Positions 1 through 64,000 of a DNA stretch of 64,000 nt are shown in pieces. This DNA is from a virus, in IMG/VR virus record IMGVR_UViG_3300031414_000008, positions 64,001-128,000 of that record; one strand, given 5' to 3'. Every line of letters begins with the position of its first letter. Within the stretch, counting starts at the first letter, position 1. The notes below the pieces were generated by a model that saw only the letters and a program-made list of their open reading frames with translations, was not told the origin of the DNA and did no database searches. The position numbers were made by a program, and so were the translations under genes.

Positions 1-34
1 GGCCTCGGATTCACCCATCTTCAATTCCTTCGAA

Positions 35-754
35 GTGGCTCAGGTTGTGTACGCCTTTGACATCGCAGAGGCTCGCTATGAGAACCTGCAGAAGCAACAC
101 CAAAAGCTGGGTGAATGGTGTAACAAGGAGATGACGGTTGCAGAAGTGCTTGCGGATGTCGACTCCGGGAATGTCCACCCGTTCTCCTTCCAGGCCGTCG
201 CCGCTCTGGTCCAATCCATGCGTGACAAGACTATGCTGGGTCGCCCGATGCGTAACAACGTCCGGGAAGTCTTCCAGCTCCTGAAGGCCCAACCGAATGC
301 TCTGTTCTACGGCCCCGAGCTGAAGATGGTCCGTGAATGGGGCACTGATCACGACCGTAACCTGAGCATCGTTAAGTCCCGTCTGGGCCGTGCGTTCACC
401 GATCCGGTGGGCTACATGGACACCCGCTTCGACTTGATGCTATCGAAAGCCACTAAGCGTCAGCTGCTCGACGGCCGTGTACTGACTGCCCAGGCTTACC
501 AGCATGCAGTCTTCGCCCGTCCGGACTTCCTGCAGATCAAACCGGACTGGAAGTTGCATGATGGTAAGACCCAGTTCCACGCCGGTGAGCACTTCCATAC
601 CCGGGCGTGTGATGGTATGTGGTGGTGTGGCACCCACTTCAACGATCTCACCGGTTATCAGTTAATGAATATCCTGGAGACGGCACTCGGTGAGTTGCGT
701 CTCCTCTACATCCACTTCCCTAATGGAGTAACCAATGAAGAACCGGCCAAATAA
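35..754 (+). CDS. hypothetical protein (start may lie upstream of the window)
   Basis: 239 aa ORF, co-oriented, overlaps next ORF. Confidence 0.6.
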   Translation: MAQVVYAFDIAEARYENLQKQHQKLGEWCNKEMTVAEVLADVDSGNVHPFSFQAVAALVQSMRDKTMLGRPMRNNVREVFQLLKAQPNALFYGPELKMVREWGTDHDRNLSIVKSRLGRAFTDPVGYMDTRFDLMLSKATKRQLLDGRVLTAQAYQHAVFARPDFLQIKPDWKLHDGKTQFHAGEHFHTRACDGMWWCGTHFNDLTGYQLMNILETALGELRLLYIHFPNGVTNEEPAK

Positions 755-1217
755 AACCCAGCAACGCTTAGAAACCACGATCAATGAGAAGCTGCGTAAG
801 GGGTGGAACTGCTTTACCCGTGAGGAAATGGAAGCGGTAATCGCTCTTCTGCACCAATCCCGCCGGGCGAAGACCGCTCTGTACCAGCGTATCCACACCT
901 CTCACGGTGACGCCGTAGGTTGGACCCTGGATGGTGACATCGGGCTGCACGAACGTCGCCCGGCGCCGGAGGGTGCGATCAACCTGTTCCACAAACCGCC
1001 GCGTCTCGACTTCCCGCGTGGCTGGCGTGTACCGGTGGGCGTGAAGGTCCGCGGCTGGAAGGTGACCGAGGATGGTCGTCTCGTTCAGCACCGTAACCGC
1101 ACGCCGCAGTCTCCGAATGACGTTATGCGTCACCTGCACCAGACGCTGAACGATCTCTCCTACGGGTATAAGGTCTATGAGGCTAACCAATGCTCACCAT
1201 CCGAGGAATCAGAGTAA
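735..1217 (+). CDS. hypothetical protein
   Basis: 160 aa ORF, GGAG upstream. Confidence 0.6.
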   Translation: MKNRPNKTQQRLETTINEKLRKGWNCFTREEMEAVIALLHQSRRAKTALYQRIHTSHGDAVGWTLDGDIGLHERRPAPEGAINLFHKPPRLDFPRGWRVPVGVKVRGWKVTEDGRLVQHRNRTPQSPNDVMRHLHQTLNDLSYGYKVYEANQCSPSEESE

Positions 1218-1630
1218 CGCAGCAGGGCGACTGGTTCAGGCTGTATGATGTGTTCCGGGCGTCAGGGCGTCCGGATTACAACACGCCGTCCAGGTGGTTG
1301 AAGTCACGCTCTTTCCACTTCCTGAACAAGCCGAAGAAGGTGAAAGTGGACACGGATTTTGATATCATATGGGTCCGGTTGGAGCTCATCCCAGCCTACG
1401 CCAAATGGATCTCGATCCACTTTCAACGAGAAGTCAAAGAGGCAATTAATGGCTATAAACTCGCCAAAGCTACGGGGTTCTACCCGGACCACCGAAGCAA
1501 AACCCAAGCGTACCAAGATCCAGGACATGGACTTGGATATGCTGTACGATCAACCGAAGATCACGCCTACCGTCAAAAAGGCTATCTTGTCTCAGGAAGA
1601 CTTCAGCAAGATTCAGCCGCGGTACTGTGA
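1190..1630 (+). CDS. KilA-N/APSES-like DNA-binding protein
   Basis: FRLYDVFRASG..PSRWL and WVRLELIPAYAKWIS..F match the KilA-N pattern; 3' end overlaps the polymerase N-half by about 180 nt. Confidence 0.65.
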   Translation: MLTIRGIRVTQQGDWFRLYDVFRASGRPDYNTPSRWLKSRSFHFLNKPKKVKVDTDFDIIWVRLELIPAYAKWISIHFQREVKEAINGYKLAKATGFYPDHRSKTQAYQDPGHGLGYAVRSTEDHAYRQKGYLVSGRLQQDSAAVL

Positions 1631-2798
1631 GAAAGTCTGTGGGATGCCGTGTGGCCTGAAGAAGCCGTCGATGGCCGACATCAACGGCGATCACGTCGAC
1701 GTCATTATCATCCAGGATCACCGTGCCGGTGCTGACGGGTGGAAGACGGCGGCCCAGGTTAACCAGCTGCACTTGACCCAAATCCGCTCGCTCGCTCGCT
1801 TGGCCTTCGGCCGGGATCTTACCTTTAAGGTGCTCTCCCTGACCAAGTGCTGGGGTGACACGCAGAAGAAGATCACACAGACGCAGATGCTGGGGTGCAC
1901 GCCGTATCTCTGGGAAGAGATTCGCCGGACTAAGCCCAGGGCGATCGTGTCGATGTCGACGGAGGTCACTAAGTCGCTCGGTCTGACGGCGTCGAACTAC
2001 AACAACCGCGGCGAGTTCTACATGCTGAACGCCGATGGCCTGCCGGAAATACCGGTGGTCCTGACGCTGCACGTGCGTGTCCTGAACATGCTCCGCCAGA
2101 ACGCCTCCGGTAAGATGTACGGTGCCGACTTCACGGGTGTCATCCTGAACGACCTGACTAAGATCCGCTGGATCCTCGAAGGGAAGATCCAGGTAGGTGG
2201 GCTGCGGGAGAACGTGGAGAGGATCATCGCTGACCAAGTCTTCGTGTGCTCGAAGCTTGAGCACGTGAAGGATATTGTCGACGTTCTGATGAAGCTGCCG
2301 CCGAACCAAGTCATCTCGTGGGACTTGGAGACGACCGGTCTGGACCCGTGGGCGCCGGATGCCCGCATCCTGACCTGCCAATTCGGGTACCGTCGTCCGG
2401 ACGGGAAGGTACAAGCGTTCGTTGTCCCGCTGTGGCACAAAGATCAGGTATTCTACGATCCGAAAGAGGCTTGGCTTCTCGTGCGGGCCGTGTTACTCTC
2501 ACAGCGTGCTAAAGTCGGACACAACGTGAAGTTTGACGTTCTGTACTGTACTGTCACTACCGGTGATCGTCCTGGCGGTCGTATCTTCGACACCATGCTG
2601 ATGATTCACTCACTGAACTCTGGAATTCAGGGGAACTACGGTCTGAAAGCCGCGATGTGGGACCACGTCCCAGGTCTCGGTCTGGGCGGCTATGAAGGGC
2701 TCCTCGATGAAACGCTCGACGCCGAAGAGATGAAACGTCTCGTGAAGCTCGAGAAAGGTGATAAAGAAGAGGAAGAAGATGAAGAAACTTCAGATTAG
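1449..2798 (+). CDS. DNA polymerase A, N-terminal half: UDG-like domain plus Exo I/Exo II of the 3'-5' exonuclease
   Basis: GCTPYLWEEIRRTKPRAIV (UDG family 4-like), WDLETTGL (Exo I), VGHNVKFD (Exo II), FDTML; no Exo III or polymerase motifs; ends in an acidic tail. Confidence 0.85.
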   Translation: MAINSPKLRGSTRTTEAKPKRTKIQDMDLDMLYDQPKITPTVKKAILSQEDFSKIQPRYCEKVCGMPCGLKKPSMADINGDHVDVIIIQDHRAGADGWKTAAQVNQLHLTQIRSLARLAFGRDLTFKVLSLTKCWGDTQKKITQTQMLGCTPYLWEEIRRTKPRAIVSMSTEVTKSLGLTASNYNNRGEFYMLNADGLPEIPVVLTLHVRVLNMLRQNASGKMYGADFTGVILNDLTKIRWILEGKIQVGGLRENVERIIADQVFVCSKLEHVKDIVDVLMKLPPNQVISWDLETTGLDPWAPDARILTCQFGYRRPDGKVQAFVVPLWHKDQVFYDPKEAWLLVRAVLLSQRAKVGHNVKFDVLYCTVTTGDRPGGRIFDTMLMIHSLNSGIQGNYGLKAAMWDHVPGLGLGGYEGLLDETLDAEEMKRLVKLEKGDKEEEEDEETSD

Positions 2799-3588
2799 TG
2801 GCAAGGAGTTCATCCGCACGGATGGGCTGTACTACAACCTGACGGACCTGTTCCGTCTGACCACTTTGGGCGGGATCCGCCTGGAGCCGTGGGGATGGGC
2901 TCAGTCTGAGAATCGTACACGCGACATTTCTCGCCGTGGGTGGTTCTTCAAGAAGTCCTGGGCGAAGGCGGCGGTGCTGATCGAGTACGCACACTACCTG
3001 TCCCCGCACCTGTACCGTGACGTGCTGCGTGCCGTGAACATGGACGACACGGATAAGCTGATCGCTGTGTTCGGGGAGTTAAAGGCTGCTCGCCTGGACC
3101 TGCGTGTGCAGGAAGTCATCGACAAGCGTAAGAAGGTGAAAGAAGTATCCTCTACTCTGGCCACCAAGGTAGACCGTCGTGTCGAGCCTCTGCCGGATAC
3201 GAGTAAGCTTCCTCGCTTCAACGCAGACGACCTGCCGAAAGCCCGCCCTCAGCCGGCGAGCCGTCCGGAAGTGATGCTGCGTGACAGAAAGTCAGGCCGC
3301 CTGTCCACACCTTCCCGTTCGATGTCACACTCCCGCTCCATGGGTTCGTCCGTGACACACCACCGCTCTGAGCCAGACTACCTGACCCAGGCTATGGTAA
3401 CGCAATCGCTGATGAACAACTGGGATGACTCTTCTCATCGCAGTAGTCACCACTCTCGTAATGACGACGTGTGCTCCACTCCGAGCTATTCGTCCCATTC
3501 AAGCCACGATTCTCACCACTCCAGCTCTTCCTGGTCCGGGGATTCCGGTGGCAGCTACGACAGTGGCGGTGGCGGATGCGGCGACTGA
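2779..3588 (+). CDS. KilA-N-like protein with Ser/His/Gly-rich tail
   Basis: YYNLTDLFRL..VLIEYAHYLSP KilA-N pattern; C-terminus SSHHS...GGGGCGD. Confidence 0.65.
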   Translation: MKKLQISGKEFIRTDGLYYNLTDLFRLTTLGGIRLEPWGWAQSENRTRDISRRGWFFKKSWAKAAVLIEYAHYLSPHLYRDVLRAVNMDDTDKLIAVFGELKAARLDLRVQEVIDKRKKVKEVSSTLATKVDRRVEPLPDTSKLPRFNADDLPKARPQPASRPEVMLRDRKSGRLSTPSRSMSHSRSMGSSVTHHRSEPDYLTQAMVTQSLMNNWDDSSHRSSHHSRNDDVCSTPSYSSHSSHDSHHSSSSWSGDSGGSYDSGGGGCGD

Positions 3589-3911
3589 TCAGACTGTACG
3601 AACAGTACATCGATTGGTATCACCGTAAGTTCCCCCTTCCGGTGGAGGCCGAGTGCCTCCGCTGGAACTTCATCGTGAAGGAGACTGTTCACCACATCTT
3701 CGTGTCGATCAACGGCACTAAGCTGTTGGTGATGGTCTCTCTCGACGTGGCAGGTCACCCGGTGACCGTCTGCCATGCTCGAAGGATGGCGGGGGCGCTT
3801 CGAATCGATGGCTTCTATCACGGTGGGCGGCTCTACCCCGCTCGTTTCTTCAATCTCTACCTCAAGGCAGGATTAAATGCCGTTCAGTCAGAACCTGGCA
3901 GATCTCTATAA
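3576..3911 (+). CDS. hypothetical protein
   Basis: ORF overlapping neighbours; start uncertain. Confidence 0.5.
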   Translation: MRRLIRLYEQYIDWYHRKFPLPVEAECLRWNFIVKETVHHIFVSINGTKLLVMVSLDVAGHPVTVCHARRMAGALRIDGFYHGGRLYPARFFNLYLKAGLNAVQSEPGRSL

Positions 3912-4212
3912 GAAGATCGACCAGTTGTCCTTCAGCGACTTCAAAGAGTTCACCTCTGAGGAAATGCATCGCTTTCGCGAGACTCTCGCCTTCGCAGACC
4001 CGGATGATTATCCGGAGGATGAGTTCGATCTCGTCCGTGCATACAATTGGCATAAGCTTCACCAGTTAGATCAGCAGCGCTTCGTCCTTCGACATAAGTT
4101 GACGGATCAGTACCTGCGGATTACCATTAATCGTACTATGGACGGCGAGATTCAAAAGAACGACGTCCGTCAGGTACAGAAACGTTACGAAATACAAGCT
4201 GTCTACGACTAG
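3877..4212 (+). CDS. hypothetical protein
   Basis: 111 aa ORF ending in TAG. Confidence 0.6.
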   Translation: MPFSQNLADLYKKIDQLSFSDFKEFTSEEMHRFRETLAFADPDDYPEDEFDLVRAYNWHKLHQLDQQRFVLRHKLTDQYLRITINRTMDGEIQKNDVRQVQKRYEIQAVYD

Positions 4213-4221
4213 GAGAAGACG

Positions 4222-4587
4222 ATGCACGCGTTATTTGAAATGGTAAATAAAGACCCAGAGACCTGGACCCCGATTGAGAAACTCGGCCCGGTCATGCAGT
4301 TGATCGGCGAACCCCAGGTGGGAGACTTTATGGCAGAGCAGGACGGTAGAACGACCTTCCTCTGCACAGAGGTAACGCGTGTACGTGTCTCCCGGGCGGA
4401 TACGGACGGTATTCACTTCGAAGCCGGCCGCGGCATCCCGAATTGGTTTCAGCACGCCCAGAGTGCCTTTCAGGCTACGCCGAACGGTGTGCTCTTCGGC
4501 GGTGTGAAGCTCGACGCGGGGGATTACCTGGTCGTGGACGGCATGCAGATCCGAGTGGAGAAAGCCTGTGAAGCTGCTGCGAGTTAA
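4222..4587 (+). CDS. hypothetical protein
   Basis: 121 aa ORF, AGGAG RBS. Confidence 0.6.
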   Translation: MHALFEMVNKDPETWTPIEKLGPVMQLIGEPQVGDFMAEQDGRTTFLCTEVTRVRVSRADTDGIHFEAGRGIPNWFQHAQSAFQATPNGVLFGGVKLDAGDYLVVDGMQIRVEKACEAAAS

Positions 4588-4673
4588 AGCTGTTCTCATC
4601 CCCGAGAACGACTACGAGGAGGTGGCGTTCCTGCCACCTCGAGCTAAACCCGTCACTGGCCCGCTGAAGGTCG

Positions 4674-5324
4674 GTGACTTCGTGGAGATGTCCCCGCATG
4701 GATACATCCGAGAGAAGTACCGCCTCCCAGTTGATGATCATGGGGTTCGACGCACTGGATTACGTCCGGACCTGTTCAGCTGACCCCGGCCGCCTAGCGG
4801 CCATTTTCAAAAGCGATTCCTCCTTTAACGACGAAGACAACTCGATTACCATCCCGCCGATCCATGAGCTCTTCGTTGGAGAGAATCATGATGAGAACGC
4901 CGATGAGTTTGTCGAGCGGCTTCGTCGCTTAGGTTTCAAGGTGTTCTGCTCCTTCGACTCGACCCACATTCAGTGGCGTTCGACCACGACCTTTCCGAAT
5001 GCCCGCCAAGCGGCGGACCTCACGGCTGATGCCCTCCAGCCTTTAGTCGACAAATGCATCCGGGAAACGAAAGGCGAGCTCGAGGTGGCCATTGAGATGC
5101 ACCGTTTCGAGACTGGCATCCGGAAAATCATGGAGTATGAGGCCGGTGTCCAGACCGAAGTCATCATTTTCCTGAAAAATTCCGGGTATGAAGTGAAGAA
5201 GGAGTATACCGCTTACGGTCTGGACGGAGACTATCTGCACTCCGGCTACACCGTCTCATGGTATCCCCGTAAAGTCGTACGCGATATTGAAGTAATCCCA
5301 TGGTGGAAATTTTGGAGAAAGTAA
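4674..5324 (+). CDS. hypothetical protein, repeated L..LG[FY].V...W domain
   Basis: RRLGFKV and KNSGYEV...TVSW repeats; start uncertain. Confidence 0.55.
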   Translation: MTSWRCPRMDTSERSTASQLMIMGFDALDYVRTCSADPGRLAAIFKSDSSFNDEDNSITIPPIHELFVGENHDENADEFVERLRRLGFKVFCSFDSTHIQWRSTTTFPNARQAADLTADALQPLVDKCIRETKGELEVAIEMHRFETGIRKIMEYEAGVQTEVIIFLKNSGYEVKKEYTAYGLDGDYLHSGYTVSWYPRKVVRDIEVIPWWKFWRK

Positions 5325-5572
5325 TGACCAAACTGCAAGCTGCCGACGCAATGGCTCTCGTGCGTCAATCCCAAGACGACGTTGTGAATAACGCCATCGA
5401 TAATATCCTTGATTTTATCGAATACGCGGCCCGTCAGGCCTTAACGTTCACCGTCGACGATATGCACTCCAACCCGGACGTGCAAGAGAGTGTCACTAAG
5501 AAGCTCGAAGCCTTGGGTTACAAGGTTGAAATCATCGAGAACAACAAAATCAAGATCTCATGGAGAAAGTAA
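5324..5572 (+). CDS. small GY.V..ISW family protein
   Basis: LEALGYKV..IKISW; TAATG overlap. Confidence 0.65.
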   Translation: MTKLQAADAMALVRQSQDDVVNNAIDNILDFIEYAARQALTFTVDDMHSNPDVQESVTKKLEALGYKVEIIENNKIKISWRK

Positions 5573-5850
5573 TGGACGCCAGTCAAGCTCGCCAACAAAC
5601 ACAAGACACGATAGCTCACCAGTTCTCGGAACTCGAAGACATGGTCATGGGCAAGATCTCCGACGCCGTGAAACGTGGGGATTATTCCGTGATGGTCTCC
5701 GTGAACGGTAAGAGTGCGGGTGCCAAGTCGGCCCTGCTCGAAATGTTGCGTGCTGCCGGCTATACGCTGCAGGAACCAACCAGCGGTGATCAACGGGATT
5801 ATGGCTACGTGACCATTTCGTGGTTGACACCACCTGAAGTAACAGAGTAA
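5572..5850 (+). CDS. small GY.V..ISW family protein
   Basis: LRAAGYTL..VTISW; TAATG overlap. Confidence 0.65.
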   Translation: MDASQARQQTQDTIAHQFSELEDMVMGKISDAVKRGDYSVMVSVNGKSAGAKSALLEMLRAAGYTLQEPTSGDQRDYGYVTISWLTPPEVTE

Positions 5851-5911
5851 ACTTTCCTTGGGTGATCGGAGGACCGACACCCACTTCACCCTCGTTTTGG
5901 AGAACCATACG

Positions 5912-7153
5912 ATGAAGCAATACAAATTAGCTGTAGTTATCGGCCGCATGCAATTCCTGCACAATGGCCATATTCACCTGTTCAATGAAGCTGCCAAGAA
6001 GGCAGAACAGATTCTCGTCCTCGTCGGCTCGTCCGATAAGGCACCGTCCCCAAGCAATCCTTTTAACTACCAACAGCGTGAGAAGATCGTCTACGGCGCC
6101 CTGAAGGAAGCCGGGATCACTGACGCTCTGAATTCCCGCGTCGGCGTCCTGCCACTTCCGGATGACTATCTGGAAGACCAGTGGATTGCCAACGTGATCA
6201 ACGCCGTCCAGACCTACGCGGAGAACCAGATCGGCGAAACCGGTCAGTTGATCCGTGACGAAGACATTGTTCTGGTTGGCCATGAGAAAGATGCCTCCTC
6301 ATACTACCTGCAGATGTTCCCGCAGTGGGCCTTCTACAATGCCCCGAACGACCGCGGCCTGAATGCCACCGACTTCCGTAAAGAGCTCTTCGATCGCCTG
6401 CCGGCCCGGGACCCTCAGTTTATTGCCAAGCTGCTTAAGCTGACGCAACCCCTGTCCCCGTTTGAATCTGCAGCGTTCTGCCAGGATGTCGCTAGCATTC
6501 TGGAAGAACATTATCCAGAACTGAACCAGCACCTGGGCACTAAACCTTCTGGCGATCTGCGTGCCTTGGACATGACCCACCTGAAGCTGAACTCGCCGAA
6601 AGCCATGCATCCATTCCTGGAAGAGTACATCCGCTCGGAAGAGTACATGAACATGGTGGCGGAGAACGGTCAGTACGCCGATGAGAAGCTGTCCTGGGGT
6701 ATGGCACCGTATCCGGTGACCTTCGTGACCACCGACGCCGTCGTCACTCACCGTTCCTCGATCCTGATGATTCGCCGTAAGAACCATCCGGGTAAAGGCC
6801 TGTGGGCACTCCCAGGCGGATTCCTGGGCGCTAAAGAATGGATCCGTGACTCAATCATCCGTGAACTGCGTGAAGAGACACGTATCGCCGTGGCGAACGA
6901 AGATCTCCTGCGTATCATGCAGCCAATCAAAGTGTTCGATAACCCAGGCCGTTCACTGCGTGGCCGTGTCATTACACACGCCGCTCGTTTTAACCTGGAT
7001 CACCTGGGCTTAACGAAGCGTCCGAAGGTGCGTGCCGATGATGATGCTGAAGCGGTCCGCTGGTTCTCGTTCGGTGAAATCCTGAAGGCCGACAAGTCGC
7101 TCTTCGAAGATCACGCTGAAATCATCCGCCGTCTCGTTTTCTCACGAGGTTGA
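5912..7153 (+). CDS. nadM: bifunctional NMN adenylyltransferase / ADP-ribose pyrophosphatase (NadM-NUDIX)
   Basis: IGRMQFLHNGH nucleotidyltransferase motif; ALPGGF..E...IIRELREET NUDIX box; DDA..VRWF. Confidence 0.92.
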   Translation: MKQYKLAVVIGRMQFLHNGHIHLFNEAAKKAEQILVLVGSSDKAPSPSNPFNYQQREKIVYGALKEAGITDALNSRVGVLPLPDDYLEDQWIANVINAVQTYAENQIGETGQLIRDEDIVLVGHEKDASSYYLQMFPQWAFYNAPNDRGLNATDFRKELFDRLPARDPQFIAKLLKLTQPLSPFESAAFCQDVASILEEHYPELNQHLGTKPSGDLRALDMTHLKLNSPKAMHPFLEEYIRSEEYMNMVAENGQYADEKLSWGMAPYPVTFVTTDAVVTHRSSILMIRRKNHPGKGLWALPGGFLGAKEWIRDSIIRELREETRIAVANEDLLRIMQPIKVFDNPGRSLRGRVITHAARFNLDHLGLTKRPKVRADDDAEAVRWFSFGEILKADKSLFEDHAEIIRRLVFSRG

Positions 7154-7154
7154 T

Positions 7155-7907
7155 ATGATCGGTGAAATTGGTGAAGACGTCATCCTGGTCCGTGAGATCA
7201 TGCGGGAGGGTGAAAAACAAGTGGACGCTGGCTCTGTAGGTCGACTCGTGGAAATACAAGGCGACCTGACGGCCTCGGTATTCTTCGACGGCAAGGGTCG
7301 CTATAAGGTGTCACAGGACGCGATCCGTGGTAAGGCCTTCAAGACCGGAGATGAAGTGCAGCTTAACGCAACTGTCCACGGTGTATTCCAGGTCTACCTC
7401 GTGGGTGAACGCGGGGTTATTCGAAACGTCGTCGCTCAGGGTAATAGCTATCACTACAATGTTTTGATTGGCGACCAGTGCGTCCTCGTTCGTTCTCACT
7501 TACTTCGTAAAGCTGAAGGAAATCCAATGGTTATCTCTGAACTCGCTAAACACATGATCAACGTCGGTAGTGGCGTCAATCACCGTGAGGTACCGGAATG
7601 GTTCCAATCCGTCGTTAATGCTCTTCGTGCCATGCCGGAACTTTCTAAGATGGGGCAGGCTCAGTTGGAATTCGTTATCAAGACACACATGCAGTACCGT
7701 CGTGTCGATAACCGTTCAGACTTGGTCTCCAATGTGCTCTTCGGTATTCCGGCTTGCACTGGCCATCAACAGCTTCGTACCTTGGAAGTCTCTCTGTATG
7801 ACTACAAGGAGAAGCTTGACGCTGAGTGGAAGAAACTGAACAAGGTCATTCCGATCGAGTTCCAGTACGCTGCACTTCGGGCTTACTCGGAGTTGAAGAA
7901 TGACTGA
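7155..7907 (+). CDS. hypothetical protein, possibly SH3-like N-terminal repeats
   Basis: 250 aa ORF. Confidence 0.55.
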   Translation: MIGEIGEDVILVREIMREGEKQVDAGSVGRLVEIQGDLTASVFFDGKGRYKVSQDAIRGKAFKTGDEVQLNATVHGVFQVYLVGERGVIRNVVAQGNSYHYNVLIGDQCVLVRSHLLRKAEGNPMVISELAKHMINVGSGVNHREVPEWFQSVVNALRAMPELSKMGQAQLEFVIKTHMQYRRVDNRSDLVSNVLFGIPACTGHQQLRTLEVSLYDYKEKLDAEWKKLNKVIPIEFQYAALRAYSELKND

Positions 7908-8310
7908 CTTGATCCCCGTAGGAACGGTAGCCCGTGCTGCCCGGAACATCGGAGACCCACGTCTGACGCTTCCTTATATCTATGCAGGTGAGGAAGTGAC
8001 GGTCATGAGTCATCCGCGTGTCCAGGGAGAAGAGCTACCGTGGGAACCTAACGGCTACATCGTTCGTAACCGTGAGGGTCTCCAGGTGGTTGCCACCCGA
8101 GCGGACATCACGCTTGAACCGGTGCCGCCAGCGAAAACGCTTGAAGAGCACATCGCTGCAGCTTTCCGTGAAGGCTACTCTCAGGGCCACTCCCGTGGCC
8201 TGACCTGCGGAAAGCTGTATGGTGGTGACGACCAGTATATCGTCATCATCCAGGTCGCTACCCGGGATTACGTCCGGGAACTCAGAGGTGAAGATGAATC
8301 CGATTGTTAA
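7900..8310 (+). CDS. hypothetical protein
   Basis: 136 aa ORF, overlaps neighbours. Confidence 0.55.
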   Translation: MTDLIPVGTVARAARNIGDPRLTLPYIYAGEEVTVMSHPRVQGEELPWEPNGYIVRNREGLQVVATRADITLEPVPPAKTLEEHIAAAFREGYSQGHSRGLTCGKLYGGDDQYIVIIQVATRDYVRELRGEDESDC

Positions 8311-8791
8311 GTACCTGATAGCGATTGGTTTGTTCGGTGCGTACACTTACGGGGTCTACTCTTTCGGCGTCTCTCATCAGGACACGAAGGACCAACTATC
8401 GAACGCCGGGGCGACCATCACACAAACGCAACAAGCCCGCTCGACCGAACAGACTCTGGCGACAGACGCCTGGAAGATCGATGCGGCGTACCAAAAAGGA
8501 GTCCTGGAGGGCCAACAACGTGCACAAACTCTCACTAATTCTCTTCTTAACGGTTCTGTCGGGATGTACGTCCCGATACGTCCCACCACCGCCGTGCCCG
8601 GTCATCCCGCCGCCGTCGCCAAGTCTGTTGCAGAAACACAATGCAGACTTCCTGGACAGACTGCAGCAGATCTTGCCGACCTTGCCCGTCGAGCCGATGC
8701 CATCGTCGAGCAGTCAAACTCCCTCGTCGACTACTATGAACGTGTCCTTACTAAAGTCGGGCACCCCGAGCTGATTCTGGAGCGTAAATGA
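8294..8791 (+). CDS. Rz-like inner-membrane spanin (i-spanin)
   Basis: N-terminal TM helix, helical periplasmic region, C-terminal CRL...LARRADAIVEQ...VDYYE Rz-like pattern; contains an embedded lipoprotein ORF. Confidence 0.8.
   Translation: MNPIVKYLIAIGLFGAYTYGVYSFGVSHQDTKDQLSNAGATITQTQQARSTEQTLATDAWKIDAAYQKGVLEGQQRAQTLTNSLLNGSVGMYVPIRPTTAVPGHPAAVAKSVAETQCRLPGQTAADLADLARRADAIVEQSNSLVDYYERVLTKVGHPELILERK
8520..8774 (+). CDS. Rz1-like outer-membrane lipoprotein spanin (o-spanin) embedded in the i-spanin gene
   Basis: GTG start with GGAG RBS, signal peptide with LSGC lipobox, then Pro-rich PPPPCPVIPPPSP. Confidence 0.82.
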   Translation: MHKLSLILFLTVLSGCTSRYVPPPPCPVIPPPSPSLLQKHNADFLDRLQQILPTLPVEPMPSSSSQTPSSTTMNVSLLKSGTPS

Positions 8792-8834
8792 TCTGGTTCT
8801 GGGTACTCTTTATTCTGCTGATTCTGGGGGTTTT

Positions 8835-9005
8835 ATGACTCACGGTGAACTCTTCTGGTTCGCTCTCTTTATCTGGCTAGCGATCCCTCGCTCGGATTCT
8901 CTGAGCAGCCTTATCGGAAAGACAGGCCTGTTCGTCATGGCCTGCTATAACTTCGTGCTGTGGATCATTGATACCTCGCACCCAACCTTAATTCACTTAG
9001 GATAA
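8835..9005 (+). CDS. small two-TM membrane protein
   Basis: 56 aa ORF read manually (MTHGELFWFALFIW...), two hydrophobic segments. Confidence 0.45.
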   Translation: MTHGELFWFALFIWLAIPRSDSLSSLIGKTGLFVMACYNFVLWIIDTSHPTLIHLG

Positions 9006-9010
9006 CGACT

Positions 9011-10522
9011 ATGTTAGACATGAAGAAAGTTTTAGATGTCCGCCACCAGGCGAAAATGATGATCGAACTCCACGGCCAGCCGACTTCGTTCAACCGTATC
9101 TTCAACGAAATCAACTTCAACCCGCTGACCTGGATGGACGGTTACAAGTTCTCCCAGTTCCTGCAGTATCCGCTGAAGACGAACCACCTGCTCTCCTACA
9201 TCGAAGCCCGCTTCGGTGCCAAGCACGTTGACATTCCGTTCTACATCCAGCCGTTCCTGAAGGAGTTCATGACGCGTCCGCTGACCCAGCGTCACATCGA
9301 CGATCAGGCCGCGGCGAACGCTAAGTACGGTGCTCCGTTCAACAAAGCCGGCTACGAGCGTATCGTGAACGAGTTCGGTGGCCGCTGGCCGGTAGAGATC
9401 AAAGCGCTTCCGGAAGGCTGTATCGTGCCGCCTGGCGTGCCGATGACTTACATCGAAGAGACCCACCCGGACTTCGCGTGGATCGTGTCCCCGTTCGAGA
9501 CCGCGATGCTGCGTGGCGTGTGGTACATGACGACCGTTGGTGCCGTTTCTCTGGCCGTTCAGAAGACCATCCGCAAGTACCTGCTGGAATCCTCTGACCT
9601 GACACCGGTGGAAATCGAAGAGACGATGTCTCTGATGTTGAACGACTTCGGTGCCCGCGGTGCGACTGGCCATGAAGGTGCGATGCTGGGCGGTATGGCC
9701 CACCTGTTGACCGGTCAGCTCGGTACCGACACGATGGAAGCGGTAGACGGCCTGCGGATCTACTACCACCAGGAACGCGGCACCGGCGGCATGACGATCC
9801 CTGCCTCTGAGCACTCCACGGCCACGTCCTTTGGTCTGGAGCCGGAAGAAGAGATCGCGTTCAACAACCACATGATCGAGATGTTCGGTGACGGCTTCAT
9901 CTTCGCGTCGGTCATTGACTCTGCGGATGCTCACCGTAACGTACGCGATCACTGGGGTACGGCGAACCTTGATCGTGTCCTGGCGATGAAGGCCCGTCTG
10001 GTTCTGCGTCCGGATTCTGGCGTGCCGGAAGAAGAGTCGGTCAAAGTCCTCGAGCTGATGTGGGAACGCTTCGGCGGTACGACCAACTCCAAAGGCAAGC
10101 GTGTCCTGAATCCTAAGGTCCGCATGATCTACGGTGACGGCATCAACGAAGAGAGCATCGAGCGTATCTGTGCGGCCGTCGTCGGCACCGGCTTCTCCCT
10201 GGAGAACATGTGCTTCGGGATGGGCGGTGCACTCCTGCAGGACGTCGTTCGCGACACTGAACGCTATGCCATGAAGGCGTGCGAAATCGGTGATGACAAA
10301 GGTCGTCGTCCAATCGGCAAGAAGCCGAAGACTGACCCGACCAAGTCCTCGAAGTTCGGTCCACGCTACCTGTACCTGAACAACTTCGGTGAGATCATCC
10401 AGTACGCCGAGCCGGTGGTCGGTTGCGAAGAGCTGATGTCTGTGCGTTACCGCAACGGTCTGCTCCTCGAAGACTACACCTGTGACATGGTGCGTGACCT
10501 GATCGCTCATCAGCGTCACTAA
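9011..10522 (+). CDS. nadV: nicotinamide phosphoribosyltransferase (Nampt/NadV)
   Basis: DGYKFSQ, DFGARG, IPASEHS, RPDSG, YGDGI, FGMGGALLQ..RDT motifs. Confidence 0.93.
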   Translation: MLDMKKVLDVRHQAKMMIELHGQPTSFNRIFNEINFNPLTWMDGYKFSQFLQYPLKTNHLLSYIEARFGAKHVDIPFYIQPFLKEFMTRPLTQRHIDDQAAANAKYGAPFNKAGYERIVNEFGGRWPVEIKALPEGCIVPPGVPMTYIEETHPDFAWIVSPFETAMLRGVWYMTTVGAVSLAVQKTIRKYLLESSDLTPVEIEETMSLMLNDFGARGATGHEGAMLGGMAHLLTGQLGTDTMEAVDGLRIYYHQERGTGGMTIPASEHSTATSFGLEPEEEIAFNNHMIEMFGDGFIFASVIDSADAHRNVRDHWGTANLDRVLAMKARLVLRPDSGVPEEESVKVLELMWERFGGTTNSKGKRVLNPKVRMIYGDGINEESIERICAAVVGTGFSLENMCFGMGGALLQDVVRDTERYAMKACEIGDDKGRRPIGKKPKTDPTKSSKFGPRYLYLNNFGEIIQYAEPVVGCEELMSVRYRNGLLLEDYTCDMVRDLIAHQRH

Positions 10523-10659
10523 TCAATCGGAGGGCCAAGGATGGCCCAATGAGTAATATACTGCTCATTAATGGCCAAAAGTGCTATTATTGTGTAGTAT
10601 ATTGCTCATTATCTTTTTAGGTCTATAAGCACCGCTAATCATTAAAAAGGGGTCCTTTG

Positions 10660-10669
10660 GGTATAAGTA
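10660..10669 (+). promoter_or_regulatory. phage promoter motif GGTATAAGTA (first of 12 exact copies)
   Basis: also at 22568, 25388, 28138, 32666, 38174, 39068, 42904, 50618, 51758, 56289, 62546; all + strand and at gene boundaries. Confidence 0.8.
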
Positions 10670-10692
10670 AGGTGTAAACCACACAAGGACTT

Positions 10693-11562
10693 TTGATCAT
10701 GATTCTTCAATACCTCAAAGCTATCGACCGCGAACAGTACAACAAATACGTGGACTTCAACATGGGCTACCTGTCCGACCTGAAGCTCAATCTCTTCACC
10801 CCAATGCCTGACGACTACGCGATTAAGAACATCCTCGCGAAGGACGAAATGGACCCGTTTGCCATGTCTCCGAACTCCGCCCCAAGGAAACTCCATGAGG
10901 CGCTGGGCAAACTGATTGAACGTCTGTACTTCTTCAACGAGGAAGAGAAGGCGGCAATCAACGGGGTTATGACGTACCTGGATATCTCGATGAGCCCGGA
11001 CCTGGGTCATATCGAACGCACGCTGGCCCCACTCGAAGGGATCCATGAGGAACTCATCGAGGTAGAGACCGGTGCGGACGGCGTGATCGTGTACGCGAAG
11101 ATGCTCTACAACCGTTCTCGTATCATGGCCCTGCAGTCACGCGGTCTGAATGACCTGGAACGTGAGCTGCGTACGGACCTGGACAAGCAGATCCCCGCGG
11201 ATGAGTTTGCTGCACTCCTGTGTCGCATGAACTCCATTCACCACGCTCTGAAGTCTATTCGGACCTCGGTCATTCCGAGCATGAAAGACAAAGAGATCTG
11301 TGCTATGATTGTCGACATCAGTGAAGCGATGATTACGTACCGTCGCTCCCTGATTGCCCCAGAGAAAGCCGGTCTCGGTGAATTCGATCTGGCAGCGTCC
11401 GAGCAGTTGCTCCTCAAGAAGCAACCGACTCAGGCAGCCGGCGACAACCTCAAGACCATCATCGATTCGTACTCTGCAAAGAACTTAGCGTTCACCCCTG
11501 CGGACTTCCTTCTGTCACTGAACGAAGGTGTTCGCCTGTCAGGTATCAACCTGATGGTGTAA
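10693..11562 (+). CDS. hypothetical protein
   Basis: 289 aa ORF after a GGTATAAGTA motif, followed by a terminator. Confidence 0.7.
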   Translation: MIMILQYLKAIDREQYNKYVDFNMGYLSDLKLNLFTPMPDDYAIKNILAKDEMDPFAMSPNSAPRKLHEALGKLIERLYFFNEEEKAAINGVMTYLDISMSPDLGHIERTLAPLEGIHEELIEVETGADGVIVYAKMLYNRSRIMALQSRGLNDLERELRTDLDKQIPADEFAALLCRMNSIHHALKSIRTSVIPSMKDKEICAMIVDISEAMITYRRSLIAPEKAGLGEFDLAASEQLLLKKQPTQAAGDNLKTIIDSYSAKNLAFTPADFLLSLNEGVRLSGINLMV

Positions 11563-11566
11563 TCAC

Positions 11567-11587
11567 AAAGCCCTTCGGGGCTTTTTT
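11567..11587 (+). terminator. intrinsic terminator (representative of many cTTCGg hairpins)
   Basis: AAAGCCC-TTCG-GGGCTTTTTT; near-identical copies at about 20243, 42881, 54667 and 61333. Confidence 0.85.
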
Positions 11588-11597
11588 AGGAGAAAAT

Positions 11598-11813
11598 ATG
11601 CACGTAGAAATTACTGCGATTCCCAAACAGGTCCGTTGCATCGGCCTGAACAACCTGCAAGTTGGCGATTCCTTCGAGCTCTACCGGGAGACCGGTGCTG
11701 AGTCGGACAACCACTGGTTCAATTACGGCAGCATGAAGCAATTCGAGAACAACCTCGATGACCTGATCGTTAACGGGATCGAATTCAAGGTGACCAATGA
11801 AAAAGCCGAGTAA
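11598..11813 (+). CDS. hypothetical protein
   Basis: 71 aa ORF, AGGAG RBS. Confidence 0.6.
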   Translation: MHVEITAIPKQVRCIGLNNLQVGDSFELYRETGAESDNHWFNYGSMKQFENNLDDLIVNGIEFKVTNEKAE

Positions 11814-13353
11814 CTTCACATACGAATGGTACGACTATGACGCTCTGAACGCGTACGCCGGCCTCGACTGTGTTGCGACTCTGGAACTCATGGCGTCCTT
11901 GATGCCTAAGCTCCTGGATAAACCCCGCTACACCTGGTATCAACAGGGTGTTCGGACGGTATCGACGGCGCCCTCTGTTTTTTCCGAGCAAATTGACATC
12001 AAGACCAAGGCCTTGGAGTTCATTTGCGACATGGAAATCGTGGGGATGCAGTACGATATCGAAGGCAACCGAGCGATGGACAAACGGATGGTGGAGGACT
12101 TGGCAGCGACCGAGGACCAGATCTTTACTGCCATCGGCAAACGCATTGACCTCTCCTCCGCGGTCGTCCTGAAGGACTTCCTGTACCGCGAGATGGGCTT
12201 CGAGGCGCCTATTCAGACCAAACACGGTGACGACTCCACCTCCGGAGATGCCTTGATTGCTCTGAACAAGATCCACAAACTCCCGTGGCTCGAGGCGATC
12301 AAGAAGCGTAACGACGTCATGGCGATGCACGGCAACTTCATCAAGACGTACGTTGAGGACTGGGTCAAGCACGACGGCCGTGTGCATCCGAGCTACAACC
12401 TGCACGGTACGAGTTCTCACCGTATCTCCTCGTCGGAACCGAACCTCTTGAACCTGCCGCGAGGCTACTACGGCTACAACATCCGTCAGCTGTACACCTC
12501 AAAGCCCGGGTACATTTTCTTAGCCTTCGACTTCTCCTCCTGTGAGGTTAAGATTCTGGCCGCCCTGTCGGGTGACGAGACGATGATCGAGGCTTGCGTA
12601 TCCGGCAAGGACTTCCACTCGTACACAGCATCGATGATCTACCACATCGACTACGACGAGTTCGTAGCCATCGTTAAGGATCACCATCACCCAGACCACA
12701 AGAAGTTCAAGAACTACCGTCAGGGCGCCAAGTCTGTGACCTTCGGCCTGCTGTACGGTGCGACCGTTAACTCCATCGCCCGTGACTTAGGCATCGAACT
12801 GCCGGAAGCTCAGGAGATCGTTGACGCTTACTTCAACATCTACCCTCGAGTGAAAGCGTTCATCGCCGACTGCCACGCTATGGCCGGTGATAACCAGTTC
12901 GTCGTGACCCCGTTCGGTCAACGCAAAATGGAATATGGCACGCTGCCTATGTTCCAGGGCTCTGCGGCGTTCAATGCGGCGAAACGTAACGCTCAAAACG
13001 TGATGATTCAGTCTCCGGCGTCGACGCTGGGTCTCGTGGTGTTCACCGAACTGAACCGTCGCATGAAGGAAATCGGCGGCCAGTGCATCTGTACGGTGTA
13101 CGACTCCATTGAAATCGAAGTGCCGCTGGCCCGGGCGGAAGAAGCCGTGAAGCTTGGCTACTACGTCATGAACGATTGGCCTCAGGAAGTGTTCGATTGG
13201 TTGAACTTCCCGATCGGTGCCGATGGTGAAATCGGTTGGAACTGGGGTGACGTGGAGCCCGTCTACGCGACTTCAACCCAGGCAGAAATCATGTCAATGC
13301 TCGCCGCGGCGAACAGCGACAAATTCCAGGAAGCAGTGAGGATGGCAGCATGA
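11797..13353 (+). CDS. DNA polymerase A, C-terminal half: Exo III motif plus polymerase domain
   Basis: YAGLD (Exo III) near the N-terminus, HRISSSEPNLLNLP, DFSSCEVKILA (motif A), RQGAKSVTFGLLYG (motif B), TVYDSIEIE (motif C). Confidence 0.93.
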   Translation: MKKPSNFTYEWYDYDALNAYAGLDCVATLELMASLMPKLLDKPRYTWYQQGVRTVSTAPSVFSEQIDIKTKALEFICDMEIVGMQYDIEGNRAMDKRMVEDLAATEDQIFTAIGKRIDLSSAVVLKDFLYREMGFEAPIQTKHGDDSTSGDALIALNKIHKLPWLEAIKKRNDVMAMHGNFIKTYVEDWVKHDGRVHPSYNLHGTSSHRISSSEPNLLNLPRGYYGYNIRQLYTSKPGYIFLAFDFSSCEVKILAALSGDETMIEACVSGKDFHSYTASMIYHIDYDEFVAIVKDHHHPDHKKFKNYRQGAKSVTFGLLYGATVNSIARDLGIELPEAQEIVDAYFNIYPRVKAFIADCHAMAGDNQFVVTPFGQRKMEYGTLPMFQGSAAFNAAKRNAQNVMIQSPASTLGLVVFTELNRRMKEIGGQCICTVYDSIEIEVPLARAEEAVKLGYYVMNDWPQEVFDWLNFPIGADGEIGWNWGDVEPVYATSTQAEIMSMLAAANSDKFQEAVRMAA

Positions 13354-13685
13354 GTGCATTTGAAAAAGGCAGTAAACATTTACTCTTCCGCATCATGCGG
13401 ATGGTGACCGAGCAGCAGACCGAGCACGGGGCGTTCCGCTTCGTGTATCACCGCACGCTGAACGAGATCAAGGACAAGCTCCTGGAAACGACCGAGGGTG
13501 ACATGAAGTACGTCATTGTTTTCGCCACGATGTTCGGTGATACAGCCTCCCCGGCGACCTCCATGAAGCTCTTCGCCGGCGCCGTCGACGCTCTGATTCA
13601 GGAACCGGGAGCCGAGCTCTCGATTCTGTGCCAGCCGCGGGACTACACGGAGCTGCCGGAGGTCGTAAACATCATCGTGAAGTGA
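13350..13685 (+). CDS. hypothetical protein
   Basis: 111 aa ORF, ATGA overlap. Confidence 0.6.
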   Translation: MSAFEKGSKHLLFRIMRMVTEQQTEHGAFRFVYHRTLNEIKDKLLETTEGDMKYVIVFATMFGDTASPATSMKLFAGAVDALIQEPGAELSILCQPRDYTELPEVVNIIVK

Positions 13686-13743
13686 GGGTATAAGAATAAC
13701 GTAACGGGGAGCTAGACTCCCCTCTTTCAATCAAGGAGTTTGT

Positions 13744-14181
13744 ATGGACATCTTTCGCACGACGACTAAACAGCTGCGATTCAATCTTCAGGCCCGGTTA
13801 CTCAGTGAGATGACTGACGGTCGCCCGCCGCTCGAGCGCTGCATGCTGGGCAACATCATGGTGCTTCGCAATGATATGGCGAACCGTGAACTGAATGAGT
13901 ACATCCGTGAACAGACTTCGGTTCGCGGCGAAGATCACTCCTTCCTGTTCCGTGAGCTGTTCGGCGAAGAGAATCTGACCACTGAGTGGAAGACCTCTGA
14001 ACTTCTCAATGAAGCGGCTAACTGGATGATCGATAACGACATTCATGGCGCCTTCAAGATCGAGACAATCACTTGGCGCTATCGCGATACACCATGGCAC
14101 CTTCCTCTCATCACCGGTTTCTCCGTCCGCGGTACCGGCGTAATGAAAAACACCATCAAAGGCTTCGGGAAATCATCATGA
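13744..14181 (+). CDS. hypothetical protein
   Basis: 145 aa ORF, AGGAG RBS. Confidence 0.6.
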   Translation: MDIFRTTTKQLRFNLQARLLSEMTDGRPPLERCMLGNIMVLRNDMANRELNEYIREQTSVRGEDHSFLFRELFGEENLTTEWKTSELLNEAANWMIDNDIHGAFKIETITWRYRDTPWHLPLITGFSVRGTGVMKNTIKGFGKSS

Positions 14182-14480
14182 GAAAAGAAGAGATCTTCCA
14201 CCGTCAGTTAATCAACTCGTACGTCAAACACGTCGCGACGACGCCAACAGAGGAGTTCCTGGTTCGCTCAGAGCTGATCCGTCGCACCCGCGAGTTCACC
14301 GGTAACATGGGCCCGGACGGTCCGCAGTACGCTCGTGCCTCTACCGCGATCTTCTTCCGTGGCGACAAGATGGCCTACGAAGAGCACCTCGTCATGGCAC
14401 TGATCGAAGAGCCTGCGTATGTGTACGAAATCGAAACGTTCCCTTACGGGGACACCACTTTGAAATCTGTGAGTATCTAA
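14178..14480 (+). CDS. hypothetical protein
   Basis: ATGA overlap. Confidence 0.55.
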   Translation: MRKEEIFHRQLINSYVKHVATTPTEEFLVRSELIRRTREFTGNMGPDGPQYARASTAIFFRGDKMAYEEHLVMALIEEPAYVYEIETFPYGDTTLKSVSI

Positions 14481-14843
14481 ATGTCAGCTTCTCAACGACT
14501 GTTCTTGAAGATTCACCGAGCGATCGCTGAGCAAGCTGGGAGCGACCTGGTAGGCTATTCAGTCTTCCGGGCGCTCCGCATCGATGCTATGCAGATCTCA
14601 TCTTTGATGAAAACCCCTCACGACCCACAAGCGGAAACTTTCGCTCGCATGCATGCCGAACCCAAAACCATCGCGGCGACCCGAACTATGTTCCTCAAAG
14701 CTTTAGCTCACAGAGAGAACCTCCGGGACGACTACTACGTTGGTGTGACGCTTAAGACCCGTGGTGTGACCGAACCGCCAGTGGTGACGGAGATCACCAT
14801 GTGGGATGAGGACATCCAGAAGAAAACGAGGTTCAAGCTATGA
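14481..14843 (+). CDS. hypothetical protein
   Basis: 120 aa ORF. Confidence 0.55.
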   Translation: MSASQRLFLKIHRAIAEQAGSDLVGYSVFRALRIDAMQISSLMKTPHDPQAETFARMHAEPKTIAATRTMFLKALAHRENLRDDYYVGVTLKTRGVTEPPVVTEITMWDEDIQKKTRFKL

Positions 14844-15033
14844 AGAAAATGGGCTATGCCCTACTGGCGTTGGTTACGGCTAATCTGGGCTCGGTCGTCG
14901 CCAACGCAGAAACCATGGGCCCGGATGCCGAAGCGGCGCCAGACAGCGCCCCTTGGAAGGTCCGCCTGTACGGTGCTAACAAAGACCGTCGGGCATCCCG
15001 TAAGAAACGTGCTAAGAAACTAGGGAGAAGACG

Positions 15034-15372
15034 ATGAAGGTACGCTTTAGTCATGAAGACGGATGGTCTGGCGGCCAGTGGCAGTTCGATGGTGTAACGC
15101 TCGCGAAGTTCAAAGCGGCTTTCGGCATTGATCCGTTCCCGCGGCGTGGGATGAAAGCAGAGCTCGTCGGTCCGAGCGGCCTTCACTCAGCCATCACTTC
15201 CGAGCAACGCCTGACGGTCACCGGTGTGGACCACGATCACGGACATCGCTACGACTGGCGCTATGAAGAGCCAATGTTCTTAGTCGGAAATTGCCCGTTC
15301 CCGATTCCGGCTAACCAGATCTGGAAGGACGGCTACACAATCCTCCTGGAGGTACCGGATGGATCCAACTAA
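15034..15372 (+). CDS. hypothetical protein
   Basis: 112 aa ORF. Confidence 0.55.
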   Translation: MKVRFSHEDGWSGGQWQFDGVTLAKFKAAFGIDPFPRRGMKAELVGPSGLHSAITSEQRLTVTGVDHDHGHRYDWRYEEPMFLVGNCPFPIPANQIWKDGYTILLEVPDGSN

Positions 15373-15785
15373 GATTGTCGTCCTGGGGGCCGGCCCGGAC
15401 CCGATCCGTGGCATTATCGATGAGTTAACGAAGGACGGTCAAGTCCTTGAGATCAAGACTCGTGGTGATTTCCTCGGAGACGTTCAAGTGCTGCCAAGAC
15501 GTGTTCCAGAGGAGCACAGCTGGGCGGATCGCCGTGGTAAGAGTGGAGCTGCGAGGATTAAACGCAATGCGAAACAGAGACGGAATCGTAAAGGTAAATA
15601 GAGACGTCGGTATCAACGCTGTCATCAACGAAGGTGATTGGTATCACGAGATCCGCTTTCGTATGCACATGGGGTGTGTCTCGATTTGCGGACCTCTCTG
15701 CAATACCTCTCACACGAATGGGGAGTACCTGCTTCAGGAACTCCGTGAACTCAAAGCATTACTGAACGCAATACCGGAGATTTAA

Positions 15786-16241
15786 ATGGGAAAGGGTTAC
15801 GCTAAGTTACTGGTTGATCCAGTCGACGCGAAGAAGATCGAGAAAGCAGTCAAACCGTTCGGCGTGAAGTTGATGCCGCTTGAGAAACTGCACTTGACCC
15901 TAATGTACGACAAGTCGAATCCCGAGATCGACCCTGGCGTGAAGAAAGACACGCGGTATATTGCTACCGTGACGGGCGTCGAGCGGATGGGGGAGCCAGG
16001 CTCTAAGTGGGAAGCCGTAGCGCTGCAGCTGGAGTGCCCCGAACTGAAAGCCCGTCACTTGGCGCTGCGTGCCCGCGGGTTCAAGCACTCGTACGATGAA
16101 GTGAAGCTGCACGTCTCGCTGGCCTACGGTACCGAGAACGTCAAACTCATCCCGGTCATCGAGAAGCTCATCGCTGACGGCAAAATCCCTAACAAACTCC
16201 ACCTCGATCGCGAGACGTGGGAAGAACTGAAGGACGACTGA
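15786..16241 (+). CDS. acb1: anti-CBASS nuclease Acb1 (T4 gp57B-like 2H phosphoesterase)
   Basis: two 2H motifs HLTLMY and HVSLAY; LECPELKARHLALRARGFKHSYDE and LDRE..E.LK resemble T4 57B. Confidence 0.85.
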   Translation: MGKGYAKLLVDPVDAKKIEKAVKPFGVKLMPLEKLHLTLMYDKSNPEIDPGVKKDTRYIATVTGVERMGEPGSKWEAVALQLECPELKARHLALRARGFKHSYDEVKLHVSLAYGTENVKLIPVIEKLIADGKIPNKLHLDRETWEELKDD

Positions 16242-16567
16242 TGAACGATTCCCAGCAGTTAGCCTCCTTGGCCGGCATTCCGATGGATCAGATCAGAGAG
16301 TTTGTCCGTCAGTATATCGAACTGGCGATGAGCACGAACACGATTGTCCTGTGGGTGTGTGGCATCGTCCTCCCGTTGAGCATCTTTGGGTTTATTTCGG
16401 CGTTCTTCACTCGCGGTCAGTACGCTGCAGAGAGTCGGGCTAAATTCTGCTTCGCGGCAGCCGTCATTTCTATCATCATCTTGGCCAGTGCATCGTGGGA
16501 TCGTTACAAGATGACTCACTATCCCGTCCTCTACGTCATTCAAGACCTGCGGAGTTCTAACAAATGA
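16241..16567 (+). CDS. membrane protein
   Basis: two hydrophobic segments. Confidence 0.6.
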   Translation: MNDSQQLASLAGIPMDQIREFVRQYIELAMSTNTIVLWVCGIVLPLSIFGFISAFFTRGQYAAESRAKFCFAAAVISIIILASASWDRYKMTHYPVLYVIQDLRSSNK

Positions 16568-16950
16568 ATGAACAGCTTCAAGCAGCACTGTCCCGTTTAA
16601 TCGACACGCTCATTAAGTCGATCGACGGGGTTACCGGTCAAGTACCGGATCTTGTACGCCAACTCATAGAGTACAACGCCTTCCGTTCGGTGCTATGGAT
16701 GTATTGGTACGTCGCTCTGATCGTCGTCTGTGTCCTTTATTGGGTGTGGTACGGGTATAAGATCTGTAGAGGAGCACTTGATCGTTGGACCGAGTGTCAA
16801 AACGGATGGGGTGCAGGCATGGCCGTCATCGTCTTAGTTCTCGGTATAGCAGGAATCATAAATCTAATCAGTGAGTGGATCACCTACACTCAACTTACAC
16901 AGTACCCGAACGTTTGGGTTCTGGACTATCTCCGTTCGATGATTAAATAA
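16564..16950 (+). CDS. membrane protein, similar to upstream neighbour
   Basis: two TM segments; shared C-terminal YP..V...LRS. Confidence 0.6.
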   Translation: MNEQLQAALSRLIDTLIKSIDGVTGQVPDLVRQLIEYNAFRSVLWMYWYVALIVVCVLYWVWYGYKICRGALDRWTECQNGWGAGMAVIVLVLGIAGIINLISEWITYTQLTQYPNVWVLDYLRSMIK

Positions 16951-16960
16951 GGAAAGTACG

Positions 16961-19024
16961 ATGTTTAACTTCAAGCCGTTTGCTGCAGCTTTCGCTAAGC
17001 AGTGGGACTCCATGTCCGCCAATGAGATGTACCGTGTGGACGTGGGCGGTGACGCACTCTGGGACTACTACCTGGCATCCTTCCCGGAAGGCACCAACCC
17101 GATCTTCCGTCAGCGTACAGAACACGATGGATCCTATGATAAGAGCGTCGTCCGTCGTATTGGTAACGTCGTCACCATCAAGAATGGCGAGCTGACCACC
17201 GTTTGGGATCTGCCGGGTCTGGAATATCCGTATGACGTGGTCGCCGCTGCCATGGCTAAGCGTGTCAAAGCTGGCACCGTGAACTCCCTGTTCCGCATCA
17301 ACGAAGTCAAACTGGGTCACATTGAGACGTACGAAACGCTGGAAAGCGGTGAGGTCCTGACGTGGAATCACTTCCATGCGGCGATCGCTAAGCGTCACTT
17401 CTCGGTGAACGTTGAGCAGACCATCGGTGAGCCGAACACCACGGCACAGATGTTCAAACGCGGTCTGGAAACCCTGAAGCCGGAAGCGTTCGAGCTGGCC
17501 CTGGATCTGATCGACTCTAAGGCCGTGTACCGTGGCGAAGAGTTCCGTAAGAACATCGCGGAATTCGCAAAGGTGCAGGCAGCGTACCTGGAGATGGACG
17601 AACGTGCTCGTAACATCTACATCTGGAACAACATCGCGTTCCCGTATGCCCGCCTGCGTAACACCGCCATCGGTACACTGATCATCGATCTGTCCGAAGG
17701 TGAGAAGAGCCTGGAAGATGCGTGCCACGCGTACGGTCACAAGATGGATGGCTACAAGCGCCCAACTGCCGTGATCACGCAGGGTATGGTCAAGCAGGCG
17801 ATGGCAACGATCAACGAGCTGGGCCTCGAGCCGTCTCTGGAACGCCGCCACGCGAAGCTCTCTGACGTGAACGTGAACGACGTGCTGTGGGTATCTAACG
17901 AAGCTCAGTCGAAGATGAAGGGTGGTCTGGAATCCCTGCTGGCTGGCGAAGTGGCCCGTCCGAAGGTGAACGAAGACGCTGCCGAAGACATCTCTATCGC
18001 TGACTTCATGGGTCAGATTCTGCCTCACGCCCGCACGCTGGACGTTCTGTTCAAGAACGGTCTGCAGAAGAACCTGGCCAGCATCACGGCTCCGGTTCAC
18101 GCTGACGTCCCACCGCTGTTCAAGTGGGATAACGGCTTCGCCTGGTCCTATAAGGGGAACATCGCTGACTCCTCTATGCGTGAAGCGGTCGTGTCCCGTG
18201 GCGGTTCAGTTACCGGTGCCTTCCGCTTCACTCATCAGTGGAACTACGGCAAGCGTAACGCCTCACTGATGGACCTGCACGTGTTCATGCCAGGCTGGAA
18301 CGGTCACGGTACTGAGAAGTGCCACGACAACTACGGCAACCAGCAGCGTGTTGGCTGGAACCATCGTAATCACCACGGCTCCGGTGGCGTTCAGGACGTT
18401 GACTACGTTAACCCCGCTGAGCCAGGCTACGTACCGGTTGAGAACATCACGTTCCCAACGCTGAGCCGTATGCCAGATGGCGACTACGAGTGCAAGATCC
18501 ACAACTGGCAGCTGCGTTCTCCTACCGAAGGCGGTTTCCGTGCTGAGATCGAGTTCGCTGGTCAGATCTTCCAGTACGAAGTGGATCGTCCACTGAAATC
18601 CAAAGAGTGGGTGCACGTGGCGACGGTGACTAAACGTGGTGATACCTTCACTATCAAGCATCACCTGCCGTGCGGCCAAGCGCCTCAGGATGTGTGGGGC
18701 GTGAAAACTGAAGGCTTCGTACCGGTGTCCACTGTGATGCTCTCTCCGAACTACTGGGGTGAGTCCGCAACCGGTAACAAGCACTGGTTCTTCCTGCTGG
18801 ACGGCTGCCGTAACGATGAGCCAACCCGCGGCATCTATAACGAGTTCCTTCGTAACGAACTGTCGAACCTCGGCAAAGTCTTCGAAGTGCTCGGCAACAA
18901 AACCAAGTGTGAGCCTACCGATGAGCAGCTGTCCGGCCTCGGTTTCTCCTCCACTAAATCCGACTCTGTTATCGTCCGTGTGGGCGGCCAGAAATTCAAC
19001 AAACTGTTCAACATTAAATTCTAA
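16961..19024 (+). CDS. large hypothetical protein, possible YfaP/DUF2135-like segment
   Basis: 687 aa ORF; MDLHVFMP...GGVQDVDY...VENITF. Confidence 0.6.
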   Translation: MFNFKPFAAAFAKQWDSMSANEMYRVDVGGDALWDYYLASFPEGTNPIFRQRTEHDGSYDKSVVRRIGNVVTIKNGELTTVWDLPGLEYPYDVVAAAMAKRVKAGTVNSLFRINEVKLGHIETYETLESGEVLTWNHFHAAIAKRHFSVNVEQTIGEPNTTAQMFKRGLETLKPEAFELALDLIDSKAVYRGEEFRKNIAEFAKVQAAYLEMDERARNIYIWNNIAFPYARLRNTAIGTLIIDLSEGEKSLEDACHAYGHKMDGYKRPTAVITQGMVKQAMATINELGLEPSLERRHAKLSDVNVNDVLWVSNEAQSKMKGGLESLLAGEVARPKVNEDAAEDISIADFMGQILPHARTLDVLFKNGLQKNLASITAPVHADVPPLFKWDNGFAWSYKGNIADSSMREAVVSRGGSVTGAFRFTHQWNYGKRNASLMDLHVFMPGWNGHGTEKCHDNYGNQQRVGWNHRNHHGSGGVQDVDYVNPAEPGYVPVENITFPTLSRMPDGDYECKIHNWQLRSPTEGGFRAEIEFAGQIFQYEVDRPLKSKEWVHVATVTKRGDTFTIKHHLPCGQAPQDVWGVKTEGFVPVSTVMLSPNYWGESATGNKHWFFLLDGCRNDEPTRGIYNEFLRNELSNLGKVFEVLGNKTKCEPTDEQLSGLGFSSTKSDSVIVRVGGQKFNKLFNIKF

Positions 19025-19027
19025 GGA

Positions 19028-19438
19028 ATGATCATGAATCTGTTCGAAATCGCAACTCGTAAAGCAATCCGTTTCCCTTCTATCAAGGGCGAACTGTCCA
19101 CCGAGCAGCTTTGGCAGCTCCCGCTGACCTCTAAGGTTGGCGTTGACCTGGATACCCTGGCCAAGGGCATCAACAAAGAGCTGAAGAGCACCGAAGAAGA
19201 GTCCTTCGTGGCTACCAACTCTAACCCTCGTCGTAACGACCTGCAGGTCAAGCTGGACATCCTGAAACACATCATCGGTGTGAAACAGGAAGAGATTGCG
19301 GCGGCAACCAAACGTCAGGCGAACGCCGTGGAGCGTCAGAAACTCCAGGAACTGCTGGCCCGTAAGAACGATCAGGCCCTGGAAGCACTGACCCCAGAAC
19401 AGATCGCTGCGAAACTGGCTGCTCTCGACGCAGAGTAA
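19028..19438 (+). CDS. hypothetical coiled-coil protein
   Basis: FPSIKGELSTEQLWQLPL then helical region; terminator follows. Confidence 0.65.
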   Translation: MIMNLFEIATRKAIRFPSIKGELSTEQLWQLPLTSKVGVDLDTLAKGINKELKSTEEESFVATNSNPRRNDLQVKLDILKHIIGVKQEEIAAATKRQANAVERQKLQELLARKNDQALEALTPEQIAAKLAALDAE

Positions 19439-19481
19439 GTTACCCGGCCCTCTTCGGAGGGCCTTTCTCCAAGGAATCCCC

Positions 19482-19952
19482 ATGCTGTTAAAACAAACTG
19501 ATAATAAAGACATTCTCACCGCTGCTGCTGAACTCGCTCGTGAAGAAAAGCCCTACCGTATGAACGCGTCGCTCTCCGTGATTCACTGCCAGGACACTGG
19601 TCGTGTGCTCGTGACGCACCGTGCGAAGGATGGCCAGCTGGGTCTGCCGTGTGGCAAGGCCGATGCCGGTGAAATGACTCTCGAAACGGCCTACCGTGAA
19701 CTGGAAGAAGAAACCGGTGTGCGGAAGGTCGATCTGATTGACGGTCTCGGTTACATGCAGGACATCAACATGTCAGGCTGTATCGTCTCCGTCTATGTTG
19801 GCGTCGTACCGATCGAGCTCAAAGTGGGCCCTGAAGCTGGCTTTGAGAACGAAGGCCCGGCCTCATGGATGAAACCGGAGGATATTGCTAAGACACCGTC
19901 CCGTTTCCAGAACTTCAATACGGTGGTGCTCTTCAACGCCGGACTGATCTAA
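19482..19952 (+). CDS. NUDIX hydrolase
   Basis: PCGKADAGE..ETAYRELEEETG NUDIX box. Confidence 0.85.
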   Translation: MLLKQTDNKDILTAAAELAREEKPYRMNASLSVIHCQDTGRVLVTHRAKDGQLGLPCGKADAGEMTLETAYRELEEETGVRKVDLIDGLGYMQDINMSGCIVSVYVGVVPIELKVGPEAGFENEGPASWMKPEDIAKTPSRFQNFNTVVLFNAGLI

Positions 19953-20273
19953 TGCAATTCTTCATTACCATGGTTGTCTGTGCTCTCCTCCTGTTCATTC
20001 CGGGTGGAGATTACCTTATCTTTCCTGCCATTATGGTGAGCATCTATATCGGCCACCTAAGGAACAAACGTGAGCGTAATAAATCATGATTTTCTCTCAG
20101 TTGGCTGATGGCGCCCGCTTCTGGATCGGCTCTCAGATCTACATCAAGACGCTCGAGGACGGCGGTAATCACAATGCAGTGAACGTGAACAACTCCCGTC
20201 AGACGATCTTCGTACCGGACTTCTTCATGGTCCAAACTGCGTAAAGCCCTTCGGGGCTTTTTTAGGAGCAAAT

Positions 20274-20621
20274 ATGTATAAAGGATGGGGCGTGGGACGT
20301 GAAGTGCCTGCCAAGTATGTCTCCCAGGTCGTCGTTGAGTTGAAGTTCGATCACGGTGATGCAGACGGTACCACTCACGAAGAGCTCAAAGTCGCTCACG
20401 AGGATGTCGTCGAGTGTGCAAACTTCCTGGACCTGTGTGACAATACCGTTCCGGAGTCCGAAGGCGGCCCTGGGTACACGAAGCTGCCGGGCTACGAGAA
20501 GTTTGGGGAGGGCCTCTTCCCACCGGACTTGCACTATTCAGGCATGGCCTCCTTGGCGAGCTACCAATTCTATTACTATAATGGGCACGGCATGAAAAGC
20601 CTTGTCTATCTGGAGAGTTAA
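20274..20621 (+). CDS. hypothetical protein
   Basis: 115 aa ORF, AGGAG RBS. Confidence 0.6.
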   Translation: MYKGWGVGREVPAKYVSQVVVELKFDHGDADGTTHEELKVAHEDVVECANFLDLCDNTVPESEGGPGYTKLPGYEKFGEGLFPPDLHYSGMASLASYQFYYYNGHGMKSLVYLES

Positions 20622-20622
20622 T

Positions 20623-21549
20623 ATGTGGAAAGAACAAGAAGTCCTGACGGGCAGTAACCCGAACGTAATGAAGTTCATCTTTCGTAACGACGACGCCATC
20701 GCGGAGAGCGTGCTGTACCAGTACCCGACGTTCAAAGACCGTACGGTGATGTGTGTGTCAACCCAGACCGGCTGCCCGATGGGCTGCTCCTTCTGCGGTA
20801 CCGGGAAGTTCTTCGGCCGTAATCTACGTGCCGATGAGATCGTGAACCAGGTGCAGTACATGCTGGACATGTTTGACGTCCCGCTGAACGACGTGATCCG
20901 TTCGCAAATCATGTTCATGTCGATGGGTGAACCCCTGCTGAACATGGACGAAATGGTCGGTGCCCTGCTGTTCCTGGCGGATAACTACCCTCGTACCGCC
21001 CTGTTGATCTCGACCTCCGGACCGAAGACGTCGGGATGGATCGACTTCATGGACATCGCCGAGCGTCTGCCGCAGATTGGCCTGCAGTTCTCCGTCCACG
21101 AGTCGACTGACGAAGCCCGCGACCGTCTGATCCCGATGAAGGCCAAGCTGAACCTTGAAGAGATCGCGGCTAAGGGCCTGGAGTTCTACCTCCGGACCAA
21201 GCGTCGTCCGTTCTTCAACTACTGCGTGCACCCAGGGAATGCCTCCGATGCTGACATCGAACGGTTAGAAGCCCTGTTCGATCCAGACGTTTGGTGTGCC
21301 ACCCTCTCGGTCATCTGTGAGAAAGACGAGACGAATGCCGACGCCGTCGCTCGCCACTTAGACCTCGTTCAGGACTTCTCCGGACGTCTGGTCGCTAAAG
21401 GCTACGACACCCGCGTGTTCAACCCGGCTGGCCAGGACGACATCGGCGGCGGTTGCGGGCAACTCTGGCAAGTCCAGAAGTTCGCGGCGGAGCATCCGGA
21501 AATCATGAAGCAATCACCAGGAGATAAGATCCGTGTCCGTGTACAGTGA
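20623..21549 (+). CDS. rlmN: RlmN/Cfr-family radical SAM RNA methyltransferase
   Basis: CVSTQTGCPMGCSFC (CxxxCxxC), FMSMGEPL, QFSVH, GDDI/QDDIGGGCGQL catalytic Cys motif. Confidence 0.85.
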   Translation: MWKEQEVLTGSNPNVMKFIFRNDDAIAESVLYQYPTFKDRTVMCVSTQTGCPMGCSFCGTGKFFGRNLRADEIVNQVQYMLDMFDVPLNDVIRSQIMFMSMGEPLLNMDEMVGALLFLADNYPRTALLISTSGPKTSGWIDFMDIAERLPQIGLQFSVHESTDEARDRLIPMKAKLNLEEIAAKGLEFYLRTKRRPFFNYCVHPGNASDADIERLEALFDPDVWCATLSVICEKDETNADAVARHLDLVQDFSGRLVAKGYDTRVFNPAGQDDIGGGCGQLWQVQKFAAEHPEIMKQSPGDKIRVRVQ

Positions 21550-21850
21550 AATCGTTCTCGGCGAGCCGTGTATTCGCCCCATCCACTTCAATAAGTATGA
21601 GTTCTTCGTCCAGTTCGCCACCGGTGAGTGTGACATCGTGGTGGTCAACCCGGCGCTAGGCCTCTCTACGGCGAACCTGCTGGAACAAGCAAAAGCGCTC
21701 AGCGGAGAGGATGCGTACGAACTCCTGAAGGGGCAGTTATCGTTGGATTGGCCGGTGAATTTGGGCTCGGGTGATTGGGCTGACCTTTCATCTTTTGACA
21801 TGTTCTACTACAACTTCAAGGGTGTGAAGCAGAACGTTATTCTTAAGTAA
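21533..21850 (+). CDS. hypothetical protein
   Basis: 105 aa ORF. Confidence 0.55.
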   Translation: MSVYSEIVLGEPCIRPIHFNKYEFFVQFATGECDIVVVNPALGLSTANLLEQAKALSGEDAYELLKGQLSLDWPVNLGSGDWADLSSFDMFYYNFKGVKQNVILK

Positions 21851-21958
21851 TTGTTACAAAGGCCCTTTCGGACCATTCCGGAAGGGTTTCCCTAACTAAA
21901 ATTATAAAATCCTTAGAGGATCCGACGTTCTTAACAAATTAACAACAGGAGACACCTT

Positions 21959-22555
21959 ATGTACGCCAACGACATCGTAGTCTCGACCAAAAAGTTGCAG
22001 CATTTCGGCTTCCGGTCAAAGATCTACGCTTATTTCTTCCTCTGTGCCTCGACCATGTCCCTCGTTCTTTGGGCGATACTGGATGGAGCACAATCCATTA
22101 ACACTATCCTCACGGGTGTGTGCATGCTGCTGATCCCGACCGCCGTCTACCTCTCCGGAGCGATGGTTGAACGGATGACTGACAAAATCCTCAAGTGTCA
22201 GGTCTCTTCGGCTGACGAGTTCGACACATCCTTCCGAGGCCCCTTCTCGGGAATCTCCTGGGTGATCTTCTCGTTAACGTTCTTTTTAGCCTCAGCGGAA
22301 GTGCTCTTCGACTTCTACTTCGAACGTGCTTTCGGCATGTATTCGCTCTTCTTAGTGACGTTCACGCTGATCTGGCTAGGCCGCTTCTACGCTTACTTCC
22401 GTTTCCTCAAGCGTTCCGTCATGGAGCTGCGTGAGCACACGGACAGTCTGTGTCTCTCGACCGTACCGCGGAACAAACGGGCGATCGTAGAGGAAGTGCA
22501 ACGGGGGAATACCGAGACCCTGGTGGATAAACGAGACGATTTGTCGTCCCTATAA
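21959..22555 (+). CDS. four-TM membrane protein
   Basis: four hydrophobic segments. Confidence 0.65.
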   Translation: MYANDIVVSTKKLQHFGFRSKIYAYFFLCASTMSLVLWAILDGAQSINTILTGVCMLLIPTAVYLSGAMVERMTDKILKCQVSSADEFDTSFRGPFSGISWVIFSLTFFLASAEVLFDFYFERAFGMYSLFLVTFTLIWLGRFYAYFRFLKRSVMELREHTDSLCLSTVPRNKRAIVEEVQRGNTETLVDKRDDLSSL

Positions 22556-22597
22556 ACCCCAAAAATTGGTATAAGTAACACGTAATGGAGGAGTATT

Positions 22598-23260
22598 ATG
22601 AAAATTACGTGTGACTACGGCGAGTTCGAATTGTTCACTTACCGTGAGCCGGGCTCAAAACGCATTAACCGAGCGGTATCAGTGGATTCACTGGTGCACT
22701 CCCTGAAACTCTCCCTGAAGCGTCTACCGAATGGACCTGATGTCCGCTATGTAGACCTTGAGGGTAGAGTACTTGTCCCGATCCAGAATCTCAACACGTG
22801 GTTAGCGGTCGTCAAGGCAGATCCGGTGGTTATCAACCAACTGAGTCTGCACCTGTCAGACCGGATCAGCCGCGACGTCGGATTCCTCTCCTACGCCCAT
22901 ATCCATCTGCAAGAAGCGTTGACCGCCCTCGGTGGGTATTACACTGAGACGGGGCTCGACGCAGAGTATCCTGTGGACGAAGTGGAAGACTCGCTCTATG
23001 AGATCTTCTGCGAGTTCCTGCAGACGGGTGAATACGATCCGCTTCTCATGAAGATGGACGGACGGGAAATGAGTGAAGCAGAAGCGTGGGGACTCTCCAT
23101 CATGGAGACCACCGCAGGTCGGCTCATTCACCAGTTCATCAACGAGAAGATGGATCCGGAGTACATCCTGCTCTTCCTGCAGATTCAGCTGAAAGAGAAG
23201 GTGTTTATGATCGGCGAACAGGTACGGGAGATGGCTCAAACCTTCACGGCGCCTGAATGA
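22598..23260 (+). CDS. hypothetical protein, possibly a diverged antirepressor-N-like domain
   Basis: VSVDSLVHSL...VLVPIQNLNTWL; follows a GGTATAAGTA motif. Confidence 0.55.
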   Translation: MKITCDYGEFELFTYREPGSKRINRAVSVDSLVHSLKLSLKRLPNGPDVRYVDLEGRVLVPIQNLNTWLAVVKADPVVINQLSLHLSDRISRDVGFLSYAHIHLQEALTALGGYYTETGLDAEYPVDEVEDSLYEIFCEFLQTGEYDPLLMKMDGREMSEAEAWGLSIMETTAGRLIHQFINEKMDPEYILLFLQIQLKEKVFMIGEQVREMAQTFTAPE

Positions 23261-23889
23261 AGATTATCGCGAAGATGTGGCATTCGCTCCTGGACACTGA
23301 TGGCCAGAAGTGGGTGCTCGCAGAGCATTTACCGGAACTAAAGGACCCAGCGATTCAGTCTGGGATTATCAACCTGGAAGACCTCCCAGCTCTACTCGAG
23401 AGACACGGGCTAGAAGGGGTCTACAACGCGTTCTACGAGGAGATCTACCGTGACTGGCACGTGTGGTTCGACTCGAGATCAAAAGTCCCTGAGGGCCCTT
23501 CTAGAGGCTCTAATAGGGAGGCATTGCAAGTACTTGATAAAGCGCTAGTAATTTACGAACGCTATTATGCCATTCAATCGGGAAAGGATTGCCCGATCAC
23601 GATGGACTATCTCTACACACACTTCATGCAAATCATGGGTCTTGAACGTAATGTTGAGTGGGACGATCTGTCCCAATGGGAGCTTAACTTACTGACGACG
23701 ATCGAGATGAGCTTTGCTGGGCTGTTACTGTCGTACCTAAGCGGGCCTATGGAAATCGAGCCTGACGATCTGGTGCCGATGGTATTGGCTAAATTGCAGC
23801 AACTCTTCTCTGGTGTCGCCGTCGCCATGACGTATGCGGTGGAAACCATTGCCGATAACTTTAATGAATTTAACGAGGAATACCACTAA
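23257..23889 (+). CDS. hypothetical protein
   Basis: 210 aa ORF. Confidence 0.6.
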   Translation: MKIIAKMWHSLLDTDGQKWVLAEHLPELKDPAIQSGIINLEDLPALLERHGLEGVYNAFYEEIYRDWHVWFDSRSKVPEGPSRGSNREALQVLDKALVIYERYYAIQSGKDCPITMDYLYTHFMQIMGLERNVEWDDLSQWELNLLTTIEMSFAGLLLSYLSGPMEIEPDDLVPMVLAKLQQLFSGVAVAMTYAVETIADNFNEFNEEYH

Positions 23890-24479
23890 TGTACGATATC
23901 TATACGAAGGCACTAGCCGTTCTGGAGGTCCTTGAATGGGCCGAACGTAACCTCCACCGCAACCGCCCGGTTCGCATCGTTCATCGCCTGAAACGTGAAG
24001 GTCTCCTGAAAGAAGGGACCGTGGCGTATCTGGTCGACGCACTGCGTCCGAATGAGGCCCTGCGTTTCCGTAACGCAATGGCCACCATCGAAACCCACAT
24101 GGCACGTCTCAACCCGGTCGATCGTGATTTCGTCCGTATTGAAGGTCCGGCGACGACAGGCTTCTACATGGCCTACTTAGAAGATCACCACAAGATCATC
24201 TACCTGGCGCGTCGTATCTTCATCGGTGAGCGTCGCTTCCCAGGGATTGCCCCGGAACTTGTTGAAGTAGCGTCATCTCTGGTAACATCTGCGGTATGGG
24301 TCGCTAAGGTGCTGTTGCCTGAAGTGGACCCCCTGCTGCGGGGACCAATCACTAGCCGACTCTCAGCACTCCTGTACGCTGCCGAAGTTCGGTTGGAAGG
24401 TACGCCGGCCCCGACAGAGTATCTACACCAGATTCAACGGCTGAATCTAGACATGCAGTCCTCACGGGCAGCGATGTAA
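23889..24479 (+). CDS. hypothetical protein
   Basis: 196 aa ORF. Confidence 0.6.
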   Translation: MYDIYTKALAVLEVLEWAERNLHRNRPVRIVHRLKREGLLKEGTVAYLVDALRPNEALRFRNAMATIETHMARLNPVDRDFVRIEGPATTGFYMAYLEDHHKIIYLARRIFIGERRFPGIAPELVEVASSLVTSAVWVAKVLLPEVDPLLRGPITSRLSALLYAAEVRLEGTPAPTEYLHQIQRLNLDMQSSRAAM

Positions 24480-24515
24480 CACCAAGCGGGGATCTCCCCG
24501 CTTTTTACGGAGAAA

Positions 24516-25394
24516 ATGATGGAACTCACCCTTAAGAAACCTGAACTTCGCGTCTTCTATTGCTCTGATCTGCACTCTGACTTCTGGAAATACAGCGTCG
24601 CCCCGTTCTTCGACCGTGTGTCTGCGGAGGACTACGACCTCTTCATTTTCGCCGGCGACGTCGGGGAGTGGGTGGATGATAACTGCCGGGAAATCTACGA
24701 GTGCATCCTTGCCCACGGTAAACCAATCCTGATGGTGCCCGGGAACCACGAGTTCTACCGCGGGGAGTACCACAAAGTGATGGACGAACTGGGCAAGTTC
24801 GCTGAAGACAACCCGCTCTTTTACCTCCTTGAGGACAACTTCGTCGACCTGACCGAGCAGAAGATTCGCGTGTGGGGCTCGACGTTCTGGACTGACTTCC
24901 AGGGTGACCCGCTGGCGATCTCCGTGGCGAAGCGTCGCATGAACGATTACCGTCAGATCTACTTCCAGCGTCCGTCAGGTGGTGTGCTGCTCGAGCCGGA
25001 GGATACGGTCGTGATGAATGACCGGGCCCGCACCTCCCTCGTGGAACAGTCTAAGGACCTGCCGGAGGGTTGGCGTCTCGTGGTCGTGACCCATCACGCT
25101 CCGTTCCGAGAGTCGACACCGAAGCAATACCGGATGCCGGAATACATGGAAGGCGCCAAGATGAACAAGGCGTACTCCAACGACCTCTACGACTGGTGTG
25201 AACGCAAGGGTGTCTACCCGGAGCTCTGGATTCACGGGCACATCCATGATCGGGCGAACTATACCGTCGAATGGGATAACGGGAAGGCGTGCACCGTGCA
25301 GTCCAACCCGTTCGGGTATCCGGGCGAACAGAACCATGATGCGATCAAAAAGCACTTCCTGACGTTCTCAAAGAATGGCGTAACGGTGGTATAA
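24516..25394 (+). CDS. calcineurin-like metallophosphoesterase
   Basis: SDLH, AGD, PGNHE, THHAP, HGHIH motifs. Confidence 0.88.
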   Translation: MMELTLKKPELRVFYCSDLHSDFWKYSVAPFFDRVSAEDYDLFIFAGDVGEWVDDNCREIYECILAHGKPILMVPGNHEFYRGEYHKVMDELGKFAEDNPLFYLLEDNFVDLTEQKIRVWGSTFWTDFQGDPLAISVAKRRMNDYRQIYFQRPSGGVLLEPEDTVVMNDRARTSLVEQSKDLPEGWRLVVVTHHAPFRESTPKQYRMPEYMEGAKMNKAYSNDLYDWCERKGVYPELWIHGHIHDRANYTVEWDNGKACTVQSNPFGYPGEQNHDAIKKHFLTFSKNGVTVV

Positions 25395-25422
25395 GTAAGT
25401 TGTAAACCACAGGAGAAACATC

Positions 25423-25794
25423 ATGATTACTGCACTAGTATTTACTATCGTGCTGAACGGCGCCGAGGCTAAATTCGGCTATGATTATCCGAATGAAATG
25501 GCCTGCAACTCAGCAATCTCTCGTGTCGCCTTCTCGGGCACCGGGAATCAAAATGTCGAACTGGAGTGTCAACCGACCGTACCGGGTGCACCGGGCGTGA
25601 AGCCGACCTCTGATTGGCAAGCTATTGGCGTCGCTCTGCATGCGAATACTGTGCAGTTCGCCGAACGTCCGATGAACGTCGGTACCTATCCTGACGGTGC
25701 GTCCTGCGAGGAGTTACTCAAACGGGCTACCGTCAAGAAGGCCGGGCTTGGCGGATACGATATTCTCACCATTTGTGTACCTAAGGCTGGATAA
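25423..25794 (+). CDS. secreted protein with two Cys-pair repeats
   Basis: signal-like N-terminus; YP..aC...C repeated twice. Confidence 0.55.
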   Translation: MITALVFTIVLNGAEAKFGYDYPNEMACNSAISRVAFSGTGNQNVELECQPTVPGAPGVKPTSDWQAIGVALHANTVQFAERPMNVGTYPDGASCEELLKRATVKKAGLGGYDILTICVPKAG

Positions 25795-26486
25795 TGAAAT
25801 CGCAAACCTTCCGCCGCGGCGAGCACGTCAGCATTGACGGCGGACCCGGCGTCGTGACCTTCCTGGACGAAACAGGAAGTACGGTCTTCGTTGACATGCG
25901 TAGTCTGATCGAACAGATTGGCCTACCGCTCATCGAAGAGAGTGACCGGTTGCAGAACGACGGGCCTCTTATCGAGGCTCTTCACTTAACGTTCGACTTC
26001 ACGTATCTGAACGGATACAAACAGAAGTCGCTCTTCTGCCCGCTCGATCTCGTCAACGACTACCTTTACTCAGTACCGATCAACAAACTCCGTCCGGATG
26101 CCGCCGGCAACCTGCAGTTCTATCGCCAGCGCTTCGCTATCGAGGCAGACCGTCACTGGTCTCGCCTTGAGAAGTCGGAGGCGGTCAGCAATCCTTTAGA
26201 CTGGGGCCGATTGATCATCGGACAGCGTCGCTATCAGGTAACCCAGGCGGTTAAACCCCTGGACGGTGACGCGGGCGCTGTGTTCGACCTGTGTATCCGA
26301 GCGGTGGCCGATCGGCCGAAGCCAACGGATGCCCTGGATTCCCGGGAGCTCGACCTCTTGGCATTAGCACTCTCACTGTCCCTGGACGTCCTCCGCTTCT
26401 GTATCGAGAACGGTCAAGACTTCGGGACTGCCCTTCAAAACATTCAGGATGGCCTGGAAGAACACATCCGGCCTTGGAATTTCTAA
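25794..26486 (+). CDS. P22 antirepressor N-terminal-like domain protein
   Basis: VDMRSLIEQIGL...CPLDLVNDYLYSV..NK. Confidence 0.6.
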   Translation: MKSQTFRRGEHVSIDGGPGVVTFLDETGSTVFVDMRSLIEQIGLPLIEESDRLQNDGPLIEALHLTFDFTYLNGYKQKSLFCPLDLVNDYLYSVPINKLRPDAAGNLQFYRQRFAIEADRHWSRLEKSEAVSNPLDWGRLIIGQRRYQVTQAVKPLDGDAGAVFDLCIRAVADRPKPTDALDSRELDLLALALSLSLDVLRFCIENGQDFGTALQNIQDGLEEHIRPWNF

Positions 26487-26804
26487 TGGATATGCATTCT
26501 TTCGTTCAACACAAACCGGTATCGGAGGGTCCGGTTCGTCTGGACTCTCTGAAGGAGTATGACTTCTTCCGCAAGAGCCATGATGGCCCGATCTACCGAC
26601 GCCTCTTCAAGCACGGCGATATGATGGCAACCCTGAATACTCGTAACTTGAAGACAATCATGATGGAATTCCACGAACCTGTTTTTGAGGTCATCGTCAA
26701 CGCCATCGAACTGAAAATTCAAATTGTGGATTTCCCATGCAAATCGAAGTGAATATCAAACCTGCAGAGGTCAAATCTCTCAAACTCGAACTGGAGCTCG
26801 AATA

Positions 26805-27050
26805 ATGCTGCCCCGCTCATTCTGGATTGTCTTCGTCATCTTCTTGTGCCTCTTAGCGTGGGACGCTTGGGCTGACGATAAGAACACGCACTATTGTATT
26901 CAAATGGATAACGGCAGCAAGACGGTGACGCAGTGCCAGAACAGTACGGTTACCATCGTGGACAGTTTCAGCGATAAGGTTGTCGTCTGTTCGACCAACC
27001 CTTCTGAAACCCCTCGTTGCCAGACTTTGGCATTTAAGGAGAAGAAATGA
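26805..27050 (+). CDS. small secreted or membrane protein
   Basis: hydrophobic N-terminus, four Cys in the soluble part. Confidence 0.5.
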   Translation: MLPRSFWIVFVIFLCLLAWDAWADDKNTHYCIQMDNGSKTVTQCQNSTVTIVDSFSDKVVVCSTNPSETPRCQTLAFKEKK

Positions 27051-27285
27051 CGCAGGTTAACACGGACTACGTGAATCTCGGTCCCGAGGTAAAGGCCCTC
27101 ACCGCACTGAAAGTCAACGAGTTTTTCCAGTTCCCGGAGGACGGATGCGTGTACCGCGTGATTCATAAAGGTACCGAGGACGCCCTGTGCCTCGATCTTA
27201 CCGATCTCCGGGCGAGCATCTTCAAGTTGGACATGGACGTTGAACCTCGCGAAGTCAACAAGATCGACATCAAGGTGGAGCTCCT

Positions 27286-27888
27286 ATGAACTACGAGATC
27301 CACCTCACGGTACCGGTCGATCCAGAGAAGCCTGAACAGCTCGAGAAGTTCAAGAGCGTGTGTGTGGACCTCGGCGTCAAGGCGATCATCATCGATGCGA
27401 ACCCACTGACTGACGTCATGACCTCCTTCAAGATGCAGACGGACGATCAGAATGCCGTGTTCACGGAGATGGCCCGTCAGATGCTAGTCTTGGGCACCTT
27501 TGGGTTCCGAGCCATCCGGACGAAGGTCGAGACTGACCTGACGCACCCGTCTGCTATGACACCGCTGCCGAATCAGTATTTCGAGTCCCATCTCCAGGTC
27601 TGGGTTCGGGATGATCAGCTTGAGGACTTGAAGGACTTGGCCCATGGCCTGGACTTCTACGTCTCACGCAATGCGTTCAAGGCACCGGTCGACGGGCGTC
27701 ACATTCGCATGATCACCGTACGTCAGTACCACACGACGCCGGATCGCTTCACTACTCGCATCACCGCTCTTCGCAAAGTTCTGCCTGGACAAGGCTATGA
27801 CTTCGCTAAGGATATGGAAATCGAGTTCGCCCTGTTCGATTCAAACTCTTCGCACGACACCCCTTGGATTGAATCTCGGGGGTGGTAA
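27286..27888 (+). CDS. hypothetical protein
   Basis: 200 aa ORF followed by a terminator. Confidence 0.65.
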   Translation: MNYEIHLTVPVDPEKPEQLEKFKSVCVDLGVKAIIIDANPLTDVMTSFKMQTDDQNAVFTEMARQMLVLGTFGFRAIRTKVETDLTHPSAMTPLPNQYFESHLQVWVRDDQLEDLKDLAHGLDFYVSRNAFKAPVDGRHIRMITVRQYHTTPDRFTTRITALRKVLPGQGYDFAKDMEIEFALFDSNSSHDTPWIESRGW

Positions 27889-28161
27889 ACGCAGGGAAGC
27901 TTCGGCTTCCTTTTAGGAGGAATTATGAGTGTTCACTTAGAGATTTACCTTCGCTTGCGTCAACTGGAGCTCGCCCTGGCAGTACCCGGAGCGCTCGAAA
28001 ACTTACGGGACGTGAACGGTAACGCTCTCGGGTTCACGATCAGGATATCCGAGGCGATTGACAACTACGAGCTGGCCTACCCGTACCTAAAACAACCCTC
28101 CCCTCGGGATAAGCAGTCAATCTGACGGACCGACGATGGTATAAGTATCTTGGAGGTACTT

Positions 28162-29010
28162 ATGATTCCCTATCAACCTGAAGATCTACGAGCGGTCAAT
28201 TTCCATGGCCGTCTCATCTATGTATTGAAGTACCCCGACTGGGAAGAAGAGGCTGTGGTCATCAACCACATCATTGACCAGCTCGGGCTTGGCCACCAGA
28301 AAGAAGACTTACTGTATCAAACCATCTACGACACAAAGTTCCTGACTCAGGTCGTGCACGTGGAAGATCAGGGTACCACCCATGAGCTCGTCGTCGTGCC
28401 GATCACGAAGCTCAACGCGTGGCTGTTCTCACTAAGACTCCAGAAGGATGTCCAACAGATGTGGTTCACCCAAGAGGTGATCACGGAAGATGGCGAGATT
28501 CAGGAGGACCGTGTGAACGTCCTGGAGAACCTGAAACGTTATCAATCTGAGTGTTGTGCCGTGCTGTATTCATATTGGCACAACGGCATGGCGATTAACC
28601 CTAATGCCGGGCAACCGTTCGCGGGGCTCACGAGTCTGTGGCGGGCGGCACGGGTTAACCGGGAGAAAGTGCTGGCGGTATTCTCAGAGTACGCAGAGCA
28701 ACAGGGCGAGGATTACTCGATCAAAACCCTGCGATACGGCGTTAATAACCTGCTCTGTGAGTTCTTCCCACAGTCGCTCGTGATCAAACCTGAGGATTCT
28801 CAGGATGGCTTCGCACTGTATCGTCTGGCTCTGGCCGAAGACTATATCGCACGGTATCTCAACCAAGCGATAGAAGACCAGCTGTCTCCGACGCAGGTTA
28901 TCAGCACGCTGGACACCGATATGATCGCAGCCTTCCACAAGATCGCCGCCGGCTTACTCGAGGCAGTGAACGAGTGGAGCCTGTCAATACCTGGCCAAAA
29001 GCCGGTATAA
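28162..29010 (+). CDS. P22 antirepressor N-terminal-like domain protein
   Basis: IIDQLGL...VPITKLNAWLFSL...YQSECCAVLYSYW.NG.AINP. Confidence 0.7.
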   Translation: MIPYQPEDLRAVNFHGRLIYVLKYPDWEEEAVVINHIIDQLGLGHQKEDLLYQTIYDTKFLTQVVHVEDQGTTHELVVVPITKLNAWLFSLRLQKDVQQMWFTQEVITEDGEIQEDRVNVLENLKRYQSECCAVLYSYWHNGMAINPNAGQPFAGLTSLWRAARVNREKVLAVFSEYAEQQGEDYSIKTLRYGVNNLLCEFFPQSLVIKPEDSQDGFALYRLALAEDYIARYLNQAIEDQLSPTQVISTLDTDMIAAFHKIAAGLLEAVNEWSLSIPGQKPV

Positions 29011-29064
29011 GAGTTATGTAAGGGGACACTGTCGTCCCCTAATTTTTTCAACCAAGGAGACATC

Positions 29065-29841
29065 ATGTCTGTTCATTTCCTTCTGCAACAAATCCACAAA
29101 GTAAACGTTCTGGGCACCACTGTAGCTGTTCTGGTCGACGACAAGGGTAACCCGACGGTAGCCCTGCAGACTATCGTTGACGCGATTGGCCTGCCGTTCG
29201 GTCCTGAATTCGATCGCCTGAAAGCGGACCGTCGCTTCGGTGCTCAGCGCCTGACCGTACGTACCAACCAGGGCGAAACCATCGATGAAGTGGTGCTGCC
29301 GCTGACCAAACTGCACGCCTTCCTGTTCACCGTTGACTCCTCTCAGATCGACGCCGTGGCCGCCGCCCGTCTGGAACTCTTCCAGTTGGAGTGCGTGGAC
29401 GTGCTGAACGACTACTGGAACAAAGGCGTGGCGCTGAACCTGCGTCAGGAGATGGGTAACACTGAAGCGGTTAACTACCGTGACGCCCGTAAGCTGTCCC
29501 GTCCGGCTCTGGTCGAAGCAGTGAAACGTCTGTGCTCCTACGCGACAGCGTCCGGCGTGACTCTGGACGAAGACGATGCGTATCACTCTCTGATCTGCTT
29601 CTGCTGGGACCGTCTGGGTCGTGGCCCGATGAAGGCGGAAACCGAAGAAGTCGACACCAAGTTCTACGGTTACGACTCTTACCTGCTGGCCGCTATGGAG
29701 CGCTCTGCGGTGCGTCTGATCGACCTGGTTATCCAGGAAGAGCAGCCGGTTGGCGAAGTTCTGCAGTATCTGCACGAGCAGATCGAGAATGACCTGGCTA
29801 AGATCGGTGAGCGTGCGTTCGAAGTGCTGGAAGCGAAATAA
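29065..29841 (+). CDS. P22 antirepressor N-terminal-like domain protein
   Basis: IVDAIGL...LPLTKLHAFLFTV...FQLECVDVLNDYWNKG. Confidence 0.78.
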   Translation: MSVHFLLQQIHKVNVLGTTVAVLVDDKGNPTVALQTIVDAIGLPFGPEFDRLKADRRFGAQRLTVRTNQGETIDEVVLPLTKLHAFLFTVDSSQIDAVAAARLELFQLECVDVLNDYWNKGVALNLRQEMGNTEAVNYRDARKLSRPALVEAVKRLCSYATASGVTLDEDDAYHSLICFCWDRLGRGPMKAETEEVDTKFYGYDSYLLAAMERSAVRLIDLVIQEEQPVGEVLQYLHEQIENDLAKIGERAFEVLEAK

Positions 29842-29904
29842 TACACTGGGAGCGGCCTTCGGGTCGCTCCCTTCCGAAACATGAGTTTTACATTTGGAGT
29901 TTGT

Positions 29905-30690
29905 ATGAAGCAGATCGATTTCTACGGTGATAAATTGGATGTAGTGGACATGGAGGATGGTAAGCCTGGTGTCGCTATGCGTCGCCTTGTCGAAAATCTC
30001 GGACTGGACTGGAAAACACAGCACCGCAAGCTTGAAGACCCGATATATTCGTGTGGTCATATGACCACGCACGACAGTAGTGGCAGAGAGCAGGAAATGT
30101 TAGTGATGCCGGTTAAGTCCATCCCTGCATACCTCTTCTCTATCAATCCGAAAAAGGTTCGTGAAGATCTGCAAGAGAAGCTGGCCTTATATCGTTTGGA
30201 GTGTGTGGACGTTCTGTATAACTACTGGGCTAAAGGATATGCGGTCAACCCTCGTGTCTCTATCGAAGACAACATGATGAGCTTCTACCACACGTCAGGT
30301 GAGTTGGCGGCAGACTTTATGCAGAACATGCTGGATCATACTGCAGAGACGCCTGCTCAGAACGAAATCATCGGCCGCATCATCGGGCATATCCTGACGG
30401 AAGCTTTACGAGCAGAAGATCTCGACTTGCAGAAAAACATCCTGACTCGTGAAGGCAAGACTCGCTATCTGACTCGTACAGAGATGGCTGTAATCTCGGT
30501 TCTGGAGCTTGAGATCGGTGCATGGATCGGCCGAAACCGTAAGCTTCCTCAGAGTGAAATGGAAGTGATGGGGATGGTGAAGGATGTAAGTCTGTTGGCA
30601 GATAACTTAGTGTCAGATGCCCGCTTCATTCTGCGTAGCTACACTGAACGTTTTGATAAGCCACTGAGCTGTTTCTTGGCGAAAGTGTAA
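29905..30690 (+). CDS. P22 antirepressor N-terminal-like domain protein
   Basis: AMRRLVENLGLDWKTQHRKL...AYLFSINPKKV...YRLECVDVLYNYW. Confidence 0.85.
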   Translation: MKQIDFYGDKLDVVDMEDGKPGVAMRRLVENLGLDWKTQHRKLEDPIYSCGHMTTHDSSGREQEMLVMPVKSIPAYLFSINPKKVREDLQEKLALYRLECVDVLYNYWAKGYAVNPRVSIEDNMMSFYHTSGELAADFMQNMLDHTAETPAQNEIIGRIIGHILTEALRAEDLDLQKNILTREGKTRYLTRTEMAVISVLELEIGAWIGRNRKLPQSEMEVMGMVKDVSLLADNLVSDARFILRSYTERFDKPLSCFLAKV

Positions 30691-30693
30691 AAG

Positions 30694-30718
30694 AAAAGGG
30701 ACCCGAAGGTCCCTTTTT
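30694..30718. terminator. bidirectional intrinsic terminator
   Basis: AAAAGGGACC-CGAA-GGTCCCTTTT between convergent genes. Confidence 0.8.
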
Positions 30719-30732
30719 AGTAAGCATCGCGA

Positions 30733-31008
30733 TTAAGCGTTGACTGCAGACTTGAAGCCGCGGCCGCTACGGAAGTGCGGAGCCTTACGAGCTTCGATCA
30801 CCAGTGCGTCGCCGGTCTGCGGGTTGCGACCATTACGCTCTGCACGATCACGGCTGGAGAAGGTACCAAAACCGGTGATGCCAACAGTTTCACCTGCAGC
30901 AACCTGACCGACGATACCGTCGAACAGAGCGTTCGCTACCTGAGCAACGCGGGTTTTTGGCAGTTCCAGTTCTTCAGCTACTTTTGCAATCAGTTCGGAC
31001 TTATTCAT
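30733..31008 (-). CDS. hup: HU-like histone-like DNA-binding protein
   Basis: MNKSELIAKVA...GFGTF...RNPQTG HU signature. Confidence 0.95.
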   Translation of the reverse strand: MNKSELIAKVAEELELPKTRVAQVANALFDGIVGQVAAGETVGITGFGTFSSRDRAERNGRNPQTGDALVIEARKAPHFRSGRGFKSAVNA

Positions 31009-31560
31009 GAGTTGTCTCCTGTGTATGTTAACTCGATGCAGGGATCATATCGAAAGAAAAGGCTCAGTGCAAGCCCTTTTTGAAAAAAGTTTACGGGACG
31101 GCATAAATACGCCATTTTTTAGCCTCCGTTACACCAAAAGTTACAGAAAAACCCTTGTGTATCAAGGCTTTGAGGCGATTCAAACGTTGTAACTTTTGAA
31201 ACGTCACCCTAAGACATCTATAGGTAGAGTCCTACTATATATATTACGAATGTCTTTTTTAACAAATAAATAATATAGGGAGTCTATAGGGGCTATAGGG
31301 CTGTCTTGAGGTGGGTTTGAACGGTTACAACGTTTGAGCTCCTGACTCTTCGCAACCGGCCGCGGTAAACGTCCAAACGCTTGACGTACGGTGCCCGCAG
31401 TAGTACAGTATCCGGGAAGGAACGCATTCATGGGAGATTGGCTCCGACGCTCACTTCGTGTAAAATAAGGTAGTCAATCATGAATGTTGTTCTCCTTGTT
31501 AAAAACCCCTGCGGGGGTTCTTAGGCCCTCCGGGGCCTTAGTTTTTACTGGAGACTCAAC

Positions 31561-31935
31561 ATGTATCTACTGCTCGCCTTACTCTTCATCAAGCACTTCG
31601 CGTGTGACTACCCGCTTCAATCTCAATGGATGCTTCAGAAAGCTGCTAAGAAAGGCTGGGCCTTCCCGCTCACCGCCCACGCAGCCCTGCACGGTTGGTT
31701 CACCTATATGATCGTCCTCTTCATGACCGTCGCCGCCGATCCCGGGTTCGCTCTCCTCATGGGCTTGATCGATTTCGGTGCTCACTGGGCCATCGACTAC
31801 TGGAAAGCTCAACGAACATCCGCCGAGTTCGGATCCCGGAAGTTCTGGAACTACCTGGGGCTCGACCAGCTACTGCACAATTTGACTTACCTGGCAATCA
31901 TTTTCTGCTATTCCCTTTACATGGCGGGAATTTAA
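31561..31935 (+). CDS. DUF3307-like membrane protein
   Basis: HFACDYPLQ..WM..K, H..LH, HWAIDYWK, DQLLH. Confidence 0.75.
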   Translation: MYLLLALLFIKHFACDYPLQSQWMLQKAAKKGWAFPLTAHAALHGWFTYMIVLFMTVAADPGFALLMGLIDFGAHWAIDYWKAQRTSAEFGSRKFWNYLGLDQLLHNLTYLAIIFCYSLYMAGI

Positions 31936-31969
31936 GCATATACTTGTGGCAACAAGAGGAGAATCTTAC

Positions 31970-32653
31970 ATGTTGCCACAAACTTTTCACATCCCTGGAC
32001 GTCGCCACGCTTATGTTGACCTTAACGATGTATTCGAAATGTATGCTCTGACTGGCCGCTTCCGTGACTGGGTTCGCCGTGTGGTTCGCCCACTGCTGTC
32101 GACCGCGGTTATCGAGTACGCCAAAGAGGGTGCTGATCCACGTGAGAAGAACTACGCTATCGCTGAAGCGAACGCCGTAGCTCTGATCGCCACGCTGCCA
32201 GAAGATAAGCGTCAGGCTGCCCGCCGTGCTATCCCTGCAGCTCCAGTCGTAGCGTCCCCGGCGCCGGCGGCACCGACCCGTCGTGAATCTCGTAACCACA
32301 TCCGCATTCGCGTTCCGGTACACGGTATCTCTCACAACGCAATGTACGAAGCGACCTCGTTCGGTGCGAACCGCCCGCTGCGTCGTACCGCTGAGTACAA
32401 CGAATGGCGTGAAGTGTTTGAGTCCTTCATTCCAGGTCGCCCGCGTTGGCTCGACAAGCGTCGTCCGTGCCACGTTGACATCAAGTTCGGTCACACCAAG
32501 ACCTACGACACTGAGAACCTGATGAAGTCCGCCATCGACACCCTGTTCAAGGTGTGGCGTTCGAGCGACAACAGCGTTCGTTCTGGCTCCTTCACCGGTG
32601 AAGTGGTGAACGCTAAACGTGACGGTTTCATCGAGATCGACGTTTACCAATAA
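31970..32653 (+). CDS. protein with RusA-like resolvase C-terminal domain
   Basis: YDTENLMKSAIDTL..SDNSV resembles RusA DxDNxxKxxxD. Confidence 0.55.
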   Translation: MLPQTFHIPGRRHAYVDLNDVFEMYALTGRFRDWVRRVVRPLLSTAVIEYAKEGADPREKNYAIAEANAVALIATLPEDKRQAARRAIPAAPVVASPAPAAPTRRESRNHIRIRVPVHGISHNAMYEATSFGANRPLRRTAEYNEWREVFESFIPGRPRWLDKRRPCHVDIKFGHTKTYDTENLMKSAIDTLFKVWRSSDNSVRSGSFTGEVVNAKRDGFIEIDVYQ

Positions 32654-32733
32654 GCCGCTTCGCATGGTATAAGTATCTTGTAAACAAAAGGGATCACTTC
32701 GGTGGTCCCTTACCTATTTCTAAGGAGACTTAT

Positions 32734-33192
32734 ATGAAACTTGCAGAACGTATCGAAAACCTTATCCAGGGCGCTTACGAAAAAGGCCAGACCACCTTCA
32801 CCACTACCCTTCAGAACTTCGAAATGTTCGAACAGGATGAGATCGACGAGCTGATCACGGATCTCCGCACCCGCGGTTTCCATATCACTCACGATGATGT
32901 CTATAATGACATGAGTGTCACCCTACCTACCTTCACTTTCGCTGAACGTGCCCGCATGATTGCGTATAACACGGACGCCGTCACTAAGAAGTACATCGAG
33001 CGTATCTCGAAGGACGTCATCACGTCGTCGAAGCTGGGTTACGTCGAAGAGGAAGTGGAGTTCTACGATATCGCTGATGCTACCGTCGTGGATAAACTTC
33101 ATGAACACTTCGCTCGCGAAGGCTTCAACGTTACCCGTACGGATGATGCTAAGCGTAGCTACATCAAGCTCACTCTCCGCTGGAACAAATGA
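32734..33192 (+). CDS. two-domain GY/GF.V family protein
   Basis: LRTRGFHI and FAREGFNV repeats. Confidence 0.6.
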   Translation: MKLAERIENLIQGAYEKGQTTFTTTLQNFEMFEQDEIDELITDLRTRGFHITHDDVYNDMSVTLPTFTFAERARMIAYNTDAVTKKYIERISKDVITSSKLGYVEEEVEFYDIADATVVDKLHEHFAREGFNVTRTDDAKRSYIKLTLRWNK

Positions 33193-33560
33193 TGCACGAG
33201 TACGACCAGGAGCTGGACTGGCTCTATTTCCAATCGGCCTGCCTGCAGTTCAATCCCTATTCAGGACCGGGTCCGTGGGAGTGGGAGGTCTGCCATTGGT
33301 GGCCTTTCCTCTCTCCGTTCTCACAGTCCAGACTGGTAGCCTTAGCCCGTCTGGTCGGCATGGAACTCCACGTCTTCGGCCCAACTCTGGCCATCATCTA
33401 CAACCCTAAGAAGCCAAGCCGTTGGCAGATCATCAAGAGGATTTTCAATGACACCTTCAGAAGCCGCTCAAGCGAAAGCAGACGGGATCACAATGACGGC
33501 CCACAAGTGGATCGCGAAGATCGAACTGGACTGGGAACGTCAACTCGGGAGCGGTCGTGA
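33189..33560 (+). CDS. hypothetical protein
   Basis: 123 aa ORF. Confidence 0.5.
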   Translation: MMHEYDQELDWLYFQSACLQFNPYSGPGPWEWEVCHWWPFLSPFSQSRLVALARLVGMELHVFGPTLAIIYNPKKPSRWQIIKRIFNDTFRSRSSESRRDHNDGPQVDREDRTGLGTSTRERS

Positions 33561-33783
33561 TTTCCTTCGGGTCACCGGACTTGAAGATGAAGTTCAGGAA
33601 GTACAAGATATCGTGGTACGTCATTTCGTGAAGCTCGGGTACGGTTTCCAGATGGAGACCTACATGGGTGCGTGGGATGACTACGAAGGGTACTGTCTGC
33701 GGATCGCACCGTCGGCAGAAAAACATGAGCGTGGCATATTCGGCCGGCTCTTCATGCGCCTCTTCGGAGGCGAAGGCGCTTAG
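33448..33783 (+). CDS. GY/GF.V family protein
   Basis: FVKLGYGF. Confidence 0.55.
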   Translation: MTPSEAAQAKADGITMTAHKWIAKIELDWERQLGSGRDFLRVTGLEDEVQEVQDIVVRHFVKLGYGFQMETYMGAWDDYEGYCLRIAPSAEKHERGIFGRLFMRLFGGEGA

Positions 33784-33791
33784 GAGGAATC

Positions 33792-34004
33792 GTGGGCGTA
33801 TTAGATCAACTGAAGTTCGGTATTAAACACGCAAAAGAGCTAGGACATACTGAAGTGACCACTGATTTGATCCGCCAACTTCCCCCTGAACGGAAGGGAT
33901 CGGTCATCCGTGCACTTGAGGCTCTTGGCTTCACCGTGAAGTACAAGGGTCCGATGACCTTCAACTTTCCACACCACTTGATCAAACTGGGGAGACGCAA
34001 ATGA
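33792..34004 (+). CDS. GY/GF.V family protein
   Basis: LEALGFTV. Confidence 0.55.
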   Translation: MGVLDQLKFGIKHAKELGHTEVTTDLIRQLPPERKGSVIRALEALGFTVKYKGPMTFNFPHHLIKLGRRK

Positions 34005-34483
34005 TCACTTACGTAAAAGGGAACGCACTCACCCTGGCTGAGAAGGGTAACTACGTTGCCTTTCTTCATGGATGCAACTGTTTGAACCGCATGGGTCGCG
34101 GCATTGCGAAGGAAGTTCGGGACCGCTTCCCGTCACTGTATCTGGCGGACCAGGCCACTAAGCAGGGCGATCGTCGCAAACTCGGACTGTTCTCCTTCCA
34201 CGACTATCCGTGGGGCCGCGGCTATAACCTGTACACGCAGTACTCTCACTCAGACGAGAACGATATGGTCGATTGGCCATCGGTACAGCGTGGTTTGGAG
34301 CGAGTGTTCCAAGACATGAAGGCTCGTACGCTGACGACGCTCATCATGCCAAAGATCTGCTCGGGATTAGCTCGTGGCAAGCTTACCGAAAAGGAAGCAT
34401 GGGACCGAGTAGAGACCATCCTCTATAAGGAATGTCCGGACGGTATCGACGTCGTTGTCGTGGAGTATGATCCTCGTGCGTAA
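34001..34483 (+). CDS. macro domain (ADP-ribose-binding/hydrolase) protein
   Basis: KGNAL, HGCNC..MGRGIA..V..RFP, NLYTQY, PKICSGLA. Confidence 0.82.
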   Translation: MITYVKGNALTLAEKGNYVAFLHGCNCLNRMGRGIAKEVRDRFPSLYLADQATKQGDRRKLGLFSFHDYPWGRGYNLYTQYSHSDENDMVDWPSVQRGLERVFQDMKARTLTTLIMPKICSGLARGKLTEKEAWDRVETILYKECPDGIDVVVVEYDPRA

Positions 34484-34684
34484 ATCACCTCTCGCAATCG
34501 CCATCGGGATGTCCTTCTTCTCCGGCGTGCAGTTAGCGTCGTCCCGGGTCGGACCGATCTCTCCGTACCAGTCTGTCCTGAACAGGGAGATATACCATCG
34601 GATCATCGGTGGTAACTTCCGTCGTGGCCGTGACATGGGGAAGACGTTGAATTGGCCTAACAACTATCAAAATGGAAGAACGCT

Positions 34685-35098
34685 ATGATCGAGAGTCTCA
34701 AAGCCTTATTCAGGAAACAAGTGGAGCCATCCAAGGTCACCGTCAACGGGGTGAGCTACTCCGGCCGTAACGTCACGATCGATGGCGACAAGGTTATCGT
34801 GGATGGCAAAGTTGTTGAAGTGCCGGAAGGCCGGAAGATTGAAGTCACCATCGAAGGTGACCTGGAAAGGTTGCATCTGACAAACGGCGTCGTGTATGCC
34901 AAAGGTATGATTGGGGACATCGCGATGCAGAACGGGACGGTGAACGCCGAAGCTGACATCAAAGGTGAAGTCTCCATGGGCAACGGTAAGATCACCTGTC
35001 ATGATGTCTATGCTGACGTCAACCTGGATATGGGAAGTATTAAGGCATCAACGATTCACGGGAATGCCAGTACGAAGATGGGAAATATCTCGCGGTAA
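34685..35098 (+). CDS. hypothetical beta-repeat protein
   Basis: repeated G.V...G.I units. Confidence 0.6.
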   Translation: MIESLKALFRKQVEPSKVTVNGVSYSGRNVTIDGDKVIVDGKVVEVPEGRKIEVTIEGDLERLHLTNGVVYAKGMIGDIAMQNGTVNAEADIKGEVSMGNGKITCHDVYADVNLDMGSIKASTIHGNASTKMGNISR

Positions 35099-35101
35099 CG
35101 C

Positions 35102-35131
35102 TTGACGAGCCCTTCGGGGCTCTGATAGTAT
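35102..35131 (+). promoter_or_regulatory. sigma70-type promoter with a hairpin in the spacer
   Basis: TTGACG-18-TAGTAT. Confidence 0.55.
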
Positions 35132-35156
35132 CTAACCTCATCTTTTAGGAGACATC

Positions 35157-35489
35157 ATGAACAAGACGATTGCACTTAAAGAGTTCAACAAGCGGGCTTC
35201 GGTCGTGCTGAATGAGAAAGAGTTTGATCTGATCGAAGACATGATGGCTTTCGATAAAGAGAAGGTTCAGGGTGCGTTCATCGCACTGACAGGACGTGAA
35301 GTCACCGTGGCAGACATCGATCTGGCCATTCTGATCATCGAACTGTCGAAAGCCCTGACGCCGCCGGTGCTAACTATCCGTGATCCACAGTTAGGTGGAT
35401 CTCCTAGCCTGCCGTGGCCGAATCGCAGTCCGATTACGCCATACACGCAGCGCTGGGATGACGGCAAGGTCATCTGCGGAGCACATTAA
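35157..35489 (+). CDS. hypothetical protein
   Basis: 110 aa ORF, AGGAG RBS. Confidence 0.6.
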   Translation: MNKTIALKEFNKRASVVLNEKEFDLIEDMMAFDKEKVQGAFIALTGREVTVADIDLAILIIELSKALTPPVLTIRDPQLGGSPSLPWPNRSPITPYTQRWDDGKVICGAH

Positions 35490-35490
35490 T

Positions 35491-35567
35491 CGGTATGTAG
35501 CCCAGTCTGGTAGGGCGCCTGGTTTGGGACCAGGGGGTCGAGGGTTCAAATCCTTCCATACCGACCA
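35491..35567 (+). tRNA. tRNA-Pro(TGG)
   Basis: cloverleaf, CCTGG-TTTGGGA-CCAGG, CCA. Confidence 0.93.
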
Positions 35568-35568
35568 A

Positions 35569-35658
35569 GGGAGAGTGGCTGAGTGGTTTAAGGCAGCGGT
35601 CTTGAAAACCGTCGGCTCCGCAAAGGGTCCCTGGGTTCGAATCCCAGCTCTTCCGCCA
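35569..35658 (+). tRNA. tRNA-Ser(TGA)
   Basis: long variable arm, loop CTTGAAA, CCA. Confidence 0.93.
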
Positions 35659-35660
35659 TC

Positions 35661-35735
35661 GGGGATTTAGTTTAGTTGGTAAAACGTCTGCCTTGCACGC
35701 AGAAGTCCAGGGTTCAAATCCCTGTTTCTCCACCA
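35661..35735 (+). tRNA. tRNA-Ala(TGC)
   Basis: loop CTTGCAC, CCA. Confidence 0.92.
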
Positions 35736-35751
35736 ATTTAAGGGAGACATT

Positions 35752-36009
35752 ATGTCAAGAACGCGTCACCGCAGTAAGGGTAACGGAGGGATGGACGCTG
35801 GCGTCAAAGACGCTCAGAACCGTCACTCCAGAATGGATAAGCGAAAGCTTTCCGGGCTAACACTTGATGAATGTCTGTCATACGATACCTGGAACATAGA
35901 CGGCGATTACTACGACTTCGAGATTCTCGAAGAACCGCCAAAGCTCCTGGATCTGGGTAACGACAAGAAGTATAAGCGGCAAGCCAACGAAGGCTTCCAA
36001 TATTCATAA
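35752..36009 (+). CDS. hypothetical protein
   Basis: 85 aa ORF, GGGAG RBS. Confidence 0.55.
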   Translation: MSRTRHRSKGNGGMDAGVKDAQNRHSRMDKRKLSGLTLDECLSYDTWNIDGDYYDFEILEEPPKLLDLGNDKKYKRQANEGFQYS

Positions 36010-36050
36010 CTTCGATAGAGTCCTGGCTCTCTAAAACCGGGCGGATAAAC

Positions 36051-36521
36051 ATGATCCTTATCGCAGATGTGCAGTATGGTAACGTTAATTGGGCCGCAGG
36101 CATCCTCTACCAGAATTGGCAGAGTAAGACGCCTAGCGGCTCTTTTCGTTTTATAGCAGGTGATGTCGAAGAGTACGCGCCAGGTGAGTTCTATCGCCGT
36201 GAACTCCCAGCATTGCTAACTCTCGTTGAGAAGTACTCCCCGTCTATCGTAGTGGTTGATGGATACGTAGATCTTCCACAGGGACCTGGCCTCGGACGTC
36301 ACCTTCATAACGCGACCGGTCTGCCAGTCCTCGGGATTGCAAAAAAGAGATTTGAAGGAGTGCCTGATTCCTGGGGCGTTCTCCGGGGTAAGAGTGAAAA
36401 ACCACTCTGGGTCACTGCGATAGGGGTTGACAACCCACTGCAGATCGTGAGAGACTTACCTGGTAGACATCGCCGCCCAGACTGGGTCGTAGCGGTGGAT
36501 CAATTAGCTCGGGGGCTATAG
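36051..36521 (+). CDS. endonuclease V family protein
   Basis: DVQY, EYAPGEFYRRELP, VVVDGY, PGLGRHL, GIAK motifs. Confidence 0.85.
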   Translation: MILIADVQYGNVNWAAGILYQNWQSKTPSGSFRFIAGDVEEYAPGEFYRRELPALLTLVEKYSPSIVVVDGYVDLPQGPGLGRHLHNATGLPVLGIAKKRFEGVPDSWGVLRGKSEKPLWVTAIGVDNPLQIVRDLPGRHRRPDWVVAVDQLARGL

Positions 36522-36587
36522 TATTAGCGGTCAACATACCGGCCTGTCACGCCGGAGTCGCGGGTTCGAATCCCGCTAGCCTCGCCA
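36512..36587 (+). tRNA. tRNA-Asp(GTC)
   Basis: loop CTGTCAC, CCA; overlaps the endonuclease V stop codon. Confidence 0.93.
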
Positions 36588-36893
36588 TATTCTGGACCGA
36601 TAGTTTGTAGAGACTCTGATCAAGTCCATCTAAAACGCCCGGGGTCCAACCTGGGAAACGTGGCTGGGAACGCCACAGAGTCCGCCAAACAATGGGGGAA
36701 GTGCTGAAGGGCCTCTGCAGGGGGTTTAACCCGCTGAGATATCCCACTCTCGGCAGCACTGGGAGCCCCCGCCAAACAAAGTCCTGCACCTATCCCATCC
36801 GCACGAGGTTGGGAGGGTTCCCAAAGCAGGCATGAACGCGCCCCGTCGCCCTGTCCTACCGGAAGGGTTATTCTAGACGGGGCTTCTTTTTAT
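36588..36893 (+). ncRNA. candidate structured ncRNA(s), two tRNA-sized GCCA-ended units
   Basis: no ORF, many hairpins, CCGCCAAACAA twice. Confidence 0.45.
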
Positions 36894-36978
36894 GGAAGAG
36901 TGGCGGAGAGGTAACGCAGCACCCTGCTAAGGTGTGGTCCGCAAGGGCCCCTGGGTTCGAATCCCAGCTCTTCCGCCA
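36894..36978 (+). tRNA. tRNA-Ser(GCT)
   Basis: loop CTGCTAA, variable arm, CCA. Confidence 0.9.
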
Positions 36979-36990
36979 TAAGAGGTGACT

Positions 36991-37500
36991 ATGCTCGAAC
37001 ATCTCAAGTCCCGTTATTACGACCCCGAACGCTACCCCACTCAGTGGATCACCGAAGACCGTCTCACGGTTCCTCTGCACGATTTCGGCGGTGTGATGCG
37101 AGGCTTTCTGCAGTACACGCCGGCGGCACCCAAGAAGGGTCCGTACCCGCCTGATCTGAAGTATTTCCCACTCTGTCCGTATTCGCATCGCCAGTTTGTC
37201 TGGGGCCTGGAACTCCCAGTCCGCGGCCACACGGTCTTCCTCACCGAATCGATCTTCAAGGCGGCCGCCCTGCACTCCGTCGGCGCCAATGCCTGGTCGA
37301 TCAACGGTTCAGACATCCACTCGACGCTCCGTCACCAAATGGATCTCCTCCCGTACCGGTTCATCTGCTGCGGCGACCAGGACAAACCCGGCGTGAAGTT
37401 TGCCCGAAATTTCCGTTACGGTTACGTCGGACCAGACTTGGACGAGCAGACGCCCGAGCAGCTCAAGCGAATCGTGGATTATTACGGAGCCCTTGACTAA
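36991..37500 (+). CDS. TOPRIM-domain (primase-like) protein
   Basis: VFLTESIFKA and CGDQDKPG TOPRIM-like acidic motifs. Confidence 0.65.
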   Translation: MLEHLKSRYYDPERYPTQWITEDRLTVPLHDFGGVMRGFLQYTPAAPKKGPYPPDLKYFPLCPYSHRQFVWGLELPVRGHTVFLTESIFKAAALHSVGANAWSINGSDIHSTLRHQMDLLPYRFICCGDQDKPGVKFARNFRYGYVGPDLDEQTPEQLKRIVDYYGALD

Positions 37501-37522
37501 CCCTATTGGCCTGTGCCATACT
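37493..37522 (+). promoter_or_regulatory. sigma70-type promoter for tRNA cluster
   Basis: TTGACT-18-CATACT. Confidence 0.5.
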
Positions 37523-37531
37523 GCAGGCCTT

Positions 37532-37619
37532 GGGGAGTTAGACCGTAGTTGGTAGCGGGGCAGACTGTAAATCTGCTGCTCATAGAGCTCGGGTGGTTCG
37601 ACTCCATCACTCCCCACCA
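37532..37619 (+). tRNA. tRNA-Tyr(GTA)
   Basis: loop CTGTAAA, variable arm, CCA. Confidence 0.93.
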
Positions 37620-37620
37620 C

Positions 37621-37697
37621 GCAGCTGTAGCTCAGACGGTTAGAGCGCCGGTTTGAAAATCCGGAGGTCGATTGTTCAACTCAATCCGGCTGCACCA
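37621..37697 (+). tRNA. tRNA-Phe(GAA)
   Basis: loop TTGAAAA, CCA. Confidence 0.88.
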
Positions 37698-37703
37698 CTC
37701 AAT

Positions 37704-37779
37704 TGGGGTTTCGCCAAGTTGGTTAAGGCCCGGGGCTTTGATCCCCGTATCACAGGTTCGAATCCTGTAACCCCTGCCA
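37704..37779 (+). tRNA. tRNA-Gln(TTG)
   Basis: loop CTTTGAT, CCA. Confidence 0.92.
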
Positions 37780-37791
37780 CTGAGGTTCACT

Positions 37792-37974
37792 ATGGACTGG
37801 AATCAAGCTTCTTTTTTAGCTCTCTCATTAACTGGTTTAATCATCATGGCTTGGGGCTCTTTCGGCGTCTGGCTTCTCTGTGCTTTCATGAGCGTGACTC
37901 GTAAAATGATCCTCCTGCCGATCGGCATGGGTTCACTCGTCGTCTTCACCGCTATCAAGTTCTTCGGAGGCTGA
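37792..37974 (+). CDS. small membrane protein
   Basis: hydrophobic 60 aa ORF. Confidence 0.5.
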   Translation: MDWNQASFLALSLTGLIIMAWGSFGVWLLCAFMSVTRKMILLPIGMGSLVVFTAIKFFGG

Positions 37975-38172
37975 ATGTTCTTTGCGATACTCGGTTGGCT
38001 CATTCTCATGGTGCTGTCCATTGGTTTCATGATTGGCGGCCCCATAGCGGTCATCGTTGCGGTGGCGTTCTCCGGAGAACGACCGTGGCCTGCCATCATT
38101 CCATTCGGTCTCGGTGCGTTCTTCATCTACCTTCTGTGCACGCACGCCCCTTTCCATATCGTCTTCTCGTGA
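37975..38172 (+). CDS. small membrane protein
   Basis: hydrophobic 65 aa ORF. Confidence 0.5.
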   Translation: MFFAILGWLILMVLSIGFMIGGPIAVIVAVAFSGERPWPAIIPFGLGAFFIYLLCTHAPFHIVFS

Positions 38173-38193
38173 TGGTATAAGTAAGGTGTAGCA

Positions 38194-38264
38194 AGACAGA
38201 TAGTTATAGTTGGTGAAAACGCATCCATTTCGATGAGTCGGGGGTTCGAGTCCCCCTCTGTTTA
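38194..38264 (+). ncRNA. tRNA-like RNA with aberrant anticodon arm
   Basis: AGACAGA/TCTGTTT acceptor, GGGGG-TTCGAGT-CCCCC T arm, CATC-CATTTC-GATG arm, no CCA. Confidence 0.65.
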
Positions 38265-38296
38265 GACGGTAAAATCTCCTTATTAGGAGAGCCACT

Positions 38297-39067
38297 ATGC
38301 AAAAACAATCATCTTTTATCTTCACGGCACTCGGTGGTCACGTTCTCCAGAACATTGCCGGTGCCAAGCTCGTAAAGTCTAAGGGTTTCCTCGAAGGGAC
38401 GGCGAAAGCCCTCCTCTCGGGAACACTTGCCCGTAATGCCCGACAGGGTACTCTGAAGGAAGGTCTGAAGTCGGCGGTGACGTCGGTGGCAGCACCTGAA
38501 GCTATCATGGCTCAGCGTCGTGCCTACGAGGCCGGGCGTTCACTCTACTCCCGTGCTCGTGCTCTGGGCGTGGATCCGAACAAGCTTACCAAACGTGATG
38601 CGGCGAAGCTCCGTATGGTGGCAGAAGGTCGTCTTCCGGATAAGCAGAAGACGACCCTGACTGAGAAGGCCCGGAGCATGATCGGTGGGAACACCCTTCC
38701 GCCGAAGACGATCAAGGCTGACATGATCAAGGAAGTAACGGAACGTCCGGTCGGTAAGCTTGGCCCTCACTCATCTATTGCGACGATCGGTGCGAACACG
38801 GCCGCGACAGTCCTCGAGCCAGGGGTTGGTCTGCTGAACGCCGCGAAGTTCGGTACCGAATCCAAGGCCTTCCAGAACACTGCTCTGGGCCGTTACGTTG
38901 AGAAGAACTTTGTTCACAAGCCACTCTCCGGGGCTTTCAAGTCCGGTGCTGAAGGTCAGGCCATGAACAAGCTCAAGAGCTTCGGCTACACGTACGGCGT
39001 CAACGGTGCAATCGGTAAAGCCATCGAGGGCGCCCACAAAGCCGGTACTAAAATGCCTAAGAAATAA
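38297..39067 (+). CDS. basic Ala/Gly/Lys-rich protein (candidate virion-internal)
   Basis: starts MQKQSS; composition like downstream KxA proteins. Confidence 0.6.
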
Positions 39068-39192
39068 GGTATAAGTACTGTGTAAAAGAGGAGTATTATC
39101 ATGGCAGGTTGGACACTAATCGTAGTATGTGCACTCGTGGCATACTGGATGTGGAATCAGTAAGGAGCTTCGGCTCCTTTTTAGGAGACGCT

Positions 39193-39336
39193 ATGTACAA
39201 GCACAATCGCGGAGTGATCAAGGAGAGTGCCGTGAAGGCCATTCTCCAAGATCCTCTTTTTAGCCAGAAAGTGGAAAAGCCCAAGAAGGGCAAGGGCTCT
39301 TACCGTCGGGTTAAAGCGGTAAAGGCTTACCTTTAA
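39193..39336 (+). CDS. arfA: alternative ribosome-rescue factor ArfA, short form (47 aa)
   Basis: [38 protein letters not shown] aligns with E. coli ArfA [36 protein letters not shown]; AGGAG RBS. Confidence 0.92.
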
Positions 39337-39481
39337 ACTTAATCACCCGGGTGGGGCTCAGGTACTTCTTCGCCTTCGCGGCTAGAGTCCCCACCGAACC
39401 TTCACGAATCGCCTTCGGCCCGGGCTTCCGGGAGTTGGCGGCAATGCTGTAGTTGCTGGCAAATCTTGCTGGATTCTCCAT
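39311..39481 (-). CDS. possible small basic protein, antisense
   Basis: GGAGGT RBS 4 nt before ATG on the minus strand; 56 aa. Confidence 0.4.
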
Positions 39482-39545
39482 ACGTACCTCCAAATTGATT
39501 TTATCCCGTTCTCCCTGTATAGTCGAGGAAAACAGGAGACTCCCT

Positions 39546-40025
39546 ATGAACTACTACGTAAGTGCCTTCTCTTGGCGTAACCTCCCCAAGTTCCCGATCG
39601 ACATCGAAGACTTCACTCAGTTCCATCCGTGCTACGACCTCCTCGAAGAGAAGCTGCGGGAGAATCCCAACGCGTACTTCACCATCCAGATCACCCTGGA
39701 GGAGGAAAACCCTGAGGACGATCAACAGTTTATCATCCAGTACCGCTACGCCGAACCCGGTAAAATCAATGCCATCCTATGCAATGACAAGGAGCAGTGT
39801 CTGCACGACAACTACCTCCTGTTCATTACAGCGGAGCACAAACTTAAAGGTGTGCCAATTGACGCCCAGGCTGAAGAAGATCCCGAAGACATTGTTAAAA
39901 TCATCTTAGAATATGGCGGACACATCGCCCAAGGCATCCAGTGGGCCGCCTTCCTTCTACGGGAGAACGGTGAGCGGGGCCTTACTCAGTATTTCGATGA
40001 TTTACCAACACAGGAGCTCCACTAA
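39546..40025 (+). CDS. acidic hypothetical protein
   Basis: AGGAG RBS; TTGATT..TATAGT upstream. Confidence 0.6.
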   Translation: MNYYVSAFSWRNLPKFPIDIEDFTQFHPCYDLLEEKLRENPNAYFTIQITLEEENPEDDQQFIIQYRYAEPGKINAILCNDKEQCLHDNYLLFITAEHKLKGVPIDAQAEEDPEDIVKIILEYGGHIAQGIQWAAFLLRENGERGLTQYFDDLPTQELH

Positions 40026-41830
40026 TGACTGAAAGCACGAAGACGCTGAACTCCACGGCGTCTACTCTCAAGAAGAACCCTGGACGCATTGGCCGATTGG
40101 TCAAGGCAGCCAAGCTTCTGATCGTGCCTCCTAAACAGTACGCCACCGGTAAGTCCAAAGAGTTGCTCGAAGCAGCTGTCGCTAAGCTCAAGGCCAAGCG
40201 GGGACTTAACGGGGTCGTCGGGGAAGGTGCGGGTCCGTTCTCGGACAAAGCCCTGCAGAAATCTGCAGCGGATGAAGGCAAGACGATGGTCGCAGGTACC
40301 GCAGCCGGTGCCTTGACCGCTAACGCTATCGCCGGACCGATTCGTTCAGCGAAGGCGGATAGTCATCTCAGCCGTATGCATAAGACTAAACGTGACAAAG
40401 ACTTCAAGAAGGTCCTTGCCGGCAAGATGCCGAAGCGGGATACCTTGAAGTTCGATGATACTGCAGGTCGCCGTATCGGTAAGGTTCTAAAGAAGAGCGT
40501 CCGGTACACTACCGGTAAGGGTGCGGCAGCAGGTGCAGTACTGACGGGAGCCGCGTTGCTCGGCCGTCAAATGAAAAAAGAGGCTAGCATGAACAAAGAA
40601 GCAGTAGACAAATCAACGAAGGACAAGGCCCTGGCGGCTTCGGCAGTCGGTTCCGGTGCGGCACTGGGAGGCGTACTGACTCATGACGCGAAGAAGTCTC
40701 GTGTGGCTTCCCGCCTGGGCACTAAGGGTGCGTACAAGCACATGGCCAATCCTTCGGTAGAGGGTGCAGCGAAGCGTCTGGCGGACTCTGCCAAGACGAT
40801 GCGTCGTATGGGTAAACCACTGAAGCGTGCTGGCATTAAGGGTGCGATCGTGGGTGGTCTGGCCGGTGCCGCACTGGGTGCCGCTCACCTGAAGAAGGAA
40901 GCGGAAGTCGTCGATATGGCGGCTGAACGTAACAAGCGTGCCGCTGACAAGATGTCTCAGTCACAGAAGACCTTCAAAGCGATGAAGGGTCGTGGCGAAG
41001 CCGCTAAGAAGCTGGCCAGTAAAGCTAAGCTGAAAGGTGCGGGTAAGCTCGGTCTGGCTGCCGCTGCAGGCGCTGCAGTTGGTGCTGCAGTAGCTGGCCA
41101 CAAGAAAGAAGCAGGCATCCTGAACTCCCGTACCGTTCAGCAACGTGGTGCCCAAGCCCTCAAGGTTCTGAAGCGTGCCCAGAGCATTGAGAAAGTCAAA
41201 GTGGATCGTCTCAAGAGTCACGCTAAGAAAGGCCTGGTAGGCGGTGCGATCGTCGCTGGCGGCGTTGCCGTGACCAAGAAAAATGAGGAGCTGAAGAAGC
41301 AAGCCGCTGCCCTCGTGATCAAGGACGGCAAGAAGTACCGTAAGGGTACTGTGGGTTCAGCAGCTTCTAAGGTTGCGACCGCGGCAGGTGTCGTCTCTGC
41401 TCTGCGTGGGCGTAACCTCAAGGGTGTCGCGAAGTCTGTCCTGAAGGGTGGAGCACTGGGTGGTGCCTACGGTACCGTTCGTGGCGCTAACCGTCTGCGT
41501 AAAGGCGAAGTGTCTCTGTCCAAGGACGAGATGAAGAAGCTGACCAAGAAGGCCGCCGAGCTGCTACACCACAATGGTCAAGACATTCGTCGTGGAACCA
41601 TCGGTTCTGCAGCCGGTAAGATGGCCCTGACCGGTGCTGGCCTCGGTGCCCTGGCGGGTCTGGCGGCAGGTCCGGTCGGGATGGTTGCCGGTGGTGCTAT
41701 CGGCGGATTTAACGGTGCGGTCACCGGCGGTCTGTACGGTATTGCCCGTGGCGCTCTGCGTTCACAGGACGGGGAAGTCTCAATGGATCCAACGAAGTTC
41801 GATAAACTGAAGGCGAAGGTATCTAAATGA
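40025..41830 (+). CDS. modular basic Gly/Ala-rich protein with repeated KKxA junctions
   Basis: KKEAS, KKEAE, KKEAG, KKQAA and KKAAE separate Gly/Ala hydrophobic modules. Confidence 0.7.
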   Translation: MTESTKTLNSTASTLKKNPGRIGRLVKAAKLLIVPPKQYATGKSKELLEAAVAKLKAKRGLNGVVGEGAGPFSDKALQKSAADEGKTMVAGTAAGALTANAIAGPIRSAKADSHLSRMHKTKRDKDFKKVLAGKMPKRDTLKFDDTAGRRIGKVLKKSVRYTTGKGAAAGAVLTGAALLGRQMKKEASMNKEAVDKSTKDKALAASAVGSGAALGGVLTHDAKKSRVASRLGTKGAYKHMANPSVEGAAKRLADSAKTMRRMGKPLKRAGIKGAIVGGLAGAALGAAHLKKEAEVVDMAAERNKRAADKMSQSQKTFKAMKGRGEAAKKLASKAKLKGAGKLGLAAAAGAAVGAAVAGHKKEAGILNSRTVQQRGAQALKVLKRAQSIEKVKVDRLKSHAKKGLVGGAIVAGGVAVTKKNEELKKQAAALVIKDGKKYRKGTVGSAASKVATAAGVVSALRGRNLKGVAKSVLKGGALGGAYGTVRGANRLRKGEVSLSKDEMKKLTKKAAELLHHNGQDIRRGTIGSAAGKMALTGAGLGALAGLAAGPVGMVAGGAIGGFNGAVTGGLYGIARGALRSQDGEVSMDPTKFDKLKAKVSK

Positions 41831-42498
41831 GTAAAGAAAGCGCCAAGAACGAAGGACGTAAATCGGCGCTAGCAGGGGCGGCTTCGGCCGTCCTCGCTTC
41901 CAAGTCGTCGAAGAACATCCTCGGCTATGAGAAAGTTCACCACGGCACCCAAACACTCTCCGCAGCACAGAGTATTCGGGAGAAAGGAATTCTCAAGCGT
42001 CATTCCGGGTCGGGGATAGCTAAAGATGACATTGCCCTAGGTCATTTATCGCCGAAAGAGGCTAAAGGTAAGGTTTACACGAGTACGAGCAAACATCTTG
42101 CGGACGCTCATCGTCCTAAGATGGGGGCTATGCACATGGGTGATCGAGTGACGGCCCGTATGCCATACCGAGCGAAGCACCGTTTGGGAGAAGACACCGT
42201 ATTCGCCAATGCTGCCAAAGGTAAGATCGGAGATCCTTCCGATGTAGCCCCTGCTAAGCGAGCGTTGAAGACACTTCGTATTTACAAGCATGACGTGAAA
42301 CCCCGTTTCATCGTCGGTGGTGCACACGATGGCGGTCGTCGTCAGTTCGCAACCAAGGGTAACATGCGTCGGTACCTCTCCCAGGCCGGCGGTAAAGCCC
42401 GTTTCGCTAAGGGTGTTGCCCAGGCAGCCGGTGCGGTCGGTGGCGGCATGTACGCCGTGGCCAAAGCGATCCAAGCCCGGAAGGAGGCGAAGAAATGA
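41827..42498 (+). CDS. basic protein with ADP-ribosyltransferase-like HGT motif
   Basis: HHGT...A.SI.EKGI...G...VYTS....A. Confidence 0.55.
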   Translation: MSKESAKNEGRKSALAGAASAVLASKSSKNILGYEKVHHGTQTLSAAQSIREKGILKRHSGSGIAKDDIALGHLSPKEAKGKVYTSTSKHLADAHRPKMGAMHMGDRVTARMPYRAKHRLGEDTVFANAAKGKIGDPSDVAPAKRALKTLRIYKHDVKPRFIVGGAHDGGRRQFATKGNMRRYLSQAGGKARFAKGVAQAAGAVGGGMYAVAKAIQARKEAKK

Positions 42499-42881
42499 GT
42501 TTGTACAAGTACGCCAAGACCTTGAACGAAATCAAAGAGGAACGTTCTCACCGTAACCGCCGTCTGAAGGCGGCCCCGTACATCGTAGGCGGACTGGCGG
42601 GGGCGGCTTCGATCGCCCACGACACGACCCGCAAGACCGGAGCCTCACAGATGAAGTGGAAAGGCGGGAAGCTGACGAAGGTTCCTCAGCGTCAGTACCA
42701 CTTGCTGCGTAACGGCGGTGCATCCATCGGTAAACACGTGGAGAACTCCGTGATGCGTGCAGCACCTAAGGCCGCTGCTGCCGGTTTCCTGACAGCCGGT
42801 GCCGGCGCTCTGTATAAGTACGTTGCAGAGGAACGAGCTCGTCGTCAAGAGAAAGCACGACGTGCGGAACTCGCTAAATAA
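42495..42881 (+). CDS. basic KxA-motif protein
   Basis: starts MSLYKYAK; Gly/Ala hydrophobic segments. Confidence 0.65.
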   Translation: MSLYKYAKTLNEIKEERSHRNRRLKAAPYIVGGLAGAASIAHDTTRKTGASQMKWKGGKLTKVPQRQYHLLRNGGASIGKHVENSVMRAAPKAAAAGFLTAGAGALYKYVAEERARRQEKARRAELAK

Positions 42882-43101
42882 GGCCCTTCGGGGCCTTTTT
42901 AGTGGTATAAGTATAGTGGAGGTAACCTATGTTACTAGAAAAACTGCTCGACCTGTATAACCGGGGTGATCTCGAGGCTCTTCGACAGGCTGTCATTGAG
43001 AATCAAGACACACTGACTTTCAACGCAAATCTCTTGGTATCTTACCCAGACTTCACGGCCCAGTGCCTTAAAATTCTGGAAGAAACCAAGAGGAATTCTT
43101 C

Positions 43102-43872
43102 ATGATCAAGTACGCGTATAAACTGGCGGATTTCGCCAAAGGGATCAAAGCAGTCCGGGCCAAGGGATTGGTCCACCGCCGCAACCTCACCGTCCACATG
43201 GACCCGGATGCCGCAAAGGTAACGATGCCGACCACTAAGGGCCAGGGTAACGGTCCGATGGCGTTAACCATGCACGGCAAAGACATCTCCGGTCACCGAG
43301 AGGGCTGGCATGTTGACTTAAATTCTCACCGGAAGGGTATCTACGCCCGCGGTCAGGCCCATAACGTTCTGAACGATGTCCACAAATCGATGCACCCTCA
43401 CGGCATTGACAGTAAGAGTATGAGCGGGGGCGACCGTAAGGCGGCCAACCACATCGTTCTTCGTCATGAAATGGATGAGCACCGTGCCTTGAAAGACTTG
43501 CGGAAGCACCACAAGAACAACAACGGTAGCTCCTTCGTCGGAACCTCTCACTTGGCCCCGTCTGTTCTGCTCCGTGAGAGCAACAACGTGGCTAAGCTCG
43601 GGGCCGGTACCCGCAGTAAAGAACTCTACCACAAGGCTAAAGGTCTCATGGTTTCAACGCGTCGTTCAAGCGGAGAAGCCGATCACCTGAAAGGTATGAT
43701 CGAGAGTTACCAGGCACCGAAGCGTAAGAACGTGGTGTTCAAGAACCATAAGCCAACTCACGCTCCGATGAACTATGAGTATGGTAAGACTCGACTCTCC
43801 CGTCACGCGATCAAGGCGATGGACAAGGCGTCGATCCGTCAAGGCCACACCGTGGTCGTGCCGAAGAGTTGA
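43102..43872 (+). CDS. basic His-rich KxA-motif protein
   Basis: starts MIKYAY; RHEMDEH..SHL..LLRESNNV. Confidence 0.6.
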   Translation: MIKYAYKLADFAKGIKAVRAKGLVHRRNLTVHMDPDAAKVTMPTTKGQGNGPMALTMHGKDISGHREGWHVDLNSHRKGIYARGQAHNVLNDVHKSMHPHGIDSKSMSGGDRKAANHIVLRHEMDEHRALKDLRKHHKNNNGSSFVGTSHLAPSVLLRESNNVAKLGAGTRSKELYHKAKGLMVSTRRSSGEADHLKGMIESYQAPKRKNVVFKNHKPTHAPMNYEYGKTRLSRHAIKAMDKASIRQGHTVVVPKS

Positions 43873-43924
43873 TCTACCGCTTTTTAGCTGGTAAGATCTT
43901 TCCGACTACTCACAGGAGAACACT

Positions 43925-44152
43925 ATGAAAGACCAACACACCAAGATTAAAGGCTATCGTGATCTGGACCAATGGGATATCGACACCATGAATCGCATCA
44001 AGGACGCCGGTAACGCACTGGGCGCTCTGATCGAAGACCTGCAGGCCCAAGAGGGTATCGATCAAGTCTTCCTGGCGACCGGTAAGGCCGACGTCCAGAA
44101 AGGTCTGGCGATGATCATCCGTTCGATTGCCCAACCGTCAACGTTCTGCTAA
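43925..44152 (+). CDS. acb2: anti-CBASS sponge protein Acb2 (T4 Vs.4-like)
   Basis: QHTKIKGYRDL...MNRIK...GKADVQKG..IIRSIAQP matches the Acb2 pattern. Confidence 0.92.
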   Translation: MKDQHTKIKGYRDLDQWDIDTMNRIKDAGNALGALIEDLQAQEGIDQVFLATGKADVQKGLAMIIRSIAQPSTFC

Positions 44153-44291
44153 TGTACGATTGGTTGGCGGTAATTATGCTCTACGTCTGCATGGGTACGA
44201 TGCTCTGTGCGGCGATGAGGGAATGTCAGAGGGCCGGGAAATCGGGACCCCTTATCGAATTCATTGGTAACTCATTCATTCCGTAAATCCT

Positions 44292-44314
44292 AAAGCTCCT
44301 TCGGGAGCTTTTTT
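44292..44314 (+). terminator. intrinsic terminator
   Basis: AAAGCTCC-TTCG-GGAGCTTTTTT. Confidence 0.85.
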
Positions 44315-44325
44315 ACATTTAGGGG

Positions 44326-44355
44326 TTGACACCCTGTTCGCCACTCGGTTATGAT
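44326..44355 (+). promoter_or_regulatory. sigma70-type promoter
   Basis: TTGACA-18-TATGAT. Confidence 0.65.
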
Positions 44356-44359
44356 CAGT

Positions 44360-44520
44360 CCATCGCTCCCTGGTACGTGGGAGGATAAAACGGCAGCGGA
44401 TCTCACTGGGCCCTCTCTTTGAAGATCACTGATAACGTACAAGGCAGGGTTTTTCATAGGGTTGCTCCCTCGGTTTTTACCCCTTAGCCGGTAGTCACGC
44501 CGGTGCCGACAGAGTGATGG
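44360..44520 (+). ncRNA. candidate ~160 nt closed-stem RNA upstream of tRNA-Asn
   Basis: CCATCGCT pairs with AGTGATGG; no ORF. Confidence 0.4.
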
Positions 44521-44523
44521 TGC

Positions 44524-44599
44524 GGTTCTGTAGCTCAGCGGTTAGAGCGCTCGCCTGTTAAGCGAGGGGTCGATGGTTCAAATCCATCCAGTTCCGCCA
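44524..44599 (+). tRNA. tRNA-Asn(GTT)
   Basis: loop CTGTTAA, CCA; two U.U mismatches in acceptor stem. Confidence 0.88.
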
Positions 44600-44622
44600 A
44601 ATATTTCAACCAGGAGAAGATA

Positions 44623-44925
44623 ATGGCACATATCGTTGGTCAACTTACTGCAGCAGAACCTAAGGGTCCTGCTTACACGCTGGAAAGTCTGGAGAACCAC
44701 GCGACTCACGTTCGCACAAACACTCTGGACATCAACGCGGGACTGCGTAAAGTCTTAACTCTTCTCCGCGGTGAGGAGCTCTGTGGTCAGGGACTCAGTG
44801 AATCCACCCCGGTCTGTGGCAAATTGGCAGAGATCTCGGTTATTCTGCAAGGCACTCGCAGCAATCAGGATGAAACCTTCCGATTGGTCGCTGAGTTGCA
44901 GAGTTTGTTAAATGTTGACGCCTGA
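44623..44925 (+). CDS. hypothetical protein
   Basis: 100 aa ORF, AGGAG RBS. Confidence 0.6.
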   Translation: MAHIVGQLTAAEPKGPAYTLESLENHATHVRTNTLDINAGLRKVLTLLRGEELCGQGLSESTPVCGKLAEISVILQGTRSNQDETFRLVAELQSLLNVDA

Positions 44926-44956
44926 ACAGAGTAGGGCGTACGAGAAGTTAAGCGTT

Positions 44957-45041
44957 GGGGCGGTGGCGGAATTGGCAGACGCACTGGATTTAGGTTCCAG
45001 CGGGGCAACCCGTGAGAGTTCAAGTCTCTCCCGCCCTACCA
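44957..45041 (+). tRNA. tRNA-Leu(TAG)
   Basis: loop TTTAGGT, variable arm, CCA. Confidence 0.93.
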
Positions 45042-45044
45042 AAG

Positions 45045-45128
45045 CCGAGAGTGGTGAAGTGGAAAACACAGGTGACTTAAAATCATCCGCTTAAATGCTC
45101 GAGGGTTCGAATCCCTCCTCTCGGACCA
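45045..45128 (+). tRNA. tRNA-Leu(TAA)
   Basis: loop CTTAAAA, variable arm, CCA. Confidence 0.9.
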
Positions 45129-45216
45129 AAGAGCTTATTTGCCCGCGTACGGTGAGGACGAAACCAGTTTACTGGGGCGTGCCAATTAACTACGGTGCGG
45201 GGCCAAATAAGCTTTT

Positions 45217-45292
45217 GCTTCAATAGCTCAGTTGGTAGAGCAACCGCCTTGTAAGCGGTAGGTCGTGGGTTCGAAGCCTACTTGGAGCACCA
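45217..45292 (+). tRNA. tRNA-Thr(TGT)
   Basis: loop CTTGTAA, CCA. Confidence 0.93.
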
Positions 45293-45431
45293 TGGACATA
45301 GTGAAAGACAGCCTAGTGAAAGACGGAAAGTTGATCGTCCACATAGGCCGAGAGGACATTGACGGGACACGTTTCTTCCTGTTAACGCCGGAGACGGCCG
45401 TCGAAGTCCGCAAGTTAATCGATAAGTTTCT

Positions 45432-45508
45432 GGATGGACAGGGAGAAGATACTGGGGCAGGCGCCAGCAAGGTATCTGAGTGAGGTTCGATTCCTTACAC
45501 ATCCACCA
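45432..45508 (+). ncRNA. tRNA-like RNA (acceptor, T arm and CCA; no D or anticodon cloverleaf)
   Basis: GGATG/CATCC-A-CCA, TGAGG-TTCGATT-CCTTA, internal AGATAC/GTATCT stem. Confidence 0.6.
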
Positions 45509-45509
45509 T

Positions 45510-45584
45510 GCATCACAAGTGTTGTCGGTGGCACAGCGTCCTTCCAAGTCGCAGGGACCGGTTCGAGACCGGTGTGATGCTCCA
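45510..45584 (+). tRNA. tRNA-Gly(TCC)
   Basis: loop CTTCCAA, CCA. Confidence 0.9.
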
Positions 45585-45648
45585 AATTAGTCTCCTAGCC
45601 AGGTAGTCCTGGTGAATTCCGGCAATGTAGTCGGAAGGGAGCACAAAC

Positions 45649-45724
45649 GGTAGTGTAGCTCAGTTGGCAGAGCGACTCCCTCATAAGGAGGAGGTCGGTG
45701 GTTCAATCCCACCCATTACCACCA
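45649..45724 (+). tRNA. tRNA-Met or Ile2 (CAT)
   Basis: loop CTCATAA, G1-C72, CCA. Confidence 0.88.
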
Positions 45725-45828
45725 GATAGTTGATGCAGTGCCCGTAATGGAGGTGATCACTATCTTGATGGTCCTAATGGACAAGTCCTGCAGTACCGCC
45801 GCGAGGCAGCACACAGGGGCGAACCAAT

Positions 45829-45903
45829 TGCGAGGTAGAGAAGCGGCATCTTGCCAGCCTCATAAGCTGGAGATCGGTGGTTCGAGTCCACCTCTCGCAT
45901 CCA
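45829..45903 (+). tRNA. tRNA-Met(CAT), possibly initiator-like
   Basis: loop CTCATAA, acceptor TGCGAGG, CCA. Confidence 0.85.
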
Positions 45904-45975
45904 ACAGATCAGCCGAACCGATGTACCATTAATAGTGCACTAAGTGCCTTAATGATCGTTTTATGGTACATCGGT

Positions 45976-46051
45976 GCGGCCGTATCCTAAGTGGCAAGGA
46001 CCCAGGTTGTGATCCTGGTCTACGTGGTTTCGATTACCACCGGTCGCCCCA
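45976..46051 (+). tRNA. tRNA-His(GTG)
   Basis: loop TTGTGAT, C73, CCA. Confidence 0.88.
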
Positions 46052-46206
46052 AACAGGAGATTCCTATGAAGCCTTACGGTTTGAAGCTCGGCGGAAACCC
46101 AGGTTGTAACTGCGGTCGATGTCGTCGTCGTGGTTGGCGTGAAGGCGCTACTCAGAATACAATCTGCAAGTCTTCCGCACGACAGGAAGCAAAGCGTATC
46201 ATCAAT

Positions 46207-46280
46207 GGCGAGTTGGCAGAGTGACTATGTGCTCGGTTGCAACCCGAGTTAGAGAGGTTAGAATCCTCTACTCGCCTCCA
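46207..46280 (+). tRNA. tRNA-Cys(GCA)
   Basis: loop TTGCAAC, U73, CCA; T loop TTAGAAT. Confidence 0.88.
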
Positions 46281-46287
46281 AATTAAG

Positions 46288-46316
46288 TTGACACTTCAGT
46301 ACATTCCTCGTACTAT
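46288..46316 (+). promoter_or_regulatory. sigma70-type promoter
   Basis: TTGACA-17-TACTAT. Confidence 0.7.
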
Positions 46317-46323
46317 TCTCTCT

Positions 46324-46397
46324 GGGGGCTTCGTCTAGTGGTAAGACAACAGCTTCCAAACCTGATAACCGGCGTTCGATTCGTCGAGCCCCTGCCA
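46324..46397 (+). tRNA. tRNA-Trp(CCA)
   Basis: loop TTCCAAA, G73, CCA; weak anticodon stem. Confidence 0.8.
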
Positions 46398-46753
46398 GAG
46401 AGAACACTATGCAAATCCTTAAAGCTGTAGACCTCCTGCATGATGCCGGAGCCATCACTACCGAATTTCATACTCAAGTTCATGCTGCGAGCAAGGACAA
46501 ACCGTCTTTGTACTTAACGCTCATCGTCAAGGTACTTGAGATCATCGTCAAAGTCGTGAAGTACCTCGCGGAGAAACGCAAATGAACTACGAACAGTTAA
46601 AGAAAGACGTCCACGCCATCTATTTAACCGGAGAGATTCCGCAGTGGGTGGCACTCTACGTCATGGGCTTGAAGCCTTCTAAGCGTTGGATCATCACGAA
46701 GCTCCACCTCGGGATCCAGTTCATCGTGAAGAAGATCCTGGAAGACATTAAGA

Positions 46754-47017
46754 ATGACCGTAAAGACTAATATTCGCGTCACACGGATCAAAAACAACTG
46801 GCATTCCCGTTTGTTCGTCAACGGGTTGCTGGTTGACGAGATGTCGTGTAAACTGAAAGAAGACATCGGTTGGTGTTGCCGTACGATGATGCGGTGGGCC
46901 GATAAGATGGGTAGGGGCAATGCTCATACCTCCAGTGCTCGACACCGCAATGTAGGCGGTCCTGTCGGGCAGGTGAAGTACCTAGGTAAATATATTACGG
47001 AGAAAATCATGCTGTAG
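46754..47017 (+). CDS. hypothetical protein, ends at the TAG shared with the Pth2-like frame
   Basis: 87 aa ORF. Confidence 0.6.
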   Translation: MTVKTNIRVTRIKNNWHSRLFVNGLLVDEMSCKLKEDIGWCCRTMMRWADKMGRGNAHTSSARHRNVGGPVGQVKYLGKYITEKIML

Positions 47018-47341
47018 AACAAACACTGGATTTACACTTTCGTTCGTTACGATCTGCCACTCGAGCAGATTCTCGTTCAGTCCAACCATGCCTCTCACGA
47101 AGGCGCCCTGAAGTACCCTTACACCTCCGCAGAACCGAACTCGCTGATCGTCATTGGCGTGAAGAACAAGGCCGCCCTCGAGAAGGCCCTGGATCGCTAC
47201 GCCCATTTTGACCCCACGCCTTTCTACGAACCCGACTGGGATTACGGCTTAACGGCCTTCACTACTCGTCCGGTCACGGCAGAAGAACGTGCAGAATTCC
47301 GCAAGTATCAGCTCTTCCGGGGGTCACATGTACGCAACTAA
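47009..47341 (+). CDS. peptidyl-tRNA hydrolase 2 (Pth2)-like protein with in-frame TAG at codon 3
   Basis: GGAG-6nt-ATG CTG TAG, then an open frame WIYTFVRYDL..VQSNHAS..LIVIGV..FYEPD..LTAFTTRP. Confidence 0.75.
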
Positions 47342-47864
47342 TCTTCCCGACCTCATCGCTCGGATGGAAGCCTGTGAGCAGACCTCCGGACTCTCCGTTC
47401 TGGAACACGGCCATATGGTCCACGAGAGCTACCTACAGCTCGTCCAAGAGCTCGAGCAAGGCGTTGGTCCGGTTACGCTCCAGAACCTCTGGGAGTGGCT
47501 TAGAGAGCGTCTGGTGAGCCCTGATGAAATCCGTACGTACCAGATCTACCACGACTGCGGTAAGCCCGTGTGTGCCCGCGATGGCCACTTCCCAGAGCAT
47601 GCAAAGCACTCGTGTAAGCAGTGGGCAGCGATCTACGGGAACGGGACAGTCTCCCGACTCATGGGTCTCGACATGTGCTTCCACTTAATGAACGCCGCCC
47701 AGGCTTCGACCTTCTGGAAGAACCCGCTCGCCCCTACGCTCTACGTCACGGCATGGGCCGAGATCCGAGCGAATGCCGGGATGTTCGGCGGTGAGGACTC
47801 CGTGTCATTCAAGAAGAAGCGTAAGCGCCTGGAGCGTGCCGGCCGTGCTCTAAAATTAGGGTGA
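47328..47864 (+). CDS. HD-domain phosphohydrolase-like protein
   Basis: LEHG..YHDCGKP..HFPEHA..S. Confidence 0.7.
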   Translation: MYATNLPDLIARMEACEQTSGLSVLEHGHMVHESYLQLVQELEQGVGPVTLQNLWEWLRERLVSPDEIRTYQIYHDCGKPVCARDGHFPEHAKHSCKQWAAIYGNGTVSRLMGLDMCFHLMNAAQASTFWKNPLAPTLYVTAWAEIRANAGMFGGEDSVSFKKKRKRLERAGRALKLG

Positions 47865-47876
47865 ACAGGAGGGACT

Positions 47877-48215
47877 ATGAACTTTTCACCTTTGATTCTT
47901 GAGAGTATGGGCTACCACTGGGTGACCCGGGCGCCGCTCGTGTACAACCGTGACACAGAGGTCATCACCGTTCCGGAAGGCTTCTCGACAGATCTTGCGT
48001 CCGTCCCGAAAGCACTCTGGGCCGTGATGCCACCGTTCGGCAACCATACGAAGGCAGCGGTGCTACACGACTACCTGTACGGTCAAGGCCTGCGTCCACG
48101 TAAGCAGTGCGATGAGATCTTCCTCGAAGCCATGGCTCTGATGGGCGTATCGAAGACGCGGCGTTACTTGATGTACTGGGCAGTTCGAGCCTTTGGTTCA
48201 AAAGCTTACGGATAA
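47877..48215 (+). CDS. DUF1353 family protein
   Basis: VPEGFSTDLASVP..PPFG..AAVLHDYLY..MYWAVRAFG. Confidence 0.85.
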   Translation: MNFSPLILESMGYHWVTRAPLVYNRDTEVITVPEGFSTDLASVPKALWAVMPPFGNHTKAAVLHDYLYGQGLRPRKQCDEIFLEAMALMGVSKTRRYLMYWAVRAFGSKAYG

Positions 48216-48217
48216 TG

Positions 48218-48246
48218 TTGACAGGTCAAGGACGACCTGATATCTT
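48218..48246 (+). promoter_or_regulatory. sigma70-type promoter upstream of the suppressor tRNA
   Basis: TTGACA-17-TATCTT, with a CAGGTC/GACCTG palindrome in the spacer. Confidence 0.6.
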
Positions 48247-48314
48247 TAGACCATCAATTGAGCCTCCAAGCGGTTGATGACCTCAAGGTCTGGGACGAGC
48301 ATCCCGGCCTTTCT

Positions 48315-48389
48315 GCCTGAGTAGCTGAGCGGTTTAGCAGGAGCCTCTAAAACTCTGGAACGTGGGTTCGAATCCCACCTCAGGCACCA
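48315..48389 (+). tRNA. amber suppressor tRNA (anticodon CTA)
   Basis: GCCTGAG/CTCAGGC-A-CCA, GGAGC-CTCTAAA-ACTCT, canonical T arm. Confidence 0.88.
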
Positions 48390-48391
48390 AA

Positions 48392-48593
48392 TCTAGTGTG
48401 TAGCTTAAATGTAAAAGCCTGGAGAATCTAAGTGCCCGTCATGGCGACGTGGAATACTGGACGAACTGCAGAGATGGTGACAACGAAATGTCATCCACAC
48501 GTGGCGGGTAGTTCAACGTAAGAACGCGAAAGTACCCAGGTCGTGGAGACTTGAGTATGGACGAAATGAGAGTGACGTAACACCTCTCCGCCA
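48392..48593 (+). ncRNA. candidate ~200 nt structured RNA with tRNA-like pieces
   Basis: two D-arm-like motifs, TGGCGG/CCGCCA pairing, GCCA end, no ORF. Confidence 0.4.
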
Positions 48594-48600
48594 GATATTC

Positions 48601-48678
48601 GGGTGTGTAGCTCAGCTGGTTAGCAGCATCGGACTTTTAATCCGAGGGTCGTAGGTTCGAAGCCTACCACACCCACCA
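48601..48678 (+). tRNA. tRNA-Lys(TTT)
   Basis: loop CTTTTAA, CCA. Confidence 0.93.
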
Positions 48679-48680
48679 CC

Positions 48681-48757
48681 GCACTTGTAGCTCAGTGGAT
48701 TAGAGCGCCCCGCTACGGACGGGGAGGTCGAGGGTTCGAATCCTTCCTGGTGCACCA
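48681..48757 (+). tRNA. tRNA-Arg(ACG)
   Basis: loop CTACGGA, CCA. Confidence 0.92.
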
Positions 48758-48818
48758 CTTCCCAATCTCCGGATTCCTTGGTATAATAAACATACCGTCC
48801 ACTACCCGGAGTTTTCCC

Positions 48819-49022
48819 ATGAAAGACAAATTCGGCAATCCGCTTAATCACGGAGACACTGTCGTCTATTTCTCAACGAATCTGTACCACACGGCCCATA
48901 TCGGGATTTACCAGGAGGAAGTTCCTGGGAAAGGCGTCCGCCTCATCTCTGAGAAGGGCAATCCGATTCACCGTCCGGCCAACACCCTTATCGCTTACAC
49001 AGGGATCAATCCTAACTCATGA
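48819..49022 (+). CDS. KOW/SH3-like small protein, paralog 1
   Basis: DKFGNPLNHGDTVVY. Confidence 0.65.
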   Translation: MKDKFGNPLNHGDTVVYFSTNLYHTAHIGIYQEEVPGKGVRLISEKGNPIHRPANTLIAYTGINPNS

Positions 49023-49206
49023 GATTCTACGCGAAGGACGAGCTCAAGCCGCTCATTCAGTACCGCGGAGAGTCTGATCATACGGAGTGGGCTCTGTGGA
49101 TCGGCGATATTTTTATCATCCAGAAAGACGGCGGACCTTTCCGCATGCAGCACCCGGACGATGACCTTGGTCTACCCGTCTTCAAACCCTATAAGGATCC
49201 CGTACT

Positions 49207-49473
49207 ATGATGTTCTCGTATCACCGTAACGGTAAAGAGGAGGATATCCTCGATAAGTCAGAGTTGGTCGTCGGCCAGACCTACAAGGGCCGCTGCCGGA
49301 ATGCCACTGAGGCAGTCTGGAACGGTAAGCAGTTCGAGTATCAACGTACGAAGTTCACCTTCACGTACACCGACTACATCAACCATCCCGAAGACGACAA
49401 CGGCTTCGACGTGTTCATGCCATTACGGAGGCTCAATGAAGGACTGTCAGGGGAAACCTGTCCATCTGAATGA
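49207..49473 (+). CDS. hypothetical protein
   Basis: 88 aa ORF. Confidence 0.55.
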   Translation: MMFSYHRNGKEEDILDKSELVVGQTYKGRCRNATEAVWNGKQFEYQRTKFTFTYTDYINHPEDDNGFDVFMPLRRLNEGLSGETCPSE

Positions 49474-49651
49474 CATCGTGGTGACCGGTTGGAACGGTGG
49501 GGACTTAGTCCCCGGCCGTGTTATCGCCATCGGTCCGAATCGCTGTCGTCTTTTAGTTGAAGAACCGCACGCGGCGAACCGCAAGGTTTACCGCCACAGC
49601 TCACAAGTGAGTCTCACAGGAGATAAATATGTTCCAGGACCGAGTGAATAA
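49436..49651 (+). CDS. KOW/SH3-like small protein, paralog 2
   Basis: DCQGKPVHLNDIVV. Confidence 0.6.
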   Translation: MKDCQGKPVHLNDIVVTGWNGGDLVPGRVIAIGPNRCRLLVEEPHAANRKVYRHSSQVSLTGDKYVPGPSE

Positions 49652-49823
49652 CCCGCTAACGATCGGTGATCGTGTAGCCTACAGTGTCAGTGACCGTTCG
49701 ACCCGTCTCGGCGTCGGCCACATTCAGTCATTCACCCCGAAGCGTGTCCGTGTGCAGGATGAACGCACCGGCTCCGTTTCAGATCATCAGGCAGACCGTA
49801 TCGTGAAGGTGCCTCATGCATAG
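49629..49823 (+). CDS. KOW/SH3-like small protein, paralog 3
   Basis: DRVNNPLTIGDRVAY..FTPKRVRV. Confidence 0.7.
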   Translation: MFQDRVNNPLTIGDRVAYSVSDRSTRLGVGHIQSFTPKRVRVQDERTGSVSDHQADRIVKVPHA

Positions 49824-50019
49824 TGATCAGCGGGGCATCCCGCTTGAGGTCGGTGACACCGTCGTGTGGTCTTCGATGGAAACGGCCGGTGTCGATATTG
49901 GAACAGTCGTCGGGTTCACCCCGAAGAAGATCCGTGTTCGCGGGCTTACTCAGCATCCAGATTATTCCCGGCTGAAAGAGCCGATGTATATACTCAAAGT
50001 GGAGCTTCCAAATGCATAA
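49816..50019 (+). CDS. KOW/SH3-like small protein, paralog 4
   Basis: DQRGIPLEVGDTVVW..FTPKKIRV. Confidence 0.7.
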   Translation: MHSDQRGIPLEVGDTVVWSSMETAGVDIGTVVGFTPKKIRVRGLTQHPDYSRLKEPMYILKVELPNA

Positions 50020-50200
50020 TGACGCAACGGGTAAACCCCTCGCCATCGGCGATAAGGTTGTGTACGCAGGCAGTTACCGTGCCAATCTCCGTCAGGGGTG
50101 GGTCTCGGACTTCACACCTAAGCGTGTGCGTATCACGTACGAAGAAAACGGTCAGGGCGGCGTGATCAAAGATCCTCTGCAAATCGCGAAGGTAGAATGA
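50012..50200 (+). CDS. KOW/SH3-like small protein, paralog 5
   Basis: DATGKPLAIGDKVVY..FTPKRVRI. Confidence 0.7.
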   Translation: MHNDATGKPLAIGDKVVYAGSYRANLRQGWVSDFTPKRVRITYEENGQGGVIKDPLQIAKVE

Positions 50201-50388
50201 TGGACTTCTTTGGACAAACTCTCTGTGTCGGCGATCGCGTCGCCTTCGTGACCAACAAGGGGTATCTCCGGACGGCTCAGATCCTCTCGTTCTCCGGTGT
50301 TGCCCCTCACCAAACGGTTCACCTCATGACTGACAAGAACCGTAAAACCCAAGCCCCTGCCAGCTACGTCATCAAGGAGCCACTATGA
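50197..50388 (+). CDS. KOW/SH3-like small protein, paralog 6
   Basis: DFFGQTLCVGDRVAF. Confidence 0.7.
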   Translation: MMDFFGQTLCVGDRVAFVTNKGYLRTAQILSFSGVAPHQTVHLMTDKNRKTQAPASYVIKEPL

Positions 50389-50606
50389 AAGTGGATGCCA
50401 TGGGTCAGACCCTTGAAGTCGGACAGGTAGTGCTCGTCCCGTCAGCGAAGGTCGGTAACGACTCCGGCCTACGGTTCGGCGTCATCAAGAGCATCGGAGA
50501 GGTTCGGGTCGTGATCACGCCACTGGCAGATCACCCTAAGCGTGTCCGTGCTCCTCGTAACGGCACCCAGCGTTACTTCGAGGACGTCCTCGTCGTTCAA
50601 CTGTAA
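50385..50606 (+). CDS. KOW/SH3-like small protein, paralog 7
   Basis: DAMGQTLEVGQVVLV. Confidence 0.7.
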   Translation: MKVDAMGQTLEVGQVVLVPSAKVGNDSGLRFGVIKSIGEVRVVITPLADHPKRVRAPRNGTQRYFEDVLVVQL

Positions 50607-50657
50607 GCCCGGCATGGGGTATAAGTAATGTGACAACAACCACAGGAGCTTTACCCC

Positions 50658-51398
50658 ATGCGTATTCAACTCAATCCTCAAGACCGTTTCATCTTCCACT
50701 CGGCTGTCGCCGCTCAGGACATCCAGTTCATCCTCAATGACCTGAACTCTCAGCTCTTCTACGACACGCCGAATTCGCTCTCGACGGGCATACTCGGCAA
50801 TCACTTACTCAACCCAATACCGATGGGTAACGGCAACCCGTATACTCTGCCGTACTCCACTATCGAGTTCGATACGTCCTTACTCCTCGATCCGACGATC
50901 ACGGTCCAGGCCGAGTCTCTCTTCGATGGCTTCCGCATCTTCTTCCTCCACTCCGATGGATTCTTCACGAACTGCACGCTGTACCTCGAATTCGATTCGT
51001 ACCTGACGCTTCGCAACTTCGGAATCTCATTCGGTCCGTTCGCGAAGTCTCACCCGCACGAACGTCGCATGGTCATGAATGCGGCCTTCATCGATCTGCC
51101 AACAATCCTCGGCTACATCGTGGATACCAACTCCCGTAACCGCATCCCTTTCACCCTCGGTGAACCGCGTCAGTACAACGTTCTGGATAATCACGATTCC
51201 CAACCGGTTCAGAATCTCGGCGACATCCGTCAGATCACGAACCCACGTGACAATCCGACCGGTATCACCAAGCGCCCTCATGAACGTGCAGGCCACACCC
51301 GCCAGTTAGCAGATGGCCGCATCATCGACGTTTCGCCGACCACGGTGCACCGCGATGACTTCGAAGGTGACGATCGTCCTAAAATTATCAAACACTAA
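50658..51398 (+). CDS. hypothetical protein with C-terminal HxRxGHxR motif
   Basis: PHERAGHTRQLADG; follows a GGTATAAGTA motif. Confidence 0.65.
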   Translation: MRIQLNPQDRFIFHSAVAAQDIQFILNDLNSQLFYDTPNSLSTGILGNHLLNPIPMGNGNPYTLPYSTIEFDTSLLLDPTITVQAESLFDGFRIFFLHSDGFFTNCTLYLEFDSYLTLRNFGISFGPFAKSHPHERRMVMNAAFIDLPTILGYIVDTNSRNRIPFTLGEPRQYNVLDNHDSQPVQNLGDIRQITNPRDNPTGITKRPHERAGHTRQLADGRIIDVSPTTVHRDDFEGDDRPKIIKH

Positions 51399-51434
51399 CT
51401 TGACAGTCTCTGGGCTCCGTGTAATACTGGGCCC

Positions 51435-51507
51435 AGATGATTAGCTCAGTTGGGAGAGCGGCTCCCTTACAAGGAGTAGGTCAACAGTTCGATCCTGTTA
51501 TCATCTA
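51435..51507 (+). tRNA. tRNA-Val(TAC), no encoded CCA
   Basis: loop CTTACAA. Confidence 0.88.
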
Positions 51508-51508
51508 T

Positions 51509-51584
51509 TGGGGAGTAGCTCAGTTGGTAGAGCGTTCGACCGATAATCGAAAGGTCGCGAGTTCGAGCCTCGCCTCTCCAACCA
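51509..51584 (+). tRNA. tRNA-Ile(GAT)
   Basis: loop CCGATAA (C33), CCA. Confidence 0.88.
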
Positions 51585-51586
51585 AT

Positions 51587-51661
51587 GCACGATTCGTCTA
51601 TCGGTTAGGACACCACTCTTTCACAGTGGGAAGAGGAGTTCAATTCTCCTATCGTGTACCA
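51587..51661 (+). tRNA. tRNA-Glu(TTC)
   Basis: loop CTTTCAC, CCA. Confidence 0.92.
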
Positions 51662-51663
51662 CC

Positions 51664-51739
51664 GCCTCGGTAACTCAGTTGGTAGAGTTCCCGACTCTTA
51701 ATCGGAGAGCCGCTGGTTCGAGTCCAGCCCGGGGCACCA
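51664..51739 (+). tRNA. tRNA-Lys(CTT)
   Basis: loop CTCTTAA, CCA. Confidence 0.92.
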
Positions 51740-51792
51740 CTTTTTTAGCTTCCTTCTGGTATAAGTAAGATGTAAACCTTAAGGAACATCTT

Positions 51793-52239
51793 ATGCAGAA
51801 AATCTACATTCACTCTCCTGATGTAAAAATCCACGATCCTCAAGGCCGACTGGTCGAACACATTGCCGTCTACGACACACAGCTTGGCTATGACTATCTC
51901 CTGTCGCTCCGCCTCTCTGGCCGTGACCAGAAGAAAGTCGAACGCGTCAAAACCGCTCTGTACCAATTCCTGAACCACTGGGAGGACGGCGAGCGTCGCA
52001 TTACCGTGACCTTCGGTCAGTTCACTATGTCATCTTACGAACCGGAATTCATTGAGAATGAACCGGGATTGATTCACATCGGTACCCGTCCGGCTAACCC
52101 GGAGAAGGAAATCTACGCAGCGATGGGTAAGCTCCAGCGTGCCCTGAACTACAAGTCCCCCAACGCAGCCGCCCTCTATCAAGAGCTGCAAGACACCATC
52201 AAGAAGTATCCAACCTTTCAAATCAAGGATAAAGCATGA
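51793..52239 (+). CDS. hypothetical protein
   Basis: 148 aa ORF after a GGTATAAGTA motif. Confidence 0.6.
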   Translation: MQKIYIHSPDVKIHDPQGRLVEHIAVYDTQLGYDYLLSLRLSGRDQKKVERVKTALYQFLNHWEDGERRITVTFGQFTMSSYEPEFIENEPGLIHIGTRPANPEKEIYAAMGKLQRALNYKSPNAAALYQELQDTIKKYPTFQIKDKA

Positions 52240-52595
52240 ACGTACAAATCAAAGTAAACGGCCTGGGTAAAGTTGATTTCTTCCTGCGTCATTACGGCTG
52301 GGTCCGTGACCCGCAGATTGAAGTGTGCGGCCAGGACGATCAGGATAACTGCTTCGGCCAGGTCACTCAGTTCTTCCAAGGCCTGCAACCGATGCCTTTC
52401 GAGAATGTGAACGAAGAGTTCGTGACCGCCGCGGAGAAGGACATCGAGAATGCCCTCGAGCAGTATCTCCTGGATGGAAAAGAGGTGAACTACGTGGACA
52501 CCATTCACGTCAACATCCGCCCGGTACCGAAGTCCTCCCGTGACTCAACCCCTGAAGAAATCCGGGCGTTCATGAACGGGGAGTTGGCAGTATGA
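52236..52595 (+). CDS. hypothetical protein
   Basis: 119 aa ORF. Confidence 0.6.
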   Translation: MNVQIKVNGLGKVDFFLRHYGWVRDPQIEVCGQDDQDNCFGQVTQFFQGLQPMPFENVNEEFVTAAEKDIENALEQYLLDGKEVNYVDTIHVNIRPVPKSSRDSTPEEIRAFMNGELAV

Positions 52596-52848
52596 TCTAC
52601 GTATTAACCATTCGCAACAAGGATGCCAAAGTCTCTTACAAAGGGGCTCCTTTGAACAAGCTCGTGTTCGAGTTCGTGGCTCCGGACCGTGACGTGGCAG
52701 GAGCGGCCATTCGTGAAGTACTTCACGAATGCAAGGCGGAAGACCCGTATGTTCACCGCGAGTTCAACGATGCGATCGAAGAGACGCACTACGCTGAATC
52801 ATACAACTGCAATCATCTTGGCGTGCAAATCGACTGGAAGGAAGTTTC

Positions 52849-53304
52849 ATGACTGACTTAACGTACTTCATTATGTCTGGCCTGTTCTATGGCTACTCGA
52901 AGGAAGCAATTCACGCGTACCTAATGCGTCGCGGTGATGTCGAGACTATGAACGTCAGTGACTTGTCCCCAAGTGCCATGGGTACCGTGTTTGAAGGCAC
53001 AGGGTTTATCCCTTCTGCCCGTGAACTGGCAATGACGCCAGAGGAGGTGACTTCAGAGGTAAACTCTCGTAGAATATGCTCAGTACCCTTCCCGAATGAC
53101 GGAGCCTTTGACCAAGAATTCGATGCGTTCGTAGAGAACCCACCGGAGGACATCGAAGACCGTATTCTCGAAGTGCTGCTGTATCTAAAGGAGAATACCT
53201 ATGAATCATATCTGCGTGCTAACGCTGAACGGCGGCGCCGAGGTGACCTACCAGCTGGACGAACTGAACAAAGCTCGCCTGGCCCTGGAGTTCCGCGGCA
53301 CTGA
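52849..53304 (+). CDS. hypothetical protein
   Basis: 151 aa ORF. Confidence 0.55.
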   Translation: MTDLTYFIMSGLFYGYSKEAIHAYLMRRGDVETMNVSDLSPSAMGTVFEGTGFIPSARELAMTPEEVTSEVNSRRICSVPFPNDGAFDQEFDAFVENPPEDIEDRILEVLLYLKENTYESYLRANAERRRRGDLPAGRTEQSSPGPGVPRH

Positions 53305-53539
53305 CCTCAGTGAGATTGCCTCAGCAGCGATGCTGAAGCTGGGTGCCATCAAACCTCTTCCGGCCACGGCCAAGAAGAAGCAGATGGTTGTTGTAGCGTC
53401 ACAGGTTCTGAACCAGACGCTCGACCACCTGAAGAACCGTCCGGAAGCGACACTCTCCCTGTCCGGAGACGTTGGTGCTGAATGGCGTGTCTACAACGTG
53501 CCCGAATTCAATCTCTACGACCAGACCATCAAGGTCTAA
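53201..53539 (+). CDS. hypothetical protein
   Basis: 112 aa ORF followed by a terminator. Confidence 0.55.
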   Translation: MNHICVLTLNGGAEVTYQLDELNKARLALEFRGTDLSEIASAAMLKLGAIKPLPATAKKKQMVVVASQVLNQTLDHLKNRPEATLSLSGDVGAEWRVYNVPEFNLYDQTIKV

Positions 53540-54050
53540 CCAAGGCCCACTTCGGTGGGCTTTTTCTTTAGGTGATCTATGAAGCGAGAAATCAATGATG
53601 TAACAGATCCAGGCTCTTGTTGTCCCGGCCACGACACTTTCCCAGGGGACACGTACCGCAGCAACCGCTCTAAGCAAGCACGATCAAGAGATATCAAAAA
53701 GGAACATCGCCATGTCCGACGGGTTAAGAAACACCGTCTTCGCAACACTCCGAGTGAAATCATCGCAGGGTCTGATCTGGAAGGGAGAATACCGCGGTTC
53801 AGAAACGCAAGCACGACAGTGGATTGCCGATCACTTGAAGGTGATTCCTATTCCTGAGCCGCTAGCCCGCGTCCGGGCCTCTGCTGCCCTGCACAATTAC
53901 CGTGATTACCACACCGCTCGCGTGCACCGCACGTCCGTGGAGTTCGGGATCACTCCGCACGATTATCCTTCAATAATTAACGAAACGATGGTATAAATAA
54001 GGTGTGACGAATGGCGTCACACCAATTAACTTAGCTAAGGAATTTTTATC

Positions 54051-54509
54051 ATGGGTTTACTGAAAATGTTCGGCCGTAAAGCAGGTAACGCAGTTGCAGA
54101 AGCTAGCAACAAAATCGTCCGTATGGAAAACAAAGATCTGGTCGAAGGCGTTGTTTACGGCTGTGTGTTCATGGCTCACGCCGACGGTGACCTGGAAGAC
54201 TCAGAGATGGACAACCTGCAGAAGCAGATCAACGCGAACGAAATCTTCGACGGCTTCCCTAAGCAGGAGCTGGGCAAAATGATCGACCGTGCAGTTGCCT
54301 TCTATGATGTTGGCAAGCTGATGGGTGACAAAAAGTGCCTGAAACAGATTTCCGAAGTTGTTAAGAACCCAGAGTGGGCTGACGAAGTGATGATGGCAGT
54401 CATGACCATTGCTGCTTCAGACGGTGACGTTGAACCTGCTGAAGTGAAAGCCGGTGAAGCGATCGCTAAGACCCTGGGCGTGAAATTCAGCGACTACTAT
54501 GTTGCATAA
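54051..54509 (+). CDS. TerB-like protein
   Basis: two helical repeats AHADGDLEDSE and AASDGDVEPAE...IAKTLG. Confidence 0.8.
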   Translation: MGLLKMFGRKAGNAVAEASNKIVRMENKDLVEGVVYGCVFMAHADGDLEDSEMDNLQKQINANEIFDGFPKQELGKMIDRAVAFYDVGKLMGDKKCLKQISEVVKNPEWADEVMMAVMTIAASDGDVEPAEVKAGEAIAKTLGVKFSDYYVA

Positions 54510-54663
54510 CGGCAAGCTGCTGCTTGCAGCGGTGTTCGCTGTGCTCGCGATCTTCGTGGATTTCACGAGCAAACTCTTCTCTGTGGTTTCGGATGGTATC
54601 CTGATTGGTGCTGCTGCATTTTTAGTGTGGCAGTTCGTCAAGGGCCAGAAGAAGCCGCAGTAA
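54499..54663 (+). CDS. small membrane protein coupled to the TerB-like gene
   Basis: 54 aa hydrophobic ORF (VDFTSKLFSVVSDG). Confidence 0.55.
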   Translation: MLHNGKLLLAAVFAVLAIFVDFTSKLFSVVSDGILIGAAAFLVWQFVKGQKKPQ

Positions 54664-54704
54664 TCCAAGCCCCTTCGGGGGCTTTTCTTTTTTAGGGGCA
54701 AATC

Positions 54705-55175
54705 ATGGAACTTATCTTTAACGACGGCAACGTTGAACTGGCCGAGCACATTCCTCATAAGAACGAAAACATGGGCAAGATCCGCCTGGTCCGTAACGGG
54801 GATACCGAGGGCATCTGGGTCATGTTCTCCGACGCCGACAAGAAGAAGTACGACGATGACTCTCTGCGGGGTGAGACGGTGATCGCGGCCCTGTGCAACC
54901 AATCCCTGGCAGGTGTGCCTTGGGGTGCGTACGTGAAGGTCACCCTGGATGGCGAGAACCGTCCGAAGTGCGTGTGTGAAGACGTCTTCGGCGACGACCC
55001 AACGTTCTTCTATCCGGACTGGGCGTCAGAGAAAGTCTGTGAGCATTTCGCTCAGCAGCTGCAGGCGAACAAGTATAAACTAGACGATGACATGCGTGCG
55101 TACTTGATCCCTCACATCGCGAACGCACCAGAAAGCGACGTAACTGCAGCACTTAAACAACTACTGGAGCAATAA
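54705..55175 (+). CDS. hypothetical protein
   Basis: 156 aa ORF. Confidence 0.6.
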   Translation: MELIFNDGNVELAEHIPHKNENMGKIRLVRNGDTEGIWVMFSDADKKKYDDDSLRGETVIAALCNQSLAGVPWGAYVKVTLDGENRPKCVCEDVFGDDPTFFYPDWASEKVCEHFAQQLQANKYKLDDDMRAYLIPHIANAPESDVTAALKQLLEQ

Positions 55176-55492
55176 TGTATAGCTATCAAGACTTTGCGAA
55201 AGCCGTATACGCTGAACTTCAGCCGGAAGAATCCTTCGAAGAGTGGGACGACCACACGTTCTACTCCTCTGAGCCACCACCGCCAGAAATGACCTTCTGT
55301 GAACGCTGGTTCATCAAGGGCAACTCCGCGGCACCGTACACCCTCGGCGGTGAGAACTACATCCTGGTTCAGCTGTCGTGCACTGACGGTCAGTGGGAGA
55401 TCTTCACCGCCGACCAGGAGAGCACCTCTTCTGTTCCGTACCAGACCGAAGCCGGCGCCCGCGAGGCCTGGACCTTCCTGCTGGGAGAGTAA
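55175..55492 (+). CDS. hypothetical protein
   Basis: 105 aa ORF. Confidence 0.55.
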   Translation: MYSYQDFAKAVYAELQPEESFEEWDDHTFYSSEPPPPEMTFCERWFIKGNSAAPYTLGGENYILVQLSCTDGQWEIFTADQESTSSVPYQTEAGAREAWTFLLGE

Positions 55493-55493
55493 C

Positions 55494-55907
55494 ATGCCGA
55501 CGCCTCTCAGTGTTCTCGAAGTTGCAAAGCTCTACGCCAAGCACCGTAAGGAATCCACCCGAGAGGCAATCAAGCGTTGCGGGAAGCGGGTACGTAAAGG
55601 CGACATGATTCCCTGGTTGATCAATCACTTAGATCGCCCATGGGCTCACCGCTGTGCCTTCTTCCCGGTTATCGACGATTGGTACCCCTCCTGGGAATTC
55701 CCCGAAGGCAAGTTCATCCGCGTCCTCATCGAGCCGATCGGCCACCACTACGTTAACATCCGTCTGTCCGGAGCCGACGATCACTCCGTCTACTACTCCT
55801 TCGGCAGTATGATTGAGGCAGAGGCATTCTGGGATCAACTCGTCGCCGAACCCGAACTGTGTCACACCATGATTTCCTTGCTGTATGAACCCTTTTCGCC
55901 CTACTAG
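55494..55907 (+). CDS. hypothetical protein
   Basis: GGGAG RBS, ends in TAG. Confidence 0.55.
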   Translation: MPTPLSVLEVAKLYAKHRKESTREAIKRCGKRVRKGDMIPWLINHLDRPWAHRCAFFPVIDDWYPSWEFPEGKFIRVLIEPIGHHYVNIRLSGADDHSVYYSFGSMIEAEAFWDQLVAEPELCHTMISLLYEPFSPY

Positions 55908-55943
55908 ATTTCGTGTAAAATAACCTTAAAAGAGGTTACTATT

Positions 55944-56315
55944 ATGCGGATATCTTGGAAGACACCTTGTATTCAGGATTTAATGCCTGAACTGAATTCA
56001 CTTCTCGAAGATTTCAACTGTGAAATCGTCGTGGATAAGTATGGCCGTGCCACGCTCTCGGACTTCTCCGGGAGTGAGGTTTCGTGGGATGCCCTCGAAG
56101 CTAATGGCGTGGTATACTTGCTGAATCGGACGATTCTCCATCCGCTGGGTTACTCTCTGTATCTCACTGATGGGGTGTCTCCGGGGTTCGATGTGTTAGA
56201 GGACGGTGCTTTCAGCTACACGGCTGAGGCACAGGCCCACTATGATCGAGCTCTCTCCTCGGTCCTCGAGGAAAAGTACCCACTTTCGGGTATAAGTACA
56301 ACGGAGGGAAATTAA
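55944..56315 (+). CDS. hypothetical protein
   Basis: 123 aa ORF. Confidence 0.55.
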   Translation: MRISWKTPCIQDLMPELNSLLEDFNCEIVVDKYGRATLSDFSGSEVSWDALEANGVVYLLNRTILHPLGYSLYLTDGVSPGFDVLEDGAFSYTAEAQAHYDRALSSVLEEKYPLSGISTTEGN

Positions 56316-56337
56316 CCCCTCCCAAGGTGAGGTGTAA

Positions 56338-56787
56338 ATGAAATGTCTTCTGACTATTTCACTCCTGCTCTCCCTGTTCGTGGCCAAGCCCGTCTTGGCC
56401 TCAGCAGACAGCATCTGTCGGAAAGAGCCACTGGCATGCAACATTTATTTCGAAGCAAGAGGTGAAAAGGAAAAGGGTCAATACGCAGTTGCGTTTGTCT
56501 CGATGAACAGGCTCAAAAGTGGGAAGTACGGGAAGTCCATGCGATCTGTTGTTTTCGCAAAGGATCAGTTCTCATGGACTAACGGCCGACGGTCCATCAA
56601 AGACCAAGAGGCATTCGAGCGGGCACGGAAGGTCGCTGAAGCAGTAAAGACTTGGTCGAAAGACCCTGAAACGTACCGGAAGAAAGACGTCACGCGTGGC
56701 GCCAAGTATTTCCACAAGAAGGGTCTACGGCCGGGGTGGAACAAGAAAGTGGTGACCAGGATCGGCAACCACGTGTTCTACGGTTAA
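56338..56787 (+). CDS. SleB-like cell wall hydrolase (Hydrolase_2) with signal peptide
   Basis: LACNIYFEARGE, AVAFV..NR, QFSW, GAKYFH, IGNHVFY. Confidence 0.9.
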   Translation: MKCLLTISLLLSLFVAKPVLASADSICRKEPLACNIYFEARGEKEKGQYAVAFVSMNRLKSGKYGKSMRSVVFAKDQFSWTNGRRSIKDQEAFERARKVAEAVKTWSKDPETYRKKDVTRGAKYFHKKGLRPGWNKKVVTRIGNHVFYG

Positions 56788-56825
56788 CCAAAAGCCCTCC
56801 GGGGCTTTTTTACTTTGGAGAAACT

Positions 56826-57179
56826 ATGAACTCGAACCACGTTATGGCGGCGGACGTCGGGACCCGTTCCCTCGGAGCCGGCTACCAGCTCTATCACAAC
56901 CCGCAGACCTTCAAGACCGTGGACGGTCCGGTGTATTACCGCACGGATCTCCCGGATGGCTACGCTATCGACGGCCTGCCCGGCCTCTACCTCCTGGGTA
57001 CGGTCGAACAGCGTAAGTCCAACCTGAACATCATTACGCTCTCGCTCGTCGGCGACAACGGGGTGAAGTACTGCCACGACACCACCGACACGAACGAAGC
57101 GCTGCGTACCGTCTCGAAGATGAAGGCTGCAGCGACAGTCAACTACGAATCGATCGGCACGATCTACGTGGGTGAATGA
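56826..57179 (+). CDS. hypothetical protein
   Basis: GGAG RBS. Confidence 0.55.
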   Translation: MNSNHVMAADVGTRSLGAGYQLYHNPQTFKTVDGPVYYRTDLPDGYAIDGLPGLYLLGTVEQRKSNLNIITLSLVGDNGVKYCHDTTDTNEALRTVSKMKAAATVNYESIGTIYVGE

Positions 57180-57457
57180 TGGACTACGTTCTCGCAAGCT
57201 ACCTCGCCCTTAACGGCGAACCGGTCCGTCGGAAGTGTTGGCCACAGGATGTCTATGTGGTCATCAAGGGTGCGTCGAACCATATCTTCGCTCCCAAGAC
57301 CACGCCGACGGTTTGGCACTATTCACGAGAAGACTTTAAGGCTAAAGACTATGAGCGTTACCACACTGGACTTTGCCGGAGCAATCGAGCTCCTGAAACA
57401 GGGGAAGGCGGTGACCCGTCTGATCTGGCCGCACAGCCGGATTCTAGTCAAGGATAA
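57176..57457 (+). CDS. Tad2/DUF2829-like protein
   Basis: LNGEPVRRKCW...WHYSREDFKAKDY. Confidence 0.55.
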   Translation: MMDYVLASYLALNGEPVRRKCWPQDVYVVIKGASNHIFAPKTTPTVWHYSREDFKAKDYERYHTGLCRSNRAPETGEGGDPSDLAAQPDSSQG

Positions 57458-57590
57458 TCAGGTCGTCATTCAGCACGAAGTAACCATGCCAGGGGTAACG
57501 CCCTGGCATTTTACTTTTGCGGACATGACCGCCGTTGACTACGTCGAGGCGTTCTTTAACCACCGGGACACCACGGTACCTATTCAATAA
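57351..57590 (+). CDS. Tad2/DUF2829-like protein
   Basis: DFAGAIELLKQGKAVTRLIW...WHFTFADMTAVDY. Confidence 0.72.
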   Translation: MSVTTLDFAGAIELLKQGKAVTRLIWPHSRILVKDNQVVIQHEVTMPGVTPWHFTFADMTAVDYVEAFFNHRDTTVPIQ

Positions 57591-57836
57591 GCTATTCAGA
57601 AAGCTATTCAAAACACCCCTTTCCCTTTGTAGAACAACAACTTACCTCTGGGAGTATCTATTCATGATCAAGAACTTCAAGCACATGTGGAAGCATCACC
57701 GCGGGTTCTGCCTGCTGACTGGCTCCTACCTCGTCCCCGCTATGGTGACCTACATCTTCACGTTCGATCGGGCCTTGGCCATCAACGTAGGTTCCATCGG
57801 GATCCTCGCTTCGTTTTACTTTATCTGGAAATACGC

Positions 57837-58367
57837 ATGAACCGAGTCTGGCTGATTTCTGACGCCCACTTCAATCACAAAGCGATCCCTAAGTTCCGCC
57901 CGCTCGTCACGAGCGTGGATGATAACACCGAGCAGATCGTTCACCACTGGCGTGCTCTCGTCGATAAGGATGACACGGTCATCTGTGTCGGGGACATGGC
58001 GTGGGATGCTGCCGGGTTAATGATCATGCAGACGCTTCCGGGGCGTAAAATCCTGGTTCCCGGCAATCACGACGATCAAACGGACGTGACTCACCAGGAA
58101 CTGTCCCGGACGTACGACCGTATCCGCGGCGGGCTGATCAACTACCCGGGCGGCTTCTGGATTCAGCACTGCCCGATGCACCCCGACGAGCTGTACGGCA
58201 AGATCAACATCCATGGGCATATGCACTGCAACGCCATCCGTGATGCCCGCTACGTGAACGTCAATGTAGACTTCACCGGTATGAAACCGGTCCTCCTGGA
58301 CGACATCAAGTCCGGCAAATACACCACTTACGATAAGGTTCCCTATGAAGCTGACAGTCACCGTTAA
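57837..58367 (+). CDS. calcineurin-like metallophosphoesterase
   Basis: SDAHFNH, VGD, PGNHD, HCPMH, IHGHMH. Confidence 0.88.
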   Translation: MNRVWLISDAHFNHKAIPKFRPLVTSVDDNTEQIVHHWRALVDKDDTVICVGDMAWDAAGLMIMQTLPGRKILVPGNHDDQTDVTHQELSRTYDRIRGGLINYPGGFWIQHCPMHPDELYGKINIHGHMHCNAIRDARYVNVNVDFTGMKPVLLDDIKSGKYTTYDKVPYEADSHR

Positions 58368-58776
58368 TCTCATCCGCGTCGATACTTTGCGTCCGTCGGA
58401 TATCCGTGCCCTGCCACGGGAAATGCAGGATACGCTCTCGAAGATGCCACAAGCAGAGGGACTGAATAAGTCTATTCTCTTCATGGACTCCTTCCCGCCG
58501 AAGCTCATCGACAACAAAGCGGTTAGCCGCTACTTCCCGATGCTCGTTGAGCGTACCTTCCAAGGTGCTGTTGCACTTCTGCAGCATTGTGATAATCTGA
58601 CTATGTCCCGCGGGCCACTGAAGATCTACTGGAATAAAGGGCTACTAAGCTTCGTCGATCAGGACGGCGACGTGTGGTGCCCTAGTCCTGCGGACGTGTT
58701 ATCTGACAAAGAGGAGTGGTATGTCAATTCGAAAGTTGAACCGAATCAAACGCAAGCAGAGCTCCCTCCGCTCTAA
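58345..58776 (+). CDS. protein with C-terminal Tad2/DUF2829-like domain
   Basis: FQGAVALL...WCPSPADVLSDKEEW. Confidence 0.55.
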   Translation: MKLTVTVNLIRVDTLRPSDIRALPREMQDTLSKMPQAEGLNKSILFMDSFPPKLIDNKAVSRYFPMLVERTFQGAVALLQHCDNLTMSRGPLKIYWNKGLLSFVDQDGDVWCPSPADVLSDKEEWYVNSKVEPNQTQAELPPL

Positions 58777-59113
58777 CGCCCACTGGTGCAACGGGTGCGA
58801 CGCGAACTTAGTGCACGCCAACGAAAAGTGCTCGCACTGTGGCTGGCGTCCGATTGGCGACCAAGTGAAGAAACGGGATTACTATCATCAGGAGACCATT
58901 GATGGATAGAAAACAGTATCGCCTTAAGGAGTCACCGACCACCGGTGGCGCCCCAGGTACTCCGGCGGGTACTATCGTTTACGAATGGCGTGGCCATGAC
59001 TACGGTGCAGCTTCCTTTGACTCAATGATGCGTCAGGAGCAGTACATTAGCGTCTCTCTGCAGCCCGGAGAGAATCCTTACTTCACCGTTCCGGTGAGGC
59101 TTCTGGAGGAAGT

Positions 59114-59557
59114 GTGACAGGGTTGAGGCCGGGAGGCCTCGCTCTACTCCTTACGACGACGTGGGATCTTCCACTGAACGTCGGAAAGGGTGTCACTACG
59201 GAATTCATCCTGGCACCGGGGGAAGTTACCCGTGGGCTCGATGGCCGTTGGTTAACGAACCAGACGGGTAAGCCTCTCTGGTTTATCATTGGCGACATCT
59301 GGCAGTCGAACACATCCGGCGATGTCTGGTACGGTTTCGCACTGGTGGATGAAGCCTCCCTTTTACCTATCGATGGAGAAACGTTCGATGGCGAAGCTGG
59401 AATTTACAATAGCGGGCGGATGGTGGTGGTGCGAAAGATGCCGCAAGAACCACGTGGAGTGCAGCCCATGTCCCCGAGACCCAAACCACGTACCCGCAGA
59501 CCCCGCAGAGGTAAAGGCCCGTTTGGACGCGGCGGTCGACCAGATCCGAGCGAGTGA
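59114..59557 (+). CDS. hypothetical protein
   Basis: 147 aa ORF, GTG start. Confidence 0.5.
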   Translation: MTGLRPGGLALLLTTTWDLPLNVGKGVTTEFILAPGEVTRGLDGRWLTNQTGKPLWFIIGDIWQSNTSGDVWYGFALVDEASLLPIDGETFDGEAGIYNSGRMVVVRKMPQEPRGVQPMSPRPKPRTRRPRRGKGPFGRGGRPDPSE

Positions 59558-59679
59558 GGAGCGCCGTGCATTAGAGAAGGTCAAGAGCTATATTCCTCAG
59601 ATCGAAGAAGGTGCTTACACTTGCGAGTGCTGCCTGTGTGGGAAATGGTATCAATCTGACAACAAACGGAGTGCTTACT

Positions 59680-60075
59680 GTGGCTGCTAAACTGACGACC
59701 CAAGCGGTACGGGACCTCCTGACGGCGTGTCAGGGTACCGAAGACGATATGCGTGTTGAGGGTATCGTCGGGTACTACCTGTTCGACATGGACAAGCTGG
59801 AAGAACACCGCCAGCAAATCATCGAGCTCCTCTACGAACTGCCCGCTCCGTTCCAGATGTCCCACGGTGGCGGGTGGTCGTTCCTACAGGCGGCCTTTGA
59901 CCGTCACGGTAATCACTGGGCGGAACATCCCACGATGGACGCTCTATTCTGTCTCGGTATGGGACTTGACGTCGCCGGCTACGTTCTTCCACGGGAATCG
60001 TGGTCGATTTTCCCTGGCGGCATGCCTTACATCTACATTAAGGACTCCGATGAAAATTCTGAGCAAAGTTCATGA
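59680..60075 (+). CDS. hypothetical protein
   Basis: GGGWSFLQA..DRHG..W..GGMPY. Confidence 0.6.
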   Translation: MAAKLTTQAVRDLLTACQGTEDDMRVEGIVGYYLFDMDKLEEHRQQIIELLYELPAPFQMSHGGGWSFLQAAFDRHGNHWAEHPTMDALFCLGMGLDVAGYVLPRESWSIFPGGMPYIYIKDSDENSEQSS

Positions 60076-60772
60076 CTACTATGACTCTGCGGCGGCGTAC
60101 GGCGTTTCCGATCAGTACTGGAAGCGCCAGAACGACACGCTGCACGAGAAGGACACCGTCTTAGAGGACATCCTGCATCACACCCAGTGCTGGGGCGGTC
60201 GACCGATGATCGTTCTCTTCTGCGGAAAGGCTTACCCGGTGATCTCCCTGCGGGGCAACGGTGCCTACGATGATAACCACTTCTTGATCACCTGCCAGGA
60301 TGACTTCGCTGTCTACAGGGAGATCTACGAAGCCGGCTTGAATCCACCGTACCTGGGCCGTTGGGAGGACGTGGAGCCGAGGCCTAACCGTTTCCGCTCT
60401 CCGGAATCCTACGCGGTCCGTGGGTTCCAGGGCTTCCAAGAGGACGTTGCGAAGCTGGACTGTGAGCAGTATCACCGTAAGTACAACGCCCCTATCCTCC
60501 GTGTCGGCTACACGTACATCGACAAGCACGGGAACTATCAGGATAACCGCGGACGGTGGCGTCACAAGGTCACCATCGAGACGAACCCTTCCCTGAAGGC
60601 ACTGGGTTTCCAGAAAGTGAAGGACGCGTTCACGGCATACCAGGAGTTGGACTCCTACATCTTCGGTGTGCTCGGCGTTGACGTTAACCCTACTGTCCAA
60701 ACGTCGGATAAGGACCGCTTGGTAGCCCACGGCTTCGATAATCGCACCTCTTTCCGTAATATGAAACGTTAA
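60050..60772 (+). CDS. hypothetical protein
   Basis: AGGA RBS; MKILSKVHDYYD start. Confidence 0.6.
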   Translation: MKILSKVHDYYDSAAAYGVSDQYWKRQNDTLHEKDTVLEDILHHTQCWGGRPMIVLFCGKAYPVISLRGNGAYDDNHFLITCQDDFAVYREIYEAGLNPPYLGRWEDVEPRPNRFRSPESYAVRGFQGFQEDVAKLDCEQYHRKYNAPILRVGYTYIDKHGNYQDNRGRWRHKVTIETNPSLKALGFQKVKDAFTAYQELDSYIFGVLGVDVNPTVQTSDKDRLVAHGFDNRTSFRNMKR

Positions 60773-60809
60773 TGGTATAAGGAACATAGAGACAAACAGG
60801 AGAATCTCG

Positions 60810-61334
60810 ATGTTCTTAATGACCACTGCCGGATTAAACACCATAATCCGTACCCAGGACCTTACCGTTATCATTGCTCGCCGCCCGAAACGTAAAGGCA
60901 TGTTCGGCTATCACGTGATGGCTGACATGATCGCTGTTGATGAACTCCTCCGGGAAGAAATGGAGACTGATGACATGACCGCGTTCAAGCGTCTGTTCTC
61001 CGGCTTCTGCCCAAAACGTGAAGCATATCAGTATGCTGCCAAACTGAGTGACGAACCGAAAGAGCTCGTCCTACTGTTGGAGGCTATGAGCTTGTTGAAA
61101 GAGAAACCTGCTGTACAAGATAACGTGTTTGCTGAATACGCTCTGCGTGATGGATACACGATCAAGTTAGAAGGTATGGACGATGGCCTGTACGTGACTG
61201 AATACCAAGGTAAAGAGCTCGAAGCGAAGACCAAGGTGTTGAGCATGCGTGAAGGTCGTAGCCGTATCAAGATGTGCGTCGATAACATTGAGCGTCTGGA
61301 GCGTGTAAGCTTCCAGATTATCAAATCTGCCTAA
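60810..61334 (+). CDS. hypothetical protein
   Basis: 174 aa ORF after a promoter variant, terminator follows. Confidence 0.65.
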   Translation: MFLMTTAGLNTIIRTQDLTVIIARRPKRKGMFGYHVMADMIAVDELLREEMETDDMTAFKRLFSGFCPKREAYQYAAKLSDEPKELVLLLEAMSLLKEKPAVQDNVFAEYALRDGYTIKLEGMDDGLYVTEYQGKELEAKTKVLSMREGRSRIKMCVDNIERLERVSFQIIKSA

Positions 61335-61364
61335 GCCCTTCGGGGCTTTTTTAAGGAGAAAAAC

Positions 61365-62552
61365 GTGATCCAAGAATACTATCTGCATATGTTCTGCGGG
61401 ATAAACGGTGAGCTTGACCAGAACTCCGGTGCCGGTCGCCTCGCTATCGCTACCCTAATGGCAGGATACGGTCTGAATGCGACGACGAAGAAAGACCTGC
61501 AGTCCCGCGTCGATTGGGTGGTGACCCCCGGTTGCTTCCTGGGCCAGAAGGAGATGGCTCCGACGGACTACTACTGCCGTAACTTCCCGGAAGTTAAGTT
61601 CGCGGTCTCATTAGTGCCGTTCCGCAAGGTTAACCGTACGATGAACTACCAGCTGGACTGGTCGGTTCTGGACCACGAGGAGTGGGACTGGAAGATCACC
61701 TCTCCGGTGTGGATCAACTTAGCGAAGATCTACTGGCTCGGCTACTTCCTGTTTGGCCGCAACGTTCTTCCGGAGACGGTGATCGCCACGATGCGGGCTA
61801 AGTTCTCCCCTCGCTGTGATGATGCTCAGGATAAGCGTCGCAACCTGAAGAGTCCGTTCGTGATGCAGTTCCTGAAGAACATCGGAGTTCCACTGCATGA
61901 TGTCCGTCCGGCTCACCTCTTCTCGAACTCCCAGGACGATCTGGCACGCCACTTAGTCTTCGGGTCTCTGGCGATCGGCATGAACTGGTCGGAGAACATC
62001 CCGGGCTACTACGCGATGGGTGCGATGGTGAAGGACTTGGTGCCGGCGGGCACGGCGTTCAACCAACTGACCCCGCACTTAGCTCCGTTCGCCGAGGCCC
62101 AGTGCGGTCGCTTCCAGAACGGTCTGTTCCCACTGCTGCAGCCGAGCTACTACCCGCTATCCATGGGCAACCCGGCGATCCCGTCTTCACCGAGCCGTGT
62201 GCCAACGAATGGCCGTGACATGCTGCCGCTCCTGTGGTGTAACAACCAGCGTTCTCCGCAGGAAGAAGCGAACACTCACTACGTCCAGGTCCGCGGCACC
62301 GAGATCAACTCCGAGTACTTCTCCTCGAACCGTCAGATGTGGCTCACCGCCGCCCTGCTGTGGGAGTACTACTTGATGCTGACCGGTCGCACGCTCTTCC
62401 AGATCGAACTCCTGGTGGAAGCTCGCCGGGCCCAGAACTGGACCGTGGATGACTTGAAGGAATCCTTGATCTACCTGAGCCCGTGCAACGCGAAGAACTC
62501 CTCTGTGGCCCAGATCGTTCGCTTCCATTTAGAGCGTCAGAATCAGGTATAA
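61365..62552 (+). CDS. hypothetical protein
   Basis: 395 aa ORF, GTG start with AGGAG. Confidence 0.65.
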   Translation: MIQEYYLHMFCGINGELDQNSGAGRLAIATLMAGYGLNATTKKDLQSRVDWVVTPGCFLGQKEMAPTDYYCRNFPEVKFAVSLVPFRKVNRTMNYQLDWSVLDHEEWDWKITSPVWINLAKIYWLGYFLFGRNVLPETVIATMRAKFSPRCDDAQDKRRNLKSPFVMQFLKNIGVPLHDVRPAHLFSNSQDDLARHLVFGSLAIGMNWSENIPGYYAMGAMVKDLVPAGTAFNQLTPHLAPFAEAQCGRFQNGLFPLLQPSYYPLSMGNPAIPSSPSRVPTNGRDMLPLLWCNNQRSPQEEANTHYVQVRGTEINSEYFSSNRQMWLTAALLWEYYLMLTGRTLFQIELLVEARRAQNWTVDDLKESLIYLSPCNAKNSSVAQIVRFHLERQNQV

Positions 62553-62582
62553 GTAAGGTACACAAACAAAAGGAGTTTTCTC

Positions 62583-63206
62583 ATGCAAGTCACCGTTAAT
62601 GTTGTCAGTCTTCCTCCCGTCGTCGTTGACGCTTTCAATGACATGCTCACAGCAAGTGTCACCCCGATCTTCAATGAAGATGCCCTCCCGTCTAAAGCCC
62701 AGGCCGGTCTGCTCGCTGCTGCGTACTTCGCGTGCCAGAAGTCGATCTGTATGAAGTTCATGCCAGAGCTCGAATCGGCGGGGATGTTCAAAGATGTCGT
62801 CTCGATCGACTACCCCGGGTTCAAGTGGAACCGTGGCCTGAAGTTCTGCTACGCGGTCGACATGATCATCCCGTCCTTGGTCAAGACCATGGCGGAACTG
62901 ATCGTGCAGGGCCGTGATTTCTCAGGCTTCATGGACTTCCTCGAAGCGTGGGAAGGGATCAAGATTGACAAAGCTACCGGTGAATTGCTTGAGCATATCG
63001 AAGGCCCGGCGGCACGGCGTCTCGAAGAGCATGCTCTGGGCCTGTGCAAGGCGAACTGCAGTCTGATGGTCGGTGAGACACCTACTATCATCCGCCGCGT
63101 CTTGAATAACGTGAAGGCAGCCGTCGAAGTCGGTTCTGAGACGCCTCTGGACTGCCTGGTCCATGACATGGAGTACCTGGTGCCGAACCTGGTAATCGAA
63201 CTGTGA
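62583..63206 (+). CDS. hypothetical protein
   Basis: 207 aa ORF after a GGTATAAGTA motif. Confidence 0.65.
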   Translation: MQVTVNVVSLPPVVVDAFNDMLTASVTPIFNEDALPSKAQAGLLAAAYFACQKSICMKFMPELESAGMFKDVVSIDYPGFKWNRGLKFCYAVDMIIPSLVKTMAELIVQGRDFSGFMDFLEAWEGIKIDKATGELLEHIEGPAARRLEEHALGLCKANCSLMVGETPTIIRRVLNNVKAAVEVGSETPLDCLVHDMEYLVPNLVIEL

Positions 63207-63553
63207 AGACGAATATCTTTGGATCCATCGTAGAGTTTGAGCGTCACGCCGATGGTACCATTATATTCAAACTCAAAGATATTGTCCGTGCAATCGGCCT
63301 TGCTTGGGATAGTCAGTTTCACAAGGTCAAGAAAGATCCACTCGATCGCTACTGTATTGTCGAAGAACGTTTTGGCGCTGAAGATGGCAAGACTTACGAA
63401 GCCGTAGGTATCCCATCTGAAAATGTTCAGAACTTCCTTGATGACATCAATGTCAATCGATGCACTAAAGATGTCGCGAAGATGATTCTGCGTCTACGCG
63501 ACAATCTTCGTGGTAAGAACCTGGCTGAAGAAGCTATGCAGCATTTGGTGTAA
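63203..63553 (+). CDS. P22 antirepressor N-terminal-like domain protein
   Basis: KDIVRAIGLAWDSQFHKVK...GIPSENVQNFL..IN. Confidence 0.7.
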   Translation: MKTNIFGSIVEFERHADGTIIFKLKDIVRAIGLAWDSQFHKVKKDPLDRYCIVEERFGAEDGKTYEAVGIPSENVQNFLDDINVNRCTKDVAKMILRLRDNLRGKNLAEEAMQHLV

Positions 63554-63670
63554 ATCCAGGGGAGGTTCGTTGGGTTATCCCAACAGATCTCCCCACATCT
63601 CAACGATATTTGGTATAAGAAGAGTATAGACAAAGGTCTGTACCGTATCTATTAACCCAAGGAGTAAACA

Positions 63671-64000
63671 ATGGCAACTTTCAAACCGGCACTCATCAAC
63701 TTCTTCGGCGAGCCGATCGCAGTAATCGAAACCGAGATTGAAGTGCAGACTGCCGACGGCGTTCGCATTGAGCCGGTGCTGGGCGTCGTGGCTCGTCGTC
63801 TGGTAGAACAGCTAGGTCTTGACTGGCCAAGCCAGTTAGAGAAACTCAAGAACGATGAAGACAATCGTTATGGTGTGTTTGAAGCGAAAGCTCAGGCTGA
63901 AGATGGCCGCATGATCACTTCAACCATCATCCCTCTGACTTCCGTCAACGCCTTCCTCTTCAGCATTAACCGTAACAAGATCAGTCCGGACGACATGATC
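63671..64000 (+). CDS. P22 antirepressor N-terminal-like protein (truncated by the window end)
   Basis: read manually: ARRLVEQLGLDWPSQLEKLK...IPLTSVNAFLFSINRNK. Confidence 0.78.
   Translation, partial: MATFKPALINFFGEPIAVIETEIEVQTADGVRIEPVLGVVARRLVEQLGLDWPSQLEKLKNDEDNRYGVFEAKAQAEDGRMITSTIIPLTSVNAFLFSINRNKISPDDMI

What the first reader, a model, noticed from the sequence alone, without database searches (positions are those of the whole stretch)
47009..47341. Pth2-like gene gated by an amber codon at position 3, near an amber suppressor tRNA
Seen: GGAG-aaaatc-ATG CTG TAG AAC AAA CAC TGG..., then 107 open codons encoding a full Pth2-like fold (Y.FVR.DL, VQ.NHA, EPD..LTA..P). There is no ATG, GTG or TTG in frame until codon 51, so the N-terminal strand can only be made by reading through TAG. 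The same TAG ends the in-frame upstream 87 aa ORF, so readthrough could also give a fusion. A CTA-anticodon tRNA with its own promoter lies 1.3 kb downstream. Known: Pth enzymes recycle peptidyl-tRNA; RF1 alone reads UAG; prfB uses an early in-frame stop for autoregulation. Inference: a suppressor-tRNA/RF1-competition switch that makes the tRNA-recycling enzyme only when the phage suppressor is active or termination is impaired. This is the best candidate here for an undescribed regulatory system.
Basis: partly seen in the sequence, partly recalled or inferred. Interest (0 to 1): 0.9.

Follow-up and report, generated by a model that had tools for sequence, protein, structure and literature searches.

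The report
Suppressor-tRNA-gated phage Pth2-like gene
A 183-kb phage that otherwise uses the normal genetic code keeps a UAG stop as the third codon of a small tRNA-hydrolase-like gene and carries its own UAG-reading tRNA 1.3 kb away; dozens of distant large phages keep the same pairing, so the enzyme is probably made only when that tRNA overrides the stop.

Summary
GGAG, a 6-nt spacer, then ATG CTG TAG (47009-47017) precedes 107 open codons. No ATG, GTG or TTG occurs in frame before codon 51. A tRNA with anticodon CUA lies at 48315-48389.

The TAG is neither an error nor a private mutation. In 30 of 39 IMG/VR loci, and in Arash, BF, fHe-Yen9-04, GAP32, ME3, RsoM2USA and a 595-kb phage, the homologue starts ATG + 1-2 codons + TAG. 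The stop is never TAA or TGA, and a purine always follows it. Nearly all of these phages carry a tRNA(CUA), usually within 5 kb on the same strand.

The protein has a Pth2 fold (Z 12.5-14.2). An overlapping HD-domain gene is a conserved partner. It is fused to the Pth2-like domain in XacN1, and in other lineages it carries its own in-frame TAG.

The window's genome is not recoded: I found no other gated gene.

Best reading: a suppressor-dependent translational gate on a two-gene operon acting on tRNA 3' ends. Its physiological purpose is unknown.

I found no published description; the XacN1 paper states that its suppressor tRNAs have no known targets. This scan had already noted the same module in at least 36 other genomes. 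I reached the core result before reading those notes.

The parts
46754..47017 (+). Upstream 87-aa ORF (PHROG 12201, function unknown). Its stop codon is the gating TAG, in the same frame. It is not a conserved part of the module.
   Evidence: It is homologous only in L009, L010 and L013. Arash has unrelated sequence upstream.
46999..47002 (+). Shine-Dalgarno GGAG, 6 nt before the leader ATG
   Evidence: A purine-rich SD sits at the same place in relatives.
47009..47017 (+). Leader Met-Leu-amber (ATG CTG TAG). The TAG at 47015-47017 is the gate and is followed by A.
   Evidence: L010 has ATG TTA TAG, so Leu is kept through a two-base synonymous change.
47018..47341 (+). Pth2-fold protein: 107 codons after the TAG, plus TAA. 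The first strand of the central sheet (residues 4-10) lies before any canonical start codon.
   Evidence: AlphaFold2 pLDDT 89. Pth2 structures match at Z 12.5-14.2 over 98-102 residues. Synonymous changes outnumber non-synonymous ones in codons 1-47.
47328..47864 (+). HD-domain partner gene (178 aa). Its ATG overlaps the end of the Pth2-like gene by 14 nt. There is no TAG in this clade.
   Evidence: It is conserved directly downstream in 28 loci and fused in XacN1. H..HD..H..D..H is invariant. Its closest structural match is the HD part of class-II tRNA nucleotidyltransferases. The overlap is conserved.
48218..48246 (+). Sigma-70-like promoter match (TTGACA, 17 nt, TATCTT, with TG) about 70 nt before the tRNA
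   Evidence: It is identical in Arash. This is a consensus match only.
48315..48389 (+). tRNA with anticodon CUA (amber suppressor), class I, with CCA encoded. The amino acid it carries is unknown.
   Evidence: It is identical in Arash, where it is annotated tRNA-Phe, and 87% identical over positions 7-65 to XacN1 tRNA-Sup.

Best explanation
This is a suppressor-gated two-gene operon. Ribosomes start at ATG 47009 behind a GGAG Shine-Dalgarno, add Leu, and meet UAG as the third codon. With release factor 1 alone they stop after a dipeptide, and no Pth2-like protein is made. No other start codon precedes the first strand of the fold. When the phage's own tRNA(CUA), 1.3 kb downstream, is expressed and charged by a host synthetase, it decodes the UAG, whose next base is A. 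The 109-residue Pth2-fold protein is then made. The HD-domain gene overlaps its end by 14 nt, so ribosomes finishing the first gene probably feed the second. Output of both enzymes would therefore follow suppressor activity relative to RF1. Both proteins resemble enzymes that act on the 3' end of tRNA: an ester hydrolase fold and the phosphohydrolase domain of CCA-adding enzymes. Shown here: the anatomy, the folds, the conservation of the TAG, its exclusive pairing with tRNA(CUA), and purifying selection on the codons after the TAG. Inferred: actual read-through, translational coupling, the enzymatic activities, and the purpose. My best guess at the purpose is that the dose or timing of a tRNA-end maintenance pair is tied to the activity of the phage suppressor tRNA, either as damage control for read-through or as feedback on the suppressor.
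For: Conservation of the TAG. The search seeded on internal motifs, so it was blind to the N-terminus. Thirty of 39 IMG/VR loci start ATG + 1-2 sense codons + TAG, never TAA or TGA, and the next base is always a purine. BF, fHe-Yen9-04, GAP32, ME3, RsoM2USA and LR756511 do the same. So do the database proteins P0002 and P0003, whose 'Q' is in fact a TAG. The gated state sits on both deep branches of the family tree, in 29 of 38 distinct sequences.

Pairing with tRNA(CUA). Twenty-eight of the 30 gated loci have a tRNA(CUA) within 10 kb, 27 of them on the same strand and often 100-750 nt upstream. ME3 has one annotated 450 nt upstream. RsoM2USA has one 13 kb away and LR756511 one 8 kb away. As a control, a Paraburkholderia isolate copy has a plain ATG start and no tRNA(CUA) on its contig. 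A Gemmatales-bin contig has a TAG leader immediately behind a tRNA(CUA).

Coding constraint. Codons 1-47 after the TAG show mostly synonymous change within the clade, for example 19 synonymous against 7 non-synonymous between the window and L012. The sequence upstream of the leader is unrelated between clade members.

The partner gene. The HD gene carries in-frame TAG at codon 47, 54 or 4 in other lineages, which re-initiation cannot explain.

No general recoding. Under the standard code I called about 240 genes covering 88% of the genome, 14 of them ending in TAG. No other gene has an SD-ATG-x-TAG start.

Folds.
Against: Read-through is therefore inferred. One complete 358-kb relative (L018) has TAG in both genes but no tRNA(CUA) detectable among its 32 tRNA matches. 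Four ungated homologues still sit near a tRNA(CUA) (L028, L037, L042, L043), so the link between protein and tRNA is not only the gate. Pfam PTH2 and HD models do not match either protein. The place of the Pth2 catalytic Lys holds a conserved Gln, so hydrolase activity is uncertain. The amino acid inserted at UAG is unknown.
Confidence: 0.8

Rival explanations
1. Upstream mini-ORF with re-initiation. ATG-x-TAG is a two-codon uORF, and ribosomes that terminate there restart at a non-canonical codon just downstream, so no suppressor is needed.
For: In several relatives the codon after the TAG is ATT, ATC or GTT, which are weak starts.
Against: In the window clade the next codons are AAC AAA CAC TGG, and the first near-cognate codon is ATT at codon 8. 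A uORF could end in any stop, yet all 30-plus cases use TAG and match a CUA anticodon. The internal TAGs at codons 47 and 54 of the partner gene cannot be bypassed by re-initiation without losing the first His of the HD motif.
Confidence: 0.07
2. The leader is a bar-like minigene. Met-Leu-stop is translated to release fMet-Leu-tRNA by drop-off. This either loads the host Pth or senses peptidyl-tRNA hydrolase capacity. Read-through into the long ORF is secondary.
For: The architecture (SD, AUG, one or two codons, stop) is that of the lambda bar minigenes (my own knowledge of the lambda bar/pth(rap) literature). The downstream product has a Pth2 fold.
Against: Bar minigenes stand alone and use TAA or TGA. 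Here the stop is always TAG and is followed in frame by a conserved ORF under purifying selection. Nothing tested here speaks to drop-off.
Confidence: 0.05
3. Genome-wide TAG reassignment (code 15). The phage reads TAG as an amino acid everywhere, and this gene is just one example.
For: The phage encodes a tRNA(CUA). Reading TAG as sense lengthens some six-frame ORFs.
Against: Reading TAA or TGA as sense lengthens ORFs as much or more. Coding density is 88% under the standard code, with 14 predicted genes ending in TAG. No other gap or gene shows a credible in-frame TAG.
Confidence: 0.03
4. Dead gene or assembly error. The TAG is a nonsense mutation or a miscall, and the ORF is decaying.
For: Annotators of Arash, BF, fHe-Yen9-04 and GAP32 left the gene out or called only a fragment.
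Against: The same TAG is present in independent isolates and metagenomes at 26-96% protein identity, the ORF is intact, and synonymous changes outnumber non-synonymous ones.
Confidence: 0.01

Closest known systems
Stop-codon-recoded phages with phage-encoded suppressor tRNAs (TAG read as an amino acid; crAss-like, Lak and others; Borges et al. preprint 10.1101/2021.08.26.457843, read)
   Same: A phage-encoded tRNA(CUA) acts in a standard-code host. In-frame TAG is proposed to hold back translation of particular genes until the suppressor is available.
   Different: In those phages many genes are recoded, chiefly structural and lysis genes. Here the genome uses the standard code and only one gene is gated (one or two in relatives). 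The gated genes are always the same tRNA-related pair, the TAG is usually at codon 3-4, and the genes are physically linked to the tRNA.
prfB (RF2) autoregulation by an early in-frame UGA (my own knowledge)
   Same: An early in-frame stop codon in a translation-related gene makes its expression depend on competition at that stop.
   Different: prfB needs a +1 frameshift and senses its own product. Here the frame is unchanged and the competitor is a dedicated tRNA. Whether the product feeds back on suppression is unknown.
Lambda bar minigenes and host pth (my own knowledge)
   Same: An SD, AUG, one or two codons and a stop, with a link to peptidyl-tRNA hydrolase biology.
   Different: Bar minigenes are free-standing and not followed by an in-frame gene. 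No suppressor tRNA is involved.
Synthetic amber-suppressor gates (supD tRNA plus amber-containing T7 RNA polymerase, my own knowledge; engineered sup-tRNA circuits, PMC13276491, listed and not read)
   Same: The logic is the same: a gene with an amber codon is expressed only when a suppressor tRNA is supplied.
   Different: Those are engineered. This one is natural, ancient and conserved across many phage lineages.
Archaeal/eukaryotic peptidyl-tRNA hydrolase 2 (Pth2; PDB 3erj, 2zv3, 1q7s, 1wn2, 1xty)
   Same: The fold matches over nearly the whole chain (Z 12.5-14.2, rmsd about 2 A). The VQSxHA and DxGLT motifs align with Pth2 motifs.
   Different: Identity is 12-20% and Pfam PTH2 does not match. 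A conserved Gln sits where I recall the catalytic Lys of Sulfolobus Pth2. The protein is always paired or fused with an HD-domain protein.

Membership tests
Pth2 (peptidyl-tRNA hydrolase 2, Pfam PF01981) | Pth2 alpha/beta fold | tested here: met
   The AlphaFold2 model has pLDDT 89. The top 13 Foldseek hits are all Pth2 or Atu0240. VIA-align gives Z 12.5-14.2 over 98-102 of 107 residues, and the next unrelated hit has Z 3.6.
Pth2 (peptidyl-tRNA hydrolase 2, Pfam PF01981) | Match to the family's sequence profile | tested here: not met
   There is no Pfam hit at E <= 1. The family profile against PDB finds one peptidyl-tRNA hydrolase chain, but only at E 0.054.
Pth2 (peptidyl-tRNA hydrolase 2, Pfam PF01981) | Catalytic residues (Lys18, Asp86, Thr90 in Sulfolobus numbering, recalled from memory) | tested here: inconclusive
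   In the alignment to 24bt_A the Asp and Thr of DxGLT are kept, but the Lys position holds a conserved Gln.
Pth2 (peptidyl-tRNA hydrolase 2, Pfam PF01981) | Hydrolysis of peptidyl-tRNA | not testable with these tools
   This needs an enzyme assay or pth(ts) complementation.
Stop-codon-recoded (code 15) phages | Phage-encoded tRNA with anticodon CUA | tested here: met
Stop-codon-recoded (code 15) phages | In-frame TAG in many genes, and TAG not used as a terminator | tested here: not met
   One gated gene was found. In my own rough gene model, 14 of about 240 predicted genes end in TAG.
prfB-type autoregulatory recoding | Frameshift site at the early stop | tested here: not met
   The ORF continues in the same frame directly after the TAG.
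prfB-type autoregulatory recoding | The product acts on its own recoding signal | not testable with these tools
   Whether the Pth2-like or HD proteins act on the suppressor tRNA is unknown.
HD-domain phosphohydrolases (the partner gene, 47328-47864) | H...HD...H...D metal-binding motif and an all-helical HD fold | tested here: met
   H27, H75-D76, H91, D115 and H119 are invariant in 15 sequences. The model has pLDDT 92. The best structural hits are the HD part of class-II tRNA nucleotidyltransferases 3wfo-3wfs (prob 1.0, TM 0.51-0.59), followed by other HD proteins. A profile hit to the same chains has E 0.019. No Pfam HD hit was found.
Lambda bar-type minigenes | A free-standing SD-AUG-codon-stop unit | tested here: not met
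   The leader has that form, but a conserved 107-codon ORF follows it in frame.

The most novel reading that the evidence does not exclude
The tRNA(CUA), the TAG leader and the Pth2-like/HD pair form a closed control circuit, not just a one-way gate. The enzymes would act on the suppressor tRNA itself, by deacylating it or trimming or repairing its 3' end, or on the products of read-through. Suppression in the infected cell would then be held at a set level, a tRNA-based counterpart of RF2 autoregulation. Two observations fit this. The protein stays next to the tRNA(CUA) even in lineages that lost the TAG (L028, L042, L043). And in some phages the suppressor is the only tRNA in the 20-kb neighbourhood (L031-L033, L045). 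Such a minimal pair could also be the seed from which full TAG recoding evolves.
Probability: 0.2. Interest if true: 0.9.

Novelty: new variant of a known kind. Interest (0 to 1): 0.8.

Why it matters
Suppressor tRNAs are common in large phages that use the standard code, and their purpose is an open question. The XacN1 authors read through all 18 amber stops of that phage and found no target (PMC5852040). This module supplies a concrete, conserved target: a gene pair that cannot be translated without the tRNA.

It is a natural version of the amber-suppressor gates built in synthetic biology. It may also be the first step towards stop-codon reassignment.

It has a practical side too. Standard annotation omits or truncates these genes: there is nothing annotated in BF and fHe-Yen9-04, a 50-aa fragment in Arash, and a truncated call in GAP32.

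Because Salmonella phage Arash carries an identical leader and tRNA and grows on S. Typhimurium ATCC 14028, the idea can be tested directly in a standard laboratory system.

Tried and rejected
- **Read-through fusion with the upstream 87-aa ORF.** Rejected as the designed product. The shared frame exists only in the window, L009 and L013. L010 and L011 have in-frame stops just upstream, and Arash has an unrelated upstream gene.
- **Gln as the inserted residue.** I first took the Q at this position in database homologues as evidence. Look-ups showed that those Q are TAG codons translated as Q by the database's gene caller, so I withdrew the idea.
- **Amino-acid identity of the tRNA.** Similarity to about 400 phage tRNAs gave no clear nearest isotype. 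Arash's 'tRNA-Phe' label is unverified.
- **Amber-containing Pro-Pro or RAPP-type arrest leader.** This was a lead from earlier notes of this scan. None is present near the module or anywhere credible in this window.
- **Other amber-gated genes in this genome.** Three scans found only the Pth2-like gene. The second ATGCTGTAG at 39444-39452 precedes a frame whose likely start is an ATG further down, and the stretch between does not look coding.
- **Pth2-like/HD complex prediction.** No verdict. It counts neither for nor against binding.
- **Pfam scan of ten neighbouring genes.** Only an Endonuclease V-like hit came up, which gave no functional context.
- **Literature.** Six full-text searches found no description of the module.

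Full report
**1. The observation**

The window is phage DNA. It forms bases 64001-128000 of a 182,632-bp virus record with 54% G+C. All 25 of the record's tRNA genes lie in the window.

At the reported place the sequence reads GGAG, six bases, ATG CTG TAG AAC AAA CAC TGG. After the TAG, 107 codons stay open to TAA at 47339-47341. The first in-frame ATG, GTG or TTG after the TAG is GTG at 47159, which is codon 51 from the ATG. The 87-aa ORF 46754-47017 ends at the same TAG in the same frame.

A tRNA with anticodon CTA lies at 48315-48389. It scores 61.7 bits on Rfam's tRNA model, as well as its neighbours. About 70 nt upstream is a promoter-like TTGACA-17-TATCTT.

**2. The TAG is not an error or a private mutation**

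The nearest GenBank relative is Salmonella phage Arash, 88% identical in DNA. Its sequence upstream of the leader is unrelated, yet ATCATGCTGTAGAACAAACACTGG is identical, and so is the tRNA. Arash's annotators called only a 50-aa fragment, which they named peptidyl-tRNA hydrolase.

A tblastn search then found homologues in Rak2-like and other jumbo phages. Most were unannotated or truncated there. Reading their DNA showed why:

| Phage | Leader |
|---|---|
| BF | ATG ACG CAC TAG |
| fHe-Yen9-04 | ATG TCT CAC TAG |
| GAP32 | ATG GCA CAA TAG |
| ME3 | ATG ACT TAG |
| RsoM2USA | ATG TTG TAG |
| 595-kb uncultured phage | ATG ACT CAC TAG |

In each case the leader stands directly before the conserved N-terminal strand.

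**3. A wider sample**

I scanned IMG/VR with a family alignment. The scan seeds on internal motifs (EPDWDYG and VQSNHA), so it is blind to the N-terminus. It returned 39 loci.
- In 30 loci the gene starts ATG, one or two sense codons, then TAG. It is never TAA or TGA.
- The base after the TAG is always a purine, mostly A. As I recall from the classical E. coli suppression literature, this is the context that favours suppression over termination.
- 28 of the 30 have an ARAGORN tRNA with anticodon CTA within 10 kb, 27 of them on the same strand. It lies either 100-750 nt upstream or 1.6-4.3 kb downstream.

ME3 has one annotated 450 nt upstream. LR756511 has one 8 kb upstream, and RsoM2USA one 13 kb away on the same strand.

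Full-length homologues in the protein database appear to have Q at the leader position. Look-ups showed these are TAG codons that the database's gene caller translated as Q.

In cellular genome collections only two copies turned up:
- A Paraburkholderia isolate copy has a plain ATG start, no TAG, and no tRNA(CUA) on its contig.
- A 10.8-kb contig binned to a Gemmatales genome reads Met-Ser-Phe-Leu-TAG, immediately behind a tRNA(CUA).

On a maximum-likelihood tree of 38 distinct sequences, the gated state (29 rows) sits on both deep branches, and the ungated rows are scattered. The feature is therefore old and has been lost several times, or it has been gained repeatedly.

**4. The stretch behind the TAG is translated**

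Within the window's clade, codons 1-47 lie after the TAG and before any canonical start. Changes there are mostly synonymous:

| Comparison | Synonymous | Non-synonymous |
|---|---|---|
| window vs L012 | 19 | 7 |
| window vs L009 | 5 | 0 |

The 60 nt upstream of the leader are unrelated between most clade members. L010 spells the leader ATG TTA TAG, keeping Leu through a two-base synonymous change.

The AlphaFold2 model puts residues 4-10 in the first strand of the central sheet, with pLDDT above 90. A start at codon 51 would delete half the fold.

**5. What the proteins are**

*The Pth2-like protein.* Pfam gives nothing for the 107 residues. The model (pLDDT 89, pTM 0.83) matches archaeal and human Pth2 structures over nearly its whole length. 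Foldseek probability is 1.0 with TM about 0.7. VIA-align gives Z 12.5-14.2 at about 2 A rmsd, and the next unrelated hit has Z 3.6. A profile search aligns the family's VQSxHA and DxGLT motifs with a solved peptidyl-tRNA hydrolase at E 0.054. The position of the Lys that I recall as catalytic in Sulfolobus Pth2 holds a conserved Gln. The fold is therefore Pth2; the activity is unproven.

*The HD partner.* The next gene (47328-47864, 178 aa) overlaps the first by 14 nt. It is found directly downstream in 28 loci. In Xanthomonas phage XacN1 it is fused in front of the Pth2-like domain in one 279-aa protein. It has invariant H, HD, H, D and H residues. Its model has pLDDT 92. It most resembles the HD part of class-II tRNA nucleotidyltransferases, and then other HD phosphohydrolases. 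The overlap, with a GGAGG inside the last codons of the first gene, is conserved. This suggests an operon with translational coupling.

**6. The partner gene is gated too in other lineages**

- In the Rak2-like phages the HD gene has TAG at codon 47.
- In L024-L028 it has TAG at codon 54.
- In L023 it has TAG at codon 4.
- Each of these TAGs is followed by G or A.

L028 lacks the TAG in the Pth2-like gene but keeps the one in the HD gene. Internal TAGs at these places cannot be explained by re-initiation. The module is thus tRNA(CUA) plus a Pth2-like gene plus an HD gene, with TAG in one or both. In the window's clade only the first gene carries a TAG.

**7. The genome is not recoded**

Reading TAG as sense does not lengthen ORFs more than reading TAA or TGA as sense. 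A rough gene model gives about 240 genes covering 88% of the genome. Their stops are TAA 151, TGA 75 and TAG 14. Scans for SD-ATG-x-TAG starts, for TAG-bounded coding frames, and for uncalled gaps found only this gene. No amber-containing arrest-type leader, reported by earlier notes of this scan for other phages, is present here.

**8. Mechanism**

The simplest reading is a translational gate. Without the suppressor, RF1 ends translation after Met-Leu. With charged tRNA(CUA), the ribosome reads on and makes the Pth2-like protein, and probably the HD protein by coupling.

The gate sits at codon 3-4, in an unstructured and variable N-terminus. Any inserted amino acid would be tolerated there, which fits the diversity of the suppressor tRNAs. 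Their acceptor stems and discriminator bases differ widely, and no isotype could be assigned.

What the gate is for remains open. The proteins stay beside a tRNA(CUA) even where the TAG has been lost (L028, L042, L043). This hints that they act on the suppressor or on the consequences of suppression, but that is inference only.

**9. Exceptions and limits**

- One complete 358-kb relative (L018) has TAG in both genes but no detectable tRNA(CUA) among 32 tRNA matches. Two odd 110-nt tRNA-like hits there are unresolved.
- L022 has a TAG leader out of frame with the ORF and no suppressor among 20 tRNAs. It may be a decaying copy.
- No read, RNA or protein data could be obtained.
- The complex prediction gave no verdict.

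**10. Novelty**

Six full-text searches found no description of this module. The XacN1 paper says explicitly that no targets of its CUA suppressor tRNAs could be found. A phiKp24 paper and a 2026 jumbo-phage survey discuss suppressor tRNAs only in general terms or for recoded genomes.

The closest known kind is stop-codon recoding in phages. This module differs from it in scale, in its target genes, in the position of the stop, and in its linkage to the tRNA.

This scan's own notebook already holds the same module from at least 36 other genomes. I opened those notes after reaching the core result. They agree with it and are not independent evidence.

Noticed in passing
window 47877-48215: A DUF1353 gene (Pfam E 2e-31) lies between the HD gene and the tRNA(CUA). 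It is annotated 'structural protein' in Arash. It is present only in the window's clade, so it is not part of the conserved module.
   Followed up: partly
window 35491-51739: All 25 tRNA genes of the 182.6-kb genome lie in this 16-kb stretch on the + strand, interspersed with small ORFs. Apart from the CUA tRNA, the set covers 19 amino acids by anticodon (two of the 25 have a CAT anticodon).
   Followed up: no
window 39444-39455: A second copy of the nonamer ATGCTGTAG stands directly before a TTG-started 190-aa ORF (39453-40025). The likely real start is an ATG further down, and the stretch between does not look coding, so this is probably chance.
   Followed up: partly
window 36051-36518: A 156-aa ORF inside the tRNA region has a weak Endonuclease V match (Pfam PF04493, E 5e-7, 30 bits against a cut-off of 23.4).
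   Followed up: no
L001 (Salmonella phage Arash OQ632216) 1340-1836: The Arash annotation is probably wrong here. gp85 (88 aa) overlaps the first 31 codons of the Pth2-like ORF in another frame. gp84 'peptidyl-tRNA hydrolase' is only the last 50 codons. The CUA tRNA is labelled tRNA-Phe.
   Followed up: partly
L018 (IMG/VR 3300042923_000569, complete 357,873 bp): TAG is present in both the Pth2-like and the HD gene, but the syntenic tRNA slot holds tRNA-Arg(CCG). No CUA tRNA was found among the 32 tRNA matches. Two 110-nt tRNA-like matches with insertions are unresolved.
   Followed up: partly
L022 9930-10010: This relative has ATG + 9 codons + TAG one base out of frame with the Pth2-like ORF, no start codon in frame, and no CUA tRNA among 20 neighbouring tRNAs. 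It may be a decayed or mis-assembled copy.
   Followed up: no
L009 15138-15216: The closest IMG/VR relative has an extra tRNA-like gene between tRNA-Glu and tRNA-Lys that ARAGORN reads with anticodon TTA (ochre type). The window has no counterpart.
   Followed up: no
window 48315-48389 compared with XacN1 AP018399 36136-36195: The window's CUA tRNA is 87% identical over positions 7-65 to a tRNA-Sup of Xanthomonas phage XacN1, and 85% identical to an unannotated stretch of Xoo-sp13. One suppressor tRNA lineage therefore seems shared by very distant phages.
   Followed up: no
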